Shown piece after piece: positions 1-59,720 of a stretch of DNA of 59,720 nt. The stretch covers positions 1 to 59,720 of the forward strand of contig JACUUS010000001.1 of NCBI GenBank assembly GCA_014859215.1. The letters are read 5' to 3'. The notes below the pieces were generated by a model. It searched no databases and was not told the origin of the DNA. It saw nothing but the letters and a program-made list of their open reading frames with translations. Every line of letters begins with the position of its first letter. Position 1 is the first letter of the stretch. The stretch is from Dehalococcoidia bacterium. GTDB lineage: Bacteria; Chloroflexota; Dehalococcoidia; SZUA-161. The translations under genes were made by a program, and so were the position numbers.

Positions 1-1738
1 CTCCCCCCACCTCGTTGATCGAAATGAGCGGGCTGTAGTTATAGAGGGCGGTGTCTTCGTGCCCCTTGGCCATAACCGCGCCGGTAAGCTGCTGCCAGCG
101 CATAACGAAGTCCAGCCACACATCTTTGCACCTGTCCGGGGCGGTAAGTGGAGACTCCATGAAGAGTACTCTCTTCAAGAACCGGATAGGCATATCGAGC
201 GATGGAACCCTCCGCAGGGCTTCGCCTGCGGCCTGTTCCATGTAGTGCCTGTCAGTCTGCGACAGGTTGAAATCCCTGATGTAGGTACGGTAGACCGGCA
301 GGCAGGCGGTCATTTCGATGACGGCCTGTTGCAGGTCTTCCGCGGTTACGTCAGGACTGTACAAGGCCGCAAGGTGTGCCAGCCGCCTGGCGGAGGCTTT
401 GATTTCGCTGCGAAAGAGGTCATCCATTACCTGTTTCTTCTTCCGGTAAAGGATTTCCTCGAAACCTTCCTTCATGTCCATAACGTCGCCGTATCTTTCC
501 ACGAGCTTGCTGAGTCCCGAGGGGTCGATGAAGACGGCATTCACGACGTTGAGAAAGTCATAACCGGTCGTTCCGTGCGCGGGCCATTCCGGTGGCAGAA
601 CCTCGTCGCCGGTGAGGATTTTTTCCACCAGTAGGAAGAAGGGAGGATCCTGGGGATTCGGTCTACTGCCGGGAGAGAGGATGGAATGCAACCGGCGGAG
701 GTATGAGAGTGGGTCGCGAAGCCCGTCAATATGGTCTATACGGAGGCCGGTTACTCTCCCTTCCCGCACAAGGTCATAGATGAGCGAGTGGGTAGCATCC
801 ATGAATTCCGGGTTCTCTACGCGCACACCTGCAAGATCGCTGATATCGAAAAACCGCCTGTAGTTTACTCTCGGGAGGCCGGTCTTCCAGAAATCGAGTA
901 TGTAGGCCTGCTGCTCCAGCAGGTCCTTAAGCATATCCAGGCTGGGATCACCCTCACCCCTGTTGTTCACGGCCTCGATACCGTGAAAGATGAGGTCCTT
1001 GATCTCGGCGGAGCCGGACAGCAAGTCGGTGAAGGCGGCCTTAACAGCCTGGCGCTCTCTATACCGCCCGGCATGCCACAGCTCGCTGGTGCCTTGCGGA
1101 GGCAGGCGTTCAATCGAGTCCAGGAGACGTGCGGGATCCGCATTTCGGGCGTGCGATACTCGTTCAGGTCCAGAACGGTCGAGAACGTGGGACAAGACCA
1201 GTCCGTAGGACCTCACGTCGAGAGGAAAGCGGTTCTCGAAATAGTGGAGGGAGAGACCGTCGCCGTCGAGCTTCAAGAGAATTTCGCCTTTGTTTATCAC
1301 CTCAAGTGCTGGGTTTCCGAGGACCGGCAGAAGCAGCCTGTTCCGGGGAAGAACCTCCGCCTGCCAGTCTATATCGAAGAGTTGCGCCCACGGAGAGGCG
1401 GGGCCGTTTTCAAGGACATCCATCCACCAGGGGTTTTGGGCATCGGCGGCAAGGTGGTTAGGCACGATGTCAAGCAGGATCCCCATGTCGAGGCGTTTGA
1501 GTTCGCGCACCATGTCCTGAAAATCAGCGGAGGATCCCAGCTCGGGATTGAGAGTCCGTGGGTCGGTTATGTCGTAGCCGTGGGTGCTTCCCGGCCGGGA
1601 TCTAAACACCGGGGAGAGGTAGACATCGGAAATTCCCAGCTTGCGCAGGTAGGATGCGATGAGCATGACTTCCCTGAACCCGAAGATGCGGTTGAGCTGA
1701 AGCCTGCACGTGGAAACGGGAATTCTTGACGTGCCCAT
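1..1738 (-). CDS. treY: malto-oligosyltrehalose synthase (TreY), N-terminal ~579 codons; gene runs off the left edge
   Basis: Absent from the ORF track because it is open at the window edge. My minus-strand translation from the ATG at 1738-1736 reads MGTSRIPVSTCRLQLNRIFGFREVMLIASYLRKLGISDVYLSPVFRSRPGSTHGYDITDP...LLDIVPNH...LPVYRTYI...QQLTGAVMAKGHEDTALYNYSP. These are GH13/TreY hallmarks. The frame stays open to position 2. Confidence 0.85.
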   Translation of the reverse strand, partial: MGTSRIPVSTCRLQLNRIFGFREVMLIASYLRKLGISDVYLSPVFRSRPGSTHGYDITDPRTLNPELGSSADFQDMVRELKRLDMGILLDIVPNHLAADAQNPWWMDVLENGPASPWAQLFDIDWQAEVLPRNRLLLPVLGNPALEVINKGEILLKLDGDGLSLHYFENRFPLDVRSYGLVLSHVLDRSGPERVSHARNADPARLLDSIERLPPQGTSELWHAGRYRERQAVKAAFTDLLSGSAEIKDLIFHGIEAVNNRGEGDPSLDMLKDLLEQQAYILDFWKTGLPRVNYRRFFDISDLAGVRVENPEFMDATHSLIYDLVREGRVTGLRIDHIDGLRDPLSYLRRLHSILSPGSRPNPQDPPFFLLVEKILTGDEVLPPEWPAHGTTGYDFLNVVNAVFIDPSGLSKLVERYGDVMDMKEGFEEILYRKKKQVMDDLFRSEIKASARRLAHLAALYSPDVTAEDLQQAVIEMTACLPVYRTYIRDFNLSQTDRHYMEQAAGEALRRVPSLDMPIRFLKRVLFMESPLTAPDRCKDVWLDFVMRWQQLTGAVMAKGHEDTALYNYSPLISINEVGG

Positions 1739-4162
1739 CTAACCAACCTGTATACCAAGCTTTTCTCCGAGAAGTGTGAATTTCCGGGTCCACTCAAGTG
1801 CCTCCTCGCTGCCGGCCTGGGCGTCATGCTGGAACCCGGGATACACGTGTTTCATCATCAGGTAGTACAGATTCTGCACCCTCCGGATATCGACGCTGAA
1901 GGGTGGTGTCTGTGCAATGCCGACCGCATCGGTCAAGTCTTCGAGGCCTGACATATCTCCTTTAGCGGATGCCGTTCTTTCCATCATCTTGTTGAGGCTT
2001 TGCTCAAGCACGTAGGAAAGGCCTTCGGTGTCCAGGTGCGCCTGCCAGGTCCGGGCCTCTTCGATGTAGTTCCGCACAGTGTCTGTCTGGACCGGCGCTG
2101 AGCCGAGGACGCGGCGCAGATCGGTATTCAGAATGAACTCGGCCGCCGCCAGAAAGGCTCGCGGAAGCGGGTTACCAAGGTCAGCGAGGAATCTCATTAA
2201 CGGGTAATTCGTCTCGTATATCTGGCGGTAAGACGATTCGACCGCAGCAAGAGTAGATTCAAGTATGCTGGAAAGGACCTTGCGCTGCTCATCCCGGAAG
2301 AGAGATCTTACGGTATAGGCAGTCATGCCGAAATGCTTGTCCAGTGTGCGGATCACCCTGGGAGAATCTACCGTTGAGAATGCGCTGGAGAGTTCCGCCA
2401 CCATACCGCGGTATTCCTCAGGGGATTGGCTTTCGCCGACACCGGCGTTAATGTTATGGTCTCCGAAATGTAGTAAGCCGAAGGCCACCGAGGCAGACTC
2501 ATGTATTACCTCGGAGGTGACCCTGGCTCGTCCAGTAACCAACCGCGCCTTGCCTGCCTCCTGCTTCTGGTAGTCGGCGACGTTTACCCGGTAGCAGTAG
2601 ATGCGGGCTTTGGCGTTGTATTCTTCAAACAGGGAGCTGATGGCGTAGTGAGCCGCCACAGACTTGAGATCGATTTTGGCGGGCCTCACAAATTTCTCGT
2701 ACACGTCTCGGCCGTTCCCAAATTCAGGAAAGTTACTCGTGGCCTTTCCGAGTAACTCGAGAAAGTTCGGTTCAAGGTCCTGGTCCAGCACCTCACGGGC
2801 AAGCTGAAGAGTCCGTGCAGCATAGCGGAGTACCTGTACAGTCTCTATACCGGACAGTTCGTTGAAGAACCAGCCGCAGCTCGTAAACATGAGCATCGCG
2901 TTTCGCTGAAGCTCGAGCAGCTTCAGGACCGAGACCGTTTCGTGGGTCTTGAGGGGGTTGAGGCTTCTCCTTGCCAGAAACGAGCGCAGTTTCTTCTGCG
3001 AGCGGTCATGGACCACGTAAATATAATCGTCGCGGGTCGCCCATGGATCCTGAACGAATGGCTGTATCCTGTCGGCGTATGCTTCGGCCAGCGAGTCGCG
3101 AAGCCAGTCCAGGGCTTCGCGTAGTGGCGCTCTCCAGGCCTGATTCCATTGAGGCTTGCCGCCGGCCCGGCAGCCGCAATCTGCGCGCCATCTTTCGACG
3201 CCATGTACGCAGCTCCAGGAGGTATTTTCCAGAATCTCGACTTCGCAGGTGGGTGGGTTCTTCGCCAGATATTCCCCGTAGTTCGTTATTTGAGCGAGCT
3301 TGTTATCTTCCATATACCGCAAGGCATAAGCGAGAGCCATTTCCCCGAAGCGGTGGTGGTGGCCGTACGTCTCACCGTCCGTTGCGATATTCACTAGCTG
3401 GGGGTGGTCGTTGTCCGGGGAGAACCCACCCGCGAGCCGGAGCGCGAAACTCTCGCCGCTTGTGAGGAGCTGCTCGAAGGCGACCGCGCGAGATATCGGG
3501 TCATCGTAAAAGAAGAGTGAGATGCTGCGTCCTGATGGCAGCCTGATATCATAAGCCATTCTTGGGTCGATGCCGTCGCTGGCGCTGCTCCAGGTACTGC
3601 TTCCTTTGGGCCGGACCCGCGCCGCCTGGTGGGGCGCAAGGATTGTGAACCGAATTCCTTGCTCAGCGAGCACGTCCAGTGTTTCCAGGTCCACCGCAGT
3701 TTCCGGGAGCCACATACCCTCCGGCGAGCGTTGAAAGGTGTATTCGAAATCCCTGATTCCCCAAATTACCTGCGTTCGTTTGTCGCGCAGGGTGGCGAGC
3801 GGCATGATCATGTGATTATATGCTTGCGCCATGGCAGAACCATGCCCCGAAAACATCTGCTGGCTCAGCCGGTCAGCCTCAAGAACGGCCTTATAGACTT
3901 CAGGGGCGCATGACCTCATCCATGCCAGGAGGGTAGGTCCGAAATTGAAGCTCATCCTGGCGTAGTTGTTGACAATTTCATCTATCTTCCGTTCAGCATT
4001 AAGAATACGGGCTGTAGCATTGGAAGCATAGCACTCGGCTGTAATTCGCTCGTTCCAGTCGTGGTACGGATACGCCGAGTCCTGCAGTTCGATATACCCG
4101 AGCCACGGGTTCTCGCGAGGCGGCTGATAGAAGTGGCCGTGGATGCAGACGTGTCTTACCAT
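1739..4162 (-). CDS. GH57-family alpha-glucan-active glycoside hydrolase, long form with ~400-aa C-terminal helical extension
   Basis: The 807-aa ORF starts [20 protein letters not shown], the GH57 region-I motif. Its TAG stop (1741-1739) directly abuts the treY ATG. Confidence 0.85.
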   Translation of the reverse strand: MVRHVCIHGHFYQPPRENPWLGYIELQDSAYPYHDWNERITAECYASNATARILNAERKIDEIVNNYARMSFNFGPTLLAWMRSCAPEVYKAVLEADRLSQQMFSGHGSAMAQAYNHMIMPLATLRDKRTQVIWGIRDFEYTFQRSPEGMWLPETAVDLETLDVLAEQGIRFTILAPHQAARVRPKGSSTWSSASDGIDPRMAYDIRLPSGRSISLFFYDDPISRAVAFEQLLTSGESFALRLAGGFSPDNDHPQLVNIATDGETYGHHHRFGEMALAYALRYMEDNKLAQITNYGEYLAKNPPTCEVEILENTSWSCVHGVERWRADCGCRAGGKPQWNQAWRAPLREALDWLRDSLAEAYADRIQPFVQDPWATRDDYIYVVHDRSQKKLRSFLARRSLNPLKTHETVSVLKLLELQRNAMLMFTSCGWFFNELSGIETVQVLRYAARTLQLAREVLDQDLEPNFLELLGKATSNFPEFGNGRDVYEKFVRPAKIDLKSVAAHYAISSLFEEYNAKARIYCYRVNVADYQKQEAGKARLVTGRARVTSEVIHESASVAFGLLHFGDHNINAGVGESQSPEEYRGMVAELSSAFSTVDSPRVIRTLDKHFGMTAYTVRSLFRDEQRKVLSSILESTLAAVESSYRQIYETNYPLMRFLADLGNPLPRAFLAAAEFILNTDLRRVLGSAPVQTDTVRNYIEEARTWQAHLDTEGLSYVLEQSLNKMMERTASAKGDMSGLEDLTDAVGIAQTPPFSVDIRRVQNLYYLMMKHVYPGFQHDAQAGSEEALEWTRKFTLLGEKLGIQVG

Positions 4163-6015
4163 GATACGGCTCCTTTTCCCTGCAGGAAGAGCATGAAAGA
4201 CTGAGGTCGGAGCTGCACCGTGGATCCGCCGTCAGAGGTGAGTTTTTCAGGGATCGCGCTTCCAGGGCCCAGCCAGGTCCCATCTGACGAGTCTATCCGC
4301 TTCCGCCAGTTCCCGGAAGGAAAGGGAAGACTCAGCTCCACCGGTTCCTTCCCGAAGTGGAAGAGGGTAATGGACTGATCATCTATGCTCCAGCGGCGAA
4401 GGTATACGAGTCCGGCTTTCTCGAAGGCCATCACGTCGAGAAAGTCTTTGCTCAAGATTGCGAGAGAAGGGACGGCTTTCCGGAGGGCCAGCAATTCCCG
4501 GTACAGCTCGCGCAGGCGCTTGTTGCGACCGTCGCGGGCAAGGGCGCGATTGAGTTTGGCGGCGCTGAATGTGCTCTCAGATTGCGGATCAGGCGGTTCT
4601 GTCTCCCATTTGAAGGCGGCAAACTCCTCACGCCGGCCGTCTCTTACCGCCTGTACCAGCTCCGGGTCCAGGTGACTGATGAAATACTGGAAGGGCGCCG
4701 TTTCGCCGTACTCTTCGCCCATGAAAAGGAGGGGAATATAGGGAGACAGGATTACGAGGCCGGCTGCGAGCTTCAGTGCTTCGAACGAGACCATGCCGCT
4801 GAGGCGTTCACCGAGCATCCTGTTCCCGACCTGGTCGTGGTTCTGCGCGAAAACAACAAAGCGCGACGCGGGGATGTCTCTTGCGGGACTTCCATGCCTG
4901 CACTTCCTGTAAGGGGAGTACTCTCCCGTGTAAACGTAGGCATCGCGGTACGCCTTTGCCAGGTGGCGTATTTCACCGTAGTCCTCGTAGTAGCCGGTTC
5001 TTTCGCCTGTGAGGAGTGCGTGCGCCGCATGATGGAAATCGTCGTTCCACTGCGCGTCCAGACCGTAGCCGCCGAGCTCAATGCTGCGAATAAGGCGGGA
5101 ATCGTTCGCAGCGCTCTCCGGAATGACGTAGACTCTCCGATTAAGCCTTGCCGAGCGCTCGTGGACGGTCGAGCCCAGCTCCTGGAGGAAGGGGACGGGG
5201 GAGTTATCCATGATCGCATGGACCGCATCAAGGCGCAGAGCGTCGACGTGGAAGTCAGTTATCCAGTACAGTGCATTCTCTACAAAGAAATGACGCACCT
5301 CATCACAGTAAGGCGCGTCGAAGTTCAGCGCCATGCCCCAGGGGGTCTTGTAGCGGTCCGTGAAATACGGGCCGTACATGGACAGATAGTTTCCCTCCGG
5401 GCCAGGATGGTTATAGACGACGTCGAGAATGAAGGAGAGGCCCTTGAGATGGCAGGCATTGACCAGCTTCTTGAGCGCGCCAGGGCCGCCGTATGACTTC
5501 TGTACGGCGAACGGAAACACCCCGTCATAGCCCCAGTTGCGGCTACCCGGGAATTGTGCCACAGGCATAAGCTCGATCGCTGTAATGCCAAGCTCCTTGA
5601 GCTCGTCCAGGCAGGGTATGATCGCTTCAAATGTGCCTTCGGGAGTGAAGGTCCCGACATGAAGCTCGTAGATAACGTAGTCTTCCAGAAGATGCCCGGA
5701 CCAGCACCTGTCCTCCCACGTGAAGGAAGGGTCGAGCACCTGGGAAGGGCCGTGCACATCCTCGGGCTGATACCGGGAGGCCGGATCGGGGTACTCATTT
5801 AGCCCGTCGAGGCGGTAGAAGTACAGGGCTCCCGGTCCCGCGTCGTCGATCTCGGCGTGGAAGTAGCCGCGATTTATTTTTTTCAGGGAAACGAATCGAT
5901 CCTGCGGGGCGAGGAAGTGAACGTCAATCGTTTCGCAAAAAGGGGCCCATACAAGGAAGCGGGTCTTTCCCTGTCCAAGGTATGTCGCGCCGGGACTCAT
6001 CTCCATCTCCCTCAT
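4156..6015 (-). CDS. treZ: malto-oligosyltrehalose trehalohydrolase (TreZ, GH13)
   Basis: 619 aa. It has an N-terminal E-set-like segment ([10 protein letters not shown]) followed by GH13 blocks ([30 protein letters not shown]). The start overlaps the glgB stop as ATGA. Confidence 0.85.
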
Positions 6016-7967
6016 CCATCTGCCTCATGCCTGAAGAATACCGCGGCGAGGGGTGGCAGGGTGATACCGAGCGAAGAAGGACGGCCGTGGTACGGAACAT
6101 CGAGTGACTTGACTCCGCCCAGGTTGCCGAGCCCACTTCCTCCGTACTCAGCGGCGTCGCTGTTCAGGAGCTCTCTCCAGTAGCCGCCTCGCGGCACGCC
6201 GACCCTGTAGCTCATGCGCGGCACGGGGGTGAAGTTGAAAACACCGAGTACAATGTCCCTGGCCCCCGCGCTTTTCCTTATGAAACTCGCGGTACTGTTC
6301 TGGGAGTCGCTGGCATCTATCCACTCGAACCCTGCCGGGTCGTTATCGAGCTGGTTCAAGGCTGGTTCGAGGCGGTAAGTGAAGTTAAGGTCCTGCATCC
6401 ATTTCTGAAGGCCGATGTGCGGCTTGTATTGCAGCAAATCCCATTCCAGAGCACCGTCATGGTCCCATTCGGTCCACTGTCCGAGTTCGCCTCCCATGAA
6501 TAGCAGCTTCTTTCCGGGCTGGGCAAACATGTACCCGAACAGGAGCCGGAGGTTGGCGAACTTCTGCCAGTCGTCACCGGGCATCTTTGCCAGCAGCGAC
6601 CCTTTTCCGTGAACAACCTCGTCGTGCGACAGGGGCAGGACGAAGTTCTCGGAGAATGCGTAAATCATGCGGAATGTGAGTTCGTTATGATGGAATTTCC
6701 TGTGTACCGGCTCCCTGGTCATATAGTAGAGCGTATCGTGCATCCAGCCCATATCCCACTTCAGGCCGAAACCGAGTCCTCCGACGTAGGTGGGCCGGGA
6801 AACCATCGGCCATGCGGTTGATTCCTCCGCGATCGTCTGGACATCGGGAAAGCTCTTGTACACTTCCTGGTTGAAGCGTCGCAGAAAAGCGAGCGCTTCC
6901 AGGTTCTCGTTGCCGCCGTACTGGTTCGGAATCCATTCGCCGGTCTTGCGGGAGTAGTCAAGATAAAGCATGGAGGCTACGGCATCCAACCGGAGCCCGT
7001 CCACGTGGTACTTATCAAGCCAGAAAAGGGCGCTGCTAATGAGGAAGCTTCGCACTTCGTGCCGGCCGTAATTGAAGATATAGCTGTTCCAGTCGGGGTG
7101 CAGCCCCTTCCTGGGGTCGGCATGTTCATACAGGTGCGTGCCGTCGAAATAGGCAAGCCCGTGTTCATCGGCGGGGAAATGAGAGGGGACCCAGTCGAGT
7201 ATGACTCCTATATTGTTCTGGTGGAGGTAGTCTACCAGGTGCATGAAGTCCTGCGGCGTACCCTGCCGGCTGGTGGGCGCGAAATACCCTGTTGACTGGT
7301 AGCCCCATGAGCCTGGAAACGGGTGCTCCATAATTGGCATGAACTCGACATGAGTGAAACCCATGCGCTTTACATAATGGGCCAGCTCCGGGGCCAGCTC
7401 GCGGTAGGTAAGCGATCTGGAGTCCTCCTTCGGGAGCCGCTTCCAGGAGCCGACATGGACTTCGTAGATTGATATGGGCGCATTGAAGTTATTGCGGCTG
7501 CTGCGCGCCCTCATCCAGTCCGCGTCATCCCAGGTATAGTCGAGGTCCCATACCACCGAGGCCGTTTTCGGGGGTACCTCGGCGAAGAACGCAAAAGGGT
7601 CCGCCTTGTCCACCTTGTACCGGTTGTAGTTTGAAACGATGTGGTATTTGTACAACGCCCCCCGGGTTATCCCCGGCACGAATCCTTCCCAGATTCCTGA
7701 CCGGCCTCGTGCCCGCAAGGGGTGCCTGGAAGGGCTCCAATCATTGAAATCACCCATTAGCGACACTTCTTTGGCAGCAGGCGCCCATACGGCGAAATGC
7801 GTCCCCTGGACCCCGTTCAAATCAAGCGGGTGGGCTCCAAGATGGTTGTAGAGGCGGAAATGGCTTCCCTCATTGAAGAGGTAGATGTCATTATCCGTCA
7901 GGAGGGTTGTGCCGTATTCCACTGCCTGACGTGACTTTCCGGGATTGCCATCCTTGCGCCTGGTCAT
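6012..7967 (-). CDS. glgB: 1,4-alpha-glucan branching enzyme (GlgB, GH13_9)
   Basis: Contains typical GlgB blocks: [52 protein letters not shown] moved the start to Met52 of the tracked ORF (ATG 7967-7965). That removes the 157-nt overlap with malQ and gives an ATGA stop/start overlap. Confidence 0.9.
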
Positions 7968-10090
7968 GCCTGTCCTCCTCGGCGGATAAGGTCTACTTCG
8001 CGCAGAATGTTTGCCAGTTCCGGCATGCGGGAGAATGTCTCGAAATCGTAACGTGCTTTCCTGCGCCAGTTGGGGTGCTCCCGGACACCCGGAATATTCT
8101 GAGCTTCTGTCTCCAACCACAGGTCTTCCAGGTTGATGATAACGGCCTGGGCGGGGCTTGAACTCAGTAATCGCAGAACAGCCCTGAAAAGGGGGCCGGT
8201 CTGAGCAGAGGAGATTCGGTGGTCGAAACCCATTTTCCGCAGGTACGAGACCAGAGCCTCCTTCAGTTTCCTGCGGTCGAGGCGCTCCCCGGCTGCGCCC
8301 TCGTTATCGACGAGCCCTGTTTCCACGCGTTTCTCGATGTCCGCTTCCTGCCAGAAGGACGCGAAGGGCGGCATGTCGTGGGTATTCAAGCTGGCCACTG
8401 AAAGCGACGGGATGGGACGAAGCGCCCGGCCTCCGGCTGCCATCTCATACTCGATAATGTACATCTGGTGAATGGCGTGACTCTTCATGGCAGGTCTGAC
8501 TTCGGGAGGCACGGTACCCAGGTCCTCTCCCACGATCACCGCGTGGTTCCTATGTGATTCAAGAGTGAGGATTCCATAGAGTTCCTGGTCGTTGTAGCGC
8601 ACGTACACGCCGTCGGAAGCGTCCATGCCGGCGGGTATCCAGAACAGCCTGTGCAGCCCCATGATGTGATCTATACGAAGAATTCCCGCATGGCGCAGAT
8701 GGTGCTGGATGCACGCTTTGAAGTACGTGTATTTCTCCTGCCTGATGCTCTCCGGGTGCATGGGAGGGAATCCCCAATTCTGGCCGCTGGTAAAAGCCGG
8801 ATCGGGCGGCGCTCCCACCGAAACGCCATCCACAAAAAGGTCCGGGTAGCGCCAGGCATCGAACCCGTTGGGGCTCACACCCAGTGAGAAATCGAGGAAA
8901 AGGCCAAGCCCGTTATTCCGGCGAGTATCCTCGGAAAGCGTGCGCATCTGCTGGTGCAGGAGCCATTGAGTGTAAAGGTAGAAGCTCTTTGCGACTGGAT
9001 CGAAGTCCTTTTCGGTTACCGAGCCCTCCCTCAGCGGAGGCGGCCATTCATGCCACGGAGTGCGTTTTCTCTCGTGAACGGCTCTGAAGGCGGCATAGTC
9101 TCCGACTACAGGATTATTGCGGATGAAGTCCCTGAACGGAGCGGTTCCATCCCTGGACCCGGTGAAGAAGCAGCGTGAAAGTACTTCCAGAACACGGCGC
9201 TTGAGCGCCATAACGCCCTGATAATCAACCAGTGATGATCTACGCAGCCTGTCCATATCGGCGCCCATTGATACGGAAGCAAGAAGATCATTAGCCGCTG
9301 CGCAGCCGCTCAGTTCCGGAGAGCGGGCAACATCGACATACAGCTCGTTCCAGACGAGGCGGCTCACCGGGGCATAGGGGCTCGGTTCGCCTGATTCCTC
9401 GAGAAAGAGAGGAAGTAAAGGCAGGGTAGCAACAAGGCCTCCCCGCTGTCGGGTGACCCATTCAATCAGATTCTCCAGGTCGGAGAGATCGCCGCAGCCC
9501 CAGCTTGCTGCACTGTGCAGTGAATAGAGCGGAATAAACAGGCCCCACGTACGCGCCTGTCGCGACTGGTTGAAGGTGTAAGCCTTCGCGGGCGTTGAGA
9601 TGATCATGACCTCGTGGTGGTCGGGCGGAATATCCAGGGACAGCCGGTGGTAACCTGGAGGAAGTGCTTCCCCGAGCTCCAGCTTCTTGATGAGAAACCG
9701 GGCACCGTCCTCTTCCTTGACCATGACCAGTGGCAGATCGATCGATTTCCATCCAAGCGATTTCTTCTCGCCGTTTTCCAGGGCCAGTTCGCCTGTGACG
9801 GAATTCTCGCTCATCTGGGCAGGCAGGCGCAAGTGGATTTCGGGAGGTCCGCCATCCCAGGCCACAGCGACGGGATCAACCGCAGTCCGCAGAAGTTGGA
9901 GCTTACGTTCCCGCAGCGCGGAGGGCGCATCCTGAGCGGTTTCCACGGGAGCTCCGAGTCGCCGAAGGATTTCCACGAGAGAGCCGATTGACGACGGATG
10001 GCGCCCGTGCTTGACATCATAATATGCGGTCTGCACATGCCAGAGTAGAGCAAGCTCACGTACCGCACGGTTCAGAATCTGCCTGTTCAT
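7964..10090 (-). CDS. malQ: 4-alpha-glucanotransferase (amylomaltase, GH77) with N-terminal extension domain
   Basis: Contains GH77 blocks: [44 protein letters not shown]. The start is set to Met18 (ATG 10090-10088), which forms an ATGA overlap with the treS stop. Confidence 0.85.
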
Positions 10091-13000
10091 TGCCCGGCCT
10101 CCAGCAGCTCCAGAAGACCTTCGAGGGGGACCGTGAGCCAATCGGGCCGGTTATTGAGCTCATAGCGAATCTCGTAGATTACCTTTTCCAGAAGAAAGGC
10201 ATCCAGAAGCGTCTTGAGGTCCTCGGGGTCTTCCGGGATCAGGTCGGCCTTCCTTATGTACTCGCAGTATGAGGAGAGGAACGCGGTTGAGACCCAGTGA
10301 TACCAGAACTTGCCCCACTGCTCGAGGGCAGGCAGGTCTTCAGGCCGGACCGGCAGGGCGGCCTGGTGCAGCAACACCGTATGTGTCGCGTATTCAAAAG
10401 AACGGATCATGCCCGCAACGTCCCTTAGCGGGGAACGTTTGAGTCGCCTCTCAGACAGGGGTCGAGCGGGTTCGCCTTCGAAGTCAATAATTACAAAGTC
10501 CTTCCCTGTAAAGAGGATCTGGCCGAGGTGGTAATCGCCGTGGCAGCGAATCCTTTGCGCCCGAATCTTGTGTCTCCTCAGCAAGCGGAAGCGATCAAGG
10601 ATCACGTCCTGAAGTTCGACGGCCTTTGCCGCCTTTTCCTGAATTTCAGAGGGCAAATGCCTTGTTTGCTGGCGCAGTAGCTGCAGATTCTGCGTGGTAA
10701 AACTCCGCAGGGCGTGGTAAACGGAGTTCTGATACATGTATGAGAAGAGTTCGGGGGCGAAGTCGGGATCATCCGGGATTGAAGCGAGAGCGGTGTGGAG
10801 CTCCGCGGTTCGCTGCCCAAGCAAATTCGCTGAGTCAAGATACGGGCCGATAGTCTCCAACGCCAGTTGTGGAATCTCGTGGCTTAAGGGTAACAACGGC
10901 TTGAGGGGAACAGGGGGGACCTGGACGGTGGGGTGAGTGAGGGCGTACTCGAAGTACCGGCCCAGGAAATCTATCGTGTACTGCCAGGCATCGCCTTCAT
11001 TGGGAATGAATCCCTGCAGAATTCCGAGGCTCAGCAGTTCGGGGCCCCGCCGGTATTCGAGGGAGCCCGCTACAGGAGCGATATTCGGAAAAGGCGTACG
11101 TTGAGTCAGAAAACGCCCTATCTCCAGGTCCGGATTGAGTCCGTTCTCAAGACGCCGGTATATTTTCAGGATGAGACGGTCTCCATATATGATGGAGGTA
11201 TTGGTCTGCTCCGCCTTGACCGTGGATGGCTCCAGGTGTTCTTCTGGTCCGCGCAGCTTCTTGAAAGCCCTTGAGGGAAGCGCGAGGGCCCTGCCGTTTT
11301 CCCCCCGGAACCGTCTCCGCCTTCCGATAGATTCAAGCAATGAGGTGCAGAATGATTTATCGATTAAGGCATCGTAGAGGACCATTTCCCGGTCGCCAGT
11401 TCTGAGCCGTTTTCGGACGCGCGCAATGATTGCGTCAGAGCCCTCGGCCGCGATCTCCGCGCGGCTTTCGGCGGGTGCGAGTATCAGCGGCAGAAGGTAC
11501 ACTTCCGGCTCTTCTTCCGTGTAGTCCACGCGCAAAAGGACAAGGCTGGCTATGGTGGTGTCGAAGTTCAAAGGGACCACGTCCACGATTTCTGTCGATT
11601 GAATTACCCTGGCCTTCCCGCGGAACCATCGGCGGTCTCTTATATAATCAGCCAGAATGCCCTGAAGGAAGGCGCGGTTTTCCTTATCGAAGATATCATC
11701 GCCTCTGATAGTCACGGCGCGTGTTTCCAGCACTGCCTCGAGGGGCCTGGGCTCGGCACGGATAGTGGTGACCTGCTCCTGCTCGAGCGAGAACCAGAAG
11801 AAAGCGTACGGCCCCAGTGTCAGGCTGTATCGTTCAGACGTAATTTGGGCGAATCGGGCACGCCCAAAAATGTCGACCGGCACCCTTCCTGCGAACTGGG
11901 AAAGGTCAAGATGAGTCTGCTGCGCCGCTCGCGACAAATTAGCGACCACAAGGACAGTTTCATTCTCGTATTTCCTGAAGAATGCCAGTATCTTACGGTT
12001 TTCCGGAAACAGGAACTCAAGGGTACCTCTTCCAAATGCCTTGTATCTCTTGCGAAGCGCAAGAATGCGCTTCGTCCACCACAGAAGGGAGTCAGGGTTG
12101 TTCTGCTGATTCTCTACATTTATGGCCTCGTAATGGTGTTCTGGATCAATTATGGGAGGCAGGTACAGTCTTTGCGGATTGGTGCGGGAGAAACCGGCAT
12201 TTCGATCCGGGCTCCACTGCATAGGCGTGCGGACGCCGTTTCGGTCGCCCAGATAGAAGTTGTCACCCATGCCTATTTCGTCCCCGTAGTAAATAACAGG
12301 CGTTCCTGGAAGGGAGAAGAGGAGGCATTTCATGAGCTCGATCTTCTTGCGATCACTGTTCAGCAGGGGGGCGAGCCGGCGGCGTATGCCAAGGTTCAAC
12401 CTGGCGACAGGATCGTGCGCGTAAACACGGTACATATAGTCTCTCTCTTCATCGGTGACCATCTCGAGTGTCAACTCATCGTGGTTGCGAATGAAGAGCG
12501 CCCACTGGCAATTGGGCGGGATATCGGGAGTCTGCTGGATAATATCTATGATAGGGAATCGATCCTCGAGCCGGATAGCCATGAACATGCGGGGCATCAG
12601 CGGAAAATGGAAAGCCATGTTCGCTTCGTCTCCCTCGCCGAAGTAGGAGACTGCCTCTTCGGGCCACTGGTTAGCTTCCGCAAGACACATGCGGGCTTTG
12701 AACCGGCTATCGATGAATTTCCGGAACCGTTTCAGGAACTGGTGTGTCTCCGCCAGATTCTCGCAGTTGGTCCCCTCACGCTCGAACAGGTAGGGCACCG
12801 CGTCAACGCGCAGCCCGTCGACGCCCATGCGCAGCCAGAAGTCAACTATGCGCAGGATGGCTCGCTGAACAAGCGGGCTGTCATAATTGAGGTCCGGCTG
12901 GTGCGAGTAGAAGCGATGCCAGTAATAGGCTTTGGCTGTAGGGTCCCAGTCCCAGTTTGATGTCTCGAAATCCTTGAATATTATGCGCGCGTCCCTGTAT

Positions 13001-13440
13001 TTCTCGGGGGAATCGCTCCACACGTAGAAGTCGCGCCACCTGCTTTGAGCTCTGGCCTGGCGGGCACGCTGAAACCAGGGATGCTGGTCAGATGTATGAT
13101 TCAGGACTAGCTCGGTAATTACCTTTATGCCGCGCTTGTGCGCCTCATCCACGAAAAGCCTGAAATCGGGCAAACGTCCATAGACCGGGAGAATATTCGT
13201 ATAGTCCGAGATGTCGTAGCCATCATCCTTGAGGGGTGAGGGATAGAACGGCAACAGCCAGACTGCCGTGACGCCCAGGTCCTGCAGGTAGTCGAGCTTG
13301 TCAATAAGGCCCGCGAAATCGCCCACGCCGTCTCCATCGCTATCTGAGAAGGCGCGAACGTGCAGTTCGTATATTATCGCATCCTTATACCAGAGGGGGT
13401 CTTCATCAATCCACAAAGAGTCTGTATTCTGTTTGACCAT
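10087..13440 (-). CDS. treS: trehalose synthase / maltokinase fusion (TreS-Pep2/Mak)
   Basis: 1117 aa. The N-terminal half is a GH13 TreS (WYKDAIIYELHVRAFSDSDGDGVGDF, GVDGLRVDAVPYL, IRNHDELTLE). The C-terminal ~450 aa is a maltokinase-type kinase (HGDYHLGQILFTGKDFVIIDFEGEP). Confidence 0.9.
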   Translation of the reverse strand: MVKQNTDSLWIDEDPLWYKDAIIYELHVRAFSDSDGDGVGDFAGLIDKLDYLQDLGVTAVWLLPFYPSPLKDDGYDISDYTNILPVYGRLPDFRLFVDEAHKRGIKVITELVLNHTSDQHPWFQRARQARAQSRWRDFYVWSDSPEKYRDARIIFKDFETSNWDWDPTAKAYYWHRFYSHQPDLNYDSPLVQRAILRIVDFWLRMGVDGLRVDAVPYLFEREGTNCENLAETHQFLKRFRKFIDSRFKARMCLAEANQWPEEAVSYFGEGDEANMAFHFPLMPRMFMAIRLEDRFPIIDIIQQTPDIPPNCQWALFIRNHDELTLEMVTDEERDYMYRVYAHDPVARLNLGIRRRLAPLLNSDRKKIELMKCLLFSLPGTPVIYYGDEIGMGDNFYLGDRNGVRTPMQWSPDRNAGFSRTNPQRLYLPPIIDPEHHYEAINVENQQNNPDSLLWWTKRILALRKRYKAFGRGTLEFLFPENRKILAFFRKYENETVLVVANLSRAAQQTHLDLSQFAGRVPVDIFGRARFAQITSERYSLTLGPYAFFWFSLEQEQVTTIRAEPRPLEAVLETRAVTIRGDDIFDKENRAFLQGILADYIRDRRWFRGKARVIQSTEIVDVVPLNFDTTIASLVLLRVDYTEEEPEVYLLPLILAPAESRAEIAAEGSDAIIARVRKRLRTGDREMVLYDALIDKSFCTSLLESIGRRRRFRGENGRALALPSRAFKKLRGPEEHLEPSTVKAEQTNTSIIYGDRLILKIYRRLENGLNPDLEIGRFLTQRTPFPNIAPVAGSLEYRRGPELLSLGILQGFIPNEGDAWQYTIDFLGRYFEYALTHPTVQVPPVPLKPLLPLSHEIPQLALETIGPYLDSANLLGQRTAELHTALASIPDDPDFAPELFSYMYQNSVYHALRSFTTQNLQLLRQQTRHLPSEIQEKAAKAVELQDVILDRFRLLRRHKIRAQRIRCHGDYHLGQILFTGKDFVIIDFEGEPARPLSERRLKRSPLRDVAGMIRSFEYATHTVLLHQAALPVRPEDLPALEQWGKFWYHWVSTAFLSSYCEYIRKADLIPEDPEDLKTLLDAFLLEKVIYEIRYELNNRPDWLTVPLEGLLELLEAGQ

Positions 13441-13513
13441 GGGAACGGCTCCAAATCAATGCCTGACTGGCGGCATTACTGTTTACGGTGCTATCTTGAC
13501 CAGGTACGGTGCG

Positions 13514-13879
13514 CTACTCCCGGAGCGAAGTCCGTATGCTGTCCAGAATCCCCTCCACGCTGACTGGTTTGATCAACAGCGCTGTAGCGCCGTGTGTGAT
13601 GCTCTGTTTCTGCATGGCGGGGCTCCGCTTCTGCGAAATCAATACAAAGGGTATCCTGGCGTCACGCAATTGCTGACACCGGTCCCAGATTTCTTCGGGA
13701 AAACCGGATAGATCGATAACAGCTATTGATATGGAATGGATATTCTTGAGATGCCGGTCTACTTCTTCAAGACAGGCGGCGCGAAGGGTGTCGAAACCCT
13801 CACATTTCAGCCGTTCACCAAGCAGGTCGAGACTCTGGCTATCCGTGGCCACGAGGAGTACGGTGCGTTTGTCAGGCAT
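13514..13879 (-). CDS. stand-alone response-regulator receiver (REC) domain protein
   Basis: 121 aa with no output domain. It keeps the phospho-acceptor context (AVIDLSG), the T/S position (VLIS) and the K-P pair (LLIKP). The N-terminal acidic pair is reduced to TD. Confidence 0.75.
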   Translation of the reverse strand: MPDKRTVLLVATDSQSLDLLGERLKCEGFDTLRAACLEEVDRHLKNIHSISIAVIDLSGFPEEIWDRCQQLRDARIPFVLISQKRSPAMQKQSITHGATALLIKPVSVEGILDSIRTSLRE

Positions 13880-13882
13880 GTT

Positions 13883-15910
13883 TCACTCCGCTGCCTCGCC
13901 GGCTTCCTGCTTTCTCATCCCCGGGTTGCGAACGGGTTCGCCGGGCCGCGCGCGTGAAGGCAATCTGAAAATGTGCGCTGGATATGTGCGCGGATTGAGC
14001 TCGATATAGTTCCAGCTCCCCTTCCAGGTATAGTGGGATTCATTCAGGATATCATGCACCTGGTACGGTTCATTTTCTGGCAGCCCCAATTCGGCAAGGG
14101 GCAGTTCTACCCACCCGGACTGAGTGTGACAAGTGTCCAGGTTCACGACGACCAGTACTACATTTGAAAGGTCTGCCGTACTCTTGCTATAGGCCAGGAC
14201 CTGGTCATTATCAATGCGGTGAAATCGAAGGCTCCAGTCACTTTGCAGGGCCGCATTCTGCCGCCGGGCCAAATTGACCTGCGTGATGAAGTCCTTCAGG
14301 CTGTCCGGCCTTTCTATTTCCCAGTGCTTGATCTCGTACTTCTCGGAATCCAGGTATTCCTCACTTCCAGCCTGCCTGGGCTGGTTGACCTGGAGTTCGT
14401 ATGCGGGTCCATAAATTCCATAATTGGCCCCCAGGGTGGCTGCCAGGACCAGGCGTATCATGAATGCGGGCCGGCCGCCGGTCTGTAGATAGTGTATCAG
14501 AATATCAGGCGTGTTTGTCCACAGGCTGGGCCGGAAAAACTCGCGCACTTCAGTCCTGGTGAGTTCAGTGAAATAGTCGATGAATTCGGACTTGGAGACA
14601 CGCCACGCGAAGTAGGTATAGGATTGGGTGAATCCCAGCTTCGCCAGCCTGTACATGATCTTGGGTCGGGTGAAGGCTTCTGAGAGAAAAATGACCTCCG
14701 GATAGTCTTCTTTGACACCGGAAATAAGCCATTCCCAGAAACCGAACGGCTTTGTATGAGGGTTGTCCACCCTGAAAATGCGGACCCCCTGCTCGATCCA
14801 GAACATGACCACGCTCTTTAGCTCTTCCCATAGGGCTTCCCAGTTGGGGGTGTCGAAATTGAGCGGGTAAATATCCTCGTACTTCTTGGGAGGGTTCTCG
14901 GCGTATTGAATGGTGCCATCCGGACGCCATGAGAACCACTCCGGGTGCTCTTTGACGTATGGATGGTCCGGTGAGCAGTTGAATGCCAGGTCCAGGGCCA
15001 CTTCGATGTCGTAATCAGCAGCCCTGGACATGAAGTTGCGGAAATCCTCCAGGGTGCCAAGTTCCGGATTCACCGCCTTGTGGCCGCCTTTTTTTGAACC
15101 AATGGCCCAGGGGGTGCCGGGATCTCCGTCCGCCGCAAAGGGTACGTTGTTCTTCCCTTTCCGGCGAGTACCGCCGATCGGATGTATGGGCGGGAAGTAA
15201 ACAACGTCGAAACCCATCGCAGATACGTAGGGGAGACGTCTTTCGCAGTCGGCGAACGTTCCATGTTTGCCCGGTACGAGCGCGCACGATCGCGGGAACA
15301 TTTCGTACCAGCTTCCGAATCGGGCCCTTTCCCGGTCGACGCGCACCTCCAGCTCTCTCGGGTAGACTACAGCACGGTCCCTGTTAATATACCTCGTCAT
15401 CAAGAGGGACAGGTCTTCGCTGAGGGCGATTTCCACTTTGGAGGCTTCCGAAACCGCGCCTGACCTGAGAGAGCCCGCCCATTCCTGAAGGCCGGGTGAG
15501 TCCAGGGGAGAAGCGCGCCCTGCCGCGTCTTCGATCAGGTCCGCCCCGATCCGAAGTTCGATTGAAAGGTCCTGCCCGGCGTCGAGCCTCTTTTTCAGAT
15601 CCTTTCTCCAGGTCTGGAACGCGTCTATCATACCCATCAGCGTGAAGCGGTAGGGAGCGCACTCATTGACGAAGAAGGATGCCCGCCATCGATCATTGAC
15701 CAGGAACGTCATAGGGACTTCGACCCACACTGGATCGGTTGATTTTCGATACAGCAAAATAGCGAAGAGAGAGTCGTGCCCATCTGCGAATACATCCGCT
15801 TCCACCACCACCTTCTCGCCGACGACACGCTTGATGGGAAAACGACCGCCGTCTATCTCGGGATACACCCTGTCTATAACGACTCTCGTAGTGTACTTAT
15901 CGAGCTTCAT
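13883..15910 (-). CDS. glgE: alpha-1,4-glucan:maltose-1-phosphate maltosyltransferase (GlgE)
   Basis: 675 aa. It has the GlgE N-domain (IDRVYPEIDGGRFPIKRVVGEKVVVEADVFADGHD) followed by GH13_3 blocks (GFDVVYFPPIHPIG, IFRVDNPHTKP). Confidence 0.9.
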   Translation of the reverse strand: MKLDKYTTRVVIDRVYPEIDGGRFPIKRVVGEKVVVEADVFADGHDSLFAILLYRKSTDPVWVEVPMTFLVNDRWRASFFVNECAPYRFTLMGMIDAFQTWRKDLKKRLDAGQDLSIELRIGADLIEDAAGRASPLDSPGLQEWAGSLRSGAVSEASKVEIALSEDLSLLMTRYINRDRAVVYPRELEVRVDRERARFGSWYEMFPRSCALVPGKHGTFADCERRLPYVSAMGFDVVYFPPIHPIGGTRRKGKNNVPFAADGDPGTPWAIGSKKGGHKAVNPELGTLEDFRNFMSRAADYDIEVALDLAFNCSPDHPYVKEHPEWFSWRPDGTIQYAENPPKKYEDIYPLNFDTPNWEALWEELKSVVMFWIEQGVRIFRVDNPHTKPFGFWEWLISGVKEDYPEVIFLSEAFTRPKIMYRLAKLGFTQSYTYFAWRVSKSEFIDYFTELTRTEVREFFRPSLWTNTPDILIHYLQTGGRPAFMIRLVLAATLGANYGIYGPAYELQVNQPRQAGSEEYLDSEKYEIKHWEIERPDSLKDFITQVNLARRQNAALQSDWSLRFHRIDNDQVLAYSKSTADLSNVVLVVVNLDTCHTQSGWVELPLAELGLPENEPYQVHDILNESHYTWKGSWNYIELNPRTYPAHIFRLPSRARPGEPVRNPGMRKQEAGEAAE

Positions 15911-16001
15911 AAGATTTGGAGTACGCCGGAAGCGCTTCCTTTCCTCTGGGGGAATCGTGTCTGCCCGGTGGCCCTGCTGGATGCGGAATTCGCGCAGTTA
16001 G

Positions 16002-16030
16002 ATGATAAATCAGGCAACAGAAGTCTTCAA
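16002..16030 (-). promoter_or_regulatory. candidate sigma70-type promoter for the glgE-to-treY operon
   Basis: The minus strand reads TTGAAG (16030-16025), a 17-nt spacer, then TATCAT (16007-16002). It lies about 90 nt upstream of the glgE ATG. Confidence 0.3.
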
Positions 16031-16115
16031 GGCCATTGTCATAGAATCAGGTAACACCAGGTTGGAATATCGTACTGATAAGTGGCCGCAGACGGAGAAA
16101 AATGCAGGCACGGCT

Positions 16116-18248
16116 TCAATCGACGTGGATGCTTTCCCGGGGCGAGGCAGCAGCCGGCATGTACATATCGTTTGTGTACTCCTTCATCATGCGCCGTGTA
16201 CAGAAAAGGGGCGCCACAGTCCGGATGGCCTCCTTCACTATCTGCACCCAGCGGTGCGGGACTCCCGCCCGGTCGCGATCATAGAAACAGGGTACAATCT
16301 CTTCTTCAAGCAGGCGATACAGGGCCCGCGAATCTGCTTCATCTTCCAGCGCGCGGTCCTCAAGGTCGCCGCCTATAGCCCAGCCGTTCGTGTTCTTGTA
16401 GCCCTCGTGCCACCAACCGTCCCGTACGCTGAGATGCGGTACCCCGTTGATGGAGGCCTTCATGCCGCTTGTACCGCTTGCCTCCCAGAGCCGCCGGGGA
16501 GTATTGAGCCAGACATCCACTCCGGAGACAAGATACCTGGACATGTGCATATCGTAGTCTTCAATAAAGATAATACGACCGTGGAAGTCCCGGCTGCCGG
16601 CCAACTGGTAGACCTGGTGAAGCAGATGTTTTGCGGGGGTATCGGCCGGGTGTGACTTGCCGGCAAAGACTATCTGCACGGGGCGGGAGGGATCGGTGAT
16701 AATCCGTTTCAACCTCTGAATGTCACGGAATATGAGGCCTGGTCTCTTATACTCTACGAAGCGGCGAACAAATCCGAGGGTCAGGTAATCCGGATGGAAG
16801 AGCGCCCCCGTAGCGATGACCTGATCGGCTGTCATTTCGCCGTTCGCCCAACCTCTCTGGAAACGGTTGAATATGACCGCCATAAGCTTATGCTTGAGCA
16901 GATTCCGCACTTCCCACAGTTCCTCATCCGGCATTTCGTTCACGTGCGCCCAGATCTCCTCTTCGTCCTGTTTCTGAAGCCATTCCGGCCCGAGATATTT
17001 CTTGAAGAGCGTGGCCATCTCAGGGGCGACCCATGTACAGAGGTGTATTCCATTAGTGATATGCGAAATGGGTACGGATTCTTCGCTTGCTTCCGGCCAC
17101 AGGACGTGCCACATTCTCCGGGAAACCATGCCGTGCAGCCGGCTCACGCCATTGCGGCGGTTGGACATCTTGAGGGCCAGTATGGTCATGTTGAAGGTAG
17201 GATCAAGCTTGCCGTCTCTGCGCCCCAACTGAAGGAACTGGTCGCGGTCAATGCCAAGTTGTTGCCAGCTGGCGGCAAAGTACTTCTCAACCAGTTCGGC
17301 AGGGAAAATATCGTGACCGGCCGGGACCGGGGTGTGGGTTGTGAAGACTGTGTTAGCCTGTACGCTGCCAATCGCCTCGGCCATGGGGGTCCCGGTCTCA
17401 AGTTTCTCCCTGATACGTTCCAACATCATAAAACCGGGATGGCCCTCGTTGGCGTGCCAGACTTCCGGGTTAATACCGAGCGCCCGCAATACCTTGACTC
17501 CAGCTACCCCAAGCACGATCTCCTGCTGAAGGCGGGTTTCCTGGTCTGCCACGTAAAGGCGCGAGGATAAGAGGCGGTCCTGGAGGCTGTTTTCCTCTAC
17601 ATTTGTATCGAGCAGGTAAAGGTTGACCCGGCCGATGCGGACTCTCCACGCGCTGACGTACAATCTCTTGTCTCCCACCGGGACTTCGACCATGAGCTTA
17701 TTGCGTCCGGGAAGGAAAAGCTGCTCTATTGGCGTCTCGTCGAAGTTCAACTGCTCGTAGAGCTCCTTCTGCCAGCCATCGGGTGTGATTCGCTGGTGGA
17801 AATAGCCCTGTGGGTACATAAATCCGACCCCGACGAGGGGCAAACCCAGGTCGCTGGCTTCTTTACAGATGTCGCCTGCCAGGATTCCCAGTCCGCCGGC
17901 GTAAATGGGGAGCGAATTGTGAATTGCGAATTCCATGGAAAAATAGGCTATAGGTCCTCGCAGCAAGCCCGAGTTCGTTTTGTGAAACCAGGTGTCATCG
18001 CCCTTTGTATCGGCATCGAACGCGGTCAAGACAGAGTCATGGAGTCTGAGGAATACAGGGTCGGCGGCAGCCTGCCGAAGACGTTCCGGACTCATTTCCT
18101 GAAGCTGTTTTACCGGGTTATGCCCGCTGGACTTCCACAGGGGGTTATCGAGGGTCTGGAAAAGGTCCCGTGCTTCGGGATGCCAGCTCCACCAGAGGTT
18201 ATGCGCAAGCTCAAGCAACCGGCTTATTCGGTCCGGTATTGGAATCAT
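16116..18248 (-). CDS. glgP: alpha-glucan phosphorylase (GT35, GlgP/maltodextrin phosphorylase type)
   Basis: 710 aa. The N-terminus reads LAHNLWWSWHPEARDLF. It also contains IAYFSMEFAIHNSLPIYAGGLGILAGD and the pyridoxal-Lys region EASGTSGMKA. Confidence 0.9.
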   Translation of the reverse strand: MIPIPDRISRLLELAHNLWWSWHPEARDLFQTLDNPLWKSSGHNPVKQLQEMSPERLRQAAADPVFLRLHDSVLTAFDADTKGDDTWFHKTNSGLLRGPIAYFSMEFAIHNSLPIYAGGLGILAGDICKEASDLGLPLVGVGFMYPQGYFHQRITPDGWQKELYEQLNFDETPIEQLFLPGRNKLMVEVPVGDKRLYVSAWRVRIGRVNLYLLDTNVEENSLQDRLLSSRLYVADQETRLQQEIVLGVAGVKVLRALGINPEVWHANEGHPGFMMLERIREKLETGTPMAEAIGSVQANTVFTTHTPVPAGHDIFPAELVEKYFAASWQQLGIDRDQFLQLGRRDGKLDPTFNMTILALKMSNRRNGVSRLHGMVSRRMWHVLWPEASEESVPISHITNGIHLCTWVAPEMATLFKKYLGPEWLQKQDEEEIWAHVNEMPDEELWEVRNLLKHKLMAVIFNRFQRGWANGEMTADQVIATGALFHPDYLTLGFVRRFVEYKRPGLIFRDIQRLKRIITDPSRPVQIVFAGKSHPADTPAKHLLHQVYQLAGSRDFHGRIIFIEDYDMHMSRYLVSGVDVWLNTPRRLWEASGTSGMKASINGVPHLSVRDGWWHEGYKNTNGWAIGGDLEDRALEDEADSRALYRLLEEEIVPCFYDRDRAGVPHRWVQIVKEAIRTVAPLFCTRRMMKEYTNDMYMPAAASPRESIHVD

Positions 18249-18383
18249 TGTCAGAACTCTTGTCCGTACTTACCTAAATCTGGAGATATGTATATAGCGT
18301 ATCCTATCGAGGAGCAAAAGTCCAGGTGTTTGCAGCTTTGATTCGGCTTTCTCTGATCGGAGAATGGACTCTGCCCTGAGCGA

Positions 18384-19766
18384 CTATTCGTCTGACGGGC
18401 TGCCGATGGGCGTCTCCCCGAGCTTGGCATCATAGGACTCCAGAGCCCTGCCGGTGTCCGAGAGGATCTCTTCGGCATTGCCAAACTCCTTCTCCCAGGT
18501 GCGGCTCCTGGCAACCGTCTTGAATCGCTCATAGCCCTCCCTCGCCGTCTTCGCCAGAACAGCAAGGGGCATCCCGCCAAGGACAAGGTAGACATCGACG
18601 CGGTCAGAACTCCTGTCGATCTGAGAAAGCTGGACTGTGCTGCCCTTCAGGCGGGGAAAGGTCTCCTTGTTCCACCTGTTTATCTCGGAGCGCAAGGTTT
18701 GTTCATGCATGGAGGCGGCAACCTTTTCGGGAACATTGACGACCATGTGTGACAGGGTGATCTCTTGCCTGTCCACTGGCGCAAGCGGGCACAGGAGCGC
18801 GCTCTCGAGGATATTCCGGATACTGCCGAAGATTTCGAGGCTGCGCCCGATGGCCACGCAGGGCACAAAAGCATGTATGCCAAGAGACCTGCTCATCTTG
18901 GCAAGGTAGCCGGGTTCAGTGTGACCGCGTCCTGATACGGTCACCGTACCGGCCAGTGCTCCAAGAAGGCGAGAAACGAGTTCTTCCCTGGCAATCTCTT
19001 CGCCAGCTTCACCCACTCCGCGGATCTTCATCAAGCGATCGTGCTCAACGAGCACCACCATGTCGGCGACCGGGCCCCGTTCCAGGTCGATCAGCCTTGA
19101 CAGTGAGCAGACCGCATTGAACTGAGCGCCGTCCTGTTCAGTGGCCGCGGGCATGAGGGCGATTACGAGAGTCCTGGCGTGCGAATTATGGCATCGGGCT
19201 CGCTCAAGTATACAGGGGCTGGCCCCGCTGCCTGTTCCTCCGCCGAGAGCGGAAAGCAGAAAGACAGCCTGTTTGCGTACCGTTGACCGTATACCGGAGC
19301 GGAGCAGCCGATCATCCAGCCCAGGGTCGCCGCACGCCAGTTGCTGCCCGAGACCGAAGTACCCGACCTGTTTGCCCGCAGTACCGGGCAGCAGATGCAG
19401 CGAAAGAGGTGAAATAACATAATCCTTGCTCGCTCCCGTTTCCGGGATCAAGCCGGCAAGGTGCCTCGCTTCTCCCGAGGCATCTATCATCAGGAACCCG
19501 GAGTTCTTGAGGTCGCGTCGGGATGCCTGGAAGAAGTTCTGGACTAACCTGCAGCCCTGGTCGCCCACGCCCATGAAAATTCGCTCCCGGGCAAACTTCA
19601 GACGCTTTTCTTCATCCCCCAGAGCCTTGAGGAGAAGATCGAGCTCGGTCTCACAGTCTATCACAGGCAGACCGCAGACAGGGCAGGGCGCCGAATCGTC
19701 CTGGCACTGGTGACTGTTCGGGCAGAAAATTGTCTTCTTCTCGGTGTACTGTGTCGCCATCGTCAA
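18384..19766 (-). CDS. FtsZ/tubulin-superfamily GTPase-like protein with N-terminal 4-Cys zinc ribbon (paralogue B)
   Basis: - 460 aa, starting with a CPNSHQC...CPVCG zinc ribbon.
- T1-like loop: MGVGDQGCR.
- T3-like loop: GYFGLGQQ.
- Exact tubulin signature GGGTGSG (aa 175-181, nt 19224-19244).
- FtsZ-like VVLVEHDRL segment.
- FtsZ C-domain-like end: HMVVNV...VDVYLVLGG.
- The tracked start is TTG at 19766. An ATG at 19760 is an equally good start. Confidence 0.7.
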   Translation of the reverse strand: MTMATQYTEKKTIFCPNSHQCQDDSAPCPVCGLPVIDCETELDLLLKALGDEEKRLKFARERIFMGVGDQGCRLVQNFFQASRRDLKNSGFLMIDASGEARHLAGLIPETGASKDYVISPLSLHLLPGTAGKQVGYFGLGQQLACGDPGLDDRLLRSGIRSTVRKQAVFLLSALGGGTGSGASPCILERARCHNSHARTLVIALMPAATEQDGAQFNAVCSLSRLIDLERGPVADMVVLVEHDRLMKIRGVGEAGEEIAREELVSRLLGALAGTVTVSGRGHTEPGYLAKMSRSLGIHAFVPCVAIGRSLEIFGSIRNILESALLCPLAPVDRQEITLSHMVVNVPEKVAASMHEQTLRSEINRWNKETFPRLKGSTVQLSQIDRSSDRVDVYLVLGGMPLAVLAKTAREGYERFKTVARSRTWEKEFGNAEEILSDTGRALESYDAKLGETPIGSPSDE

Positions 19767-20734
19767 GAACCAACGTTTGAGTGCAAATAGGCCTCGAGAG
19801 TGCGGGCAGTTTCCTGGACGTGAGCTGTGATCGCGGGTTTATCATCGCTCGAAGGGCTATCTATCCCGGGATGGAGAGAGAGTCTCTGGATAAGAACGGC
19901 GGCCAGTCTCGACAGTTGAGGCAGGCATTCGTCAGCCTTGAGATTCTCCCCGAGTTCCAACCAGGCGCACAGAAGCCTGTACCGGAACGCGAAGAGGAAT
20001 ATGTACCTGATGTCAAACCATGAGGTCAAATGCGGACTCTCGGCTACGATCCCGGTAAATTCCCTCGGTTCCGGAGCATCATTCCCAAGCGTTTCCCCGA
20101 TAACCTGAAGCGTGGAAACAACTTTGCGCAAGACAGAGGAAGCATCACGCGCGAGAACGGCGTCATTGACCGCTTTCAACTGGTTGACGATGTCTACGGA
20201 TTGCAGCTCCGCGAGAGCCGTCGCCATTTCACCGGCCTGGCTGGTTGAGGCATCGATGCCGTCCCAGCCTTCATATGTGAGGTCACGAAAAATTCCAACG
20301 AGCAGGTCCACCACGAGCCAGGTGACGCACGCCGTCCTGTCCAGAAAGAGCCTGTACTGCGCTTTACGCTCCCGGAGCAGGTTCTGCTGGCGCAGGGTCT
20401 CTAGAGAGGCTTTGAGATCCCGACAGAATGCGACCGCGGCTTCGCCCTTAGCCAGCGACAGGCGGCTGGCGGCGCGTTCGCCCCTCGAGCCGGCCCATTC
20501 CAGCACCAGCGTGGTTGAAGAATCTCTGACTTTGGCGGACGTGATATCCGCCAATCTTATGGAAAATTCCAGGTGGGGTGACGAAAAAAAGTTGTTCTTC
20601 CTTTCGAAAAGGAGACTCTTGCTTGTCAACAAGAGCTTGCCCTTACCCACCTTATCGAGTTGCACATTCTTGAGCTCGGCCAGCGGGTGTTCTTCGGGCA
20701 GCGGCGGGGCCTGTATCTCGGCGACAGGACTCAT
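19763..20734 (-). CDS. hypothetical protein: N-terminal PH/GRAM-like domain plus C-terminal all-helical domain
   Basis: 323 aa. The GKGKLLLTSKSLLFERK...FSIRLADITSAKV pattern resembles PH/GRAM/bPH beta-sandwich domains. The start forms an ATGA overlap with the upstream gene. Confidence 0.5.
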   Translation of the reverse strand: MSPVAEIQAPPLPEEHPLAELKNVQLDKVGKGKLLLTSKSLLFERKNNFFSSPHLEFSIRLADITSAKVRDSSTTLVLEWAGSRGERAASRLSLAKGEAAVAFCRDLKASLETLRQQNLLRERKAQYRLFLDRTACVTWLVVDLLVGIFRDLTYEGWDGIDASTSQAGEMATALAELQSVDIVNQLKAVNDAVLARDASSVLRKVVSTLQVIGETLGNDAPEPREFTGIVAESPHLTSWFDIRYIFLFAFRYRLLCAWLELGENLKADECLPQLSRLAAVLIQRLSLHPGIDSPSSDDKPAITAHVQETARTLEAYLHSNVGS

Positions 20735-23097
20735 GCAGCAGCCTCGTTATGGCTCGCTTTGACCACCTGCCTGTGCCTGATGGCGCTCTGCCGGGCATCG
20801 AAGACAGCCTTATCCGGGTGAGCAGCGGCGTACATTCGCAGGTATTCCAGAGCATATTTCGAATTCATGGGGAGGTCCGAGCACATGATTTCCTGTGAAC
20901 GTGCGAACTTGTCATCGATGATGTACTCAATGTTGGGGTAGTTAATAAGGAAATCATTCATCTGGTGGTAGTTCTGGATCGCTCTGGCCTGGAGCTCGAT
21001 AGCTTCCAGCAACCTGTCCATGAAGATGAAGCGTCTGCTGATTGCATCATCCTCAAGCGTATTTGCAGCCGAGTTGAGCAGCTCTTGCGCTTCGGCCGCT
21101 GTGTGGCTGTTCTTGCCCCAGGAATACCCATTAGGGCATCTGCGGGTGTTGCCCTCCTCGAGAGCGCGGATGAGAGAGTTGAAATCTCGTACGGCACCGG
21201 TTGCGGCGTCCATCAATTTACGGCTTTGTTCGACGATAACTATAACGTGTGCCAGCATCCGAGAGCCCTGAACGGCACTGGCGATGGAATCGAGTTCCCC
21301 GGCTTTGGTGCGGCAGAGGTCTGCCGACTTCGCATCTCCGACGGATTCGAAAATAGGGGCGAGCCTGGTAAGGAGAATAGCCTTGAGTCTCTCCGACATG
21401 GAAGCGACCCGGCCCGCAAGTTCAACTATCGAGTTCTCGATTCGGCCATCTATAATCTGCAGGTCTTCGGATATGGTCCGTGCAGCTTCCTCGAATCTAC
21501 CCTGCTTTACAAATCCGTGGCCGATGTCGATGGTGGTGAGCGAAAACTCGGGATCGATCTCGTCCTGAATCGTGTTAGAGACTACGTCCCCTGCGGATAC
21601 GAGTTCTGTGGCCAGTTGCTTGAAAGCATTATTGAGCTTTTCCTGCTCAGCAAGAGCGGTGTCGAAGTCATCCACATGCAGGGCCAACTGGACCGGCGCG
21701 ATAACGCCGTTGATAGCCGGGATGCCGAGGGCACAGGCTTCGTCGACCGTGGCTTTGTACAGGCGTTTAGACTCCTCCAGGTACTTGATGAGCTTATCCT
21801 CGAGCTGCGCCTGCAGCAGGGAAAGCTGTTCGCGCATCGCGTGAAATTCACCGCAACTCATTTCGAGCCGGGGCAGGCTAAGGGCGCCTTCGCTTTCGAG
21901 GGTGAGCGCTACTTTTTCCTCGCACTGCGCAATCGAAGCCTTTTCATCGCCCAGGTCCCTGGTACGACAGACGCCGGCAAACTCATGAAGCCGCCTCCTG
22001 GTGCTGTCCAGGAGCTCGTAGAGCTCCAGAGAGAGGCCCGCCAGCACTCCCCTGAACCTCACTTTTGAATCGCGCCGTGACAGCCAGGTCTCCACTGTTG
22101 AAGCCAGGCCTGCGAATGCGAGCATTGCCCCCATCAGGATGCCGATGTTTGCCAGGTCGGAGAAAGCGGTCCTGTACCCCAGCGGTTTTTCCAGAAGCTG
22201 GAGGGGTACAAGGAATACGAGCGCCATTAGCAGTACAAGGAACACAGGGTTCAGAGCGCGCAGCAGAGAGTTGGTGTCTCCGAGCTTCCTCAGAGGGCTG
22301 AGAAGGGCTGGTGTGACCAGTACTGACGCGTACATGGAGAGGACGAGGACCACTCCCCCCCACCCCTCGATGAAGTAGGGTGAGAAATAGCTAAACCGGC
22401 TTATGTCGTGACTCAGCTGCCCATTGAATGCCGCTTTTAGTGAAGAAAGGTCCAGGTAGCTCAAAGCGGGCAACTGGGCATACTCCACCCGCAGGAAGAG
22501 GGGAAGCATTTCTCCTTCGGCAAGAGGGGGATATGGCATAACCAGGAAGGGCAGGTAAAAAACAATAAAAGCGAAAACGGCCCATCCACCGCTGACAGTT
22601 GATCCCCTGAGCCGGAAAAGGGTAATGGCTGCGAGTAATGCGAAAGAGACAACGAAATACGGAGTGAGCATCAGTACGCCGGCCGCTGCACCTACAGTAA
22701 CACCCAGTATGGCTCCTGTAAGCCCGGTCAGAGCGAAGGGAAGCATGAGCGCAATGGTACCGAGCGATATAAAAGCCCACAGCGCGCCATCGAGCTGGTA
22801 CGAGTATGCAGGCGATGCGAACAGGAGCATTAGTACGAGAGCGATCGCGGGCCACCGGTACGCCAGCAGCGCGCACAGGAGCGCGAGGAACACGCACATA
22901 GCGGGGGGATAAAAGGGCAGGAAGTAGTAGACTACGAGTGAGGTGATGAGGAAGATCAGAGATGTGGCGAGCTTGCCGCAGAACTCCCGGAAGGCTTTCT
23001 CACTGTTCCCTACGTCACATCCTTGCAGCAGCCCCTCACCGGTGTCTTCGGTAACTTGCAGCGAAGGCAAGGTATTCTCCATAAGATCCGTTACCAC
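20731..23097 (-). CDS. polytopic membrane protein (~8-9 predicted TM helices) with ~440-aa cytoplasmic helical/coiled-coil C-terminal domain
   Basis: 788 aa. Residues ~45-340 are almost continuous hydrophobic helices. The rest is amphipathic and helical, rich in E/K/L/A. The tracked start is GTG at 23097 with no clear SD, and an ATG lies at 23082, so the start is uncertain. Confidence 0.6.
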   Translation of the reverse strand: MVTDLMENTLPSLQVTEDTGEGLLQGCDVGNSEKAFREFCGKLATSLIFLITSLVVYYFLPFYPPAMCVFLALLCALLAYRWPAIALVLMLLFASPAYSYQLDGALWAFISLGTIALMLPFALTGLTGAILGVTVGAAAGVLMLTPYFVVSFALLAAITLFRLRGSTVSGGWAVFAFIVFYLPFLVMPYPPLAEGEMLPLFLRVEYAQLPALSYLDLSSLKAAFNGQLSHDISRFSYFSPYFIEGWGGVVLVLSMYASVLVTPALLSPLRKLGDTNSLLRALNPVFLVLLMALVFLVPLQLLEKPLGYRTAFSDLANIGILMGAMLAFAGLASTVETWLSRRDSKVRFRGVLAGLSLELYELLDSTRRRLHEFAGVCRTRDLGDEKASIAQCEEKVALTLESEGALSLPRLEMSCGEFHAMREQLSLLQAQLEDKLIKYLEESKRLYKATVDEACALGIPAINGVIAPVQLALHVDDFDTALAEQEKLNNAFKQLATELVSAGDVVSNTIQDEIDPEFSLTTIDIGHGFVKQGRFEEAARTISEDLQIIDGRIENSIVELAGRVASMSERLKAILLTRLAPIFESVGDAKSADLCRTKAGELDSIASAVQGSRMLAHVIVIVEQSRKLMDAATGAVRDFNSLIRALEEGNTRRCPNGYSWGKNSHTAAEAQELLNSAANTLEDDAISRRFIFMDRLLEAIELQARAIQNYHQMNDFLINYPNIEYIIDDKFARSQEIMCSDLPMNSKYALEYLRMYAAAHPDKAVFDARQSAIRHRQVVKASHNEAAA

Positions 23098-23111
23098 GCA
23101 TTTTACGTTTC

Positions 23112-25838
23112 TTAGCCGCCGGCGATTTTCTCACCAGGCCCGGGTATGTCTGTAACCTCCTCCAGACCGTTGCCGTCGAAGGAAGCATCCATGCCGTGCT
23201 CGAGCAGGAACGAATGGGCAAGCCTCTTCTCTTCCTGGGTGGTGTGGCTGTAAATGTGCTTCATTTCGCTGTAGCATTCCAGGAATTCCGGCTCCGCCCG
23301 GGCGGCGATAATAAGGAATCTGACAGTCCAGGGATCGGAAGAATCGATTTCGCGTATGGCAATACTCCTGGAGGCATCCTCCTTCACATAACCGGAGAGG
23401 GTCGCCCTCACGTCAGCAGCCAGATCATGGTCCCATATACCGCGGGGCGAGACTATGGCAAACCAGATGTAATCGGTCTTGTATTGTGAAGTGAGGCCCA
23501 TCACGCCGGGAACCCGGAAGATGCCAAGCACGCTGGACAGGTATTCCTTAAGATGGTCCTTGTCTACGATTTCATTAAGTATGTTTTCGTTGGACAGCGA
23601 CGCTTCATCCTCCATAAGGATTCTCTGCATCAGCTTAAGCTGGACGTCCTCCGTCAACTCGGCGGTGCGATTGTAGAAACCCTTGTCCTTTACCATTGCA
23701 TTCATTTTCTCGTAATGCCGGTTTGCCAGCTCGGTGATCTCGGCGAGAAGCTTGCGGTAATCGGAGTTGACGTCGAATCGCCTCTCGATAGCCGTGTACT
23801 CGCTCATCTTGGCCTGTACCTGCTCAAGGCCCTCGGACTGCAGACGAATGTCTTCGTCTACCGATGTCAGGGCATGGTCCAGTTTCTTCCGCCGGTCATC
23901 CCAGAGTTTCTTCTTGCCGCCGGCCAGGAATCCGAGCTTGATATCACTCACCTCCCTGCTCGCGCGTGTCCTTTCAACCTGTTTACTCTTGCGGTTAAGC
24001 TCGAGATTGTCCAGCGCGGACGTCAGGCTGGCAGCCTCTTCTTCCAGTACCCTCTTGACCCTGCGGCAATTGACCAGCAGGGAATCCATGCTTTTCAGCT
24101 GGATATTGAGTGGAGTGAACATTGACGAGAGAAGTGAGAACAGGACCACAAGCTCGGGATTTATGATCCGCTCGACGCGTGTAAGGGCTGCCTGCTGATT
24201 CTCGGTCTTTTCGCTTTTTACCAGGTTCTTCTGAAGCTTGTCAGCCAGCTTCTTGGTCTCGAGGTAGCGGCGCAGACTCCGCAGGTAGTCCTTTATCATC
24301 GCAGCGAGTTCGCTGACATCATTGACCAACTGCACTTCCTTCGCGGTCAGTTGCTGAGCGCTGGGGAGGCTGTCTCGCAGGTTCTCAAGGATGTCGTCTA
24401 CCTCGCGCAGAAATTCGCCGTAGTTCTTTGATATGCGTGCCGCGAGTTCGATGAGCCTGGACGCCTGTTTCCGGATTAGAGACTCCACTGTTCCTTCGGG
24501 CGTATCCAGACCAATGGCCATGACGGGCCGGCCCAGCTCATTCACCTGGGCCTTGATAGGGTCGTCGACACCCTTGAGGTGCATTATGAATTCGGTCTCA
24601 ATGGAGCGGTCGGCATTGATGAGGTTCTCAACGGTTTCGTCGAAAGCATCCTCGTTGAATTTGCCGGCTTCGATAAGCTGCTGCCTGTAGATCTCCCGGA
24701 GCTCCTGGTAGCAGAGTTCGAGGATCTTCGCCACGCCGCCGACTTCTGTCGGATGTGTGCCAAGGTACACTTCCTTCTTCTCTCGCCTCAAGGCCCGGAC
24801 CTTGTCCAATCGGTGCAGGAATATCTTGGTCAGGTCGATGAACTCGGTGATAGGATACGTGATGCTTATCGTTGAAAGCACGTGCAGCCACCGACCATTC
24901 ATGTCGATATTGGAGCCGATATTGCTGAGTAGATCGGCGAGGTCGAAGTTCATGGAAGTCATCAAAATGTCGACAATGGCGTCATCGATCAGGCGTTTGG
25001 CGTCGATCAGGCTGGCAGTCTTGCTGTACGCAGGCCCGAGCGGCATGCACAGAAAAGCGCTGAACGGGTTCTCGTAGGTGTGCCCGAAGCGGGCCGTCAC
25101 CCTGGCGTTGCTCTGCTTGTTCACGGCCATGCCTGTTTCAAGGAGGGCGCTGAAGGCGGAGGTGCCTTTGGCCGGAGGATCATCGCCCGAGCAAGGCAGT
25201 ATGCACAGGCCGATAATAGGTACGCCGCTGCCCAGTTTGCGGCGAAGATGCCTGGCGAAATCGAGGACCATGCCGCTGCCGCTGCCGCCACCCAGGCCGA
25301 AGACGAGGAATACCACAGGCTGGATAGTGGACGTGAAAAGGTGCTCCTTGAAGGTGTCCATGTAGTTGTCCAGCAATCTCAGGTGGTGATAGTTCAGTCC
25401 ATAGATGGCCTTGGAGAGCGCCCGTCGCCGGCCCACTCCGCCTGCCAGCGGCGGTATATCCATGGAAGAAGCAAGCCACGGCTGATAGTCCGCGCCGACC
25501 TTCACGCCTTCGCGCTTCAGGTACTGCGGGAACTTGTTGATAAAATCGAACATGCTCTCCGGAGTCGGAAACTTGACGGACTTCGCCGTGAGAGAAATCT
25601 TATCCGAAGGTATGCCCCTTTCCCGGAGCTCCTCGAACAGGTTCCTGGCTGAGACCTCCAGGCTTTGAATATCATGGTCGGCGACATCGATAGCCAGGCA
25701 GGAAACCCTGACACCCTCTTTCTTGACCAGGGACAGCAGGGTGTTGCGGTTATTAATGAAGGCCTCCACAATATTCACGCCGGCTCCGCCCAGACCTACC
25801 AGCTGTATAGACGAGTTATATGTCCCGAAACGAGCCAT
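23112..25838 (-). CDS. FtsZ/tubulin-superfamily GTPase-like protein with ~600-aa coiled-coil C-terminal extension (paralogue A)
   Basis: - 908 aa.
- T1 loop IQLVGLGGAGVNIVEAF (nt 25779-25796), compared with FtsZ IKVIGVGGGGxNAV.
- T3-like loop AGGVGRRRA.
- T4 signature GLGGGSGSG (nt 25272-25292).
- T7-type NFDLAD, i.e. NxDxxD (nt 24933-24950).
- A strong SD, GGGAGG, lies 5 nt upstream of the ATG. Confidence 0.7.
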   Translation of the reverse strand: MARFGTYNSSIQLVGLGGAGVNIVEAFINNRNTLLSLVKKEGVRVSCLAIDVADHDIQSLEVSARNLFEELRERGIPSDKISLTAKSVKFPTPESMFDFINKFPQYLKREGVKVGADYQPWLASSMDIPPLAGGVGRRRALSKAIYGLNYHHLRLLDNYMDTFKEHLFTSTIQPVVFLVFGLGGGSGSGMVLDFARHLRRKLGSGVPIIGLCILPCSGDDPPAKGTSAFSALLETGMAVNKQSNARVTARFGHTYENPFSAFLCMPLGPAYSKTASLIDAKRLIDDAIVDILMTSMNFDLADLLSNIGSNIDMNGRWLHVLSTISITYPITEFIDLTKIFLHRLDKVRALRREKKEVYLGTHPTEVGGVAKILELCYQELREIYRQQLIEAGKFNEDAFDETVENLINADRSIETEFIMHLKGVDDPIKAQVNELGRPVMAIGLDTPEGTVESLIRKQASRLIELAARISKNYGEFLREVDDILENLRDSLPSAQQLTAKEVQLVNDVSELAAMIKDYLRSLRRYLETKKLADKLQKNLVKSEKTENQQAALTRVERIINPELVVLFSLLSSMFTPLNIQLKSMDSLLVNCRRVKRVLEEEAASLTSALDNLELNRKSKQVERTRASREVSDIKLGFLAGGKKKLWDDRRKKLDHALTSVDEDIRLQSEGLEQVQAKMSEYTAIERRFDVNSDYRKLLAEITELANRHYEKMNAMVKDKGFYNRTAELTEDVQLKLMQRILMEDEASLSNENILNEIVDKDHLKEYLSSVLGIFRVPGVMGLTSQYKTDYIWFAIVSPRGIWDHDLAADVRATLSGYVKEDASRSIAIREIDSSDPWTVRFLIIAARAEPEFLECYSEMKHIYSHTTQEEKRLAHSFLLEHGMDASFDGNGLEEVTDIPGPGEKIAGG

Positions 25839-25840
25839 GG

Positions 25841-26449
25841 TTACCTCCCACTGATCCTCTCAAGCTGCTGCTTGACCTGTTCCAGATCCCGACCGAGTTG
25901 CTTGTCTATCTTGGTCAGTCTTACGGATAAGACATCCAGCTTGCCCGCTTCCTCATCAATCTGCTGGCGTACAAGGCTGCCGCCTGATCTTGACCTGAGG
26001 AAGAGGAGGAAGAAAATGACCGCAAACACAGCGGCGATGGCTATGGCTACAATATATGGCATGAACGATACCTGGGACGAGGCTACCGGAAATCCCGAGG
26101 CAGACGTCGGAAGCGTTCCCAGCAGAGCCGTCGCGCTCTCAACCAGTCCTTTCGCGCTCAGGTCCTTGGCGACCTTGATCACGCTGTCGGCCAGGCTTGC
26201 GTACCGGGGTTCGACGACAGAAGTCTGGAGAAGGTTCTGCTTGCTCGTCAGGAGTTGTTCGTAGGCTACTATGGCCTGGTCCTTAACATCGACACTGTAT
26301 TCGTCCAGCAGGGTGTCCTGAGGACCGAGAAGAAGTCTCACCATGCCTACAGGCCTGATGAAATGCAGGTAATCACCATTTGATATCTTCTCAGATGTAT
26401 AGTCCGAGGGCACAGTCCCCGTCAGGGCAAACCTGGCTGTCCCTTCCAC
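25841..26449 (-). CDS. single-pass membrane protein with cytoplasmic coiled-coil tail; probably the 3' part of a larger frame interrupted by TAG
   Basis: 202 aa from a GTG with no convincing SD. It has one TM helix (MPYIVAIAIAAVFAVIFFLLFL) followed by RSRS and a heptad-like tail. It lies in the same frame as ORF 26480-26794, separated only by TAG plus 10 sense codons. Confidence 0.5.
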   Translation of the reverse strand: MEGTARFALTGTVPSDYTSEKISNGDYLHFIRPVGMVRLLLGPQDTLLDEYSVDVKDQAIVAYEQLLTSKQNLLQTSVVEPRYASLADSVIKVAKDLSAKGLVESATALLGTLPTSASGFPVASSQVSFMPYIVAIAIAAVFAVIFFLLFLRSRSGGSLVRQQIDEEAGKLDVLSVRLTKIDKQLGRDLEQVKQQLERISGR

Positions 26450-26479
26450 CCCGTTGAACCTGATTACCGGCTGCCCTGG

Positions 26480-26794
26480 CTACCAGGTATCGGTATTGAC
26501 ACCTGCATAATCGTTTTCAAGCCGCCAGTACACATCGCCTATTTTTCGCAGGGGAGTGCTGAGGCCCAGAAGTGTATCTTCCAGTCCCACCCCAATGTCG
26601 ACTTCCAAAGTGACTGTGTATGTTGCGCCTGCCATCAGCGGCCCTTTGGTTACATCGCTGCCATCGATATTCCTGACGATGCATGATGATATGAGGGCTG
26701 GTGAGGGGCTCTGGGCTGACACTGAGGCAGGGAATGCAAGAGCGAGGACTGGGACTACGAGCATAACTAGTGCCAGAAGTCTCACCTTGTTCAT
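26480..26794 (-). CDS. small secreted protein (Sec signal peptide); probably the 5' part of the frame continued in 25841-26449
   Basis: The start is set to the ATG at 26794 (MNKVRLLALVMLVVPVLALAFPASVSA/QSP), with AAGGAG 8 nt upstream. The tracked GTG at 26803 is less likely. The mature part is beta-rich. Confidence 0.55.
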   Translation of the reverse strand: MNKVRLLALVMLVVPVLALAFPASVSAQSPSPALISSCIVRNIDGSDVTKGPLMAGATYTVTLEVDIGVGLEDTLLGLSTPLRKIGDVYWRLENDYAGVNTDTW

Positions 26795-27017
26795 AACATA
26801 CACTCCTTTAATTCACCGGGTTCATTGTCTGTCGATACGCCGCTCAGGGTAAGGGGCCCGAGGCCTTGCCACCTCATCACATCAGCCCATCCCTCCCCTC
26901 ATACCTTGAGCCGGAGTTTGCCCGGGTGAATCTGGAGACTTCTGAAAGCTGATAAAGAACGGCAAACCACCCACTGCCCGGCGGACTGACGAAAAGGCCC
27001 CGCCCGGCATTGTGCCA

Positions 27018-27046
27018 AGAATAGCATCGTGCTTTGGTGGTGTCAA
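27018..27046 (-). promoter_or_regulatory. candidate sigma70-type promoter for the FtsZ-like operon
   Basis: The minus strand reads TTGACA (27046-27041), a 17-nt spacer, then TATTCT (27023-27018). It would give a leader of about 215 nt before the ATG at 26794. Confidence 0.35.
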
Positions 27047-27363
27047 CAGCCTTTTCGTGGTGCCCCATTCGTACTACTTCGAGTTAGCCACGGGCGCACA
27101 GGTACTACCATAGCCAGTCTCCAAGCACCGGCCCAGAGTATGCCCTGGGTTGAAGGAAAATGAGTCCGTATTGATGTATAAGTAGGGACTGTCCTGATAC
27201 CCTATACTGAATTTTTAGTCCGCTTTCCGAAGGTTGTATGGACTGCTCTACATTTATCATTTTTGCCAGGCTTTGTCAACCCTGTCCAGATATGAACTGT
27301 GCACGACGGCAGGGCTCGCCGGAGAGCCTGTCTTTTGCTAAACTGGGGATGGGAGGCAACAAG

Positions 27364-28008
27364 ATGACTGTGGTAGCAAATGACGACAATGTCCGCATCG
27401 AGCGAATTGAGACGGCCCCTTTCGGCACAAACGCGTACATCATAGTAGATAAGGCCGCCGACCAGAGCCTGTTTGTGGATGCTCCGGGAGAACCGGCCAG
27501 GCTCAAGAGGTGCCTTGGCGGGACGGGGGTACAGGCTATTGCTGTTACTCATGGTCACATGGACCATACGATGGCTCTCGCGGAACTGAGGACCATGACG
27601 GGATGGCCGGTGGTGGTGCACCACGAAGATGCCCGTGCTCTCCCTGTAAAGCCTGATGCGTTTCTGGAAGACGGGCAGGTTATCACCCTTGGACAGGTCC
27701 GGGTCAAGGTCCTGCATACTCCGGGGCATACGCGGGGAAGCATCTGCCTGCTCACAGGTCGGTACCTGATCGCAGGGGACACCATTTTCCCCGACGGCCC
27801 GGGCAAGACGGCTTCACCGTCCGATTTCAAGGCCATCCTTGACTCCCTGACCTCGAAAATCTTTGTCTTGCCTGACGATGTGGAAATCTATCCGGGGCAT
27901 GGTGAAAGGGCTTTGCTGAAGGAAGAGAAGGCCAAATTCAGGGCCTTCCAGTCGAAGCGCCACAGGTCCGACCTCTGCGGAGACGTACTCTGGTTGTCTT
28001 CTACCTGA
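27364..28008 (+). CDS. MBL-fold hydrolase, glyoxalase II / hydroxyacyl-thiol hydrolase-like
   Basis: Contains the THGHMDH metal motif, plus HTPGHT and a later PGHG. The start is moved to the ATG at 27364, which has GGGAGG 7 nt upstream. The tracked start at 27238 adds an implausible N-terminus. Confidence 0.8.
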   Translation: MTVVANDDNVRIERIETAPFGTNAYIIVDKAADQSLFVDAPGEPARLKRCLGGTGVQAIAVTHGHMDHTMALAELRTMTGWPVVVHHEDARALPVKPDAFLEDGQVITLGQVRVKVLHTPGHTRGSICLLTGRYLIAGDTIFPDGPGKTASPSDFKAILDSLTSKIFVLPDDVEIYPGHGERALLKEEKAKFRAFQSKRHRSDLCGDVLWLSST

Positions 28009-28018
28009 GCCTGTCTTT

Positions 28019-28729
28019 TCAGTAGAGGACCTCTTCACGATGGAAGGACTCGGCGAGCTCGTATTCCTTTCCGTCCGCGGCGGTCCGGCACCTTTCCCGA
28101 AGCCAGTTTTCGAGATCCCCGCGAGGCCAGTCTCCTACCTGACTGACGTGACAGTAGAGGGCCTTCATTTTCAAGTCGAACGTGTCTGTCACATCAAAGC
28201 AGTAGTTGACATCTTCTGAAGCCCATAAGAGGATTTCGTCAACGCGGTGCGGCTCGAGGCCGTCCAGCAGAAGCTCGGGATAGGAGAGCCTGTCCCTTGC
28301 ATAGGGAAATACTGCATCGAGCGTGACCTGCCCCGTTATCCTGTGATCACGGTGCCAGAAGTACTTCCTGTATGGGTCCGCCGTGATTACGATCCGGGGC
28401 CGGTATATCCTTATCAGGCGCACAATTTGCTTTCTGAACTCACTGGTATCTTCCAGACCCTGATCGGGATGGCGCAGGAATACGACTTCGCGTACGCCAA
28501 GCACTTTGGCCGCTTCGAGTTGCTCCTTCTCCCGCATGCGCGCCAGTCTTTCCGGTGTCATGTTCGGGTCCGTCGTCCCCTTGTTGCCGTTAGTGCATAC
28601 GACGTAAACAACCTCTTTCCCCCGACGGACCCATGCAGCGACCGTTCCCGCCGCGCCGAATTCGGCATCGTCCGGGTGAGGTGTGACGACCATTACATGA
28701 GCGGTCTTATTCGCCAATCCGGACCTCAC
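28019..28729 (-). CDS. PIG-L/LmbE-family N-acetylglucosaminyl deacetylase (MshB/BshB-like)
   Basis: Contains the VVTPHPDDAEFG motif, HRDHR and the family-typical HVSQ. 236 aa. Confidence 0.85.
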   Translation of the reverse strand: MRSGLANKTAHVMVVTPHPDDAEFGAAGTVAAWVRRGKEVVYVVCTNGNKGTTDPNMTPERLARMREKEQLEAAKVLGVREVVFLRHPDQGLEDTSEFRKQIVRLIRIYRPRIVITADPYRKYFWHRDHRITGQVTLDAVFPYARDRLSYPELLLDGLEPHRVDEILLWASEDVNYCFDVTDTFDLKMKALYCHVSQVGDWPRGDLENWLRERCRTAADGKEYELAESFHREEVLY

Positions 28730-28830
28730 TGAATTGCCAGCTAATTCTATAATAATGGATGGACCCTGTACAAATCACTCCCGGATACATAAGATTATCA
28801 ACGGTATTCTGAGGCCCCGGGGCAAGAAGC

Positions 28831-29754
28831 TTGAATGTGATCAGACCTTACGTAGACCAGGATTTCATGTCTTATCTCGTTTTCCAGAAGCAGGCTGCCG
28901 GAATCGGGCCCGTTGAACGATACAAGAACCCTGCTTCTCTTAGAAGGGCCTTTGCCCGGCCGGGTTTCCTGGCCAATGAAGATATCCTCCTGATGCTTGG
29001 TCCGGGTGGGGAGATACTCGGGTCAATTACGATGCGCCGCGAGTACTTTCTGAGGCGGGTTGTCCTGTCTCTTCTCATGGTTCACTGGCCGGCTGACGAG
29101 AATTCTCCGGGCAAGCTGGTCGAAGAGGGCATGCGAATTGCTGCAACGCGAGCTATGCTGGTCGCCCATGTGAATGTATCCGAAAATGAGGTAAAGGGAA
29201 TAGGTCTGCTTGAACGGCTTGGCTTCGGCTTAGCCAGGCGATACCTGGAACTGGAAATGCCGCCCGCCGCGCTCGAAATCGTGAGCGGACAAATCCCCGG
29301 CGAAAAACACCGCTGTATGAGAGCAGGCGAAGAAGAGAAGCTGGCACGTCTTCAGAATGCCGCCTTTAAAGACACATGGGGTTACAATGCCAATACGGCA
29401 GTGGACATAAAGTACTCAGTTGAAACATCTGGAGGTCCGCAGAACGTTGTGGTTATCGAGGAGAACGGGGATCTGGTAGCTTACTGCTGGATAATGCCCG
29501 GCCTGGAGGGAGAAATCGCCGAGCCGGACGCGGGTCGGATATACATGATCGGCGTACACCCCGCGCAGCGGGGGAGAGGTCTAGGGCGATATGCTTTGAT
29601 GGCAGGCCTGAGAATGCTCAAAGCAAAAGATAAGGTCCGCGCCGTGCTTACGGTCGATTCCGAGAACAGGACTGCCCTGGCGCTCTATGAATCCCTGGGA
29701 TTCAGGGTTACGGCGGCCAGTCTATGGTATGAAAGAACATTGAAGGCTACCTAG
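28831..29754 (+). CDS. tandem-GNAT acetyltransferase with mycothiol-synthase (MshD)-like architecture
   Basis: About 307 aa. The N-terminal GNAT-like half lacks the acetyl-CoA loop. The C-terminal half has a canonical IGVHPAQRGRGLGRYAL motif. The start is either TTG at 28831 or GTG at 28837. Confidence 0.7.
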   Translation: MNVIRPYVDQDFMSYLVFQKQAAGIGPVERYKNPASLRRAFARPGFLANEDILLMLGPGGEILGSITMRREYFLRRVVLSLLMVHWPADENSPGKLVEEGMRIAATRAMLVAHVNVSENEVKGIGLLERLGFGLARRYLELEMPPAALEIVSGQIPGEKHRCMRAGEEEKLARLQNAAFKDTWGYNANTAVDIKYSVETSGGPQNVVVIEENGDLVAYCWIMPGLEGEIAEPDAGRIYMIGVHPAQRGRGLGRYALMAGLRMLKAKDKVRAVLTVDSENRTALALYESLGFRVTAASLWYERTLKAT

Positions 29755-30967
29755 GGGGCTTACGCACCCTCAGCGATGCATAATATTCCTCGGTTATTGC
29801 ATCGGCGATCGCCGGCCAGCCGAACTTGCTGACAGAAGCGCGGATATATGCGGGAGGCAGCTGTTTGTGGGAGTTCGCCAGGAACAGGCGGATAGCCCGG
29901 GCGAAATCAGCGGAGGTAGTCCCTTCGACCAGGTAGCCTGTGCGCCCGTTCAAAACGATATCCGGCATCCCGCCTACCCTCGCAGCAATCACGGGTGTTC
30001 CGCAGGCGAGAGATTCAAGGGCGACGAGTCCGAAACTCTCGTAGTAGGAAGGAATGACGCAGACATCGGCGGAGCAGTAATATACGGGCAAAAGCTCCTG
30101 TGGAACCGGACCCGCGAAGCTTACTGAATCGTGAATACCGAGCTCCCTGGAGTAATGCTCGAGGGACTTCAGTTCCGGATCGCCGTCGCCGTCTCCTCCA
30201 GCGACGATCAATTTCAGGTCCGCTGCACCGCCCAGGGTAGCGAATGCCTCGAACAACCTGTGCAGGCCTTTAAGCGGCTCCAGTCTCCCTACACACAGGA
30301 TGATCTTGCCGTGATCAAGCCCCAGTTTTCTGCGCGCCTGGTCTCTCGCGATCGGGCTGAAGAGTGCCAGGTTGACGCCTCCGGGGATTACGCTGATTCT
30401 TCCCCTCTCCGCGTCGCAAAGCTCTGCCAGGAGTTCCCGCTCGCCGGCAGTGGCGGCGATGATCCGGTCCGGGCGTCCCGCCACCTCCTTTTCTGTCACC
30501 AGACGCAGGTCAGATTCCTCCTCGCCTATACCGGCAGAGTTCTTGGCGGCGGCAAGAGTATGGAACATGGTCAAATGGGGAACGTGCCACCAACTCTGCA
30601 GGATATTGCCGACCCAGGTCGACAGCCAGTAATGGCTGTGGATAAGGTCATAATTGCGCCCCTCCTGCCTGCGGAAACTCTCGACGGCGCAGGCAGCGTC
30701 GGCCAGGTGCGCGTAGAGAACAAGCTTGTGCATTTCGCCCGTTTCACCGAGTTCCAGGTGTATAATGCGGACGCGGTCGCAAAGCCCGATTGTCTGGTTT
30801 TCGCCGGGTTGATGTGCGCGCGTATAGATATCCACTGAATGACCGCGGCAGCCAAGCTCACAGGCAAGCTCTCTTACGTATACGTTCATTCCGCCGGTAT
30901 CCCTGCTTCCCAGCTTGCCCTGGGGACAGCTATGGACGCTGAGCATCGCAACGCGCAATTGTTCCAT
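29747..30967 (-). CDS. GT4 glycosyltransferase, MshA-like (retaining GlcNAc transferase type)
   Basis: MEQLRVAMLSVHSCPQGKLGSRDTGGMNVYVRELA, IHSHYWLS and FHTLAAAKN closely follow the MshA pattern. A C-terminal E-x7-E-type region (PSYYESFGLVALESLACGTP) is present. The start is set to Met20 of the tracked ORF (ATG at 30967). Confidence 0.8.
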   Translation of the reverse strand: MEQLRVAMLSVHSCPQGKLGSRDTGGMNVYVRELACELGCRGHSVDIYTRAHQPGENQTIGLCDRVRIIHLELGETGEMHKLVLYAHLADAACAVESFRRQEGRNYDLIHSHYWLSTWVGNILQSWWHVPHLTMFHTLAAAKNSAGIGEEESDLRLVTEKEVAGRPDRIIAATAGERELLAELCDAERGRISVIPGGVNLALFSPIARDQARRKLGLDHGKIILCVGRLEPLKGLHRLFEAFATLGGAADLKLIVAGGDGDGDPELKSLEHYSRELGIHDSVSFAGPVPQELLPVYYCSADVCVIPSYYESFGLVALESLACGTPVIAARVGGMPDIVLNGRTGYLVEGTTSADFARAIRLFLANSHKQLPPAYIRASVSKFGWPAIADAITEEYYASLRVRKPPR

Positions 30968-30999
30968 GACCGGTTCTTTCTCCCTGGCGCTGTGGGGAT

Positions 31000-32205
31000 T
31001 CAGCGCTTGAGCGTTAGATGGCAATCGTATATGGGTATTTCCGTCCCGCCGAGGCGGTACTTGTATTCCTCGGCTCCTTTAAGGAAATCGTACCGTTTTC
31101 TGCCTCTCTCGATACTATCCTTGATCGACAGCACTTTGGACATAAGACCGACGCTTAAATACGCGTAGCGCTTATCGAAGCCGCTGTTGTAAAGGTATAC
31201 GGTCCCCGCATAGTCGAAGCACATTATGGCGGCCACTGTTGAGGAATCAAGGTCCAGAAATCCCATCCTCAGCAGACCCCTCTCGGCCATGGTGTGTGCG
31301 ATTGATCGGAAGAAGGCTTCCATCTGGTTTGTCATGAACTCCGCCTTGTCTTCCCTGCTTTCGCGGAGGAGGGGAAGGAATGTATCCATGCAAGATTCGA
31401 TGGAAGCTGTATCTTCAATCATCCGGAAGCTTACCCTGCCGCCTTCTTCCAGACGCCTCAGCTTGCGGTTTACTTCCCGATGCTGCTTGGTGCTCAATTT
31501 GTCGAGATACCCGTCCCAGGTCGGCGGCAAGTCCAGGTACAACGATACATCGCGCATGATGCACGAAACACTGAAGCCCCTGTTTCTCGCTAAACCGACG
31601 AGGGTGGAGAGCACGGGTGAATCATTTCTCACGGACTCAAGAAGTAAACTTTCTATGCGGTCCTGCGGCAACCTGTCCAGAACCTGGCTGAAGAATGCAT
31701 GCTCGCTGCCCGGCGCGATAACGAAATCCTGGTAATCACATATGTCAGGGCTGCCAATGAATCTGGCTTCGCCTTCGCGGACAAAGAGAGGGACAATGCC
31801 GAGGATGGTCTCGTCCTCAGTCACCGCACGCAGATACAGGTTGTCTGAAGCGAAGGCACTGTACCAGGCCTTCAGCCACGGCGGAATCGTGAAAACACAG
31901 TCCCAGGCGAGACCGGAATGATGCTGCTCCCAACACGAATGCAGCGCATCGAAATCCTGGATGGTCGAAGTAACAATCACGATAGGTCTACTGTAACATT
32001 GGTGAGTAGTGTCGATCAAGCCTGGAATCGGGTGGAAGCCGGAATTGACCGGGCACAAGGCGTGGTGATGGTACGCCTGAAGCCTGGATGAGGGAGCATG
32101 CGGCGATTCCACTAACTTGACGAGCTGTCGCCGGAAGTCCTCACCAGCATGAGAGGTGTTCTTCCTCCATGCAGGACCCTGTCTGCAGTACTTCCGAATG
32201 CCCAT
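31000..32205 (-). CDS. CelD/BioF2-like GNAT-fold protein (FemAB-like superfamily, Acetyltransf_6 type)
   Basis: The C-terminal region (CFDYAGTVYLYNSGFDKRYAYLSVGLMSKVLSIKDSIERGRKRYDFLKGAEEYKYRLGG) is typical of this family. The tracked start overlaps the USP gene by 94 nt. A GTG at 32112-32110, overlapping the USP TAG, is the more likely start. Confidence 0.65.
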   Translation of the reverse strand: MGIRKYCRQGPAWRKNTSHAGEDFRRQLVKLVESPHAPSSRLQAYHHHALCPVNSGFHPIPGLIDTTHQCYSRPIVIVTSTIQDFDALHSCWEQHHSGLAWDCVFTIPPWLKAWYSAFASDNLYLRAVTEDETILGIVPLFVREGEARFIGSPDICDYQDFVIAPGSEHAFFSQVLDRLPQDRIESLLLESVRNDSPVLSTLVGLARNRGFSVSCIMRDVSLYLDLPPTWDGYLDKLSTKQHREVNRKLRRLEEGGRVSFRMIEDTASIESCMDTFLPLLRESREDKAEFMTNQMEAFFRSIAHTMAERGLLRMGFLDLDSSTVAAIMCFDYAGTVYLYNSGFDKRYAYLSVGLMSKVLSIKDSIERGRKRYDFLKGAEEYKYRLGGTEIPIYDCHLTLKR

Positions 32206-33026
32206 CGAGTGACTCCGGAGCGCCCGTGAGTGGACATTACTACCAGTGCATGCAGATTGTCGGCGACTTTGATTATCTCATCGGCGGCTGTGCCGATGCC
32301 GACCTCGGTATTGGCCTGGATTCCCCGGTCGATGAGGCGGCGGCTGCAGCGCTCCAGGTATTCGTGAGCGCGTGATTGTATTTCCTGCATCTCCTCGGGG
32401 GTGTGGAAGAGCTGCACCATGTCCCCGGGGATACTGTACGTGAAGTAGAACGGCTCAATGACCTGCAGCAGTGTGACTTCGGCCTGGAGACCGGACGCGA
32501 GCTGTTCCACGAAGGGAATAGTACGTTCGGCTTCCTTGGAGCCATCCAGCGGGATCAGCAGTTTCTTGAAGGCTTCGAGGTCCTGTTCAGGCGGAACAGG
32601 ATGCCCGGCGGCTATACGGATGAGGGCAACGGGTATACGGATAGTGCGCGCGACCCGATCGGCCACGCTTCCGAGCATCCAGCGCCTGAAACCGGTCCAG
32701 CCGTGGGTGGTCATGACGACGAGGTCTATATCCTGTTTTTCGGCGTATTCCACGATTTGCTCCGCGGGGTGGCCGTGCAGCAGCACCGACTGAACACTGA
32801 CCGTTCTTCCTGATTGTCCCCTGAGAGACTGAACGCCGGAACGGGCATTCTCCACCATTTGAGTCATGTAGACCTCATGCATATGCCTGTAAGCTGCTTC
32901 GCTGTCCTCGAAAACATGTACCAGGACCAGCTCAGAGTCCAGCCTGTCAGCGAGCTGTTCCGCATACGGCAGGGCAAGTTCGCTCGATTCCGAGCCGTCC
33001 AATGGTACAAGCAACTTTCTGAACAT
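32112..33026 (-). CDS. universal stress protein, tandem UspA domains
   Basis: Two repeats share the same pattern: KLLVPLDGSE...DLVVMTTHGWTGFRRWMLGSVADRV and KLLIPLDGSK...LVVMSTHGRSGVTRWAFGSTADRV. Confidence 0.9.
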   Translation of the reverse strand: MFRKLLVPLDGSESSELALPYAEQLADRLDSELVLVHVFEDSEAAYRHMHEVYMTQMVENARSGVQSLRGQSGRTVSVQSVLLHGHPAEQIVEYAEKQDIDLVVMTTHGWTGFRRWMLGSVADRVARTIRIPVALIRIAAGHPVPPEQDLEAFKKLLIPLDGSKEAERTIPFVEQLASGLQAEVTLLQVIEPFYFTYSIPGDMVQLFHTPEEMQEIQSRAHEYLERCSRRLIDRGIQANTEVGIGTAADEIIKVADNLHALVVMSTHGRSGVTRWAFGSTADRVLHGGRTPLMLVRTSGDSSSS

Positions 33027-33058
33027 CGGGCCTCCCTGAAATTAGAATCCAGATAACC

Positions 33059-33862
33059 TTAGAACATGTGGGCGCCGCCGTCCACCATGAAGGTATGACC
33101 GGTGATAAAATCCGAATCTTCGCTCGCCAGAAACACGGCCACGCGGCCGATGTCTTTTTCGGCGTCACCCACGCGGCGCAGCGGGATCCGTTCCAGCTCC
33201 TTGCTCATCTCGGCTACCTTTTCGGGAGAGGCTTCAGCGAATGCCAGCATGGCAGGCGTGAGAGCGGAGGGGCATATCACGTTGACGTTGATCTGATATT
33301 TGCCCCATTCACGCGCCGCTGTCCTGGTGAAACCGCGAATAGCCTCCTTGTTGGCATTATAGTCGGCGGAACCCTCCCAGCCAACTATGCCCATAAGGGA
33401 CGCGAAGTTAATTATTTTTCCGCCCCTGTCTTTCATATACGGAAAAACCGCTTTGCAGCAGTAGACTGTCCCCTTGAGGCCGCTCTGGAATGCCAGATCC
33501 CACCACTCTTCAGGCATGGATTCGATCGGCGAGCCAAGGTGGTAAGCGGTCCCGCCTGTCCAGCTCTGGGCGTTGTTGACCAGGATATCGATCGGTCCGA
33601 ACGTTGCCGCCGCTCTGGCGACCATCTGTTTCACCTGCTGTTCGTTCCCGACGTCACAGGGGACAGCCATCGCTTCTTTTCCGAGCTGACGTATCTCTTC
33701 TTCGACGGCCCTGGCGGTGTCGGGTTTGTGCTCGGCGATAACTACCCTTGCTCCCTCTTTGGCAAGAGCTAGGGCTACGCCCCTGCCGACTCCCTGGCCG
33801 GCGCCGGTTACGATAGCAGCCTTGCCATCAAGCTTCCCCATGGCATTCCTCCTCGTATCCAT
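33059..33862 (-). CDS. SDR-family oxidoreductase (FabG-like)
   Basis: Contains GKAAIVTGAGQGVGRGVA (TGxxxGxG), NNAQ and YNANK (YxxxK). The real start may be Met8 at 33841. Confidence 0.85.
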   Translation of the reverse strand: MDTRRNAMGKLDGKAAIVTGAGQGVGRGVALALAKEGARVVIAEHKPDTARAVEEEIRQLGKEAMAVPCDVGNEQQVKQMVARAAATFGPIDILVNNAQSWTGGTAYHLGSPIESMPEEWWDLAFQSGLKGTVYCCKAVFPYMKDRGGKIINFASLMGIVGWEGSADYNANKEAIRGFTRTAAREWGKYQINVNVICPSALTPAMLAFAEASPEKVAEMSKELERIPLRRVGDAEKDIGRVAVFLASEDSDFITGHTFMVDGGAHMF

Positions 33863-33882
33863 ATTTTGCCCGGATTAAGAGG

Positions 33883-34851
33883 TTACTGTCTCGAGGACGC
33901 GTACAGCTTCTCGGTTATTGTCCTGGCCTGCCCGATTATCCTGTCGATGATCTCCTTCACGGTAGGGATGTCAACCAGTTGACCAACCACCTGCCCACAG
34001 GCTACAGCCCCGGCATCGGTCTTTCCCAGGAGGACGGTGCCGGTATAGCTTTCGCGGCCTATGATTGTCAGCAGCTCCTCTATGCCTGCCCCGCGCTTCT
34101 CCATTTCAAGCATCCGCCGGGCGGCGTCATTGTTCAGGACCCGATAATTTCGTCCGATAGACCGCTCCACGTGGACCGTTCCGGTGGCTTCGGTCCGAAG
34201 AAGAAGCTCCTTGAATCTCGGATGAGCGGGACATTCCTGGGTGGCCATGAAGCGCGTACCTATCTGGACTCCGGACGCGCCGAGCGCGAGGTTTGCCAGA
34301 AAAGCGCGGCCGTCCGCCACGCCTCCCGCGGCGATAACCGGGACCTTCAGCGAGTCAACCGCCATAGGTATCAGTATGGAAAGCGCCATCTCGTCCAGAC
34401 CGGTGTGTCCGGCCGCTTCATATCCTACCAGCGTAACCGCATCAGCCCCGGCACGTTCCGCCGATTGGGCATGCTTGACGGTCGCGCACTTGTGCATTAT
34501 CTTTATGCCGGCCTCCTTGAGGCGGGCGATGAAGGGAGCGGGGTTGAGGGCGGCTGTTTCGACGAACTCAATACCTTCGTCAATGACTACCTGTATGTCA
34601 TTATCGATCTTGGCGGGATCGCGCGTTATCAACGCGATGTTTACTCCAAAAGGCTTATCCGTCTTGCTGCGGCAGATGTGGATCTGCTCACGGAGTTCCT
34701 CTTTGCTCTCCCAGCTGACTGATGAAATCAGCCCGAAACCTCCCGCGTTAGACACAGCCGCCGCGAACTCCCCGGTGGTCAGGTATGCCATGGCGCCCCC
34801 GATTATGGGGTACTCTACGCCGAGAAGCTCGGTAAGCCTGGTATTGAACAT
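33883..34851 (-). CDS. NAD(P)H-dependent flavin oxidoreductase, nitronate monooxygenase / FabK-like
   Basis: Contains MFNTRLTELLGVEYPIIGGAMAYLT...AVSNAGGFGLI and VIAAGGVADGR. The start is moved to Met15 of the tracked ORF. Confidence 0.8.
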   Translation of the reverse strand: MFNTRLTELLGVEYPIIGGAMAYLTTGEFAAAVSNAGGFGLISSVSWESKEELREQIHICRSKTDKPFGVNIALITRDPAKIDNDIQVVIDEGIEFVETAALNPAPFIARLKEAGIKIMHKCATVKHAQSAERAGADAVTLVGYEAAGHTGLDEMALSILIPMAVDSLKVPVIAAGGVADGRAFLANLALGASGVQIGTRFMATQECPAHPRFKELLLRTEATGTVHVERSIGRNYRVLNNDAARRMLEMEKRGAGIEELLTIIGRESYTGTVLLGKTDAGAVACGQVVGQLVDIPTVKEIIDRIIGQARTITEKLYASSRQ

Positions 34852-34967
34852 CCTGGGCCTCCCTTCTCTTGTGCGGATAGCTAAAGCTACCATCTAGTGC
34901 GTGTGAAGTCAATCCGACCGGACAAAAGGCGTGGAATTGCGGGATGCCCAGAATCCGAATCCGATAA

Positions 34968-34996
34968 TTGACCTTGTCGTGGAATGTCGATAGAAT
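34968..34996 (+). promoter_or_regulatory. candidate sigma70-type promoter upstream of aor
   Basis: TTGACC (34968-34973), a 17-nt spacer, then TAGAAT (34991-34996). It lies 27 nt upstream of the TTG start, which has AAAGGAG 6 nt before it. Confidence 0.4.
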
Positions 34997-35023
34997 CGTG
35001 ACATTTCCCGAAAGGAGCATGCA

Positions 35024-36961
35024 TTGTCTGAAGAGTCCGGGTACGCCGGAAGCATTTTGAGAGTCGACCTGTCTTCCAGTGAAATTGGCGTTTCGCCTGT
35101 TGATGCTTATGCCCGCGACTATGTCGGGGGCCGAGGTTTTGCCGCCCGCATATACTGGGACGAGGTCGAGCCGCAAATTTCGGCTTTTGATCCGTCGAAT
35201 TTGTTCATGGTTTTCACCGGGCCTCTGGCCGGATTTAATGGCCTGGGCGGCTCGCGGTGGATGGTGGCGGGCAAATCACCTCTAACGGAGCCGGAGCATT
35301 TTTCGTACGCGAACCTGGGAGGAAGCTGGGGGGTGAAGCTGAAGTCGGCAGGCTACGACGGGATCGTGGTAAAGGGCAGGTCGGAGAAGCCGGTCTATAT
35401 ACTGGTCCACGATGGACGGGCGGAAATCAGGGATGCTTCGCATCTGCGCGACAAGACGACGGTGGAAGTCCGGGATATTCTGAAACAGGAAATGGGTGAT
35501 TCGACCGGGGTCCTGGCCTGCGGACCGGCCGGCGAGCGCCTGGCAGCCTTTGGCAGCCTGCTGGCCGACAATGACGCAAGCGGGTCGTGCGGGTTCGGCG
35601 CGGTCATGGGCTCGAAGGGACTGAAGGCAATCGTGGTGCGAGGGAGCGGAAAGATACAGGTGGCTTACCCGGAGAGATTGCGCGAGCTGGCCCGGGTTGT
35701 TCGCGAGCTCAAGAAGGACTCGGTGGGCACGGGGCAGACGGACCTCATAACGGGCTCGCGGGTCAGGAAAGATGTGTGCCGGGGCTGCATAGGGGCCTGT
35801 ATCAGGCAGGTCTTCGAGGCCAGCGACGGGACCAGGGGGAAATTCTCCTGTGGTTCCGCCTGGTACTACCAGGAACGGGCAATGAGGTATTACGGCGAGT
35901 GGAACGAGGTCCCGTTCCAGGCGACAAGGCTGGCGGACGCATATGGCCTGGACACGGAGTCCCTGCATACTTTGATTATGTGGCTTTCCCGGTGCAGCAA
36001 GGCCGGCATCCTCACGGATGACAACACCGGGCTGCCGCTCTCCAAAATGGGCAGCCTGGAGTTCATAGAAGCGCTCGTGAAGAAGATCTCTTTCCGCGAG
36101 GGATTCGGCGATGTCCTGGCAAAAGGACTCAGCGGGGCCGCCGCTGAAGTGGGCAGAGGCTCACAGGAGTTGATCACCGACTACGTCTCCAAGGCCGGGT
36201 ACGGGTCGGAATATTGCCCGCGCATGTTTATTGTGTCGAGCCTCCTTTATGCCATGGAACCGCGTCTGCCGATACAGCAGGTGCACGAAGTGGGTGTGCC
36301 GCTGTTCGCCTGGCTGGGATGGCTGAACAAGGTCGAGGGTTCCTTTCTTTCCACGGAGGTATACCGGAAAATCGCCAAACGGTTCTGGGGCAGCGAGGTG
36401 GCGGCGGATTTCTCCACGTACGAGGGCAAGGCTGTGGCGACGGCGAAGATACAAGACCGGCAGTACGCGAAGGAAAGCCTGATCCTGTGTGACTGGATGT
36501 GGCCGATAACCCATTCCGCATATACACGTGACCACGTGGGCGATCCGACTCTGGAGAGCAGGATACTCTCCGCGGTGACCGGCCGCGAGGTGAGCGAAGA
36601 AGAGCTATACCGTACGGGCGAGAGGATATTCAATTTGCAGAGAGCTATACTGGTCAGGGAAGGGCATAAGGGAAGGGAAGGCGATGTTCTGCCCGAGCCG
36701 TTCTTCACGAGGCCTCTCAAGGCGGCGGTGCAGGACCCGGAATGTCTCGCGCCGGGCAGAGACGGCGCGGTTATCTCGCGGAAAGGCGCAGTTGTCGACC
36801 GGGAGCAGTTCGAGCGGATGAAAGACGAATACTACGCGCTCAGGGGCTGGGACGTGGCTACCGGACTCCAGACGAAGGCCAGTATGGGCAGGCTCGGTCT
36901 CGAAGATGTGGCAGCGGACCTGGAGCGTAGGAAACTCGTCGCAGATGCCAGGTCCGGTTAG
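35024..36961 (+). CDS. aor: aldehyde:ferredoxin oxidoreductase family (tungstopterin enzyme)
   Basis: The N-terminus (GYAGSILRVDLSSSEIGVSPVDAYARDYVGGRGFAARIYWDEV) is the AOR N-domain signature. 645 aa with a TTG start. Confidence 0.85.
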   Translation: MSEESGYAGSILRVDLSSSEIGVSPVDAYARDYVGGRGFAARIYWDEVEPQISAFDPSNLFMVFTGPLAGFNGLGGSRWMVAGKSPLTEPEHFSYANLGGSWGVKLKSAGYDGIVVKGRSEKPVYILVHDGRAEIRDASHLRDKTTVEVRDILKQEMGDSTGVLACGPAGERLAAFGSLLADNDASGSCGFGAVMGSKGLKAIVVRGSGKIQVAYPERLRELARVVRELKKDSVGTGQTDLITGSRVRKDVCRGCIGACIRQVFEASDGTRGKFSCGSAWYYQERAMRYYGEWNEVPFQATRLADAYGLDTESLHTLIMWLSRCSKAGILTDDNTGLPLSKMGSLEFIEALVKKISFREGFGDVLAKGLSGAAAEVGRGSQELITDYVSKAGYGSEYCPRMFIVSSLLYAMEPRLPIQQVHEVGVPLFAWLGWLNKVEGSFLSTEVYRKIAKRFWGSEVAADFSTYEGKAVATAKIQDRQYAKESLILCDWMWPITHSAYTRDHVGDPTLESRILSAVTGREVSEEELYRTGERIFNLQRAILVREGHKGREGDVLPEPFFTRPLKAAVQDPECLAPGRDGAVISRKGAVVDREQFERMKDEYYALRGWDVATGLQTKASMGRLGLEDVAADLERRKLVADARSG

Positions 36962-36984
36962 GCGCTGTCCCGCAGTCTTGTCCG

Positions 36985-37653
36985 CTAGAAGTAAGCAGCG
37001 ACGTAGTGCCAGTTAGCCAGCAGTCCCCACGCGCCTACCCCAATCAGGATAAGGCCTGCTATGCGGTTGAGCATGGTGCTCCTGAGCGCAAGCTGGCGCG
37101 CGAGCCATTGCTGCCGGGTGACGGCGAAGAAGGAGATGGCCAGTAAAGGTATGCCGAGGCCCAGGCCAAAGACCATGAACAGGGTCAGCTTTTCAAGGAA
37201 CTGAGACGCAGAAAAGGACAGGGCGAAAACGCTTACGGCAAGTGTCGCGCTGCACGGCAGGATGATCGGGCCGTACAGAAGGCCGTAGGTGAATGAGCCC
37301 GAATATGGATTGGACAGGACTGGTACTCTTAGCTGGGCGAGTTTCGAAAAAGGGTTCTTGTTGAGCAACAAGACCACGCCAAGCAGGATAACGAGCATGT
37401 TGGCGATCGGCGCGACTATCGACAGGATGTCCGCCATTGCCACGCTTGCGGTGGCGACGATCAATCCGAACATGAGCGCGGAAGTAAGTACGCCGAAAAG
37501 GACGAGAACTCCCAGGAAGAACCCTGCCTTTCCGCTTTTCTTGTTTCCGGCGGCGAGGTATGCGAGATACCCCGGATAAAGCGGCAAGACGCAGGGTGAT
37601 GATGTCGCCGCAATCCCGACAATAAACGAAGTCAGTATATGTTCCGTCAGCAC
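36985..37653 (-). CDS. ccdA: cytochrome c biogenesis / thiol-disulfide electron-transfer membrane protein CcdA (DsbD core family)
   Basis: Six TM helices, with SPCVLPLYPGYLAYL in TM1 and a second PC motif (LPCSA). The GTG start abuts the upstream TAG. Confidence 0.8.
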   Translation of the reverse strand: MLTEHILTSFIVGIAATSSPCVLPLYPGYLAYLAAGNKKSGKAGFFLGVLVLFGVLTSALMFGLIVATASVAMADILSIVAPIANMLVILLGVVLLLNKNPFSKLAQLRVPVLSNPYSGSFTYGLLYGPIILPCSATLAVSVFALSFSASQFLEKLTLFMVFGLGLGIPLLAISFFAVTRQQWLARQLALRSTMLNRIAGLILIGVGAWGLLANWHYVAAYF

Positions 37654-38178
37654 CTAGAGCCCCCCGATTTCAGCTATCTGATCTAACAACTGGTCCGCGG
37701 TCTTCATGCCGGGTTTCAGCATGTGGGCATCCTGCCAGGGGTCGAGGATTATCACCGGCGACGCGGCGAGGTTGACTATGTGAGGCCCGAATTCAGCCTC
37801 GAGGCTTCGGACCTGGTCCCTGGAGAGTGTAGCGGCGAACCAGTCAAAGCCCATGCTCTCCATGTGCTCTCGCAGAGCTTCATCGCTTACGCTTGAATCC
37901 AGGTTGAGGCTGATGAAGACGACATCCTCGCCGGCCTGTTCATAGGCTTTCGCAATTTGCTTCATCTGGTCTTCGCATATGTGGCAGGTCGTAGTCATCA
38001 TTTCTATCACTACGGGCTTGCCGGCAAATTTGGAGATCTTGAAAGTCTCCTCCGTACGCACGTCGGTGAGTTCAACATCGCGCCAGGGCAGGGTGACGCC
38101 CGAGCCATAGCTGCATGAGGATAACCATAAGGCAAGAGCCATTAGCGAGATCAAGATTATTATTGATTTCTTCCTCAA
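37654..38178 (-). CDS. TlpA/ResA-like thioredoxin-fold lipoprotein
   Basis: Has a lipobox (LSSC) after the signal peptide and a CxxC active site (TTCHIC) in a thioredoxin-like context. 174 aa. Confidence 0.7.
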   Translation of the reverse strand: MRKKSIIILISLMALALWLSSCSYGSGVTLPWRDVELTDVRTEETFKISKFAGKPVVIEMMTTTCHICEDQMKQIAKAYEQAGEDVVFISLNLDSSVSDEALREHMESMGFDWFAATLSRDQVRSLEAEFGPHIVNLAASPVIILDPWQDAHMLKPGMKTADQLLDQIAEIGGL

Positions 38179-38251
38179 ACCACACCTCCCTCAAGGAATA
38201 ACAACTGTTGACCTGGAATCCTGACGCCATACAGGCGCCGCTTTACAGCCC

Positions 38252-39598
38252 TCAGGTAGGGCATCCGGTTACCGTGATGTAAGCTGTTCTGGTCCTGGTA
38301 TCGGAGCTATCCGGGCCTCGAACGGTAAGCTTCACGGTATACTGGCCGTCCCCGAAATACTCATGGCTCGGGTTGCGTTCGTCGCTGGTGAAGCCGTCGC
38401 CGAAATCCCACTCCCAGGATGTCACGTATCCGGTGGAAAGATCAGTGAACTGGACCGTGGTCTCGGGGTATTCAACGGAAGTACGGTCAGCCCGGAAATC
38501 CGCCCTGGGAGGAACCGGGGTGAATTCCGCGGTGATGTGTTTGTCGGAGTTGACCCTTATGCTTGTAGTAGCGGAGTCGGGATCGGCAACATCTCCGCTC
38601 CATTTACTGAATTCCCAGCCTTCGGCCGGGCTGGCGGTGATGGTGACCTCTGTCCCCCACGGATAGGTATGAGCACCGGAAGCGGGCGTTGTCTGCCCCT
38701 GACCTTCAATCCCCATGTTGAGTTCATGTGTTATCCGCGAAAAGTGAGCGGTTACAATGCGATCGGAGCTCATGGTTATGGCTGTTTGAGGTGAATCCGG
38801 ATCGGATACCTGCCCCGTCCATTTGTCGAACTGCCATCCCGCCGACGGTGTCGCCAGCAGATCGACGACTGCTCCCTTCTCGTGGCTGTAGGTGCCGACG
38901 CCGGGGCTGCTTGCGCCCTGGCCGTCGACAGCCACTATCAGGGAGAAATGAACAGGCGGCGGTGCAGGCGTAGGCATGGGGGAGGGCACCGGAGTAGGAG
39001 TCGGCTCAACCGGGGTGGGACCAGGGGTCGGATAAGGCATTGGAGTCGGAGTTGGCTCTGTTACCTGGTCGGTCTCGATTTCAGCCAGGACAGCAAACCT
39101 CGTCAAATGTGTTATCTCGGCACTGATCGAATTATCAGCGAGATCGACTTCGGATACTAGCGGTTTCCATGTGTCCCCCGAGCTGTTGAAGAAGCCTATC
39201 TTCAACGAGTCCTCCTGGACTCCGTATGGCAGGGACCGCGAGTCATAACGCAGGGTGAGCCTGGCGGCGGGATCGAATGTTGCGCCGTCAGGCAGCAGCT
39301 CATAGGAATGGGCCACATACAGGCCTTCCTTGTCGTCTGGCTCATCATTGACCGGGTGCACTTCGAGTTCGCGCAAGGGTTTTCCGTCCGCATCGAGCAC
39401 TGACGTACCCTGCGGTATTTCCAGGCGCATAAAGCCGTCCGGGCTGGTATATTCGATGTTTGCTTTGTCAAGGTTATCGAGGTTTATTACCATCGGGTCC
39501 TCGACCGGTCGACTGCCGCTATCTCGTAACATGAGGAAGGCCGTCGCGGCCAGTGCAGGCAGCAAAAAAATACATAGTATGAGATAATTGCGTCTCAT
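38252..39598 (-). CDS. membrane-anchored/secreted surface protein: N-domain, Pro/Thr linker, two InlB-B-repeat-like domains, C-terminal PKD domain
   Basis: - N-terminal hydrophobic anchor.
- Pro/Thr linker: PTPTPMPYPTPGPTPVEPTPTPVPSPMPTPAPPP.
- Two repeats of about 75 aa, each ending ...GWQFDKWTG... or ...GWEFSKWSG...
- PKD motif: WDFGDG...NPSHEY. Confidence 0.7.
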   Translation of the reverse strand: MRRNYLILCIFLLPALAATAFLMLRDSGSRPVEDPMVINLDNLDKANIEYTSPDGFMRLEIPQGTSVLDADGKPLRELEVHPVNDEPDDKEGLYVAHSYELLPDGATFDPAARLTLRYDSRSLPYGVQEDSLKIGFFNSSGDTWKPLVSEVDLADNSISAEITHLTRFAVLAEIETDQVTEPTPTPMPYPTPGPTPVEPTPTPVPSPMPTPAPPPVHFSLIVAVDGQGASSPGVGTYSHEKGAVVDLLATPSAGWQFDKWTGQVSDPDSPQTAITMSSDRIVTAHFSRITHELNMGIEGQGQTTPASGAHTYPWGTEVTITASPAEGWEFSKWSGDVADPDSATTSIRVNSDKHITAEFTPVPPRADFRADRTSVEYPETTVQFTDLSTGYVTSWEWDFGDGFTSDERNPSHEYFGDGQYTVKLTVRGPDSSDTRTRTAYITVTGCPT

Positions 39599-39793
39599 CT
39601 GGTTCCTTCCCTGGTGAAGTTACGGGGGGAGAGTTTGAATCGAGTCTGTTTGCCCCAGACCGGAGTTACGTTGATCGTAATCCAGACTACTGGATGGTAT
39701 TAGGTGACTAACAAGATGTCAAGTGAAAATGTACTACGTAGCTGCCTAGTTTGCCCAGTTTCTGGAGGATTGGTGAACAAGGTCCGCAAAAGG

Positions 39794-40027
39794 CTAGTCA
39801 TGAGCTTTCCTGACGTAGACCTTGATCTCCTTACCTTCCTCCACAGTGCCAAGGCATTCATGTCCGGTAGCTTCGCACCAGGCGGGCATATCTTTCTTGA
39901 TGCCCTGATCATCCGCTATGATTTCCAGTACCTGCCCGGAACGTAACTGCTTGATCTTCTCCGCCGTCTTGACAATCGGCATCGGGCAGTAAAGTCCGAC
40001 ACAGTCAAGGCTCTCGTCTGCTTTCAT
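39794..40027 (-). CDS. tusA: TusA/SirA-family sulfur-carrier protein
   Basis: 77 aa with the LDCVGLYCPMPIVK (CPxP) active-site motif. Confidence 0.85.
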   Translation of the reverse strand: MKADESLDCVGLYCPMPIVKTAEKIKQLRSGQVLEIIADDQGIKKDMPAWCEATGHECLGTVEEGKEIKVYVRKAHD

Positions 40028-40068
40028 CTTATCCTCCGCTGCCCCGACCGGTCAACCGGTCTACCGGT

Positions 40069-40551
40069 CTATATGAATAAGGATACCTTGGATTGTCGAG
40101 CCTCGCCGAGGAAGTACGCGGCGCCCGCGACTCCCTCAACCTCCTCGCGGAAGGCGTTCTCCGGCAAGCCCATTACTCCACAGGATGTATTGCAGGCAAA
40201 GAGCTTCACACCCATCGCATGAGCCATCCCGATGAATTCATCGACAGACGGCATTCTGACATCCTTCATCAACCTTTTCATCATCCAGGTCCCCATCCCG
40301 AACATGTGGAATCTGGAGAGTTTCAGTCGCCTGGAGCCTCCCCTGTTGAGGAGATTAAGCATCTTTCTGGCAATACCCTTGCTCTCTATGCGCCCTTCGT
40401 TCTTCTTAATGACGTTAAGGCCCCAGAAAGTGAAGAACATATTCACTTCCATGCCCATGCTCGCGCCTGTTGTGGCAAGCATGAAAGCAGCCAGTGCCCG
40501 GTCAAGCTCTCCGCTGAAGAGCACAATGGTCAACTTCTCTTTATCTGCCAT
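40069..40551 (-). CDS. DsrE/DsrF-like (DsrE2-type) sulfur-relay family protein
   Basis: 160 aa. It has LTIVLFSGELDRALAAFMLATTGASMG and a conserved Cys context (LFACNTSCGVMG), typical of DsrE-like proteins paired with TusA. Confidence 0.7.
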   Translation of the reverse strand: MADKEKLTIVLFSGELDRALAAFMLATTGASMGMEVNMFFTFWGLNVIKKNEGRIESKGIARKMLNLLNRGGSRRLKLSRFHMFGMGTWMMKRLMKDVRMPSVDEFIGMAHAMGVKLFACNTSCGVMGLPENAFREEVEGVAGAAYFLGEARQSKVSLFI

Positions 40552-40563
40552 TCTTGCCTCCTG

Positions 40564-40755
40564 CTATCTGGTCCCGGCCCGGATATCAGCCCCGCAATGA
40601 GGACACTGTCTGCTGGTCCTGGGGAACGGCTTTCTGCACCTTGGACAGTAGAACAATTTCAAGCTGCAAGCCCGGCAAAGCGGAGATTTCGTCTTGACCA
40701 TCTCTTCTTTGCAGTACGGGCAGGTTATCTGCTCATTCTTGTTCTGCTCTTTCAT
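40564..40755 (-). CDS. small double zinc-ribbon protein (four CxxC pairs)
   Basis: 63 aa with CPYC, CRAC, CPRC and CPHC. The start overlaps the iscU stop as TAATG. Confidence 0.6.
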   Translation of the reverse strand: MKEQNKNEQITCPYCKEEMVKTKSPLCRACSLKLFYCPRCRKPFPRTSRQCPHCGADIRAGTR

Positions 40756-41147
40756 TATTTGCTACCTCCTGCGACCTTCTTCTTGCTCTGGTAGTCTTTG
40801 ATGGCCTTGTGCAGGGCCTGCGCGCCAAGGTTGGAGCAGTGGAACTTGTTCTTTGGCAGCCCTTCCAGCTCCTCGGCAACCCTGGAGGGGGTTATCTTCA
40901 TGGCCTCCCCGAGCGTCTTGCCTTTCGCCATCTCACTAACCATGCTGGAAACTGCTATTGCGGCCCCGCATCCGAAGGTCTTGAATTTAACATCATCCAG
41001 ACGGTTGTCTTTGACTTTGATGTAGAACGTCATCATGTCGCCACAGACAGGATTGCCGACTTCTCCCACGCCGTCGGGGGCCTCAATCTCGCCCACATTG
41101 CGGGGGTTCATGAAGTGCTCCATTACCTTTTCACTGTAAACCGGCAT
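40755..41147 (-). CDS. iscU: Fe-S cluster assembly scaffold IscU/NifU N-terminal-domain type
   Basis: Contains MEHFMNPRNVGEIEAPDGVGEVGNPVCGDMMTFYIKV, FKTFGCGAAIA and KFHCS, the three scaffold cysteines. Confidence 0.9.
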   Translation of the reverse strand: MPVYSEKVMEHFMNPRNVGEIEAPDGVGEVGNPVCGDMMTFYIKVKDNRLDDVKFKTFGCGAAIAVSSMVSEMAKGKTLGEAMKITPSRVAEELEGLPKNKFHCSNLGAQALHKAIKDYQSKKKVAGGSK

Positions 41148-42341
41148 CTAACTGCCTCCTTTACGGGATTTGATGAACTTTGAATACAAAGGGGACATTT
41201 CCCGGAGTCTGGCAACGATCGGCGGCAGGGCTTCGAGAATGTAGTCCACGTCCTCGATCTGATTGCCGATGCCGAATGTGAATAGAATCGAGCCCTGGGC
41301 CAGTTCGTGGGAGATGCCCATCGCTATCAGCACATGCGATGCTTTCAAAGCCTTGGATGTGCAGGCCGACCCGCTTGACACGGCTATCCCTTTCATATTC
41401 AGGAACATGAGCATGGATTCGCCCTCGATGAACTCTATGCAGAAGCTAGCATTGCCGGGGAGCCTGTTTCGTGGATGCCCGGTTACGATTGCGTGCTCGA
41501 TTACCGCGGGAAGTCGCTGCATAATGCGGTCACGCAATCCTGTGAAATGCTCCATTCGGGAAGGTATCTCAGCCCTGGCCAGTTCGGCTGCCTTGCCCAG
41601 GCCGGCGATAGCAGGGACGTCCTCGGTGCCTGCCCGCCGCCCGCCTTCCTGTACGCCGCCGTCAAGCAGGGGAATAATGCGGACGCCTTTCCGGACCCAC
41701 AGGGCGGCCGCCCCTTTCGGCCCGTAGAACTGGTTCCCGGCCAGGCTTAAGGCATCCACCGCCAATTCCCGCACATTTACGGGTATGGTCCCCGCTGCGG
41801 CCACTGCGTCGGTGTGGAAGGCAATATCACGCTCCCTCGCAATCTGCCCGATTTCCCGCACGGGTTCGATCGTGCCGACTTCGCCATTGGCAAGCATGAC
41901 CGAGATAAGTATCGTATCTTCCCTGATGCTGCGCCGGACATCATCGGGATTGACGACTCCGTGCCCGTCCACGGGCACCAGCGTCAATGCAAAACCCGAT
42001 TTCTCAAGTGTGCGTGCTGAGTGAAGCACCGAGAAATGCTCGATCTCAGAAGCGATGATGTGCTTCCCTTTACTCTGCCGGGCAAGGGCCAGTCCCTTAA
42101 TAGCGAAGTTGTTGCTTTCGGTGCCGCTGCCGGTGAATATGATTTCCTCAGGTTCCGCACCGATGAGACCAGCTACATGTCCCCTGGCGGTCTCCACGGC
42201 CTCTCTTGCCGCGTCCCCCCAGTCGTGGAGCGAAGAGGGATTGCCGAATACTTCTCCCAGAAAAGGCAGCATCGCTTCCCGGACCGCGGGCAGAACAGGT
42301 GTGGTTGCTGCATGGTCGGCGTATACTTTTCTCATGGTCAT
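41148..42341 (-). CDS. nifS: cysteine desulfurase, NifS/IscS class I
   Basis: 397 aa with VYADHAATTP, PLP-Lys context in the FYGPKG region, and the active-site loop SSGSACTS. Confidence 0.9.
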   Translation of the reverse strand: MTMRKVYADHAATTPVLPAVREAMLPFLGEVFGNPSSLHDWGDAAREAVETARGHVAGLIGAEPEEIIFTGSGTESNNFAIKGLALARQSKGKHIIASEIEHFSVLHSARTLEKSGFALTLVPVDGHGVVNPDDVRRSIREDTILISVMLANGEVGTIEPVREIGQIARERDIAFHTDAVAAAGTIPVNVRELAVDALSLAGNQFYGPKGAAALWVRKGVRIIPLLDGGVQEGGRRAGTEDVPAIAGLGKAAELARAEIPSRMEHFTGLRDRIMQRLPAVIEHAIVTGHPRNRLPGNASFCIEFIEGESMLMFLNMKGIAVSSGSACTSKALKASHVLIAMGISHELAQGSILFTFGIGNQIEDVDYILEALPPIVARLREMSPLYSKFIKSRKGGS

Positions 42342-42395
42342 CCTCCTGATGACGCGGGTATCTGTTCTCTCTCTGCCAACTTCTGTATAGGGTTC

Positions 42396-42605
42396 TCAAG
42401 GGAACAGCTGGTTTCCGTTATCGTCCAGCACGGAAATCGCCAGCAGCGGGCAGCTCTCTGCAGCCTCCATCAGCGTCTCTTCGGGAACTGAGGAGGGATC
42501 GAGCACGACAGCCCTGTCTTCTTCATCGAGCGCGAAGACAGTCGGCGCCACTTCCACGCAGTTTCCTATTCCGCCGCAAATTTCCCTGTCAACTATTACA
42601 TTCAT
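42396..42605 (-). CDS. small single-cluster ferredoxin
   Basis: 69 aa. C-x5-C (CGGIGNC) plus a distal CP resembles the 3Fe-4S/4Fe-4S mono-cluster ferredoxin layout. ATGA overlap with the nadA stop. Confidence 0.7.
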   Translation of the reverse strand: MNVIVDREICGGIGNCVEVAPTVFALDEEDRAVVLDPSSVPEETLMEAAESCPLLAISVLDDNGNQLFP

Positions 42606-43549
42606 AGCTGCCTCCCCCTGGGAGCGTATTCGCCCCGCCCGGCAGCGAGCATCCTGTCGACAGCGAGCCTGGCTCTACTACGAACAGGTTCGGGCACCCG
42701 GACTTCCGGCGCGAGCTCCCGCAGGGATGTCATGACCTTGTCCAGTGTAATTCGCTTCATATTCGGGCAGACCGCCAGATCGGAGGCCGGGATGAACCGC
42801 TTACGGGGATTTTCCTTGCTCAGCCTGTGGATTATTCCAACCTCGGTGCCCACTATGATCTCCTCGGCGTCAGAGGTGCCGGCGAAAGTGACCAGGCCGT
42901 TAGTGCTCAGGACCCTGTCGGCGAGCGCGATTACCTCCGGCCGGCATTCCGGATGGACGACAACCGTGGCGCGAGGATACTCTTTCTTCCTGGCGAGGAC
43001 TGCTTCGGGTTGAATTCTCATGTGAGTGGGGCAGAAACCCGGCCACAGCTCGATGTTCTTGCCGGTCCGGCTCCTCACGTAGCTTCCCAGGTACTGGTCA
43101 GGCACAAACAGTATCTGGTCGCGGTCCAGGTTATTCACGATGGCTTCGGCGTTGGCCGAGGTGCAGCAGTAGTCGGATTCGGCTTTGACTTCGGCTGAGG
43201 AGTTCACGTAGCAGACAACGGCGGCGTCTGGTAGTTCTCTTTTTTTGGCCCGCAGGTCTTCGGCCGTGATCATATCTGCCATCGGGCAGCCGGCGCGTAT
43301 ATCCGGCAGCAGCACGGTCTTATCCGGGCACAGTATGGAAGCTGTTTCAGCCATGAAGTGTACTCCGCAGAATACCACTACATCGGCTGTGGTCCCTGCG
43401 GCCTTGCGGCTGAGGTCAAGCGAATCTCCGACAAAGTCGGCCACATCCTGTATTTCGGGCAGCTGATAATTATGGGCGAGGATGACCGCGTTGCGCTCCC
43501 GCTTGAGCTGAAGAATCGCACTAGTCAGGGGTGCTGGATGGATTGTCAT
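42602..43549 (-). CDS. nadA: quinolinate synthase NadA
   Basis: 315 aa with LKRERNAVILAHNYQLPEIQDVADFVGDSL, VHPEC and the typical three-repeat layout. The start lies 29 nt inside the upstream MOSC gene. Confidence 0.9.
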   Translation of the reverse strand: MTIHPAPLTSAILQLKRERNAVILAHNYQLPEIQDVADFVGDSLDLSRKAAGTTADVVVFCGVHFMAETASILCPDKTVLLPDIRAGCPMADMITAEDLRAKKRELPDAAVVCYVNSSAEVKAESDYCCTSANAEAIVNNLDRDQILFVPDQYLGSYVRSRTGKNIELWPGFCPTHMRIQPEAVLARKKEYPRATVVVHPECRPEVIALADRVLSTNGLVTFAGTSDAEEIIVGTEVGIIHRLSKENPRKRFIPASDLAVCPNMKRITLDKVMTSLRELAPEVRVPEPVRSRARLAVDRMLAAGRGEYAPRGRQL

Positions 43550-44012
43550 CGCGCTCTCCCAGCCCGGTCAATCTGTCTCCAGGCCGCACCTTCCCGCCGC
43601 GGACGACTCTGGCGAAGATCCCTTCCTTCGGCATGATGCAGCTGCCCGACTGGATGAGGATGGCGCACCCTGTGTGACATTTCTTGCCTATCTGGGTTAT
43701 CTCCAGTATTGCGTCCCTGCCAGCCGCCAGGCGGGTTCCAACCGGCAGCGAGACCAGGTCTATACCGCTGGTCGTGAGGTTCTCCGCGTAATCTCCGCAA
43801 GAAGGATTGAATCCCGGTTTCTTCATTTTCTCGATACTATCAAGCGCCAGCAGGCTGACCTGGCGATGGGTCCCGACGTCAGCGTGGGCATCCCGGACCA
43901 CTCCAAGATCCTTCTCCAGGGCCGCTTCATCTACCGGTTCCTTCCTGGTGCTCTTATCCCGGCTGATGCAGACGGCGACTATCCTGCCACTACTCTTGCT
44001 CACGTCCTTCAC
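43521..44012 (-). CDS. MOSC-domain protein
   Basis: 163 aa with HRQVSLL...ENLTTSGIDL...G..L......LEITQIGKKCH. This is the MOSC beta-barrel pattern with its conserved Cys. Confidence 0.7.
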   Translation of the reverse strand: MKDVSKSSGRIVAVCISRDKSTRKEPVDEAALEKDLGVVRDAHADVGTHRQVSLLALDSIEKMKKPGFNPSCGDYAENLTTSGIDLVSLPVGTRLAAGRDAILEITQIGKKCHTGCAILIQSGSCIMPKEGIFARVVRGGKVRPGDRLTGLGERDDNPSSTPD

Positions 44013-45076
44013 TCGATCAGTCCGCCTCCAAGAACAAGGTCGCCGCGATAAAAAACGATAGATTGCCCCGGAGTCACGGCCATCTGGGGCTCGGCAAACT
44101 TCACGTGCGCCCTTTGCTCTGGCAGAGGAGTAATAACGGCTTCAGCTTCGTACAGGCTGTACCTGATCTTGGCCTGCGCCGTAATCGGGGCCTCCAGCGA
44201 GTCTATTGCTATCCAGTTTAGTTCACAGCAGGTCAACTCATTCCGCAGAAGTCTCTCCTTCAGTCCGACAGTGACGGCATTGTTGTCCCGGTCCAGGTCA
44301 ACGACATACAGGGGTTTGCCGGCAGCGATTCCGAGCCCTTTGCGCTGTCCGATTGTGTAGAAGGGAATTCCGCGGTGTTCTCCCAGGCGCCGACCATCGG
44401 TGTCCAGGACCGGCCCCGGGTGCGGCTCGATCCCCAGCGCTGACGTATAGCTGCCCGTCACAAAGTCCTGGCTCTCAGGCTTGTCCCTGACTGTGAGCCC
44501 GAATTTCGCGGCGAGCTGTCGCACCTCGTTCTTGCTGTATTCACCAAGCGGAAAGAGGCTGCGCCCGAGCTGCTCCTGGGAAAGGTTGAAGAGAAAATAT
44601 GATTGGTCCTTCCTGATGTCCTTAGCCTTCTTCAGCAGGTAACGCCTGTTTTGTGCGCTCTTTTCCACACGCGCGTAATGCCCGGTCCCCACGCAGGAAA
44701 ACTCGATGCCGGCGGCCCGCGCCTTGGAGATAAGACGGTCGAGCTTGATCAGCCTGTTGCACCTCACGCAAGGGTTGGGAGTCCTTCCGCGCAGGTATTC
44801 CTGCCTGACGTAGTCCAGTACCTGTACCCTGTATTCATGAGCCAGGTCGAAGATGTGCAGAGGAATTTGGAGCCTTTCTGCGACCTTGCGTGCATCCTGG
44901 ATATCCTCGTCCTCAGGCCCGTAACACCCGCGGCGGGTCATTTCGGGAGCTGCGCCGCCGCTCCATATCGTCATCGTCACCCCGGCCACCTCGTAACCCT
45001 GTTCCTTGAGGAGGGCAGCGGCAACCGAGGAATCGACTCCACCGCTCATTGCCACAATCGCTTTGCGCTTTTCCAT
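44009..45076 (-). CDS. mnmA: tRNA 2-thiouridine(34) synthase MnmA
   Basis: Contains the PP-loop VAMSGGVDSSVAA, CVRCN and GTGHYAR. 355 aa. Confidence 0.9.
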   Translation of the reverse strand: MEKRKAIVAMSGGVDSSVAAALLKEQGYEVAGVTMTIWSGGAAPEMTRRGCYGPEDEDIQDARKVAERLQIPLHIFDLAHEYRVQVLDYVRQEYLRGRTPNPCVRCNRLIKLDRLISKARAAGIEFSCVGTGHYARVEKSAQNRRYLLKKAKDIRKDQSYFLFNLSQEQLGRSLFPLGEYSKNEVRQLAAKFGLTVRDKPESQDFVTGSYTSALGIEPHPGPVLDTDGRRLGEHRGIPFYTIGQRKGLGIAAGKPLYVVDLDRDNNAVTVGLKERLLRNELTCCELNWIAIDSLEAPITAQAKIRYSLYEAEAVITPLPEQRAHVKFAEPQMAVTPGQSIVFYRGDLVLGGGLIE

Positions 45077-45137
45077 AGCTACTACTATTCTATCATTCTC
45101 TCCTGCGGCATGCTCGGAAACCGGGTACGTGATCCGG

Positions 45138-45380
45138 TCAGCCTTCTACGACGTCACCGATTGCCGCATCAACCTTGACACCCTTGCCGGCTACCCAGGC
45201 CAGGCTGCGCTGAATATCCTCTTCCCTGCCTTCCAGCTCGAGCACAACCCATCCCTTGTTTTCCGTCACATCAGCTCTGCGAATGTTGGTAATCACGTTG
45301 AAATCACGGCCCAGAGTCCAGATAACAGGCTCCTTAATGAGCTCAGATGGGAATGTAAACATTACTCTTTGTTTGAACAT
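45138..45380 (-). CDS. stand-alone NIL-domain protein
   Basis: 80 aa: MFKQRVMFTFPSELIKEPVIWTLGRDFNVITNIRRADVTENKGWVVLELEGREEDIQRSLAWVAGKGVKVDAAIGDVVEG. The start is moved to the ATG at 45380, which has GGGGGAAGG upstream. The tracked 123-aa version overlaps the ThrC-like gene. Confidence 0.7.
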   Translation of the reverse strand: MFKQRVMFTFPSELIKEPVIWTLGRDFNVITNIRRADVTENKGWVVLELEGREEDIQRSLAWVAGKGVKVDAAIGDVVEG

Positions 45381-45414
45381 CCTTCCCCCTTTCCAGGCAG
45401 AAGCTTTGGTGTAA

Positions 45415-46650
45415 TTATGAAGAAACAGCCGCCTCCTGCGCAAGTACCTCCTCAAAGGAAGCCAGGGTGGGCTGTATGCGGAAGCAGGTAAAGGTGTCGA
45501 GCAGGACATCGGGGGTCTTGAAACCTGCTGCGGTTATTACCGCGACGACACGGTCCTGTCTCCTGATCACGCCGGAGGCCGTCAACTGCCTGAGTGCTGC
45601 AATGACCACGCCGCCTGCGGTCTCGGCGAAAATCCCCTCGGTCTCAGCCAGGAGCTTGATACCTTGAATCACCTCCGCATCCGAGACCGCGCAGCCTGAA
45701 CCGCCTGATTCCCTTGCTGCTTTCAAGGCGTAATACCCGTCCGCCGGGTTGCCGATGGCTATCGATTTGGCGATCGTGTCCGGCTTGACCGGGTTGACGT
45801 GAAGGGAACCTGCCCTGAATGCATTGACGATAGGGGAGGAGCCAGCAGCCTGCGCAAGGTGCATATGAGTATTGACCGGCTCGATCAGGCGCAGCATCGC
45901 AAACTCCTCCAAACCTTTCCATATTCTCGTGAAAAGCAGCCCCGAGCCTCCCGGCGCTACTATGCAGTCAGGAGCGCGCCAGCCAAGCTGCTCCACGATT
46001 TCGAAAGCCAGCGTCTTGCTGCCCTCGGCATAGTACGGGCGCAGGTTGATGTTTATGAAGCCCCAGTTATACTTCCTCGCGAGTTCGTTGCACAACCGGT
46101 TCACATCATCGTAGCTGCCTTCGATTGCCATCACGGTCGGGCTGTAGACCGAAGTGCCCAAAATTTTGCTCGGCTCTGTGTCGGCAGGCACGAACACGAA
46201 TGAACGCAGCCGTGTCTTGGCCGCATGCGCGGCTACGCTTGCGGCGAGGTTACCTGTAGATGCGCAGGCGATTGTATCGAAGCCGAACTCCCGTGCCTTG
46301 CTAATGGCCACCGAGACTACCCGGTCCTTGAAGGAGTAGGTCGGGTTCAGGCAGTCATTCTTGATATAAAGCTCGTCCAGGCCGACTTCCCTGGCCAGAT
46401 TGGCGGCATGGACAAGCGGCGTCAGGCCGGTACCGAGGTCAACGATGTTATCATCCACGGGAAGGAGGCACTGGTACCGCCACATGGTCGGAGGGCCACC
46501 CGCAATCTTTTCCCGGCTTATGCCCTCCGAGATTGCCTTGTAGTCGTAGGTGACTTCGAGGGGACTGAAGCAGAAGTCGCAAAGATTCAGAGGGGCAAGG
46601 TCATACTCTCGCCCGCACTTGCGACAGCGCAATGCTCTGGCATAGGTCAT
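45415..46650 (-). CDS. threonine-synthase-family PLP enzyme with N-terminal Zn-ribbon
   Basis: 411 aa. It has CRKCGREYDLAPLNLCDFC at the N-terminus, the PLP-Lys block NPTYSFKDR, and GNLAASVAA. Its substrate (threonine synthase versus a sulfur-transferring ThrC paralogue) cannot be decided by eye. Confidence 0.75.
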   Translation of the reverse strand: MTYARALRCRKCGREYDLAPLNLCDFCFSPLEVTYDYKAISEGISREKIAGGPPTMWRYQCLLPVDDNIVDLGTGLTPLVHAANLAREVGLDELYIKNDCLNPTYSFKDRVVSVAISKAREFGFDTIACASTGNLAASVAAHAAKTRLRSFVFVPADTEPSKILGTSVYSPTVMAIEGSYDDVNRLCNELARKYNWGFININLRPYYAEGSKTLAFEIVEQLGWRAPDCIVAPGGSGLLFTRIWKGLEEFAMLRLIEPVNTHMHLAQAAGSSPIVNAFRAGSLHVNPVKPDTIAKSIAIGNPADGYYALKAARESGGSGCAVSDAEVIQGIKLLAETEGIFAETAGGVVIAALRQLTASGVIRRQDRVVAVITAAGFKTPDVLLDTFTCFRIQPTLASFEEVLAQEAAVSS

Positions 46651-46671
46651 CCGGATACCTCCTTCCTTCGA

Positions 46672-47823
46672 TCATTGTCTCTGCCCGGCAGCCAGCGAGC
46701 GGGACAGGTCTTCAATGAGATCGTCTACATTCTCGATTCCTATTGACAGCCGTATGAGGTCGTCATTGATGCCGGCGTTTTTCCTGAATTCCTCCGGCAT
46801 CGAAGCATGGCTCATAGTAGCCGGGTGCTCGGCCAGGGAATGTACGCCGCCCAGCGATTCCGCCAGGGCGAAATACTTCACCGTCCTCAAAAACGAGTTG
46901 ACAGACGGAATCCCACCGTGGATTTCGAAAGAGACCATTCCTCCGAAACCTTTTAGCAGCCTGGCGGCAAGCTGGTGCGAGGGATGTGACGGGAGCCCCG
47001 GATAGAACACTTCCTTAACCGCGGGATGAGCGTTCAGGAACGCCGCGATTGCCCGGGCGTTCTCTTCGTGCTGCCTCATCCGGATCGGAAGCGTCCTGAT
47101 TCCTCTCAGGACAAGCCAGCAGTCGAAGGGAGAAGCGCACGTGCCCAGCGCATTTGAGAGGAACTGCATTCTCTCCGCAAGCTCCGGGGAGGCGGTAACA
47201 ACGGCGCCACCGACTACGTCGCAGTGCCCGTTAAGATACTTGGTCGTCGAGTGGACGACCAGGTCTATTCCGTACTCAACGGGCCTGACGAGGTAAGGAG
47301 TCGGCAGCGTATTGTCGGCGACGGTCAGGAGTCCATGACCCCCGGCGACATCCGCAATCATTTGTATGTCGACTACGTTCAGTAACGGGTTGGAAACAGT
47401 CTCGAACCAGACCATCCTGGTATTCGGCCGTATCGCTTTCTCGATACTCCGGCGGTCATTTATATCCAGGAAGGTGAACTCAAGGCCGAAGCGGTTCATC
47501 ACACTTTCGAACAGCCGGTAGGTGCCGCCGTACAGGTCCTCCTGGGCGATTACATGGTCTCCCTGTTTAAGCAGGTGCATCACCGTACTCTCAGCGGCCA
47601 TACCGGTGGCGAAGGCGAAACCATGCCCGGCGCCCTCCAGAGCGGCTATCGTGAGCTCAAGCTCCTTCCGGGTAGGGTTCGAGGTGCGAGAGTAATCGTA
47701 GCCCCTGGTCTTGCCTACATCCTCGAAAACAAAGGTCGAGGTCTGGTACACAGGCGGAACCACCGCGCCGGTAAGGGGATCGGGACCGGACGCGCCGTGA
47801 ACGGCTTCAGTCTCGAATCTCAT
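46672..47823 (-). CDS. Cys/Met-metabolism PLP enzyme (cystathionine gamma-synthase / gamma-lyase / beta-lyase family)
   Basis: 383 aa with [15 protein letters not shown] and [10 protein letters not shown] (PLP lysine). Confidence 0.85.
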
Positions 47824-48557
47824 TTATCGCTCCCATCCGAGTTCGATATGTTGTTGAATGCCTTCTCTATCCACTTCAGCTTCTCGGCGATATCATCCGG
47901 AACCGGCGTGAGCCCTCTTGCCTCTTCCAGCTTCGCGATGCGACGGCTGAGTCGCAGCTGCTCTTCAAGTATAAGCCTGATCGCCTCACTGAAGGGGTCG
48001 GGGAGTTTGCCGTGCTGAAGGTCGAGAACGGGCTCTTTTCGGTCCTCGACAATCCTGCCGGGCACACCGACGACTACCGCTCCGGCGGGCACCGGTCTGA
48101 CAACGACCGAATTGGCCCCGATGCGCGCTCCCTCACCAACCACGATAGGGCCCAGCACTATGGCGGAGGCTCCGATAACGACCTTATCGCATATGGTGGG
48201 GTGCCGTTTCTTCTTCTCCAGGGTTGTCCCGCCGAGGACAACGCCCTGGTAGATCAGAACGTCATTCCCGATTTCCGCCGTCTCGCCAATTACGACACCT
48301 GCCCCGTGGTCTATGAAGAATCTCCTGCCGATGCCGGCTGCGGGATGGATTTCGATCCCGGTCAGGAACCTGGAGAGATATGAAACGAAGCGGGCGAAAA
48401 GCCGGAGCCGGCGCCGCCACAGAAGGTGCGCAACCCTGTGCGACCACAGAGCATGCAGGCCGGGATAGAACAGCACGACCTCCAGCCAGTTCCTCGCAGC
48501 CGGGTCCCCGCTGAGAACAGTTCGTATGTCTTCTCGAATTCGACTAAACAAGGGCAA
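47820..48557 (-). CDS. cysE: serine O-acetyltransferase
   Basis: The N-terminus reads [27 protein letters not shown], followed by left-handed beta-helix hexapeptide repeats ([31 protein letters not shown]). Confidence 0.9.
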
Positions 48558-48586
48558 CCTCGCCGGGCCGAACGGCCCCGTTAAGA

Positions 48587-49903
48587 TTATTGGTCCTGGT
48601 CAGGCAACCTGGACACGCCGAGTCCTTCCAGGAACGCTTCAACGCGGTCCATTATCAGGGTCTCATCGACGTCGCGGCAGTCCGCGAAATTCCCTTCGTA
48701 TATAGTGGTCTCAAAGCCTGCTTTCTGCAGGGCGCGCTTGGAGTCCTGCAGCCCCGTGTTCATGAGGGGACAGCCCCTGTTAAGGAACAGCGCCATGCCA
48801 TCCACCTTCCAGTGCCGCGCCACGCTGACAAGGTAGCCGTCCCAGTCTACCTTGAAACCAAACGGATGCTCGAAGAGCCATCGCACCAGGGTCTGGATGG
48901 CGTCTTCCCGTGTTCTCATGGGGGGCCAGCCTCTTTCCTCGGGTGGCACAGCGGGAACTACGGTGCCGTCCTGGAGGAACTTCACCTCGCCCGAATTGAT
49001 GGTATAGACGAGTGTGCCCACAAAACATACGCCAAATTTCTCGAGATGCCGGAACATCTTCAGGAAGCTCCACGGAGGAGGTGCGTTGGTAGCCAGCCTG
49101 CACCTTTCGGACCCAACAGCGGCGATGCCGTCAGCGATGCGATCCTTGACCTCGTCCCGCAGCATTTGCATGAACTCGACCGCGCATTTCTCATGCCTTC
49201 TCAGCATAGAGATAGGCATGAATGAGAGCATCGACTTCAGATCGAGCGGAGCCGGGACCGCTGCATTCAGAAGGCATATTTCGCCCCAGAGCGCCTCGGT
49301 CCGGAAGAAGTTCTGGAGGGCCTCTATGAGTTTCTGGTCGTCATAGGTCCTTCCCGTCACCTTCTCCATCCACTCGATGCCGTCATAGAGCTGTCCCGCC
49401 AGGTACTGCATTTTCTGATCGGGGCGCCCGTCCCAGGCAAAACCCTGGGGCTCGTCGTAGCAGAAGTAGGGAATGCCTTCGTACTCGCTGACAATCCTGT
49501 ACCACGATGCGTGTCCGGCGTCGCAGAAACTACGACCGAAGCAGAAGTCCGCCCTGGGCCAGGGACCGCCTGTGAAATAGTACCTGTCCAGAAACATGGA
49601 GCCCAGGTAATTCCTCATGTAGCCGCACATATCCCGGGCGTAGCCGCGCGCCTCCGCAGCCTCCATCGCGGGTACTGAGAAAGAAGGATCATGAGCCAGA
49701 GTCGCCCCGTAGGGCTCGCCGCCGAGATATACGAAGTCCCCCAGACCTGCCGGAAGCGCGATACACGAGGCCGCGCACCCGCTAACAAGGATCTTCCCTT
49801 CTTCTCTGGCTGTGGCTATTTCCGTGTAGTGTTCAAGCACGAGTTCCTTGGCTTTTCGCCAGCATTCAAGCGGCCTGGTCTCGTATTTAGCCCGGGTCGT
49901 CAT
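48587..49903 (-). CDS. 2-hydroxyacyl-CoA dehydratase / benzoyl-CoA reductase B/C-type (HGD-D family) subunit
   Basis: 438 aa. Cys-containing blocks ([22 protein letters not shown]) resemble BcrB/HgdA-type subunits. Confidence 0.65.
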
Positions 49904-49932
49904 GACTGCCTCCTATTCTGCCCTGGCAAATT

Positions 49933-51060
49933 CTAGAGTGCCTCGATGGCCAGCATTTCCAGGAACGCTTCTATGCGTGTCCGGAATTGACCCCAGGGGA
50001 CAGTAACGTCAAATTCGAGAAATAGAGTTGGGACGCCGTTCTCCTTCAGCACCTGCTGGAGGGCCGGAATTTCGAATTCATGCGGATCGCAGAATTTCTG
50101 CTGGAACAGGATCACGCCCTGGACGTTATACTCCCGGGCCAGGCTGAGGATGAACCGGGGCCGGCGCCGTTCCGGCCAGTCCTTAGGCGGGCAGGCGGGC
50201 CTGTGGATATACCGCGCAGCCAGTGCCGAAAGGGGGTCGCCGGTATTGACTGCCTCCTCCCAGAAATAGCGTGTCCCGCTGCAGTGCTCGTCAACAACGA
50301 AGGTCGCCCCGAGTTCTTCTACCATTCTCACAAAATTGATATCATCCATCTCGCTGCCAACCAGCATCAGGCGTGGGCCAGGGTCCCTGTCGAGTCCATG
50401 TTCCGGCAGCTCCCGGAGCAGTTGCTCCAGGAGCCTGTTATGCTCGCCCTTGTCCATTAGCTGGCCTGCGATCACCACCTCCATAGCCTCAGCTCCGGTT
50501 ATGGGCGGGTTCTCTTCTTTTCTCAGCTCATACACTCTCGTCGTCAGGCGTCGGTTAAGGTTGTAGACCTCGATAGCGCCGGACAGATCAGCCTCCGAGA
50601 TCGTTTTCCCGCCGAAGGTCTCCAGAGCTTCCCTGAAATCGCGATACTCCCTGGCAAGAAACTCCGTTGCACGTAGACTCTGGATATGGGCCGGCATGAA
50701 CATCAGGTAGGTGAAGTCAACGGGCACATGATTTTTCCAGTTCACGTAAGTGTTCCGGATATGGACGCAGCTGCGCGCGTGCACGAGGCCGTCCAGGTAG
50801 CTGTAACGCCCTTTAAGCCCCTGGGCCAGGGCATCCCGGCAAAAGGGGCAGTAGATCGTGGATATATAGGCATCGCTCACATCCTGTATCTCATGACTCC
50901 CGAGAATTCTGACAGGCAGCATACCGGCCGCATAGATAATCTCCTCTGGGACATAAGTGCATAGCCAGCCGACTACGTTGCCCTGCCCGGCGGCTTTCCA
51001 TTCCCGGGCGTATTTATGGCGTTCGGCGATAATATCCCGGAACCTGTCTATAGCTTTCAT
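49933..51060 (-). CDS. 2-hydroxyacyl-CoA dehydratase family (HGD-D) subunit, second paralogue
   Basis: 375 aa with GWLCTYVPEEIIYAAGMLPVR, YCPFCRD, DEHCSGTRYF and QKFCDPHEF, typical of the HgdB/BcrC family. Confidence 0.7.
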   Translation of the reverse strand: MKAIDRFRDIIAERHKYAREWKAAGQGNVVGWLCTYVPEEIIYAAGMLPVRILGSHEIQDVSDAYISTIYCPFCRDALAQGLKGRYSYLDGLVHARSCVHIRNTYVNWKNHVPVDFTYLMFMPAHIQSLRATEFLAREYRDFREALETFGGKTISEADLSGAIEVYNLNRRLTTRVYELRKEENPPITGAEAMEVVIAGQLMDKGEHNRLLEQLLRELPEHGLDRDPGPRLMLVGSEMDDINFVRMVEELGATFVVDEHCSGTRYFWEEAVNTGDPLSALAARYIHRPACPPKDWPERRRPRFILSLAREYNVQGVILFQQKFCDPHEFEIPALQQVLKENGVPTLFLEFDVTVPWGQFRTRIEAFLEMLAIEAL

Positions 51061-51102
51061 GCCGTTCGTTTCCTCCTGGCGCAGTCTTTTGAGCCTGTCT
51101 GA

Positions 51103-51546
51103 CTAGCAGTTCGATGCTCTGGCGGCCCTCAAATCTGCCTCCTGCTGTTTTTCGACCAGGTCCTCCAACGAAGTTGTGCTGAGCACGGAATCGGTAGCCT
51201 CCTTTATCCGCGACCAGAGGTCCCGGACCACGCAGACTCCGCTTCGCGGGCATATGGCGGCGTCATCAACGCACACGGTAGGAGCGGTCGAGCCCTCCAT
51301 TATCTGCACGATGTCTATAACACGAATCGTGGCGGGGTGCCTGGCCAGTGCAAAGCCGCCGTGGGCGCCGCGCGAGACCCTTACCAGGCCAGCCGCCTTA
51401 AGGGGCGCCAGTATTTGCTCAAGGTAACGTTCGGATATCTGCTGTCTGGCGGATATGTCCTTGAGCATTACCGGACCCTGGCCGTAGCGCGCCGCCAGAT
51501 CGATCAACGCCCTGGTCCCATAGCGTCCCTTAGTCGAGAGGTTCAT
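51103..51546 (-). CDS. Rrf2-family transcriptional regulator with three-Cys cluster motif
   Basis: Contains STKGRYGTRALIDLA...ISERYLEQILAPLKAAGLVRVSRGAHGGFALAR and C-x6-C-x5-C (CVDDAAICPRSGVC). Confidence 0.9.
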   Translation of the reverse strand: MNLSTKGRYGTRALIDLAARYGQGPVMLKDISARQQISERYLEQILAPLKAAGLVRVSRGAHGGFALARHPATIRVIDIVQIMEGSTAPTVCVDDAAICPRSGVCVVRDLWSRIKEATDSVLSTTSLEDLVEKQQEADLRAARASNC

Positions 51547-51558
51547 GCATACCCCAGT

Positions 51559-51572
51559 AAGTCTATAGACTT
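51559..51572. promoter_or_regulatory. perfect 14-bp palindrome AAGTCTATAGACTT, candidate Rrf2 operator
   Basis: It is self-complementary over all 14 positions. It sits 7 nt downstream of the candidate -10 element and 12 nt upstream of the Rrf2 ATG at 51546. Confidence 0.4.
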
Positions 51573-51579
51573 GATGTTA

Positions 51580-51608
51580 ATTCTCTCATGAATTCCGTGG
51601 GGTGTCAA
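51580..51608 (-). promoter_or_regulatory. candidate sigma70-type promoter of the first Rrf2 gene and downstream operon
   Basis: The minus strand reads TTGACA (51608-51603), a 17-nt spacer, then GAGAAT (51585-51580). Confidence 0.35.
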
Positions 51609-51696
51609 GGTCATGACCCGGAAAATCTAAGGAGGGATAGATATGGAAAGGCCCGTGGTAACCCTTTCTCAGCGTTGCCAGGTCGGGTATCGGTCC

Positions 51697-52131
51697 CTAA
51701 ATGCAGGGAATGCCGCGGGCAGGCTCCCCCTGCCTCTGGAGGAGGTCCTGCAAAGTAGTCGAGCGGAGAACCCGGTCAGCCGCGGCTTTCATATCCGTCC
51801 ACACCTGCCGTGTCAGACAGGCATCGCTCTGGGAACATACCCCCGGGTCATCCACGCATTCGACGGGCGCGGTAGAACCTTCCATGACAGTGATTATATC
51901 GAGCAGGCGTATCTCGGAAGGCTGCCGGGCCAGGGCGAACCCACCGCGGGCCCCGCGGGCAACCCTGACGAGGCCGGCAGCTTTCAGGGGCATCATGAGC
52001 TGCTCCAGGTAACGGCTGGACACGCCCTGCCTGTCTGCGATATCTCTGATCAGGACGGGGCCCCGGCCGTAGTGAGCCGCCAGGTCCAGCATTGCTCTTG
52101 TCGCATAGTGACCCCTGGTTGAGACCTTCAT
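51697..52131 (-). CDS. Rrf2-family transcriptional regulator, second tandem paralogue
   Basis: Contains STRGHYATRAMLDLA...VSSRYLEQLMMPLKAAGLVRVARGARGGFALAR and the same C-x6-C-x5-C spacing (CVDDPGVCSQSDAC). Confidence 0.9.
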   Translation of the reverse strand: MKVSTRGHYATRAMLDLAAHYGRGPVLIRDIADRQGVSSRYLEQLMMPLKAAGLVRVARGARGGFALARQPSEIRLLDIITVMEGSTAPVECVDDPGVCSQSDACLTRQVWTDMKAAADRVLRSTTLQDLLQRQGEPARGIPCI

Positions 52132-52647
52132 CTGCCACCTCTATAGCTCTTGGTCTGGCACCCGGAAACTGCTCAAGAGAGAACTCCGCGCTTGCTGCCT
52201 CTGTGAATTCTAACGCAATCGGGCTGTTTAGTACAGACGGCGAGGGTGAGTATACCTCCCTTCCGCCACCCGTCGCGCGCAGCCTGCGCGCTTGTCTGTT
52301 ACCTATTCTCTTGGCAGAGAAGCGACCATAACCAGTGTAATTAGCAAATGTGTGACCATTGTATCCGGTTTGGACCTGTCTCGTTCTCCCGGGACCGGGA
52401 GAAGGTTGGGATGAGGGTCGAAAAAGGACGGTGCCTGTGACGTGGAACCGTGTCTTCCGGGTACTGACACGAACGAACGCGAACAAACCATAAGGTACTC
52501 TAGTTACCGTAAATGCAGCCAGCTTCACCGATTCGACTTGGCGCTGCCCATGATCAGCCTTGACAAATTAGGGGAAATCCCGTAAGACTATCCGCAGGCC
52601 ATCATACGCTAGCGAAACTCGCTAAGTAATCGCTAAGGGAGTTTAAC

Positions 52648-53184
52648 ATGGTGGAAGAAAGCGGGAAGCGGGTCGGTCCGGAGGTGTTCGAGTATTTCGA
52701 GAAGACGGTGGGACCGAAGGTGTTACCATCCCTTGTTCGGGGCCTCATGAAGGGCGTTTTCGAACTGGACGAAGTGAACAGGAATACGGTGCTCAGGCAC
52801 ATGGGGAGCGCCTGCTACGAGGGATTCAAGGAGTTCCTGGAACCGGTGACTCCGGGAGTGGACCTGGATACCGCATTCGAATGGCTCAAGCGGACTGTCC
52901 CTCATGAGAGGCGCTTCCACCGGGCCGGGGATACAGTGATCTGGGACGGTGATATGAAGGCCACATACGGGGGCTGTATGTGCCTCCTGGTCCGGATGGG
53001 AATTATCGAGCCGGCACCTGAGCTGTGCGTGTGCTCAGCGCATCACTGCAAGAGCGCGCTTGAAGAACTGACCGGCATACAGACCGAAGCTGAGCTGGTG
53101 GAGACTGTGAACAGCGGCGCGGATGATTGCATATACAGGTTTCATCTGAAACCGTCGGCCTATAACTCGAGGATGGGCAAGTAA
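52648..53184 (+). CDS. Cys-rich hypothetical protein
   Basis: 178 aa with AAGGGAG 6 nt upstream of the ATG. It has clustered cysteines (GGCMCLL, ELCVCSAHHC, DDCIY). I do not recognise the family with confidence. Confidence 0.5.
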   Translation: MVEESGKRVGPEVFEYFEKTVGPKVLPSLVRGLMKGVFELDEVNRNTVLRHMGSACYEGFKEFLEPVTPGVDLDTAFEWLKRTVPHERRFHRAGDTVIWDGDMKATYGGCMCLLVRMGIIEPAPELCVCSAHHCKSALEELTGIQTEAELVETVNSGADDCIYRFHLKPSAYNSRMGK

Positions 53185-53224
53185 GAGTACAAATTCTGCC
53201 TGGCCGGCATTATGGAGGTGTGAC

Positions 53225-54913
53225 TTGGAAATACGAGGAGCCGAGGTTGTATGCCATATCCTGAAAAACGAGGGCGTGGAATACGTTTTCGGTGTTCCGG
53301 GCAACAGTGAGGTCCCGCTGCTGGACGCGCTTGCCGAAACGGATATCAGGTACATCAGCGCCATCCACGAGTCAGTCTCGATGGGAATGGCAGACGGCTA
53401 CGCAAGGAGCTCGGGCAAAGTGGGTGTCGCGCTGGTGCACACCACGCCCGGCACCGCAAACGTGATCGGCAATATGTTGAACGCTTACGACGCCGGCACT
53501 CCCCTGGTGGTGCTTGCCGGCCAGCAGGACTCACGCTTGCGCTGGTCTGACGCCCTTCTTGATTCCGACCTCATGCCTATGGTCAGCCAGTTCACAAAGG
53601 GAAGATGGTCTGTGAACCGGGCCCAGGACATCCCACGGACCCTGGAATACGCTTTCAAGGAGGCTGCCTGTCCGCCAACCGGGCCCGTCTTCGTGGCGGT
53701 GCCCCGGGATGTGCAGGCGCAGGCGGTCGAATTCAATCCGTCGACCATGGGTCGCAGGCAGATAGAGGCGGCCGTACGACCTGATCGTGAGCTGGTAATT
53801 AAGGTCGCCCAAATGCTGGTTTCGGCTCAACGGCCCGCCATTCTGGCCGGCTACCAGGTGCCTGACGCCGATGCGTCCGGCGAACTCGCCGAGCTTGCCG
53901 AGACGATCGCGGCGCCCGTTTTCACGACCGGGCTGGTGCCCAAGCTGATCTTCCCGACCGATCACCCTCTGTATTTCGGCAGGGTACCGCCGCTGGGTTT
54001 CGGCCTTCCCGGACTCAGCGAACCGGCCGATGTGCTGCTTGCCATAGGGAACGGCCTGTTCAAGCAGCTTTTCCACATTGAAGGACCGCTGATCCCTCCC
54101 GCGACCAGGCTGATCCAGGTCGATCTCGATGCCTGCGGGCTTTCGAGGGAGTGCAGGGCGGATCTCGCTTTGCTGGGGAATCCGAAGCAGGTGCTCTCGG
54201 AACTGGTCTCGGAAGCAAGGCGCATCACCGGCAAGAGCGAACGCGACCGGATACGCCGGAGGGACAAGGATCTGCGCAAGATGAGGGCGGATGCCCGCGC
54301 CTCTGAAGCTGCCGCGTTCGCGAAAGAGAGGCTGGATATCCCGATGCGCCCGTCGCGAGCGGTGAAGGACATCGCGGACAGCCTGCCAGCGGATGCGGTG
54401 GTTGTGGATGAGGCCGTGATGCTGACGAGCTATGTTGCCAGCATAATGGATTTCACTAAACCGGGCAGCTACTACTGCTCGATCTCGTGCCTGGGCTGGG
54501 GGCTGCCTGCCGCGCTGGGCGTTGCGCTGGGCACGTCACGCCGGCCGGTACTGGCTCTCGTTGGCGACGGGAGCGCGCTGTTCGGAATCCAGGCTCTCTG
54601 GACGGCAAACAAGTATCAGCTCCCGGTGATTGTAGCTGTCCTCAACAACCGGGCCTATGCGGCGGTGAAGTGGGGGTTTGCCATGTACCCGGACCGCCGC
54701 TGCCCCGAAGGCTCGGACCTCGGGTTTGAGCTGGGAATTGTGGATTTTCTCAAGCTGGCGGGGGCGTTCGGGATCAAAGCTGAGCGCATTGAAGACCCCG
54801 AAAAGCTGCGTCCCGCCTTGAAGAGGGCCATTTCGCGGGGCCAACCGGCCCTGCTGGACCTGGTAGTAGACCCGAGGGACGTGGGTTACGGACTGCCGTC
54901 CCTGCCCGAATAA
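53225..54913 (+). CDS. thiamine-diphosphate-dependent enzyme (acetolactate synthase large subunit / benzoylformate decarboxylase family)
   Basis: The N-terminus reads GAEVVCHILKNEGVEYVFGVPGN. The ThDP motif is GDGSALFGIQALWTANKYQLPVIVAVLNN. The TTG start has GGAGG 7 nt upstream. Confidence 0.85.
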   Translation: MEIRGAEVVCHILKNEGVEYVFGVPGNSEVPLLDALAETDIRYISAIHESVSMGMADGYARSSGKVGVALVHTTPGTANVIGNMLNAYDAGTPLVVLAGQQDSRLRWSDALLDSDLMPMVSQFTKGRWSVNRAQDIPRTLEYAFKEAACPPTGPVFVAVPRDVQAQAVEFNPSTMGRRQIEAAVRPDRELVIKVAQMLVSAQRPAILAGYQVPDADASGELAELAETIAAPVFTTGLVPKLIFPTDHPLYFGRVPPLGFGLPGLSEPADVLLAIGNGLFKQLFHIEGPLIPPATRLIQVDLDACGLSRECRADLALLGNPKQVLSELVSEARRITGKSERDRIRRRDKDLRKMRADARASEAAAFAKERLDIPMRPSRAVKDIADSLPADAVVVDEAVMLTSYVASIMDFTKPGSYYCSISCLGWGLPAALGVALGTSRRPVLALVGDGSALFGIQALWTANKYQLPVIVAVLNNRAYAAVKWGFAMYPDRRCPEGSDLGFELGIVDFLKLAGAFGIKAERIEDPEKLRPALKRAISRGQPALLDLVVDPRDVGYGLPSLPE

Positions 54914-54942
54914 GAATATGAGCAGGCGGAAAGGAGCAGAGC

Positions 54943-55980
54943 ATGTCTTTCAAGGCTGTTGACCTGCTGGGGATATCCATGCTGATTGACTACGAAGCTA
55001 TGTTCAGGGAAGCCGGCGCTGAAATCGAACTGGTCAAGAACCCTTGTCCTCTGGGAGCAACCGAGGACGAGATAATCAGTGCGATCGGGGATGCGGACGC
55101 CGTCATCACCCAGACAACCTTCCAGAAGTTCACGAAGAAGGTCCTGGGCAGCCTGCCGAAGGTCAGACTCGTGTCGAGTATCGGCGTGGGCTACGACAAC
55201 CTGGACGTACCCGCGGCGACTGAGGCGGTGATCCTGGCGGCTAACGTGCCCGATGCCAGCACGGACGAAGTAGCCGAGCATACGCTGGGTCTCATTCTCT
55301 CCTGCACGCGAGGAATAATCGAACTGAATGAAATAGTGAAAGCAGGCAGGTGGACGGCGGTGGGCGATCCGCACATCGCGGGCAACGTCTGGCCCAGGTT
55401 GTCCCGCCTGCGGGGCCAGGCGCTGGGCATAATAGGCCTCGGGCGGATCGGACAGGCGGTGGCCTCGAGGGCAAAGGCTTTCGGGCTGACCGTCATGGCT
55501 TACGATCCATATATCTCAACCGCAGTCTTCGAGAAGGCCGGCGCTGAAAATCTCGGCCTTGCGGAACTGCTGGAGAAATCGGACATAGTCTCGCTGCACT
55601 GCCCCTTGACCGCGGAGACAAACGGCATGCTCGGCGTGGCGGAGCTGAAGAAGATGAAGAAGACCGCCTGCCTGATCAATACGGCTCGCGGCGCTATTGT
55701 CGACTTCGCCGCATTGTTCTCGGCCCTGAAGGAAGGGTACATAGCGATGGCGGCTTTCGACGTCACGGAGCCGGAACCTATCGAAGCTTCGAGTCCGCTT
55801 CTCGGGCTGCCCAATTTCATAGTCACCGCGCATTCGGCGGGCATTTCGCCGCAAGCCTTCTCGGAACTCCAGCGGCGCCCGGGGTATGAAGTGCTGAGGG
55901 TATACCGGGGAGAGTGGCCTGTAGGTCTGCTGAATCCCGAGGTGAAGGAAAGCTACTTGCGAAAATGGAAAAAGCCCTGA
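54943..55980 (+). CDS. D-isomer-specific 2-hydroxyacid dehydrogenase family protein
   Basis: Contains the NAD motif GIIGLGRIGQAVA, INTARG and the catalytic-type TAHSAG region. 345 aa. Confidence 0.85.
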   Translation: MSFKAVDLLGISMLIDYEAMFREAGAEIELVKNPCPLGATEDEIISAIGDADAVITQTTFQKFTKKVLGSLPKVRLVSSIGVGYDNLDVPAATEAVILAANVPDASTDEVAEHTLGLILSCTRGIIELNEIVKAGRWTAVGDPHIAGNVWPRLSRLRGQALGIIGLGRIGQAVASRAKAFGLTVMAYDPYISTAVFEKAGAENLGLAELLEKSDIVSLHCPLTAETNGMLGVAELKKMKKTACLINTARGAIVDFAALFSALKEGYIAMAAFDVTEPEPIEASSPLLGLPNFIVTAHSAGISPQAFSELQRRPGYEVLRVYRGEWPVGLLNPEVKESYLRKWKKP

Positions 55981-56010
55981 GTCAGCATCGGGAACAACCC
56001 GTGGAGCAAG

Positions 56011-56036
56011 CGGGGCCGACGGCCCGGCCCCGTTTA
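56011..56036 (+). terminator. candidate intrinsic terminator after the ThDP enzyme / dehydrogenase operon
   Basis: A GC-rich hairpin, CGGGGCC (56011-56017) pairing with GGCCCCG (56026-56032), followed by TTTACATA. Confidence 0.45.
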
Positions 56037-56421
56037 CATAAGGTGAAACAATGAGAAACAGATACCTGTGGAGGAGCCCTCTCCCGATCAAATCGGCCTC
56101 ATGAGCAAAGCCTTGCTCAGGACAGGGTTGACAACGGCTTCCTGCCTGTGGTATTCGTAGCTAGTCCGCGCGTCTGCGGGCCACCAACGGACTGACTTTC
56201 AGCTTCGATGGTCGCCTACAGTCCTGGACTAACAGGCGGACTAAGGACTTGCCACTAATCCTGAACAGCCGAGGCGGGTACGTACACATCCGTACTCGCG
56301 TCTTTCCCGGACTGTTCAATTTGACCAAATCCTGACTAGAAAGGGTGTGAGATGGTTATTCTTTGCCATTGACCGGACAATCACATGACCGTGAAATAAG
56401 GGATTTTTGAAGGGGGATTTG

Positions 56422-58674
56422 ATGAAGTCGGTATCCAGAATTACGGTCGGCCTCCTGGCGCTTGTATTGCTGATGACGATGGCGGCCGCCGTACCAGCTT
56501 CGGCCGGTGAGGGCCCGGGTATGGAACGGATAATGGTCCAGTTCGAGCCCGGTGTAAAAGCCAATGCCATGGCCGAGATACATAGTAAGGTCGGCGCCAA
56601 GTTCGAGGAGATCATTCCTGTGCTCGGCGTACAGGTTGTAACTGTACCCGAGAAGGCGACATCCTCAGTCCTGGCGGCGTATAACCGGCACAGCGACGTA
56701 GCTTACGCCGAGATTGACCACTCAGCCGGTGTGATAGAGCAGACGAATGATCCTTACCTGGGGTGGCAGTGGGGTTTAAGCAAAGTCCAGGCTTCGCAGG
56801 CGTGGGATGTGAATAAGGGAAGCTCTTCAGTGCGGGTGGCTGTTCTCGATGCGGGGATCGATCCCTGGCACCCGGACCTGTCCGGAAAAATAGTTGCCCA
56901 CAAGAACTTCACAGACAGCTATACGCCTTACGCGAACGGTCAATCTCACGGTACTCACGTAGCCGGTATTGTGGCCGCGGCGACGAACAACGGTGTAGGT
57001 ATAGCCGGCCTGGGGCGGAATACCAGCCTGATGAATGTGAAGGTGCTGGGGGACAGCGGGTATGGACAGTATTCCTGGATAGCAAGCGGGGTGATATGGG
57101 CAGCCGATAACGGCGCTGATGTGATAAATCTCAGCCTGGGCTCGCCGTCATATTCATCAACACTTGAGTCGGCAATCAACTATGCATGGAGCAAGGGTGT
57201 CCTGGTCGTGGCCGCCGCCGGGAACAATGGGAACTCCGGACCGTTCTATCCGGCTGGATGCTACTACGCGCTTTCGGTCGCGGCTACAGATTCATCTGAC
57301 AGGCTTGCCTCGTTCTCCAACTACGGGCAGTGGGTGGACGTGGCCGCGCCGGGCGTGTCCATCCTTTCAACCATGCCCAACAGCAGCTACAACTACTCTT
57401 CAGGCACGTCCATGGCTTCTCCGCACGTGGCAGGGCTGGCGGGCCTTCTTTACTCCACAGCCGTCGACACCAACGGGAACGGCCGGGTCAATGACGAGGT
57501 GTGGGCGCGCATTACGTCGACTACAGACCCGATCTCGGCGAACATCCGGAACGGGCGAATAAACGCCTACAAGGCAGTCAACGGCTTCGGCGGCTCTCAG
57601 CCGGGAGCCTTTGCCGGGACTGTGTACGATGTCTCGACCGGAGCGGCGATCAGCGGCGCGACTGTCTCAGCCGGCACGCGAACGGCGTCCACGGACAGCT
57701 CGGGCAGGTACCTGATCAGCAGTGTGCCCGCAGGCACCTACACAGTCACCGCATCGGCCTCGGCGTACGAGACCCGTGCCATGAATGCGTCAGTGTTCCC
57801 GGGAAAGACAAGCACAGTCAACTTCGGGTTGAACTCGCTCAACCGCGCCCCGGTGCTGTCCCCGATCGGAGATAAGGCTGCGGACGCCGGGCAGCTTCTG
57901 CAGTTCACTGTGTCGGCAACCGATCCGGATGGGGACAGCCTTACTTACTCCGCCGGCAACCTTCCGGCAGGCTCTACCTTCAATGCTTTGAGTCGCACCT
58001 TCTCATGGACTCCACGAACGGACCAGGCCGGGACATACCCGGGGGTAACCTTCACGGTGTCCGATGGCAGGCTCAGCGATTCTGAAGCGATTACCATTAC
58101 GGTCAGGGAAGCCGTGACCACGGGAAGAATCCTGGGAACGGTCGTTGATTCGAGAACTGGCTCTGCGATCGCCGGCGCGAGGGTTAGCGACGGAGTAAGA
58201 AGTACGATAACGAACTTCAGCGGGGCCTATGTACTCTCGAACGTGCCCGCCGGCAGCCACACCGTCTCGGTCTCGGCAAGCGGGTACAAACCGGTTTCCC
58301 AGGGTGGTGTCACGGTCTATGCGGGCGTGGATACCAGGATGAACTTCATGCTGCAGCCGGAAGCGGGGAAGACGATGTGGGTGGACTCGATCAAATTCAC
58401 GCCTTCGGGCAGGCACCTGGTTGTGACGGTGAAGGTAGTCGACCCGCAGCCGGTAGGCAATGCCTACGTCCTGCTGTCGGTGCAGAAGGATGGCGTTACT
58501 CAGACGTTCCCCGGTTACACCAGGTCGGATGGCGCAGTGAGCTTCACCATACGTTTTGCCACGAATGGGAGGTACACAGCGACGGTAAGCTCACTGGTGC
58601 ACATGAGCAGCGCGGACTATGCCTGGGACAAGACAAAAGGGGTTGTCTCCGGCAGCTACACGTTCAGCAGATAA
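56422..58674 (+). CDS. secreted subtilisin-family (S8) serine protease with I9 propeptide, two CarboxypepD_reg-like domains and an Ig/cadherin-like domain
   Basis: - Signal peptide: MKSVSRITVGLLALVLLMTMAAAVPASA.
- Catalytic triad blocks: VAVLDAGID, HGTHVAGIVAA, SGTSMASPHVAG.
- Repeated G.V.D..TG.AI.GA.VS...........G.Y......AG.YTVT modules.
- The start is moved to the ATG at 56422, which has AAGGGGGA upstream. Confidence 0.9.
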   Translation: MKSVSRITVGLLALVLLMTMAAAVPASAGEGPGMERIMVQFEPGVKANAMAEIHSKVGAKFEEIIPVLGVQVVTVPEKATSSVLAAYNRHSDVAYAEIDHSAGVIEQTNDPYLGWQWGLSKVQASQAWDVNKGSSSVRVAVLDAGIDPWHPDLSGKIVAHKNFTDSYTPYANGQSHGTHVAGIVAAATNNGVGIAGLGRNTSLMNVKVLGDSGYGQYSWIASGVIWAADNGADVINLSLGSPSYSSTLESAINYAWSKGVLVVAAAGNNGNSGPFYPAGCYYALSVAATDSSDRLASFSNYGQWVDVAAPGVSILSTMPNSSYNYSSGTSMASPHVAGLAGLLYSTAVDTNGNGRVNDEVWARITSTTDPISANIRNGRINAYKAVNGFGGSQPGAFAGTVYDVSTGAAISGATVSAGTRTASTDSSGRYLISSVPAGTYTVTASASAYETRAMNASVFPGKTSTVNFGLNSLNRAPVLSPIGDKAADAGQLLQFTVSATDPDGDSLTYSAGNLPAGSTFNALSRTFSWTPRTDQAGTYPGVTFTVSDGRLSDSEAITITVREAVTTGRILGTVVDSRTGSAIAGARVSDGVRSTITNFSGAYVLSNVPAGSHTVSVSASGYKPVSQGGVTVYAGVDTRMNFMLQPEAGKTMWVDSIKFTPSGRHLVVTVKVVDPQPVGNAYVLLSVQKDGVTQTFPGYTRSDGAVSFTIRFATNGRYTATVSSLVHMSSADYAWDKTKGVVSGSYTFSR

Positions 58675-58735
58675 GAACAGGGTAAGAGATGCCCGGTAAG
58701 GCTGTCCGGAGCATCTGACAATCAGGGGGAAGCGA

Positions 58736-58775
58736 GAGGGTGGAAGTGCCGAAGCACTTCCACCCTCGGCGTTTA
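58736..58775 (+). terminator. candidate intrinsic terminator between the two S8 genes
   Basis: A perfect 14-bp stem (58736-58749 pairing with 58754-58767, GAGGGTGGAAGTGC/GCACTTCCACCCTC) with a CGAA loop. It is followed by a weak U-tract, CGGCGTTTAT. Confidence 0.5.
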
Positions 58776-59039
58776 TGCGCTGTACTCGACATCGATGCCG
58801 CCGGCCGGGGGCCATGGACAGCTCCGGCCCGCCTGCCGCCTGGTGAAGCTGTTCAGCTCACCCTCCTCCCCGCTGATTTCTAAGGCCTAATCCTCAGGTA
58901 CTATCCAACGACCCTTACTATTTAGCACGCCGCATGTGAACGTAATGGTGATACCGCCCGGCGGGCTCATACTCTAGCATTAGTTTCAAGACTGCCTTCA
59001 ACCGCCTGAGGTCCCGCTCACCAAAAAGGAGGTTCTACA

Positions 59040-59720
59040 TGAGTCTTGCTCGGAAATGCTCCCGTCTTGCCATCGTGCTTCTGCTCATAGCCGGCCTGAT
59101 GGGAATAGCCCTGCCCGCCGGCGCAACCGGCCATAGCGGAGTAGCTCTCCCATCCGACAGGCTGATCGTCCAGTTCGAGCCGGGGACGCCCCCGGGGATC
59201 ATGGCCCTTGTCCACCAGCGAACGGGGGGCAGGGTGGAGGCTGTGATTCCTGCTATCGGCGCACAGGTAGTAACGGTGCCAGGGGGCCAGGGCCTGAATA
59301 GGGCCGCGGTCTACCGCTGGCACATGGAGGTGCTGTCCGCAGAGCCTGACAGCATCGCCTGTACAGCCGATGCTCCCAATGATCCCTATTTCGGGGCGCA
59401 GTGGGCCCTGAGCAAGGTGCAGGGGCCGGATGCCTGGACAGTAACGACAGGCAGCCGGGATATAGTCATTGCCATACTCGATACCGGCATAGATTCCAAA
59501 CATCCGGACCTGGCGGGCAAGATAGTAGCCAGCGTCAACTTCACGGACAGTCCCACCGCGGACTATAACGGCCACAATCACGGCACGCACGTGGCCGGAG
59601 TTGCCGCCGCCGTGACCAACAACGGAATAGGCGTTGCAGGGATGGGATATGACAGCAGCCTGATGAACGTGAAGGTCCTGGGCGACAGCGGCATCGGGTA
59701 TTACTCCTGGATCTCGCAGG
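59040..59720 (+). CDS. second subtilisin-family (S8) protease paralogue, 5' part only; runs off the right edge
   Basis: Absent from the ORF track because it is open at the edge. From the ATG at 59040, with AAGGAGG upstream, it reads MSLARKCSRLAIVLLLIAGLMGIALPAGA...LIVQFEPG...IAILDTGID...HGTHVAGVAAA...LMNVKVLGDSG. This runs parallel to the upstream protease. Confidence 0.85.

What the first reader, a model, noticed from the sequence alone, without database searches (positions are those of the whole stretch)
18384..26803. Operon with two divergent FtsZ/tubulin-like GTPases, a polytopic membrane protein and membrane-associated accessory proteins: candidate novel cytomotive/membrane-remodelling system
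**Gene order (minus strand, co-directional):**
1. A signal-peptide ORF and a single-pass coiled-coil ORF, which share one frame split by a TAG.
2. A 908-aa FtsZ/tubulin-like protein.
3. A 788-aa membrane protein with 8-9 TM helices.
4. A 323-aa PH/GRAM-like plus helical protein.
5. A 460-aa zinc-ribbon FtsZ/tubulin-like protein.

**Evidence for an operon:** the junctions indicate translational coupling.
- GGGAGGTAAccATG at 25843-25836.
- A 14-nt gap at 23098-23111.
- An ATGA overlap at 20734-20731.
- TGAcgATG at 19765-19758.

**Evidence for the FtsZ/tubulin fold:** both large proteins carry the tubulin signature (GGGSGSG and GGGTGSG) downstream of a GxGxxG T1 loop, in the order expected for this fold.

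**Why it looks new:**
- No ftsA, ftsQ, mur or min genes are adjacent, so this is not the housekeeping division locus.
- The domain architectures do not match the tubulin-superfamily systems I know (FtsZ, BtubA/B, TubZ-TubR, PhuZ, CetZ). The differences are a coiled-coil tail of about 600 aa, a zinc ribbon and a dedicated polytopic membrane partner.
- Makarova and Koonin (2010) described additional FtsZ-like families (FtsZl1/FtsZl2) in membrane-remodelling contexts. I cannot decide by eye whether these proteins belong to one of them.
Basis: partly seen in the sequence, partly recalled or inferred. Interest (0 to 1): 0.9.

Follow-up and report, generated by a model that had tools for sequence, protein, structure and literature searches.

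The report
FtsZl1-type dual tubulin-like membrane operon
This Dehalococcoidia contig carries a five-gene cassette, shared with several archaeal phyla, that encodes two different tubulin/FtsZ-fold proteins and three membrane-linked partners; it is an undescribed variant of the uncharacterised 'FtsZ-like 1' systems predicted in 2010 to remodel membranes.

Summary
Both large proteins belong to the tubulin/FtsZ superfamily, by Pfam thresholds and by confident AlphaFold models matched to PDB structures.

- The first two ORFs are one gene. It is a signal-peptide, single-pass membrane protein, interrupted here by a CAG>TAG change, so the cassette has five genes.
- The 908-aa protein is a distant member of the known FtsZl1/Tubulin_2 family.
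- Its "coiled-coil tail" is a roughly 450-residue helical insertion inside the C-terminal domain. The family also keeps an FtsZ-like T7 catalytic motif (NFDLAD).
- The 460-aa protein is a separate lineage, nearest CetZ. Its GTP-binding motifs are intact in Dehalococcoidia but decayed in archaeal orthologues.

**Conservation**
The cassette is syntenic in Dehalococcoidia, Nitrososphaeria, Bathyarchaeia and Methanomethylicota. Partner genes accompany the 908-aa gene in about 55 of 58 loci, and the flanking genes differ between genomes.

**What is new**
The partner set does not match published FtsZl1 operons: there is no vWA protein, kinase, P-loop GTPase or OmpA protein.

**Verdict**
This is a real feature, a new variant of a known but experimentally untouched kind. 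Its function (membrane-anchored filaments) is inferred only.

The parts
25841..26803 (-). g1g2: one gene for a type-I membrane protein of about 320 aa. It has a signal peptide, an extracytoplasmic beta-rich then helical domain, a single TM helix and a cytoplasmic helical tail of about 50 aa. In this window an in-frame TAG splits it into a 107-aa ORF and a 202-aa ORF.
   Evidence: - ORFs and junction sequence.
- Hydrophobic N-terminus and one TM segment.
- In relatives it is a single continuous ORF of 309-393 aa.
- It is present upstream of g3 in 56 of 58 loci.
- A homologue (E = 4e-11) also precedes a 1,069-aa FtsZl1 relative in L088.
- It has no Pfam or PDB homologue.
26480..26482 (-). In-frame TAG within g1g2, at a position where relatives encode a conserved Gln in the motif TW-Q-PG.
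   Evidence: - Window sequence: TGG TAG CCA GGG.
- Relatives carry CAG (14 loci) or CAA (11 loci) at this codon.
- This implies a single C>T change, a sequencing or assembly error, or a strain variant.
23112..25838 (-). g3: a 908-aa FtsZl1/Tubulin_2-family protein and the best-conserved gene of the cassette.
   Evidence: - Pfam: PF13809 at 41.3 bits (cut-off 27) and PF00091 at 36.8 bits (cut-off 33).
- AlphaFold model with pLDDT 88.
- Foldseek matches the N-terminal ~340 residues to CetZ2, FtsZ, TubZ and tubulin.
- 725 homologue clusters were found, and 286 species genomes encode a relative.
24852..25838 (-). g3 GTPase domain through H7-T7-H8-S7 (residues 1-329). It contains T1 (G15/G17/G20), a T3-like PPLAGGVGRxR (129-139), the T4 signature GGGSGSG (183-189; nt 25272-25292) and the T7-like NFDLAD (297-302; nt 24933-24950).
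   Evidence: - Column conservation in 66 sequences: G181, G183-185 and G187 are invariant; F298 and D299 are invariant; D302 is D or E in 65 of 66.
- The secondary-structure order in the model agrees.
23514..24851 (-). g3 helical insertion (about residues 330-775), made of long helices of 25-55 residues.
   Evidence: - The AlphaFold secondary structure shows helices 330-359 through 693-716 and beyond.
- Short relatives of 510-561 aa match the g3 profile at positions 7-280 and 776-890 only. They lack this region, so it is an insertion.
23115..23513 (-). g3 C-terminal alpha/beta domain (about residues 776-890) followed by a disordered end. It probably forms the second half of the tubulin-type C-terminal domain (S8-H10-S9-S10-H11-H12).
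   Evidence: - Strand and helix order in the model: E791-797, H804-817, E826-832, E838-848, H856-864, H868-874.
- It is conserved next to the GTPase domain in the short relatives.
- W792, P798, W802 and W837 are invariant.
- The 3D packing against S7 could not be inspected.
20731..23097 (-). g4: a 788-aa polytopic membrane protein. It has an N-terminal hydrophobic region of about 340 aa (roughly 8-9 TM helices) and a cytoplasmic, mostly helical domain of about 450 aa with conserved C-terminal motifs (WGKN, EFLLNYPN).
   Evidence: - Hydropathy.
- Family alignment.
- It is present in 56 of 58 loci.
- It has no Walker A motif.
- It has no Pfam, NCBIfam or PDB homologue.
- The word-indexed search found only close Dehalococcoidia copies.
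19763..20734 (-). g5: a 323-aa soluble protein with an N-terminal beta-rich module of about 100 aa (possibly PH-like) and a helical C-terminal part. It is the least conserved member of the cassette.
   Evidence: - Family alignment.
- Detected in 40 of 58 loci, inverted in Thaumarchaeota.
- Only weak PH-type hints: VPS13_C at E = 0.1, the PH-domain protein 3dcx at E = 0.36, and bPH_3 at E = 0.041 in 1 of 17 members.
18384..19766 (-). g6: a 458/460-aa protein with a complete two-domain tubulin/FtsZ fold and an N-terminal Cys/His zinc knuckle (nt 19674-19724). The T4 signature GGGTGSG lies at nt 19224-19244. The likely start is the ATG at 19760.
   Evidence: - PF00091 at 42.7 bits (cut-off 33).
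- phmmer against PDB: Odin FtsZ1 at 4e-7 and BtubB at 3e-5.
- AlphaFold pLDDT 82, pTM 0.81.
- Foldseek: OdinTubulin at 9e-18, then CetZ, BtubA and tubulins, aligned along the full length with TM-scores of about 0.65.
- Family profile against PDB: CetZ1 is best, at 2.7e-12.
- C13, H17, C26 and C29 are conserved.
- Only remotely related to g3.
27018..27046 (-). Possible sigma-70-type promoter (TTGACA-17-TATTCT with an upstream TG), about 215 nt upstream of g1g2. This is weak evidence.
   Evidence: The consensus scan found 3 promoter-like sites in the region, against 4.4 expected by chance. This is a candidate only. No intrinsic terminator or unusual structure follows g6.

Best explanation
The region is a self-contained five-gene module of the FtsZl1 (Pfam Tubulin_2) type. 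It has moved horizontally between Dehalococcoidia and TACK archaea.

**Shown**
- g3 is a tubulin-superfamily protein. Every nucleotide-binding loop is conserved, and so is an FtsZ-like T7 motif carrying two acidic residues.
- A helical array of about 450 residues is inserted into its C-terminal domain.
- g6 is a second, independently derived tubulin-fold protein, nearest CetZ. Its GTP-binding motifs are intact in bacteria but eroded in archaeal orthologues, and its T7 region is not conserved.
- g1g2 is a bitopic membrane protein with an N-out, C-in topology. g4 is a polytopic membrane protein with a large cytoplasmic helical domain.
- All five genes travel together.

**Inferred mechanism**
- g3 binds GTP and assembles head to tail. 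The T7 loop of one subunit completes the active site of the next, so hydrolysis is coupled to assembly as in FtsZ and tubulin.
- The inserted helical array projects from the filament and links it to the cytoplasmic tail of g1g2 and the cytoplasmic domain of g4. This would hold the polymer at the inner face of the membrane and couple it to the extracytoplasmic domain of g1g2.
- g6 acts as a non-catalytic or regulatory tubulin-fold partner of g3, for example as a cap, nucleator or alternating subunit, in the way gamma- or beta-tubulin divide labour with alpha-tubulin.
- g5 is an adaptor that may bind membrane.
- The output would be local shaping or remodelling of the membrane or cell envelope, not housekeeping division.

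In this particular genome the anchor gene carries a premature stop. The module may therefore be impaired, unless the TAG is an error.
For: **Family and fold**
- Pfam matches are above the curated cut-offs for both proteins.
- The models are confident and match only tubulin/FtsZ-superfamily structures.
- g3 shares the FtsZl1 architecture described by Makarova & Koonin (PMC2875224).
- g3 is related to a haloarchaeal FtsZl1. The GTPase-domain search gives E = 6e-4. That protein is named as Salinigranum. The g3 family profile scores 1.7e-16 against it.

**Catalytic competence of g3**
- T1, T3-like, T4 and NFDLAD are invariant or nearly so in 66 sequences at 38-80% identity.
- NFDLAD aligns with FtsZ N207/D209/D212.

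**Insertion**
- Short relatives contain the N- and C-terminal blocks of g3 without the helices.

**g6 as a degenerate partner**
- See the alignment. g3 and g6 are only remotely related.

**Module**
- g1g2, g4 and g6 are present in 55-56 of 58 loci with enough flank, in three lineage-specific orders. The flanking genes are unrelated between genomes.
- Start and stop codons in the window overlap or lie close together.

**Membrane association**
- Signal peptide and TM segments.

**Not division, defence or phage**
-.
Against: - No experiment exists for any FtsZl1 protein.
- Polymerisation, GTPase activity and every protein-protein contact proposed here are inferred.
- I could not inspect the 3D coordinates. 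The claim that the C-terminal alpha/beta domain packs with S7-H9 as a tubulin-type C-domain therefore rests on secondary-structure order and on the short homologues.
- The T7 alignment to FtsZ has low overall hhalign probability (29%). HMM alignments to PDB FtsZ/CetZ sequences cover only the T4 region.
- Foldseek TM-scores for g3 are modest, at 0.45-0.5 relative to the target.
- The huge insertion could sterically prevent canonical protofilaments. Makarova & Koonin left open that FtsZl1 may not polymerise.
- Two loci have g3 alone.
- The anchor gene is interrupted in this window.
- The patchy, HGT-prone distribution would also fit an accessory or conflict system.
Confidence: 0.55

Rival explanations
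1. g3 is a non-polymerising GTPase switch. It, and g6 where still active, works as a nucleotide-regulated dimer or switch that controls a membrane transport or signalling complex formed by g4 and g1g2, rather than as a cytomotive filament.
For: - Makarova & Koonin could not identify T6-H7 or a tubulin-type C-domain in FtsZl1 and allowed that it may not form filaments. Their reviewer, Jekely, proposed transport or signalling roles instead (PMC2875224).
- A helical insertion of about 450 residues sits in the C-terminal domain.
- g4 is a large polytopic protein of unknown function.
- g6 loses its GTP motifs in archaea.
Against: - In this clade the T7-like NxDxxD motif, whose role in characterised FtsZ/tubulin proteins is to activate GTP hydrolysis across a polymer interface, is almost invariant.
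- All characterised tubulin-superfamily members polymerise (established knowledge, also stated).
- g4 shows no transporter family signature.
Confidence: 0.2
2. The cassette is an accessory conflict or defence-type or otherwise selfish module, spread by horizontal transfer, in which a tubulin-like NTPase senses or executes a response at the membrane.
For: - The distribution is patchy: 286 of about 185,600 species genomes.
- It occurs in unrelated genomic contexts.
- There are signs of transfer between bacteria and archaea, with 54% identity between Dehalococcoidia and Thaumarchaeota g3.
- The partner genes evolve fast, at 18-28% identity between the same taxa.
- Some MAGs carry two copies (L032 and L036).
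Against: - No protein hits any PADLOC or PHROG model.
- No integrase, transposase, nuclease, toxin or restriction gene was seen next to the cassette in the loci I inspected. The neighbours are housekeeping or metabolic genes.
- g3 is under strong purifying selection across phyla.
Confidence: 0.1
3. It is the main, housekeeping cell-division or cell-shape apparatus of these organisms and replaces canonical FtsZ.
For: - Two tubulin-fold proteins occur with membrane anchors.
- From general knowledge, not tested here: Nitrososphaeria divide with Cdv rather than FtsZ, and cultured Dehalococcoidia lack a peptidoglycan wall.
Against: - Only a small minority of species in each phylum have it.
- The scores against the ftsZ equivalog model are far below the cut-off.
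- No FtsZ_C domain was found, and there is no division or wall gene context.
- The anchor gene is interrupted in this genome.
- Makarova & Koonin note that FtsZl1 normally coexists with canonical FtsZ.
Confidence: 0.05
4. The G-rich motifs belong to a Rossmann-type dinucleotide-binding fold and the tubulin assignment is spurious.
For: GxGxxG-type motifs are also typical of Rossmann folds. One sub-threshold ThiF-family hit covers g3 residues 8-51 (E = 0.17).
Against: - Pfam Tubulin and Tubulin_2 matches are above the curated cut-offs.
- Foldseek returns only tubulin/FtsZ/CetZ/TubZ structures among the listed matches.
- The profile of the g6 family hits 160 PDB sequences, and the 60 best shown are all FtsZ, CetZ, TubZ or tubulins.
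Confidence: 0.01

Closest known systems
FtsZl1 family and its predicted operons (Makarova & Koonin 2010, Biol Direct 5:33; Pfam PF13809 Tubulin_2), especially the archaeal layout A2 - FtsZl1 - membrane-associated P-loop GTPase - A1
   Same: - g3 passes the PF13809 cut-off.
- It has the family architecture of an N-terminal FtsZ-like GTPase domain, a long helical region and a C-terminal domain.
- It lacks the FtsZ_C and Tubulin_C domains.
- It is related, distantly, to a haloarchaeal FtsZl1.
- As in the archaeal operons, a membrane protein of about 300 aa lies immediately upstream and membrane proteins lie downstream.
- The same functional prediction applies (membrane remodelling), and both remain equally untested.
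   Different: - g3 is shorter, at about 900 aa against 1,040-1,170 aa.
- It forms a small separate clade of about 15 clusters at 50% identity. It matches classical members only at E of about 1e-6 to 1e-3 with a single sequence.
- No vWA protein, Ser/Thr kinase, OmpA protein or P-loop GTPase is present: there is no Walker A motif in any cassette protein and no such Pfam hit.
- In their place are a second tubulin-fold protein (g6), a polytopic protein of about 790 aa (g4) and g5. None of these has a counterpart next to the haloarchaeal or intermediate FtsZl1 genes.
- The T7 loop is recognisable here, whereas the 2010 paper could not identify T6-H7 in the family.
- The host range (Dehalococcoidia, Nitrososphaeria, Bathyarchaeia, Methanomethylicota) is absent from the 2010 lists.
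CetZ (archaeal tubulin-superfamily cell-shape proteins) and the 'CetZ-like' Chloroflexota-Dehalococcoidia sequences noted by Santana-Molina et al. 2023 (PMC9871819)
   Same: - g6 has a complete two-domain tubulin/FtsZ fold with C-terminal helices.
- CetZ1, CetZ2 and Methanosaeta CetZ are among its best sequence-profile and structure matches.
- The 2023 survey mentions sparse CetZ-like groups in Dehalococcoidia.
   Different: - The margin over Asgard and bacterial tubulins, FtsZ and TubZ is small, with E from 1e-12 to 1e-9 for all of them.
- g6 has an N-terminal zinc knuckle.
- Its GTP-binding motifs are lost in the archaeal orthologues.
- It is always encoded next to an FtsZl1-type gene.
- No paper I found describes its operon.
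Heteromeric tubulins: eukaryotic alpha/beta-tubulin, Prosthecobacter BtubA/B, Asgard AtubA/B
   Same: - Two tubulin-fold proteins are encoded together.
- Only one of them keeps a conserved catalytic T7 (g3), and the other's T7 region is not conserved (g6). This recalls the alpha (E254) versus beta (K254) division of labour.
- BtubA/B and tubulins are top structural matches of g6.
   Different: - g3 and g6 are not close paralogues. hhalign aligns only 58 columns, at E = 4e-6.
- g3 carries a helical insertion of about 450 residues.
- No evidence of a heterodimer was obtained.
- The system is membrane-linked.
FtsZ with its membrane tethers (FtsA, ZipA, SepF)
   Same: - A GTPase with T1-T4 loops and a T7 NxDxxD motif.
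- It is co-encoded with a single-pass membrane protein whose short cytoplasmic helix could act as a tether.
   Different: - The scores against the ftsZ equivalog model are about 20 bits, against a cut-off of 295.
- There is no FtsZ_C domain or dcw context.
- The tether candidates are unrelated in sequence to FtsA, ZipA or SepF.
TubZ-TubR-tubC and PhuZ (plasmid and phage tubulin-like segregation systems)
   Same: They share the tubulin-superfamily fold, and TubZ structures appear among the matches.
   Different: - There is no DNA-binding adaptor and no centromere-like repeats.
- There is no plasmid or phage context and no PHROG hits.
- The partners here are membrane proteins.

Membership tests
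FtsZl1 / Pfam Tubulin_2 (g3) | Match to PF13809 above its gathering score | tested here: met
   41.3 bits against a cut-off of 27, covering residues 13-216 and model positions 2-207 of 356. The precomputed PF13809 annotation is also present on nearly all homologues.
FtsZl1 / Pfam Tubulin_2 (g3) | Architecture: N-terminal FtsZ-like GTPase domain, extended helical or coiled-coil region, distinct C-terminal domain; no FtsZ_C or Tubulin_C domain | tested here: met
   The AlphaFold model (pLDDT 88) shows a GTPase domain to about residue 329, long helices over 330-775 and an alpha/beta domain over 776-890. There is no FtsZ_C or Tubulin_C hit.
FtsZl1 / Pfam Tubulin_2 (g3) | Detectable homology to a bona fide FtsZl1 protein | tested here: met
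   The Salinigranum salinum 1,134-aa protein has PF13809 at 55 bits and sits in an operon like Htur_1068-1070. It matches at E = 6e-4 and 30% identity with a single sequence, and at 1.7e-16 with the g3 family profile. The relationship is distant and limited to the GTPase core.
FtsZl1 operon as published | Co-encoded vWA-domain protein, Ser/Thr kinase, OmpA-like protein or diverged P-loop GTPase | tested here: not met
   No such Pfam or NCBIfam hits in any cassette protein. No Walker A motif. The profiles of g4, g5 and g6 find nothing among the neighbours of the haloarchaeal or intermediate FtsZl1 genes. The published components are listed.
FtsZl1 operon as published | Small membrane-associated protein ('A2') directly upstream of FtsZl1 in archaea | tested here: inconclusive
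   g1g2 is a membrane protein of about 320 aa directly upstream of g3. It has a homologue upstream of a 1,069-aa relative (E = 4e-11). I could not obtain the sequences of MA2710, PAB1256 or Mbar_A2474 to test homology with A2 itself.
Tubulin/FtsZ superfamily (g3 and g6) | PF00091 above its gathering score and the signature GGGTG[ST]G-type T4 loop downstream of a T1 loop | tested here: met
   g3 scores 36.8 bits and g6 42.7 bits, against a cut-off of 33. GGGSGSG and GGGTGSG are present. In archaeal g6 orthologues the signature has decayed.
Tubulin/FtsZ superfamily (g3 and g6) | Tubulin/FtsZ three-dimensional fold | tested here: met
   g6 aligns over its full length at E = 9e-18 with TM-scores of 0.61-0.68. 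The N-terminal ~340 residues of g3 match at E = 5.5e-6 with TM-scores of 0.45-0.5 relative to the target. All listed matches are superfamily members.
Tubulin/FtsZ superfamily (g3 and g6) | T7 'synergy' loop with a catalytic acidic residue | tested here: inconclusive
   In g3, N297-F-D299-L-A-D302 is nearly invariant and is aligned by hhalign to FtsZ N207/D209/D212. In g6 the equivalent region is not conserved across the family.
Tubulin/FtsZ superfamily (g3 and g6) | GTP-dependent polymerisation | not testable with these tools
   This requires biochemistry or microscopy.
CetZ (g6) | Closest to CetZ in sequence or structure, with a CetZ-type C-terminal region | tested here: inconclusive
   CetZ1 is the best profile hit (2.7e-12). 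Asgard AtubB2 (9e-12), Odin FtsZ1 (4.5e-11) and BtubB (3.5e-10) follow closely. OdinTubulin is the best Foldseek match. No phylogeny and no CetZ_C profile test was done.
Canonical cell-division FtsZ | Score above the TIGR00065 cut-off, an FtsZ_C domain and a division/cell-wall gene neighbourhood | tested here: not met
   The scores are 22.8 bits (g6) and 17.9 bits (g3), against a cut-off of 295.2. There is no FtsZ_C domain. The neighbours are alpha-glucan metabolism genes, a metallo-beta-lactamase-fold protein, a PIG-L deacetylase, GNAT acetyltransferases and a GT4 glycosyltransferase.
Known anti-phage defence systems / phage protein families | Match to a PADLOC or PHROG model | tested here: not met
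   No hits at E <= 0.01 for any of the six ORFs.

The most novel reading that the evidence does not exclude
The cassette encodes a new kind of heteromeric, membrane-anchored tubulin-superfamily polymer. A catalytic FtsZl1-type subunit (g3) pairs with an independently recruited tubulin-fold subunit (g6) that has lost, or is losing, its GTPase function. The pair is tethered by dedicated bitopic and polytopic membrane proteins. The system shapes the membrane or cell envelope of Dehalococcoidia and TACK archaea. It would be an independent evolutionary 'invention' of the catalytic/non-catalytic division of labour seen in alpha/beta-tubulin, and the first mechanistic handle on FtsZl1 systems.
Probability: 0.2. 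Interest if true: 0.8.

Novelty: new variant of a known kind. Interest (0 to 1): 0.6.

Why it matters
FtsZl1/Tubulin_2 proteins were predicted in 2010 to form the core of a widespread membrane-remodelling machine. Later surveys set them aside as too divergent, and I found no experimental study of them.

This clade offers a compact, well-defined five-gene version with several useful properties:
- Both tubulin-fold proteins model with high confidence.
- The T7 catalytic motif is recognisable.
- There is a clear candidate membrane tether.
- Orthologues form a natural series in which the second tubulin-fold protein loses its GTP-binding motifs.

Together these make concrete experiments possible: GTPase and assembly assays, T7 mutants, and tests of g3-g6 and g3-anchor binding.

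The cassette also adds a cytoskeleton-like system to Nitrososphaeria, Bathyarchaeia and Dehalococcoidia, which are abundant uncultured groups whose cell biology is barely known. It also documents transfer of such a system between the bacterial and archaeal domains.

Tried and rejected
- **Rossmann-fold reading of the G-rich motifs.** Rejected.
- **Pyrrolysine or programmed read-through at the TAG.** Considered and set aside. Relatives encode Gln (CAG or CAA) at that codon, so a point change or an error is the simplest reading. I did not search for pyl genes.
- **Defence-system or phage origin.** No PADLOC or PHROG hits.
- **Homology of g4, g5 and g1g2 to anything solved or curated.**
  - Profile searches against PDB sequences and member-by-member Pfam scans gave only compositional or coiled-coil noise.
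  - The TAL-effector 'hits' of the g5 profile have no significant stretch and were dismissed.
- **HMM alignment of the g3 family to PDB FtsZ/CetZ beyond the T4 loop.** Failed, because only about 40 residues align.
- **Recovering MA2710-MA2713 or PAB1256-1258 sequences** from the 2010 supplement to test A1, A2 and GTPase homology directly. Impractical, since the alignments are fragmented over many look-ups. I used a haloarchaeal operon and an intermediate relative instead.
- **Inspecting model coordinates.** Not possible, because only FASTA files are exposed.
- **Promoter, terminator and RNA-structure scans of the operon borders.** Nothing beyond chance.
- **tRNA and Rfam scans of the window.** Empty.
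- **Word-indexed search with g4.** It found only close Dehalococcoidia relatives. I therefore measured its distribution with profiles on the fetched loci.

Full report

Yes. The junctions read as described: a Shine-Dalgarno-like GGGAGG overlapping the g2 stop just before the g3 ATG, a 14-nt g3-g4 gap, an ATGA overlap between g4 and g5, and TGAcgATG between g5 and g6.

The tubulin signatures GGGSGSG (g3 residues 183-189) and GGGTGSG (g6 residues 175-181) are present. GxGxxG T1 loops lie upstream of both. g4 has a hydrophobic N-terminal stretch of about 340 residues, g1 a signal-peptide-like N-terminus, and g2 one TM segment. Base composition is uniform across the window, which has no tRNA or Rfam match.

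The window is an entire 59,720-bp contig of a Dehalococcoidia MAG with locus tags IBX68_000xx.

**2. The first two ORFs are one gene.**

In every related locus, the regions matching g1 and g2 lie in one uninterrupted ORF of about 310-390 aa. The window's TAG (26482-26480) falls where relatives have a conserved Gln in the motif TW-Q-PG. That codon is CAG in 14 loci and CAA in 11.

So the cassette has five genes. In this genome the first one carries a C>T nonsense change, or else a sequencing or assembly error or a strain variant. The intact protein would be a type-I membrane protein. It would have a signal peptide, an extracytoplasmic beta-rich then helical domain, one TM helix and a conserved cytoplasmic helical tail of about 50 residues.

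**3. Both large proteins are tubulin-superfamily members, of two different lineages.**

- **g3 sequence evidence.** g3 passes the Pfam cut-offs for Tubulin_2 (PF13809, 41.3 bits against 27) and Tubulin (PF00091, 36.8 against 33).
- **g6 sequence evidence.** g6 passes Tubulin (42.7 against 33). It has direct phmmer similarity to Odinarchaeota FtsZ1 (4e-7) and BtubB (3e-5).
- **g6 structure.** Its AlphaFold model (pLDDT 82, pTM 0.81) is a complete two-domain tubulin/FtsZ fold. Foldseek against the PDB returns OdinTubulin (9e-18), CetZ, BtubA, eukaryotic tubulins and TubZ, aligned along the full length.
- **g3 structure.** Its model (pLDDT 88) matches CetZ2, FtsZ, TubZ and tubulins over its first ~340 residues.
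- **Position of g6.** A profile of the g6 family places it roughly equidistant from CetZ (best, 2.7e-12), Asgard and bacterial tubulins, FtsZ and TubZ. This fits the remark by Santana-Molina et al. (PMC9871819) that sparse 'CetZ-like' groups exist in Chloroflexota-Dehalococcoidia.
- **Relationship between g3 and g6.** They are only remotely related to each other: hhalign aligns 58 columns around T4 at E = 4e-6. They are not recent paralogues.
- **Not canonical FtsZ.** Neither protein comes near the ftsZ equivalog threshold.

**4. Anatomy of g3.**

Across 66 homologues at 38-80% identity, the following are invariant or nearly so:
- the T1 glycines;
- a T3-like PPLAGGVGRxRALSKAIY block;
- the T4 signature;
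- a short loop N297-F298-D299-L-A-D302 directly after the long H7 helix.

hhalign lays this last loop on E. coli FtsZ N207-V-D209-F-A-D212, in a co-linear alignment running from T4 to beyond H8. In characterised FtsZ and tubulin, these acidic T7 residues activate GTP hydrolysis in the adjacent subunit of the polymer (established knowledge).

After H8 the model has one strand (S7) and then helices of up to 55 residues, running to about residue 775. An alpha/beta domain follows, whose element order is S8-H10-S9-S10-H11-H12-like.

The decisive evidence comes from the short relatives. Proteins of 510-561 aa, found with the GTPase domain as query, match the g3 family profile in two blocks only: positions 7-280 and 776-890. 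The helical region is therefore an insertion inside the C-terminal domain, not a tail. The T7 element and a C-terminal domain, which Makarova & Koonin could not identify in FtsZl1, are recognisable in this clade. I could not open the model coordinates, so the 3D packing remains inferred.

**5. Anatomy of g6 and its decay.**

g6 has an N-terminal C-x3-H...C-x2-C zinc knuckle that is conserved in Dehalococcoidia and Thaumarchaeota.

Across phyla, the T4 signature is intact only in the bacterial copies:
- Thaumarchaeota have SEGIVAG, GENITSG or GETLVSG.
- Bathyarchaeia have GEGVGSA, SEGSSSG or WDGIGSA.
- Methanomethylicota have YDGLSSG.

In the Bathyarchaeia and Methanomethylicota copies the T1 loop has decayed as well and the zinc knuckle is missing. 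The T7-equivalent stretch is not conserved anywhere in the family. So g6 is a tubulin-fold partner that in many lineages is probably not a GTPase.

**6. Conservation of the cassette.**

- **Distribution.** g3 has 725 homologue clusters in the 5.8-billion-protein collection, and relatives in 286 of about 185,600 species genomes. By record title, the 80 best loci are about 25 Chloroflexota (mostly Dehalococcoidia), 15 Nitrososphaeria and 40 Bathyarchaeia or other Thermoproteota.
- **Co-occurrence.** I ran tblastn with the window proteins and profile searches of all ORFs in 85 fetched loci. Among 58 loci with enough flanking DNA, g1g2 is present in 56, g4 in 56, g6 in 55 and g5 in at least 40. 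A few loci are duplicates of one another.
- **Three gene orders.**
  - Dehalococcoidia: g1g2-g3-g4-g5-g6.
  - Thaumarchaeota: the same order with g5 inverted.
  - Bathyarchaeia and Methanomethylicota: g1g2-g3-g6(inverted)-g4(-g5).
- **Flanks.** The flanking genes differ between genomes. They are histidine biosynthesis genes in a thaumarchaeon, GlnA and purine salvage genes in Methanomethylicota, and alpha-glucan metabolism plus PIG-L, GNAT and GT4 genes here. The window's own neighbours are never found beside the cassette elsewhere.
- **Uneven conservation.** Between this MAG and Thaumarchaeota, g3 is 54% identical, whereas g4, g5 and g6 are 18-28% identical.

**7. Relation to what is known.**

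[quoted passage not shown] These lie in operons with vWA proteins, Ser/Thr kinases, a diverged P-loop GTPase, OmpA-like proteins and lineage-specific membrane proteins. In archaea the layout is A2 - FtsZl1 - membrane-associated GTPase - A1. g3 meets the family criteria (see the membership table).

It is nonetheless an outlying clade. An exhaustive search of 1.84 billion representatives with its GTPase domain gives only 120 hits at E <= 1e-3. These fall into three groups:
- about 15 full-length orthologue clusters;
- a group of 473-588-aa proteins at 28-36% identity;
- classical proteins of 1,000-1,170 aa, found only at E of about 1e-6 to 1e-3.

All members of the last two groups that I tested except one (P0231) carry PF13809. 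One of them is a Salinigranum protein. Its neighbours of 482, 710 and 1,063 aa reproduce the published haloarchaeal layout.

No cassette protein has a Walker A motif or a vWA, kinase or OmpA domain. The g4, g5 and g6 profiles find nothing next to the haloarchaeal FtsZl1 or the 1,069-aa intermediate relative. The g1g2 profile does find the 323-aa gene upstream of that intermediate relative, at E = 4e-11. The pairing of a membrane protein with an FtsZl1 gene therefore seems to be the older core, and g4-g5-g6 a clade-specific partner set.

I found no paper describing this cassette. Santana-Molina et al. excluded Tubulin_2 proteins from their analysis.

**8. How it most likely works.**

*Shown:* the family assignments, folds, motif conservation, membrane topology features and the tight genomic linkage.

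*Inferred:*
- g3 assembles head to tail with T7-dependent GTP hydrolysis.
- Its inserted helical array couples the polymer to the cytoplasmic tail of g1g2 and the cytoplasmic helical domain of g4.
- g6 is a non-catalytic or regulatory tubulin-fold partner, such as a cap, nucleator or alternating subunit.
- g5 is an adaptor.
- The output is local membrane or envelope shaping.

The main rival is a non-polymerising GTPase switch that controls a membrane complex. Accessory/conflict-system and housekeeping-division readings are less likely.

The PH-like label for g5 is not established. It rests on VPS13_C at E = 0.1, the PH-domain protein 3dcx at E = 0.36, and bPH_3 at E = 0.041 in 1 of 17 members.

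**9. Verdict.**

It is not categorically new. It is a new, compact, dual-tubulin-fold variant of the FtsZl1 systems, shared across domains of life, and it belongs to a family that nobody has characterised experimentally.

I give it moderately high interest (0.6) for three reasons. It gives that neglected family a tractable, well-modelled representative. It clarifies the T7 and C-domain question for this clade. It also reveals a catalytic plus degenerate tubulin-fold pairing. The function remains entirely inferential.

Noticed in passing
window 26480-26482 (minus strand): The first gene of the cassette is interrupted by a TAG where all relatives encode Gln (CAG or CAA). It could be a pseudogene, a strain variant or an assembly error. 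If it is real, the module may be non-functional in this MAG.
   Followed up: yes
loci L012-L021, L037-L080, L084 (g6 orthologues); alignment A7: The second tubulin-fold protein loses its GGGTGSG signature in the archaeal orthologues, and also its T1 loop and zinc knuckle in Bathyarchaeia and Methanomethylicota. The FtsZl1-type partner keeps every GTP-binding and T7 residue. Some Bathyarchaeia copies are much longer, at 585-646 aa (L053, L058, L070).
   Followed up: partly
L087:4802-9279: A different small operon has two tandem 'short' g3-like tubulin-fold genes, of 510 aa (no GGGTGSG) and 561 aa (GGGTGSG). They are separated by a 99-aa gene and followed by 200-aa and 117-aa genes. Both lack the helical insertion. 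This is another case of an intact-signature copy paired with a degenerate one.
   Followed up: partly
L088:206-9351: An intermediate relative has a g1g2 homologue (323 aa), a 1,069-aa FtsZl1-type protein that aligns to g3 along its full length, a 605-aa protein of unknown function, and a 1,003-aa extracytoplasmic NosD/beta-helix/PKD/cohesin protein. This hints at a link between these systems and cell-surface structures.
   Followed up: partly
L001-L080 (comparison with the window): Conservation within the cassette is very uneven. g3 is 54% identical between this Dehalococcoidia MAG and Thaumarchaeota, whereas g4, g5 and g6 are only 18-28% identical. g3 of the window's clade is also closer to the thaumarchaeal copies (52-56%) than to a second Dehalococcoidia clade (45-50%), while g4 and g6 show the opposite ranking. 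Transfer between the domains and/or rate heterogeneity could explain this.
   Followed up: no
L054 (DATHCJ010000009.1); L032 and L036 (CAZIZY01); L014 and L015 (CAZKFJ01): A contig binned as 'Candidatus Limnocylindrales bacterium' carries the Bathyarchaeia-type gene order and identity level, which suggests mis-binning or transfer. One Nitrosopumilales MAG has two divergent copies of the g3 gene on different contigs. Another has two contigs with apparently the same cassette.
   Followed up: no
L083:10001-12865 (Bathyarchaeia, P0104): A 954-aa g3 paralogue stands alone, with no cassette partners. It lies next to a Cdc6/Orc1-type gene. One Bathyarchaeia locus has four consecutive g4-like ORFs.
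   Followed up: no
window 1739-18248 (minus strand): Directly downstream of the cassette lies a long co-directional run of alpha-glucan metabolism genes: a GH57 enzyme, an amylase-family enzyme, a GlgB-like branching enzyme, MalQ, a TreS-maltokinase fusion (1,117 aa), GlgE and an alpha-glucan phosphorylase. This amounts to a complete GlgE-type pathway cluster, and it is not conserved with the cassette elsewhere.
   Followed up: partly
window 28019-32205: Upstream of the cassette lie a PIG-L-family deacetylase, two GNAT acetyltransferases and a GT4 glycosyltransferase, which also passes the PF20706 'GT4-conflict' cut-off. Together these resemble a pathway for a low-molecular-weight thiol (bacillithiol- or mycothiol-like) or for glycoconjugate synthesis.
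   Followed up: no
window 48587-51060 and 35024-36961: Two adjacent genes encode 2-hydroxyacyl-CoA dehydratase D-component-family proteins, and another gene encodes a tungsten-type aldehyde:ferredoxin oxidoreductase. This is ordinary anaerobic metabolism, noted only for context.
   Followed up: no

Follow-up and report, generated by a model that had tools for sequence, protein, structure and literature searches.

Does this locus encode two tubulin-like proteins that divide labour as alpha- and beta-tubulin do, with the catalytic acid of the T7 loop kept by one partner (A) and missing from the other (B)? We examined this in a window of 59,720 nucleotides (the whole stretch of DNA analysed) from a Dehalococcoidia bacterium, in which both proteins belong to a five-gene module ordered U, A, TM788, X323 and B, with intergenic gaps or overlaps of no more than 30 nt. 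The module comprises the following features.

27018..27046, minus strand: promoter-like site upstream of the module (TTGACA, 17 nt spacer, TATTCT, with TG), a consensus match only.
25841..26803, minus strand: U, which heads the module and combines a signal peptide, a TM helix and a coiled coil.
23112..25838, minus strand: gene A, a 908-aa FtsZl1/Tubulin_2-type protein (Pfam PF13809, alignment A2, AF2 and Foldseek).
20731..23097, minus strand: TM788, a polytopic membrane protein with a helical cytoplasmic part, kept in almost all related loci.
19763..20734, minus strand: X323, a 323-aa soluble module protein with a homologue in most related loci.
18384..19760, minus strand: gene B, a 458-aa zinc-ribbon tubulin/FtsZ-superfamily protein (ORF list, homologues, PF00091 and fold match).

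U is split here by an in-frame TAG into ORFs of 107 and 202 aa, and in related loci both halves match a single ORF of about 310-330 aa. TM788 has about 10 hydrophobic segments within residues 38-332, X323 had no Pfam match, and an Rfam scan of the window detected nothing. The genome also encodes a canonical FtsZ (elsewhere, adjoining rsmH) and a CetZ.

A preliminary description of this DNA had placed the B reading frame at 18384..19766, and the ORF list showed it to be intact on the minus strand. Homologues and the gene call in the database agree on the ATG at 19760 as the start codon, for a product of 458 aa; the listed TTG at 19766 would add 2 residues and is unlikely to be the start. A spacing of 2 nt separates the ATG from the TGA that ends X323, the gene upstream (TGA-CG-ATG). 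The B frame was intact in all copies seen across three phyla except one, a second copy in genome G420 that carries an in-frame TAG.

B is a real, very divergent tubulin/FtsZ-type protein that retains GTP-binding motifs. The Pfam Tubulin family PF00091 matched at 1e-10 (42.7 bits against a cut-off of 33), and the best AF2 model (pLDDT 79, pTM 0.79; the remaining four models reached only about 58-60) has the two-domain fold of the tubulin/FtsZ superfamily, in which core helix H7 joins a Rossmann-like GTPase domain to the activation domain at the C-terminus. Foldseek matched the model over its whole length to gamma-, Odin-, alpha- and beta-tubulin, CetZ, FtsZ and TubZ, with E about 1e-16 and TM 0.6-0.7 over 400-470 columns (450-470 against the tubulins). 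The nucleotide-binding loops are conserved (T1, a T3-like loop, T4, the T5 Glu and the T6 Asn), including a glycine-rich T1 (GVGDQG) and a G-box of the form GGGTG(S/T)G in T4, both with glycines that are invariant among 22 homologues. The elements pointed out in the preliminary description (here T1 FMGVGDQGC, T4 ALGGGTGSGA, S6 VVLVEHDRL and the C-domain strands ITLSHMVVNV and RVDVYLVLG) all lie at the structural places expected of them.

19662..19730, minus strand: B N-terminal CHCC zinc ribbon (IFCPNSHQCQDDSAPCPVCGLPV), with C13, H17, C26 and C29 invariant (alignment A1).
19551..19577, minus strand: B T1 loop FMGVGDQGC, with G64, G66 and G69 invariant.
19221..19250, minus strand: B T4 signature ALGGGTGSGA (G-box GGGTGSG), intact in 22/23 Chloroflexota B proteins.
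18561..18875, minus strand: B C-terminal (activation) domain, S7 to S10, from DSSP of the model and full-length Foldseek matches.
18414..18551, minus strand: B C-terminal helices (residues 404-449), packed against the protein body, an arrangement shared with tubulin, CetZ and TubZ.

The N-terminal appendage, described earlier as a 4-Cys ribbon, is present, with ligands that are CHCC; Cys19 is peculiar to this protein. Four conserved putative metal ligands fall in two knuckles (C13-x3-H17 and C26-x2-C29, all invariant), and the model has short beta elements at the same place. The ribbon was found in B proteins of Chloroflexota and Nitrososphaeria and was missing from those of Bathyarchaeia. For this window, B is the first example of a distinct tubulin/FtsZ-superfamily family with an N-terminal CHCC zinc ribbon.

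Whether B lacks a catalytic acid depends on the register of its T7 loop, for which the relevant positions are these.

18882..18923, minus strand: end of the B T7 loop and helix H8, HTEPGYLAKMSRSL (profile, MAFFT and hhalign register plus model helix starts).
18915-18917, minus strand: B E282, the first Asp position of T7.
18906-18908, minus strand: B Y285, the catalytic second-acid position of T7.
18897-18899, minus strand: B K288, one helical turn beyond Y285, three residues further along H8.

Five lines of evidence pair the FtsZ motif N-x-D-x-x-D (N-L-D-F-N-D) with H280-T-E282-P-G-Y285 of B. In a profile alignment to CetZ2 (4b45), the first T7 Asp of CetZ2 fell opposite the Asp of B, and the acid three residues on (VDTSEV) opposite its Tyr. 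The Tyr285 register was recovered by a MAFFT L-INS-i alignment that included the FtsZ and CetZ of this genome, by MAFFT E-INS-i over 85 sequences, and in a comparison by hhalign (E = 2e-71) with the nearest zinc-ribbon clade, which reads E-P-A-D-L and I-E-F-S-D-L opposite E-P-G-Y-L of B. In the structural models, H8 begins one residue past D299 in A and one past E282 in B, although residues 274-280, the T7 loop, are modelled in B with low confidence, and pLDDT 79 was attained by one model of the five. A direct hhalign comparison of c1 with ribbon-less relatives shifted the register by one, to G284, a position that is non-acidic in 37/41 sequences; when the B family was aligned by hhalign with the FtsZ or CetZ of the genome as single sequences, the match ended before H7 and did not reach T7. 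The preliminary description had aligned a Lys with the catalytic Asp. We rejected this register, which is three residues off: the multi-sequence, profile and helix-start registers all put Tyr285 there, with Lys288 further along H8.

The core of that earlier claim, that the NxDxxD pattern and its catalytic acid are absent from B, holds. Among 41 close relatives position 285 was Tyr in 34, Phe in five and His in two, never an acid, and position 288 was Lys in 35 and Arg in six. The first acid was kept, with position 282 being Asp in 39, Glu in one and Ala in one. In B itself an acidic residue (E282) takes the first position of N-x-D-x-x-(D/E) and Tyr the second, catalytic one. In B, then, the second, water-activating acid of T7 is replaced by a conserved aromatic residue (Tyr285); with the first acid retained (E/D282), B may keep some residual activity. 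T7-H8 is among the best-conserved parts of B (mean top-residue frequency 0.84 against 0.71 overall), as would be expected more of an interface in use than of one in decay. That B is a functionless duplicate on its way to decay is scarcely credible: loss of the catalytic residue and faster change than in A (47-56% against 75-80% identity between the same genome pairs) would suit such a protein, yet the single broken copy among three phyla, 55 invariant columns in an alignment of 22 sequences and the conserved Y/F/H replacement in 41/41 already contradict it.

A, in contrast to B, carries the complete motif.

24918-24953, minus strand: A T7/H8 MNFDLADLLSNI, within gene A.

Its T7 reads MNFDLADLL, in keeping with the preliminary description, which had credited A with the motif. 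Across 25 diverse homologues D299 never varies and D302 occurs in at least 90%; position 302 is D/E across homologues, and T1, T4 and DxxD are kept throughout alignment A2. A consists of a tubulin-like head, a helical stalk (residues 330-716, roughly 390 residues) and a C-terminal alpha/beta part, scored 41.3 bits against PF13809 (cut-off 27), and gave an AF2 model of pLDDT 84.6 that matched CetZ1, FtsZ and tubulin in Foldseek. With its own intact T7, A could in principle self-assemble and hydrolyse GTP without B. To call A and B paralogues overstates their relation, since hhalign of the two families gave only 74% probability (E = 3e-5) and A is an FtsZl1-type protein, not a sister of B.

We then considered how the two genes are distributed. 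A and B are strictly co-inherited and syntenic. Both occurred in the same 20/50 genomes of the order and neither occurred singly, with a patchy spread at genus level (10/24 genera); B was found in 0/400 other sampled genomes of the phylum. A B-like gene adjoined A in 72/80 loci in which A was found, across three phyla, and a contig end accounts for all but three (L033, L070 and L053) of the A loci lacking B. A CxxC...CxxC ribbon ends the A protein itself in two Bathyarchaeia cases that have no adjoining B, L033 among them. The module is conserved in Dehalococcoidia, Nitrososphaeria and Bathyarchaeia and is widespread in the latter two. Long Bathyarchaeia B proteins (585-653 aa) were considered as X323 fusions and rejected as such, the extension being a Pro/Glu-rich disordered region. 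The ribbon-less relatives, tested as 'A1' partners of archaeal FtsZl1, instead lie downstream of another tubulin-like gene, of about 390-450 aa, in 65 metagenome loci, only one of which contains an A-type gene.

The patchiness among genera raises the prospect that the module is an anti-phage or abortive conflict system whose tubulin-like proteins form a threshold-dependent assembly, as proposed for FtsZl1-vWA-GTPase systems of Firmicutes and Actinobacteria (PMC7159879); FtsZl1-type tubulins do occur in GTPase-centred conflict systems (PMC7159879). We regard this as very unlikely here, because Pfam searches found no vWA, GAP1-type or P-loop GTPase, HSP70, OmpA or effector domain in the module, PADLOC gave zero matches for its five proteins, A is unusually conservative for a defence gene (75-80% identity across genera and 53-62% to archaeal copies), and the module is common across Bathyarchaeia and Nitrososphaeria.

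We also compared the B proteins of different lineages. In Chloroflexota T4 was intact in 22/23 and an acid stood at position 285 in 1/23, whereas in the Bathyarchaeia type, which has lost T1/T4, T4 was intact in 0/36 and the acid was present in 36/36; being a clade pattern, these losses represent few evolutionary events and not many independent ones. An acid conserved in a B protein that is unable to bind nucleotide suggests action in trans on the nucleotide of a partner, and beside the Bathyarchaeia-type B, A is the only nucleotide-binding tubulin-fold protein of the module.

This pattern bears on two further explanations. The first is that B polymerises with itself, into static, GTP-bound filaments that hydrolyse little or nothing and would run alongside A assemblies and not within them. 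The complete two-domain fold and intact nucleotide loops would permit this, and filaments lacking the catalytic acid would be stable; we nevertheless think it quite improbable, as sister-lineage B proteins without T1/T4 could not bridge subunits by nucleotide yet stay linked to A, and no genome of the order has B without A. The second, unlikely but of somewhat greater weight, casts B as a regulator or adaptor dependent on GTP, which would bind A, or else TM788, X323 or U, by a surface outside the longitudinal polymer interface and serve as a nucleotide-state switch and not a filament subunit, with its zinc ribbon binding, for example, the stalk or C-terminal part of A. Strict A-B co-occurrence fits a regulator equally well. 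Also in its favour are the extra ribbon of B, the ribbons carried by the two Bathyarchaeia A proteins that have no B neighbour, and the distant relationship of A and B. Against it, the T7-H8 face is among the most conserved parts of B, Bathyarchaeia B proteins lack the ribbon entirely, and their 36/36 retention of the T7 acid without a nucleotide site is hard to explain unless that face meets a nucleotide pocket.

Our best reading, to which we give about even chances, makes B a subunit without catalytic activity that either attaches to the end of A assemblies or assembles together with A. B would bind GTP and dock longitudinally on the nucleotide-bearing face of the tubulin-like head of A, acting there in the manner of beta-tubulin, as a non-catalytic cap or co-assembling partner. 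It could not set off hydrolysis in a subunit that has its nucleotide pocket covered by the T7 face of B, whereas the GTP of B could be hydrolysed once the intact T7 of A docks on B. The zinc ribbon may tether the B end of the assembly to another component of the module, and the whole may form a cytomotive or remodelling machine that is anchored in the membrane and distinct from the division apparatus. The preliminary description had proposed an obligate A/B heteropolymer or a capping subunit. An obligate alternating polymer appears less likely than an accessory, end-binding or co-assembling B, given the T7 of A itself and the loci with A but not B. More tentatively, and with somewhat less confidence than in a non-catalytic B, the stalked FtsZl1-type tubulins of Chloroflexota and TACK archaea may form obligate pairs with an unreported subunit that is a pseudo-enzyme in two complementary ways, GTP-binding with a dead T7 in Chloroflexota and nucleotide-free with an active T7 in Bathyarchaeia.

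FtsZl1 proteins have been known since 2010, and we know of no function or partner logic established for them. What is new here is that one large, highly conserved FtsZl1 subgroup travels, save for a few A genes, with a second tubulin-fold protein, that lineage decides whether this partner has lost its catalytic acid or its nucleotide site, and that the pair sits in a five-gene membrane module common to Dehalococcoidia and two archaeal classes. The result is a concrete model, open to testing, for an asymmetric pair of tubulins that stands apart from the tubulin/BtubAB/AtubAB lineage, and a handle on the function of FtsZl1 systems. If correct, it would represent an independent prokaryotic invention of alpha/beta-like asymmetric pairs within a membrane-anchored machine, and it bears on the repeated origin of an alpha/beta-type division of labour from GTPase polymers.

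Among known systems, the FtsZl1 family was described with a predicted membrane-associated operon (Makarova & Koonin 2010). Families A1 and A2 and a P-loop GTPase are listed for its archaeal operons, vWA and OmpA for the bacterial ones; a second tubulin-fold partner is not reported in these published operons. Both the Pfam score of A and its architecture (head, long helical/coiled-coil region and C-terminal domain) place it in the family, whereas B scores 18.1 bits against PF13809 (cut-off 27) and, having neither stalk nor coiled coil, does not show the FtsZl1/Tubulin_2 layout of a head followed by an extended coiled coil and a C-terminal domain. The present module differs in lacking vWA, OmpA and P-loop GTPase genes. 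FtsZl1-type tubulins, sometimes two per operon, also occur in GTPase-centred conflict systems (Kaur et al. 2020, PMC7159879); the Firmicute systems resemble this locus in having two tubulin-superfamily genes per operon, but there both carry C-terminal coiled coils beside vWA and GAP1 GTPase genes, whereas here only A has a stalk and those partners are absent. CetZ (3zid, 4b45, 4b46) and TubZ are among the best sequence and fold matches of B and likewise have C-terminal helices beyond the second domain, but both keep the T7 acids, and B adds a zinc ribbon. CetZ_C (PF21011) is absent from B (the genome's own CetZ scores 135.5 bits), and B is not FtsZ proper, with 22.8 bits against TIGR00065 (cut-off 295) and no PF12327 (FtsZ_C). 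BtubA/B and Asgard AtubA/B are, like A and B, co-encoded prokaryotic tubulin pairs, and BtubB and AtubB2 are among the best PDB sequence matches of B (E about 1e-7 over about 100-135 residues); those pairs are close kin of eukaryotic tubulin with demonstrated heterodimers, whereas B is not close kin and its heterodimer with A is putative.

The closest functional parallel is alpha/beta-tubulin, in which alpha has E254 and beta K254 (PMC13394414). The two systems differ in that the replacement in B is Tyr and not Lys, A and B are very distant relatives and not sister paralogues, A has a stalk of roughly 390 residues (FtsZl1) and B a zinc ribbon; heterodimers and microtubules are features of alpha/beta-tubulin, whereas for A and B a heterodimer is hypothetical, and in sister lineages the arrangement is inverted, B losing the GTP site and keeping the acid. 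The alpha/beta-like asymmetry suggested at the outset is nonetheless supported in part: two co-encoded, co-inherited tubulin-fold genes (20/50 genomes, 72/80 loci) have the catalytic acid in one partner only (D299 and D302 in A, Y285 in B), the other exchanging the second acid alone, and, as in beta-tubulin, B retains its own GTP-site motifs and the first acid.

Jackhmmer searches with the other window genes showed that U, A, TM788 (a polytopic membrane protein), X323 (a soluble protein) and B form a conserved module of five genes, whose members are separated in the window by intergenic gaps or overlaps of at most 30 nt. The relevant features, all on the minus strand, are:

25841-26803 (-), U, the first module gene, read as 107-aa and 202-aa ORFs split by an in-frame TAG at 26480-26482
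23112-25838 (-), A, a 908-aa FtsZl1/Tubulin_2-type stalked protein scoring above the Tubulin_2 threshold
18384-19760 (-), B, a zinc-ribbon tubulin/FtsZ-type protein, most likely of 458 aa
16116-18248 (-), 710-aa ORF downstream of B
13883-15910 (-), 675-aa ORF downstream of B

More than 60 related loci carry U as a single ORF of ~310-330 aa, and the TAG could reflect a sequencing error, a pseudogene or read-through. The two ORFs directly downstream of B (span 13883-18248), which by eye we take to be alpha-glucan phosphorylase and GlgE-type maltosyltransferase look-alikes, were not conserved beside the module in relatives.

The ORF at 18384-19766 was intact and uninterrupted. Because relatives of B begin with M-V/A-T-Q and an ATG at 19760 lies 2 nt past the upstream stop (TGA-CG-ATG), the shorter start is preferred. 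Pfam PF00091 (Tubulin/FtsZ GTPase domain) matched B at 1e-10 over residues 159-248 only, the FtsZ equivalog scored 23 bits, below its cut-off of 295, and the domain-profile scan detected no FtsZ_C, CetZ_C or Tubulin_C domain in B. PDB sequence searches returned FtsZ, CetZ, TubZ, BtubB and Asgard tubulins with weak, near-equal scores (E ~1e-7). An AF2 model computed from an alignment of 22 homologues (pLDDT 79, pTM 0.79, a level reached in only one of five models) comprised the entire two-domain fold plus C-terminal helices, and Foldseek matched it to gamma-, Odin-, alpha- and beta-tubulin, CetZ, FtsZ and TubZ (E ~1e-16, TM 0.6-0.7). The T1, T4, S6 and C-domain strand segments named in the preliminary description were confirmed at the expected places by alignment and model. 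The N-terminal ribbon of B is likewise present but does not consist of four Cys, the family pattern being C13-x3-H17...C26-x2-C29 (CHCC).

The crux of the preliminary description was the T7 register of B, which we checked in five ways. Alignment of the B-family profile with CetZ2 (4b45) across H7-T7-H8 paired the B Asp with the first T7 Asp and the B Tyr with the acid at +3 (VDTSEV). GHTEPGYL aligned gap-free to FtsZ (INLDFNDV) and CetZ (KVIDASDI) of this genome when both were combined with 57 family members using MAFFT L-INS-i, and a separate E-INS-i alignment of 85 sequences gave identical T7 columns. In the closest clade with a zinc ribbon (hhalign E = 2e-71), L-E-P-A-D-L or I-E-F-S-D-L stands against T-E-P-G-Y-L in B, at the same distance from an invariant VPC motif. 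In the AF2 models H8 starts one residue past D299 in A and E282 in B, so that D302 and Y285 are each its third residue. Direct hhalign comparison with a more distant ribbon-less clade moved the register by one, to G284, a position non-acidic in 37 of 41 sequences. From alignments and models, FtsZ N-x-D-x-x-D thus corresponds to H280-T-E282-P-G-Y285 of B. These checks left only part of the proposed loss of T7 acids standing: the first acid is retained (D39/E1/A1 of 41), whereas the catalytic second is indeed absent, its position being aromatic (Y34/F5/H2). The Lys thought to occupy the catalytic place is Lys288 (K35/R6), one turn farther along H8. Conservation from the end of T7 into H8 was 0.84 against a mean of 0.71, among the highest in B, and we consider it hardly credible that B is a relic.

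T1, T4 and D299 were invariant among 25 A homologues (37-78% identity) and at least 90% had Asp or Glu at the position of D302, bearing out the T7 acid motif earlier ascribed to A. Its AF2 model (pLDDT 84.6) contains a head (1-327) that Foldseek matched to CetZ1, FtsZ and tubulins, helices over 330-716 and a C-terminal alpha/beta part (723-874). Residues 563-581 (24096-24152, minus strand; NPELVVLFSLLSSMF) are the sole strongly hydrophobic stretch, family-conserved at a turn of the helical stalk; by analogy with dynamin-like proteins they could form a membrane-inserting paddle. A and B had been called paralogues, but they are not close ones (hhalign probability 74%, E = 3e-5). With a canonical FtsZ beside rsmH (G000:C111; L030:424-1509:-) and a true CetZ (CetZ_C, 135 bits; G000:C262; L031:849-1982:+), this 2.5-Mb bacterial genome carries four tubulin-superfamily genes.

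Within the order, 20 of 50 genomes encode B, and exactly these 20 also encode A, the two genes nearly always lying on one contig ~3.4 kb apart; elsewhere in the phylum, B was absent from all 400 genomes sampled. Genome pairs with 75-80% identical A had 47-56% identical B. The A family extends to Nitrososphaeria (53-62% identity), where X is inverted in the module, and to Bathyarchaeia (~37-52%), where B is convergent and directly after A. Scanning species genomes with A, the relatives all being metagenome-assembled, gave 80 loci, 72 with a B-like gene by the B-family profile; five of the other eight were contig ends and three (L033, L070, L053) genuine absences. The Bathyarchaeia locus L033 encodes two A homologues (P0141, P0142) with no B or other module gene nearby; they end in an extension resembling a zinc ribbon (CxxC...CxxC), as though the one borne by B in other loci had been fused onto A. 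L053 (Nitrososphaeria) has U-A-TM-X with no B within 4.3 kb, and L070 is a solitary second A copy in a MAG carrying the full module (L066). In one relative, a second B copy (G420:C149:1956-3305; 42% identity) contains an in-frame TAG. A Candidatus Limnocylindrales MAG labelled Chloroflexota (L090) holds a Bathyarchaeia-type module with B nearest that of L107 of Bathyarchaeota, owing to horizontal transfer or else to misbinning.

An exhaustive profile search gave 263 representative clusters, and the tree, rooted on ribbon-less relatives keeping T4 and DxxD, resolved basal zinc-ribbon, Bathyarchaeia, Nitrososphaeria and Chloroflexota clades. Nested in the last (31 rows, support 97) is the clade of the window (11 rows, support 100). 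For the most part, the basal clade retains T4 as well as the second acid. T4 was intact in 22/23 Chloroflexota B sequences and an acid stood at position 285 in 1/23; Bathyarchaeia-type B, with degenerate T1 and no ribbon, gave 0/36 and 36/36, and Nitrososphaeria B 3/15 and 6/15. Judged from these residues, B is a predicted partial pseudo-enzyme, in complementary ways by clade, while A appears fully equipped throughout. The ribbon-less relatives with T4 and DxxD (metagenome loci L114-L178, many from hypersaline samples) are encoded 1.4-4.5 kb downstream of a different tubulin-like gene of ~390-450 aa, and some of these loci add a third such gene; the arrangement resembles a multi-tubulin cluster distinct from the module.

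The simplest explanation for an acid conserved in a protein without a nucleotide site is that it would act in trans on the nucleotide of A, which suggests that, across the whole family, the T7 face of B meets the nucleotide face of A; for the lineage of the window this contact would be non-catalytic. We hypothesize, at about even chances, that B is a GTP-binding, non-catalytic subunit that binds the ends of A assemblies or co-assembles with them. An accessory cap is likelier than a strict alternating A/B heteropolymer, since A has its own T7 and is sometimes solitary. B might instead be a regulator acting without longitudinal contact, which we regard as unlikely, or form independent static filaments, which seems rather improbable. 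We doubt strongly that the module is a conflict system: PADLOC matched none of its five proteins, and it lacks the vWA, GAP1 and HSP70 partners that conflict-type FtsZl1 systems carry.

FtsZl1 with vWA, OmpA, GTPase and A1/A2 neighbours, Firmicutes with two coiled-coil tubulins, and unnamed 'non-canonical FtsZ-like' sequences of Bathyarchaeia and Nitrososphaeria have been described. Open full texts yielded no account of FtsZl1 having a tubulin-fold partner with a zinc ribbon, or of the complementary decay of B, and either may have been mentioned elsewhere. A has the same architecture as the FtsZl1 of Makarova & Koonin, and the T7 pattern of B matches that of beta-tubulin, in which the first Asp is retained and the second acid alone is replaced (PMC13394414).

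Follow-up and report, generated by a model that had tools for sequence, protein, structure and literature searches.

The 908-aa open reading frame (ORF) studied here lies on the minus strand of the window, the whole 59,720-nucleotide stretch of Dehalococcoidia DNA that was analysed, and its product belongs to FtsZl1 (Pfam Tubulin_2), a branch of the tubulin/FtsZ superfamily. This branch has been known since 2010, and no experimental characterisation of FtsZl1 proteins was found in the literature searched. What appears to be new here, beyond the 2010 description, is an intact T7 loop in FtsZ register, a "missing" second domain that is apparently split by a helical insertion and probably not replaced, and a five-gene cassette that includes a second tubulin-like protein. 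Most likely, the 908-aa protein functions as a membrane-tethered, GTP-dependent polymer.

23112..25838, minus strand: the whole 908-aa ORF ("paralogue A"), ATG to stop, FtsZl1/Tubulin_2-family protein (ORF call, Pfam and NCBI match).

The extent of this ORF agreed with an earlier sequence-only reading, which did not state the strand. The protein is identical to IBX68_00065, a protein of an NCBI metagenome-assembled genome (Dehalococcoidia bacterium). It matched Pfam PF13809 (Tubulin_2) at aa 13-216 (E = 1.5e-10, 41.3 bits against a cutoff of 27) and PF00091 (Tubulin; E = 6.4e-9, 36.8 bits against a cutoff of 33). Nearly all homologues carry a precomputed PF13809 annotation, and close homologues already bear the NCBI name "tubulin-like domain-containing protein". 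The FtsZl1 family was described by Makarova and Koonin in 2010 as an FtsZ-like head followed by a long coiled-coil region and a C-terminal globular domain (PMC2875224), and later work equated Pfam Tubulin_2 with this FtsZ-like group (PMC9871819). A head-only phmmer search of 1.84 billion representatives linked the 908-aa protein to P0210 (E = 1.7e-5), P0233 (E = 6.6e-4), and P0237 (E = 9.6e-4). The N-terminus of P0233 closely resembles that of MA2711 in the 2010 FtsZl1 alignment, and the N-termini of P0210 and P0237 closely resemble those of its haloarchaeal members. Based on the secondary structure of the model, heptad enrichment, and Pfam, the protein also has the FtsZl1 architecture, with a head, an extended coiled coil, and a C-terminal domain unlike FtsZ_C or Tubulin_C. 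Membership therefore follows from the PF13809 match above its cutoff, the sequence link to the 2010 entries, and the matching architecture. The fusion of a head to a coiled-coil stalk had been called unusual for this superfamily, but the same layout is the published definition of FtsZl1. A canonical FtsZ identity was ruled out by the NCBIfam ftsZ equivalog TIGR00065, which scored far below its cutoff (17.9 against 295.2 bits), and by the lack of an FtsZ_C match.

The head of the 908-aa protein is, by its predicted structure, a tubulin/FtsZ-fold nucleotide-binding domain with the following features:

25041..25838, minus strand: N-terminal nucleotide-binding domain, aa 1-266, predicted to contain six strands, S1-S6 (AlphaFold secondary structure, Foldseek, Pfam).
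25779..25796, minus strand: T1 loop GLGGAG, aa 15-20 (glycines in 83 of 84 homologues).
25419..25445, minus strand: T3-like AGGVGRRRA, aa 132-140, directly before helix 139-152 (H3) (conservation and model).
25272..25292, minus strand: T4 signature GGGSGSG, aa 183-189 (sequence, conservation, PDB profile searches, hhalign).
25164..25196, minus strand: T5-like loop PCSGDDPPAKG, aa 215-225 (conservation; paired by hhalign with the KPFNFEGKKR stretch of FtsZ).

The full-length AlphaFold model (pLDDT 89.1, pTM 0.77) had CetZ2, FtsZ, gamma-tubulin, and TubZ as its top Foldseek matches, all with probability 1.00 (best E = 3.7e-7). CetZ and FtsZ (PDB 4b45, 1fsz, 1w59) are the best structural matches for the head, and they share the T4 signature and the T7 N-x-D-x-x-D in the same register, although identity is only about 13-18% and the 908-aa protein has about 45 additional, family-specific residues between S3 and T3, as well as about 440 aa of helices placed inside the probable C-domain. 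All four motifs named in the sequence-only reading (GLGGAG, AGGVGRRRA, GGGSGSG, and NFDLAD at aa 297-302) were found where it placed them. Given the PF13809 and PF00091 matches above their cutoffs and the Foldseek matches, the motif set is not a product of chance. Foldseek, PF00091, and motif conservation thus agree on a Rossmann-like domain with T1 and T4 (GGGTG[ST]G-type) loops. Residues G133, G134, R137, R139, G181, G183-185, G187, F298, and D299 are invariant across 84 homologues, G15, G17, G18, and G20 are nearly so, and the T5-like loop contains the invariant residues P215, C216, D219, D220, A223, and G225. No other 30-aa stretch of the protein is as conserved as the one that contains the T3-like motif. 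In single-sequence and profile searches of PDB sequences, only the T4 region linked the protein to FtsZ/CetZ, the remaining matches being coiled-coil noise, so that sequence alone cannot settle the T7 loop or the C-domain.

The T7 loop was located by aligning the family profile with Escherichia coli FtsZ, together with the model and conservation.

24933..24950, minus strand: T7-equivalent NFDLAD, aa 297-302, between H7 (277-295) and H8 (300-307) (hhalign, model, conservation).

In the hhalign alignment, MNFDLAD fell on MNVDFAD (residues 206-212) with E = 5e-4 and a probability of only 31%, which places NFDLAD in the same register as NVDFAD (N207-D212) of E. coli FtsZ; past H8, the tail of this alignment no longer agrees with the secondary structure predicted by the model. 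D299 is an aspartate in 84 of 84 homologues, and D302 is an aspartate in 79 and a glutamate in four of them, while N297 is an asparagine in only 54. The pattern N-x-[DE]-x-x-D is also present in distant long FtsZl1-like proteins, and the stalk-less relatives of about 500 aa lack the acidic pair. The hhalign register, the H7-loop-H8 position in the model, and the conserved aspartates together point to an H7 helix followed by a T7 loop with acidic residues, as the sequence-only reading had proposed for NFDLAD. Makarova and Koonin were unable to identify T6-H7/T7 or the C-domain in FtsZl1 (PMC2875224), whereas the T7 loop is clear here. It is reasonable to suppose that this loop implies polymerisation-activated GTP hydrolysis.

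The region behind the T7 loop differs most from the account given by the sequence-only reading, in which a single heptad coiled coil of about 550 residues replaced the C-domain and ended in a small globular tail.

24858..24887, minus strand: strand aa 318-327, proposed S7, with which the C-terminal domain would begin (model; RW.xVL.T of the short relative P0166 aligns here).
23514..24851, minus strand: helical module, aa ~330-775, with at least 11 helices, partly heptad-periodic, interpreted as inserted between S7 and S8 (model, HMM blocks, heptad test, delta-stalk profile).
23184..23486, minus strand: C-terminal alpha/beta block, aa 785-885, proposed S8-H10-S9-S10 (+H11) of the tubulin/FtsZ C-domain (model, HMM blocks, fragment fold).

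In the AlphaFold model, the helical module is made of at least 11 separate helices of 9-55 residues each. Heptad-type periodicity is enriched at aa 330-716, where 31% of the windows of 28 aa lie above the 95th percentile of shuffled sequences (5-6% elsewhere), so a heptad-like stalk holds for part of the helical region only. A conserved hydrophobic stretch occupies aa 560-581 (nt 24096-24161). The supposed small tail is a conserved region of about 170 aa according to conservation and models, comprising a helical subdomain (730-780) and the alpha/beta block, which is laid out as a strand (790-797), a helix (804-817), a hairpin (826-832/838-848), and two helices, followed by the motif LAHSFLLEHG.

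Whether the C-domain is absent was a question of both sequence and structure. At the sequence level the earlier statement of no recognisable FtsZ C-domain stood, as neither FtsZ_C nor Tubulin_C matched the 908-aa protein in Pfam and the search with aa 715-908 was empty for them even at E <= 5. Structurally it probably does not hold, and the HMM blocks of relatives and the fold of the isolated fragment are better read as a C-domain that is not replaced but probably split by a helical insertion of about 440 aa between S7 and S8. Nine relatives of about 500 aa matched the family HMM in two blocks (~5-290 and ~775-888) separated by only about 70-90 aa. Since global hmmalign of these short relatives could not bridge the 450-aa deletion, a delta-stalk profile was used in its place; with aa 336-775 removed, five of the nine aligned as one domain across the junction, and this junction gave the best scores among those tried. 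Fragment 715-908 folded alone with a pLDDT of 77.8, and about 30 of its top 50 PDB chains in Foldseek were FtsZ, CetZ, TubZ, or tubulin. The FtsZ chains superposed with the beta-alpha-beta-beta block over 57-64 columns at 2.2-3.0 Å (probability 0.85-0.98), and the longest alignments, of about 105 columns, were with TubZ (PDB 2xka, 2xkb, 3m89), as would be expected if terminal helices followed a C-domain. No single match to the PDB was significant (best E = 0.038). In the viral library, the matches were mostly RusA-like resolvases, with one phage "FtsZ" at rank 45; the C-terminal fold is therefore generic, and fold similarity alone is no proof of homology. In topology, the model would fit the C-domain of the superfamily, a four-stranded sheet (S7-S10) with H9 and H10, the candidate elements being S7 at 318-327, S8 at 790-797, H10 at 804-817, and S9/S10 at 826-848. 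MI-APC covariation between S7 and the C-terminal sheet (N = 123, Neff 47) had no power to bear on their pairing, as even neighbouring head strands showed no enrichment.

The 908-aa gene belongs to a tightly packed five-gene cassette, in which the genes abut or overlap. The other members are as follows:

25841..26803, minus strand: cassette gene 1, ~320 aa, with a signal peptide, an extracytoplasmic domain, one transmembrane segment (aa 251-269), and a short coiled coil on the cytoplasmic side.
20731..23097, minus strand: cassette gene 3, 788 aa, whose N-half is a polytopic membrane region with TM-like segments within aa 39-333 and whose C-half is helical and soluble.
19763..20734, minus strand: cassette gene 4, encoding a soluble protein of 323 aa, with a start that overlaps the gene 3 stop.
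18384..19766, minus strand: cassette gene 5, 460 aa ("paralogue B/D"), with an N-terminal zinc ribbon and a tubulin-like domain (PF00091, E = 1e-10).

Two of the five cassette proteins are thus membrane proteins. Gene 1 is interrupted in this genome by a premature in-frame TAG (26480-26482). The 460-aa protein contains T1 and T4 but lacks the acidic T7 pair, and T4 is degenerate in its archaeal orthologues. Pfam gave no match for the 788-aa protein and no family for the 323-aa protein, and searches with the partner proteins, the stalk, and the C-terminal fragment at E <= 5 yielded nothing credible; weak matches to RhoGAP and VPS13_C fell below the cutoff and were disregarded. The same set (~320, ~900, ~790, ~325, and ~440 aa, the last tubulin-like) was found in seven loci of Chloroflexota, Thaumarchaeota, and Methanomethylicota, and the cassette is common to Chloroflexota and TACK archaea. 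It is absent around the Bathyarchaeial homologues. No Rfam or tRNA match was found in the window, and a promoter/terminator scan gave counts at chance level, with one TTGACA-17-TATTCT site about 220 nt upstream of the cassette.

Classical FtsZl1 proteins such as Methanosarcina acetivorans MA2711 and H. utahensis Huta_2051 resemble the 908-aa protein in having an FtsZ-like GTPase head with family-specific inserts between T1 and T4, a long coiled-coil or helical middle, and a C-terminal globular domain without an FtsZ_C or Tubulin_C match, and they are likewise encoded with membrane proteins. They are longer, however (~1000-1150 aa), and their partners differ. The operon association of FtsZl1 with vWA, P-loop GTPase, OmpA-like, or Ser/Thr kinase proteins is frequent but not defining, and neither the cassette nor its surroundings in the window contained any of these domains; among the sampled loci, only one (L006) has an adjoining vWA protein. 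Here, the cassette instead supplies another tubulin-like protein along with two membrane proteins, one polytopic and one bitopic (secreted/TM). No P-loop (Walker A) motif was present in any cassette protein, which ruled out the 788-aa protein as the "membrane-associated GTPase" of the 2010 archaeal operons. Four lineages are also new relative to the 2010 FtsZl1 list, namely Dehalococcoidia, Thaumarchaeota, Bathyarchaeia, and Methanomethylicota.

On this evidence, we regard it as fairly probable that an FtsZl1 member with a T7 loop and a split C-domain works as a membrane-tethered, GTP-dependent polymer. The body of the protein would consist of two domains. The N-domain would bind GTP through the T1, T3, T4, and T5-like loops and would be followed by H7 and a T7 loop with the catalytic-type pair D299/D302; in the C-domain, S7 would be parted from the beta-alpha-beta-beta unit (790-848) and the terminal helices by the helical module. 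Subunits may stack head to tail as in FtsZ and tubulin, the T7 loop of one completing the GTPase site of the next. The S7-H9-S8 region lies on the lateral face of the protofilament in tubulin and FtsZ, and published structures suggest that the insertion point corresponds to this lateral-contact (M-loop) region of tubulin. An insertion at this place would stick out to the side, and the longitudinal interfaces would stay free. The stalk could tether the polymer to the two membrane proteins of the cassette, and the T7-less 460-aa protein may be a non-catalytic partner such as a cap, a nucleator, or a heterodimer mate. A C-terminal linker or peptide of FtsZ type was not identified in the 908-aa protein. 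The absence of the cassette around Bathyarchaeial homologues and the TAG within gene 1 count against this picture. Such a system would be a membrane-associated cytoskeletal or membrane-shaping one, separate from cell division, in agreement with the 2010 prediction for FtsZl1 (PMC2875224).

The two tubulin-like genes always occur together in one cassette, which would also suit an obligate heterodimer of the 908-aa protein (A) and the 460-aa protein (D) in the style of alpha/beta-tubulin or BtubA/BtubB, which are likewise two tubulin-fold paralogues encoded together. In such an A-D unit, A would supply T7 to the nucleotide site of D or cap it, and further polymerisation would be optional. The T7 loop is invariant in A and without its acidic pair in D, an asymmetry that recalls alpha/beta-tubulin. 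Unlike those pairs, A and D are extremely divergent, with hardly any sequence in common outside T4. Two loci have an inverted and shortened D gene, and Bathyarchaeial A homologues occur without D; we consider such a heterodimer unlikely. The protein might instead be a non-polymerising GTPase switch or mechanochemical enzyme, dynamin/BDLP-like or signalling, in which T7 dimerisation is transient, the stalk acts on membranes or partners, and cytomotive filaments do not form. A head with a helical-bundle stalk encoded beside membrane proteins has the layout of dynamin-like proteins, the stalk has its conserved hydrophobic stretch, and both Makarova and Koonin in 2010 and Wickstead and Gull left filament formation by FtsZl1 open. 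The stalk-less relatives further indicate that the fold can persist without the acidic pair. The likeness to dynamins is only a functional analogy, though, as the folds are unrelated and the lack of a P-loop excludes homology. The strict conservation of the T7 aspartates in the subfamily argues for trans catalysis across a longitudinal interface, and all characterised superfamily members polymerise, as the cited authors state. A switch of this kind thus seems improbable to us.

The cassette could also be an accessory or mobile module, such as a conflict or defence system or a TubZ-like phage or plasmid segregation system, and not a housekeeping cytoskeleton. Its distribution is patchy, full-length Dehalococcoidia and Thaumarchaeota proteins are 55% identical, the neighbours differ around the cassette of a 79%-identical relative, a serine recombinase adjoins one locus, and TubZ, itself a divergent tubulin-fold GTPase, is among the structural matches. 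A search of PADLOC with seven cassette and neighbouring proteins (E <= 0.01) gave 0 matches, which makes a known defence system unlikely. Around the cassette, the window holds genes of housekeeping metabolism and none of phages or plasmids. Unlike TubZ, the protein has an inserted stalk and a chromosomal setting rich in membrane proteins, no TubR/tubC-like DNA-binding or centromere partner was found, and two dedicated membrane proteins do not suit a role in DNA segregation. We therefore regard a mobile module as very improbable.

The membrane-tethered polymer can be taken one step further, although we put this forward as a tentative possibility. FtsZl1 proteins may form true cytomotive tubulin-type filaments in which H7, T7, and the C-domain are all present, the C-domain is split, the lateral stalk couples GTP-driven dynamics to the dedicated polytopic membrane partner, and the catalytically dead second tubulin paralogue serves as cap, nucleator, or heterodimer mate. 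They would then constitute an unrecognised, horizontally exchanged membrane cytoskeleton of Chloroflexota and TACK archaea. If this is true, it would settle the question, left open by the 2010 authors, of whether FtsZl1 can polymerise.

Among the widespread branches of the tubulin/FtsZ superfamily, FtsZl1 has diverged the furthest, and the subfamily described here offers a concrete and testable answer to that question, with a T7 loop in exact FtsZ register, conserved aspartates, and a plausible C-domain behind the insertion. The natural stalk-less relatives mark where to cut for a compact, crystallisable core. In addition, the conserved cassette names candidate partners, namely two membrane proteins and a second tubulin-like protein, which makes the function of FtsZl1 experimentally approachable. 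Should filaments form, bacteria and TACK archaea would have a tubulin-type cytoskeleton of a new, membrane-tethered kind.

Five minus-strand genes packed closely together (26803-18384) form the following cassette, in which the gene under study comes second:

25841-26803, minus strand: gene 1, ~320 aa, with a signal peptide, one TM segment and a cytoplasmic coiled coil
23112-25838, minus strand: gene 2, the 908-codon ORF with an ATG start
Minus strand: gene 3, 788 aa, N-terminal half polytopic, C-terminal half soluble and helical
19763-20734, minus strand: gene 4, 323 aa, soluble
18384-19766, minus strand: gene 5, 460 aa, zinc ribbon at the N-terminus plus a tubulin-like domain (PF00091, E=1e-10)

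The 908-aa protein is a 100% match to IBX68_00065, annotated as hypothetical in a Dehalococcoidia MAG. What the sequence-only reading observed in this ORF was largely correct, and its interpretation partly so: translation placed all four motifs at the residues claimed, namely GLGGAG (15-20), AGGVGRRRA (132-140), GGGSGSG (183-189), and NFDLAD (297-302). PF13809 (Tubulin_2, E=1.5e-10) and PF00091 (Tubulin, E=6.4e-9) were identified above the Pfam gathering cutoffs, and the ftsZ equivalog model gave 17.9 bits, far below its 295-bit cutoff. The full-length AlphaFold2 model, for which 84 homologues were the input, was confident (mean pLDDT 89.1, pTM 0.77), and its closest PDB matches were CetZ2 (E=3.7e-7), M. 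jannaschii FtsZ, gamma-tubulin, and TubZ, each at probability 1.00. In the 84-sequence alignment, G133, G134, R137, R139, G181, G183-185, G187, D219, D220, F298, and D299 were invariant, and the T1 glycines and D302 nearly so. These results show that the N-terminal head is a real tubulin/FtsZ domain with the nucleotide-binding fold.

FtsZl1/Tubulin_2 is a known family, and the 908-aa protein adds a new member to it. FtsZl1 was described with family-specific inserts between T1 and T4, and with T6-H7/T7 and an FtsZ-type C-domain undetectable (Makarova and Koonin 2010, PMC2875224); the group corresponds to Pfam Tubulin_2 (Santana-Molina et al. 2023, PMC9871819). Only 120 matches to aa 1-345 were found by phmmer among 1.84 billion representatives, some of them proteins of ~1100 aa with N-termini very similar to those of MA2711 and the haloarchaeal members in the 2010 alignment, and close homologues already bear the NCBI name "tubulin-like domain-containing protein". 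FtsZl1 was defined in 2010 by this very architecture of head, long coiled coil and C-terminal globular domain, so the earlier description of it as unusual does not hold. No structural or biochemical study of FtsZl1 was found in the open literature searched.

The earlier assignment of NFDLAD as the T7 loop holds, since three lines of evidence agree. In hhalign, E. coli FtsZ aligned with the family profile from T4 onward (E=5e-4, probability 31%), placing MNFDLAD on MNVDFAD and N297/D299/D302 on N207/D209/D212, with the tail past H8 to be disregarded because it conflicts with a predicted strand of the model. In the model, NFDLAD is predicted to form the loop between helices 277-295 and 300-307, an H7-T7-H8 arrangement. 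D299 was present in 84/84 sequences, and position 302 was D in 79/84 and E in 4/84. In distant long FtsZl1-like proteins, the corresponding position was occupied by N-x-[DE]-x-x-D (LNFDSND, TNIELSD, RNLEYDD).

Past H8, the AlphaFold2 model contained a strand (318-327), at least 11 helices to ~780, a strand (790-797), a helix (804-817), a hairpin (826-832/838-848), and two terminal helices. This order would correspond to FtsZ/tubulin S7 ... S8-H10-S9-S10(-H11), with the S7-S8 connection, the site of H9, expanded. Nine relatives of ~470-570 aa with ~30% head identity matched the family HMM in two blocks (~5-290 and ~775-888) with a gap of only ~70-90 residues. With aa 336-775 deleted from the profile, five of the nine aligned as a single continuous domain across the junction, which scored best among the junctions tried in six, including all five bridging ones. 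The terminal motif E[KR]xLxHSxLLExG is common to the short relatives and the 908-aa protein.

Folded alone, fragment 715-908 reached a pLDDT of 77.8. About 30 of its top 50 PDB chains were FtsZ, CetZ, TubZ, or tubulin, with no single match significant (best E=0.038); alignments to FtsZ chains spanned 57-64 columns (2.2-3.0 A, with probabilities reaching 0.98), those to TubZ chains ~105 columns. These should be C-domain matches, because the fragment is without the GTPase head. Matches in a viral library were mainly RusA-like resolvases. RusA, IspF, and the tubulin C-domain have a common "Bacillus chorismate mutase-like" fold (SCOP), so the fold class appears right but generic. The C-domain, which the sequence-only reading considered replaced by a coiled coil, is probably split by a helical insertion between S7 and S8, with five of the nine short relatives aligning across the aa 336-775 deletion. 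For classical FtsZl1, a weak collinear match of a PW[DE]I... strand and an H..LL[DE].G motif, the sole basis for such an extension, weakly suggests a split C-domain as well. Stalk-less relatives of ~470-570 aa with head and C-terminal block (P0139-P0166) were without the FD..D T7 motif, and many had a His-rich N-terminus (HDHDHDHD) and a C-terminal ECIWGCACW cysteine motif, suggesting metal binding.

The helical module comprises ~aa 330-775. Of the ~550-aa coiled coil claimed, the E/K/L/R-rich composition and the heptad enrichment stand (31% of module windows above the 95th percentile of shuffles versus 5-6% in globular parts), whereas the length is ~445 aa and the module consists of many separate helices of 9-55 residues. 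From the high pTM, the module is more likely a bundle folded back on itself or a hairpin stalk than a single extended coil. The protein's sole TM-like segment (KD 1.66) lies inside the module and is a candidate for binding membranes or partners:

24096-24161 (aa 560-581): conserved hydrophobic stretch NPELVVLFSLLSSMFTPLNIQL, E562 invariant

Walker A motifs were absent from all five cassette proteins, and none had a PADLOC match. An in-frame TAG at 26480-26482 (minus strand) breaks gene 1. In the 79%-identical relative and the thaumarchaeal homologue, this codon aligns with a conserved Gln (W-Q-P-G). The difference is a single CAG->TAG change, either an assembly error or a nonsense mutation, the latter a sign of possible cassette decay in this genome. 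Residues 25-80 of the 323-aa protein matched the VPS13 C-terminal (PH-like) domain below any cutoff (E=0.1), a faint indication of a module that binds lipids or membranes. The remainder of the window is housekeeping: glycosyltransferases, cofactor genes, and a GlgE-pathway alpha-glucan cluster. The latter lies directly downstream of the cassette (1739-18248, minus strand) and encodes GH57 + DUF3536, TreZ-like amylase, GlgB, MalQ, a TreS-maltokinase fusion (1117 aa), GlgE, and alpha-glucan phosphorylase.

Six other sampled loci carried this cassette, occasionally with genes inverted:

L008, 79%-identical relative: between GlnA and CoA-transferase, with adjacent genes differing from those of the window
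Another Chloroflexi MAG
Thaumarchaeon: 908-aa protein homologue at 55% identity
Methanomethylicota contig
Two further contigs

At one of these loci, L006 (JGI 3300044502; 3320-6478 and 16046-17602), a 1052-aa vWA protein lies immediately upstream of the cassette and a serine recombinase downstream; vWA is a classical FtsZl1 partner (2010 operons, PMC2875224). The 2010 operons contained vWA, P-loop GTPase, OmpA, kinase, and A1/A2 families (PMC2875224), a partner set that differs from the one here. A bathyarchaeial homologue without the cassette lies beside an Orc1/Cdc6 gene (L002, GCA_038883335.1, 10001-12865). This and similar ~950-aa bathyarchaeial homologues have a C-terminal CPxC...CxxC zinc-ribbon extension, absent from the 908-aa protein.

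We infer that the 908-aa protein would assemble head to tail in a GTP-dependent manner, with T7 acting in trans, and would be tethered to the two cassette membrane proteins. The S7-H9-S8 region lies on the lateral face of FtsZ/tubulin protofilaments in published structures, and the stalk would therefore project laterally. As a less likely rival to polymerisation, the protein might act as a non-polymerising, dynamin-like switch. The 460-aa protein would be a non-catalytic partner, or, less probably, the two tubulin-like proteins might form a heterodimer. The 460-aa protein has a zinc ribbon (CPxxH...CxxCG), T1 (GVGxxG), and T4 (GGGTGSG), and is without the acidic T7 pair. Among the orthologues compared (L001, L003, L005-L008), archaeal ones had a degenerate T4 (LSEGIVAG, AYDGLSSG, TWDGIGSG), and some were inverted and without the zinc ribbon; the 460-aa protein may be a pseudo-GTPase partner. 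That the cassette is a mobile accessory module is the least likely rival. The vWA and serine recombinase neighbours at L006, the differing flanks at L008 and the 55% identity of the Dehalococcoidia protein to its thaumarchaeal counterpart point to movement of the cassette as a unit, including between domains. The structural reinterpretation and the defined cassette make the question raised in 2010, whether FtsZl1 can polymerise, now testable.
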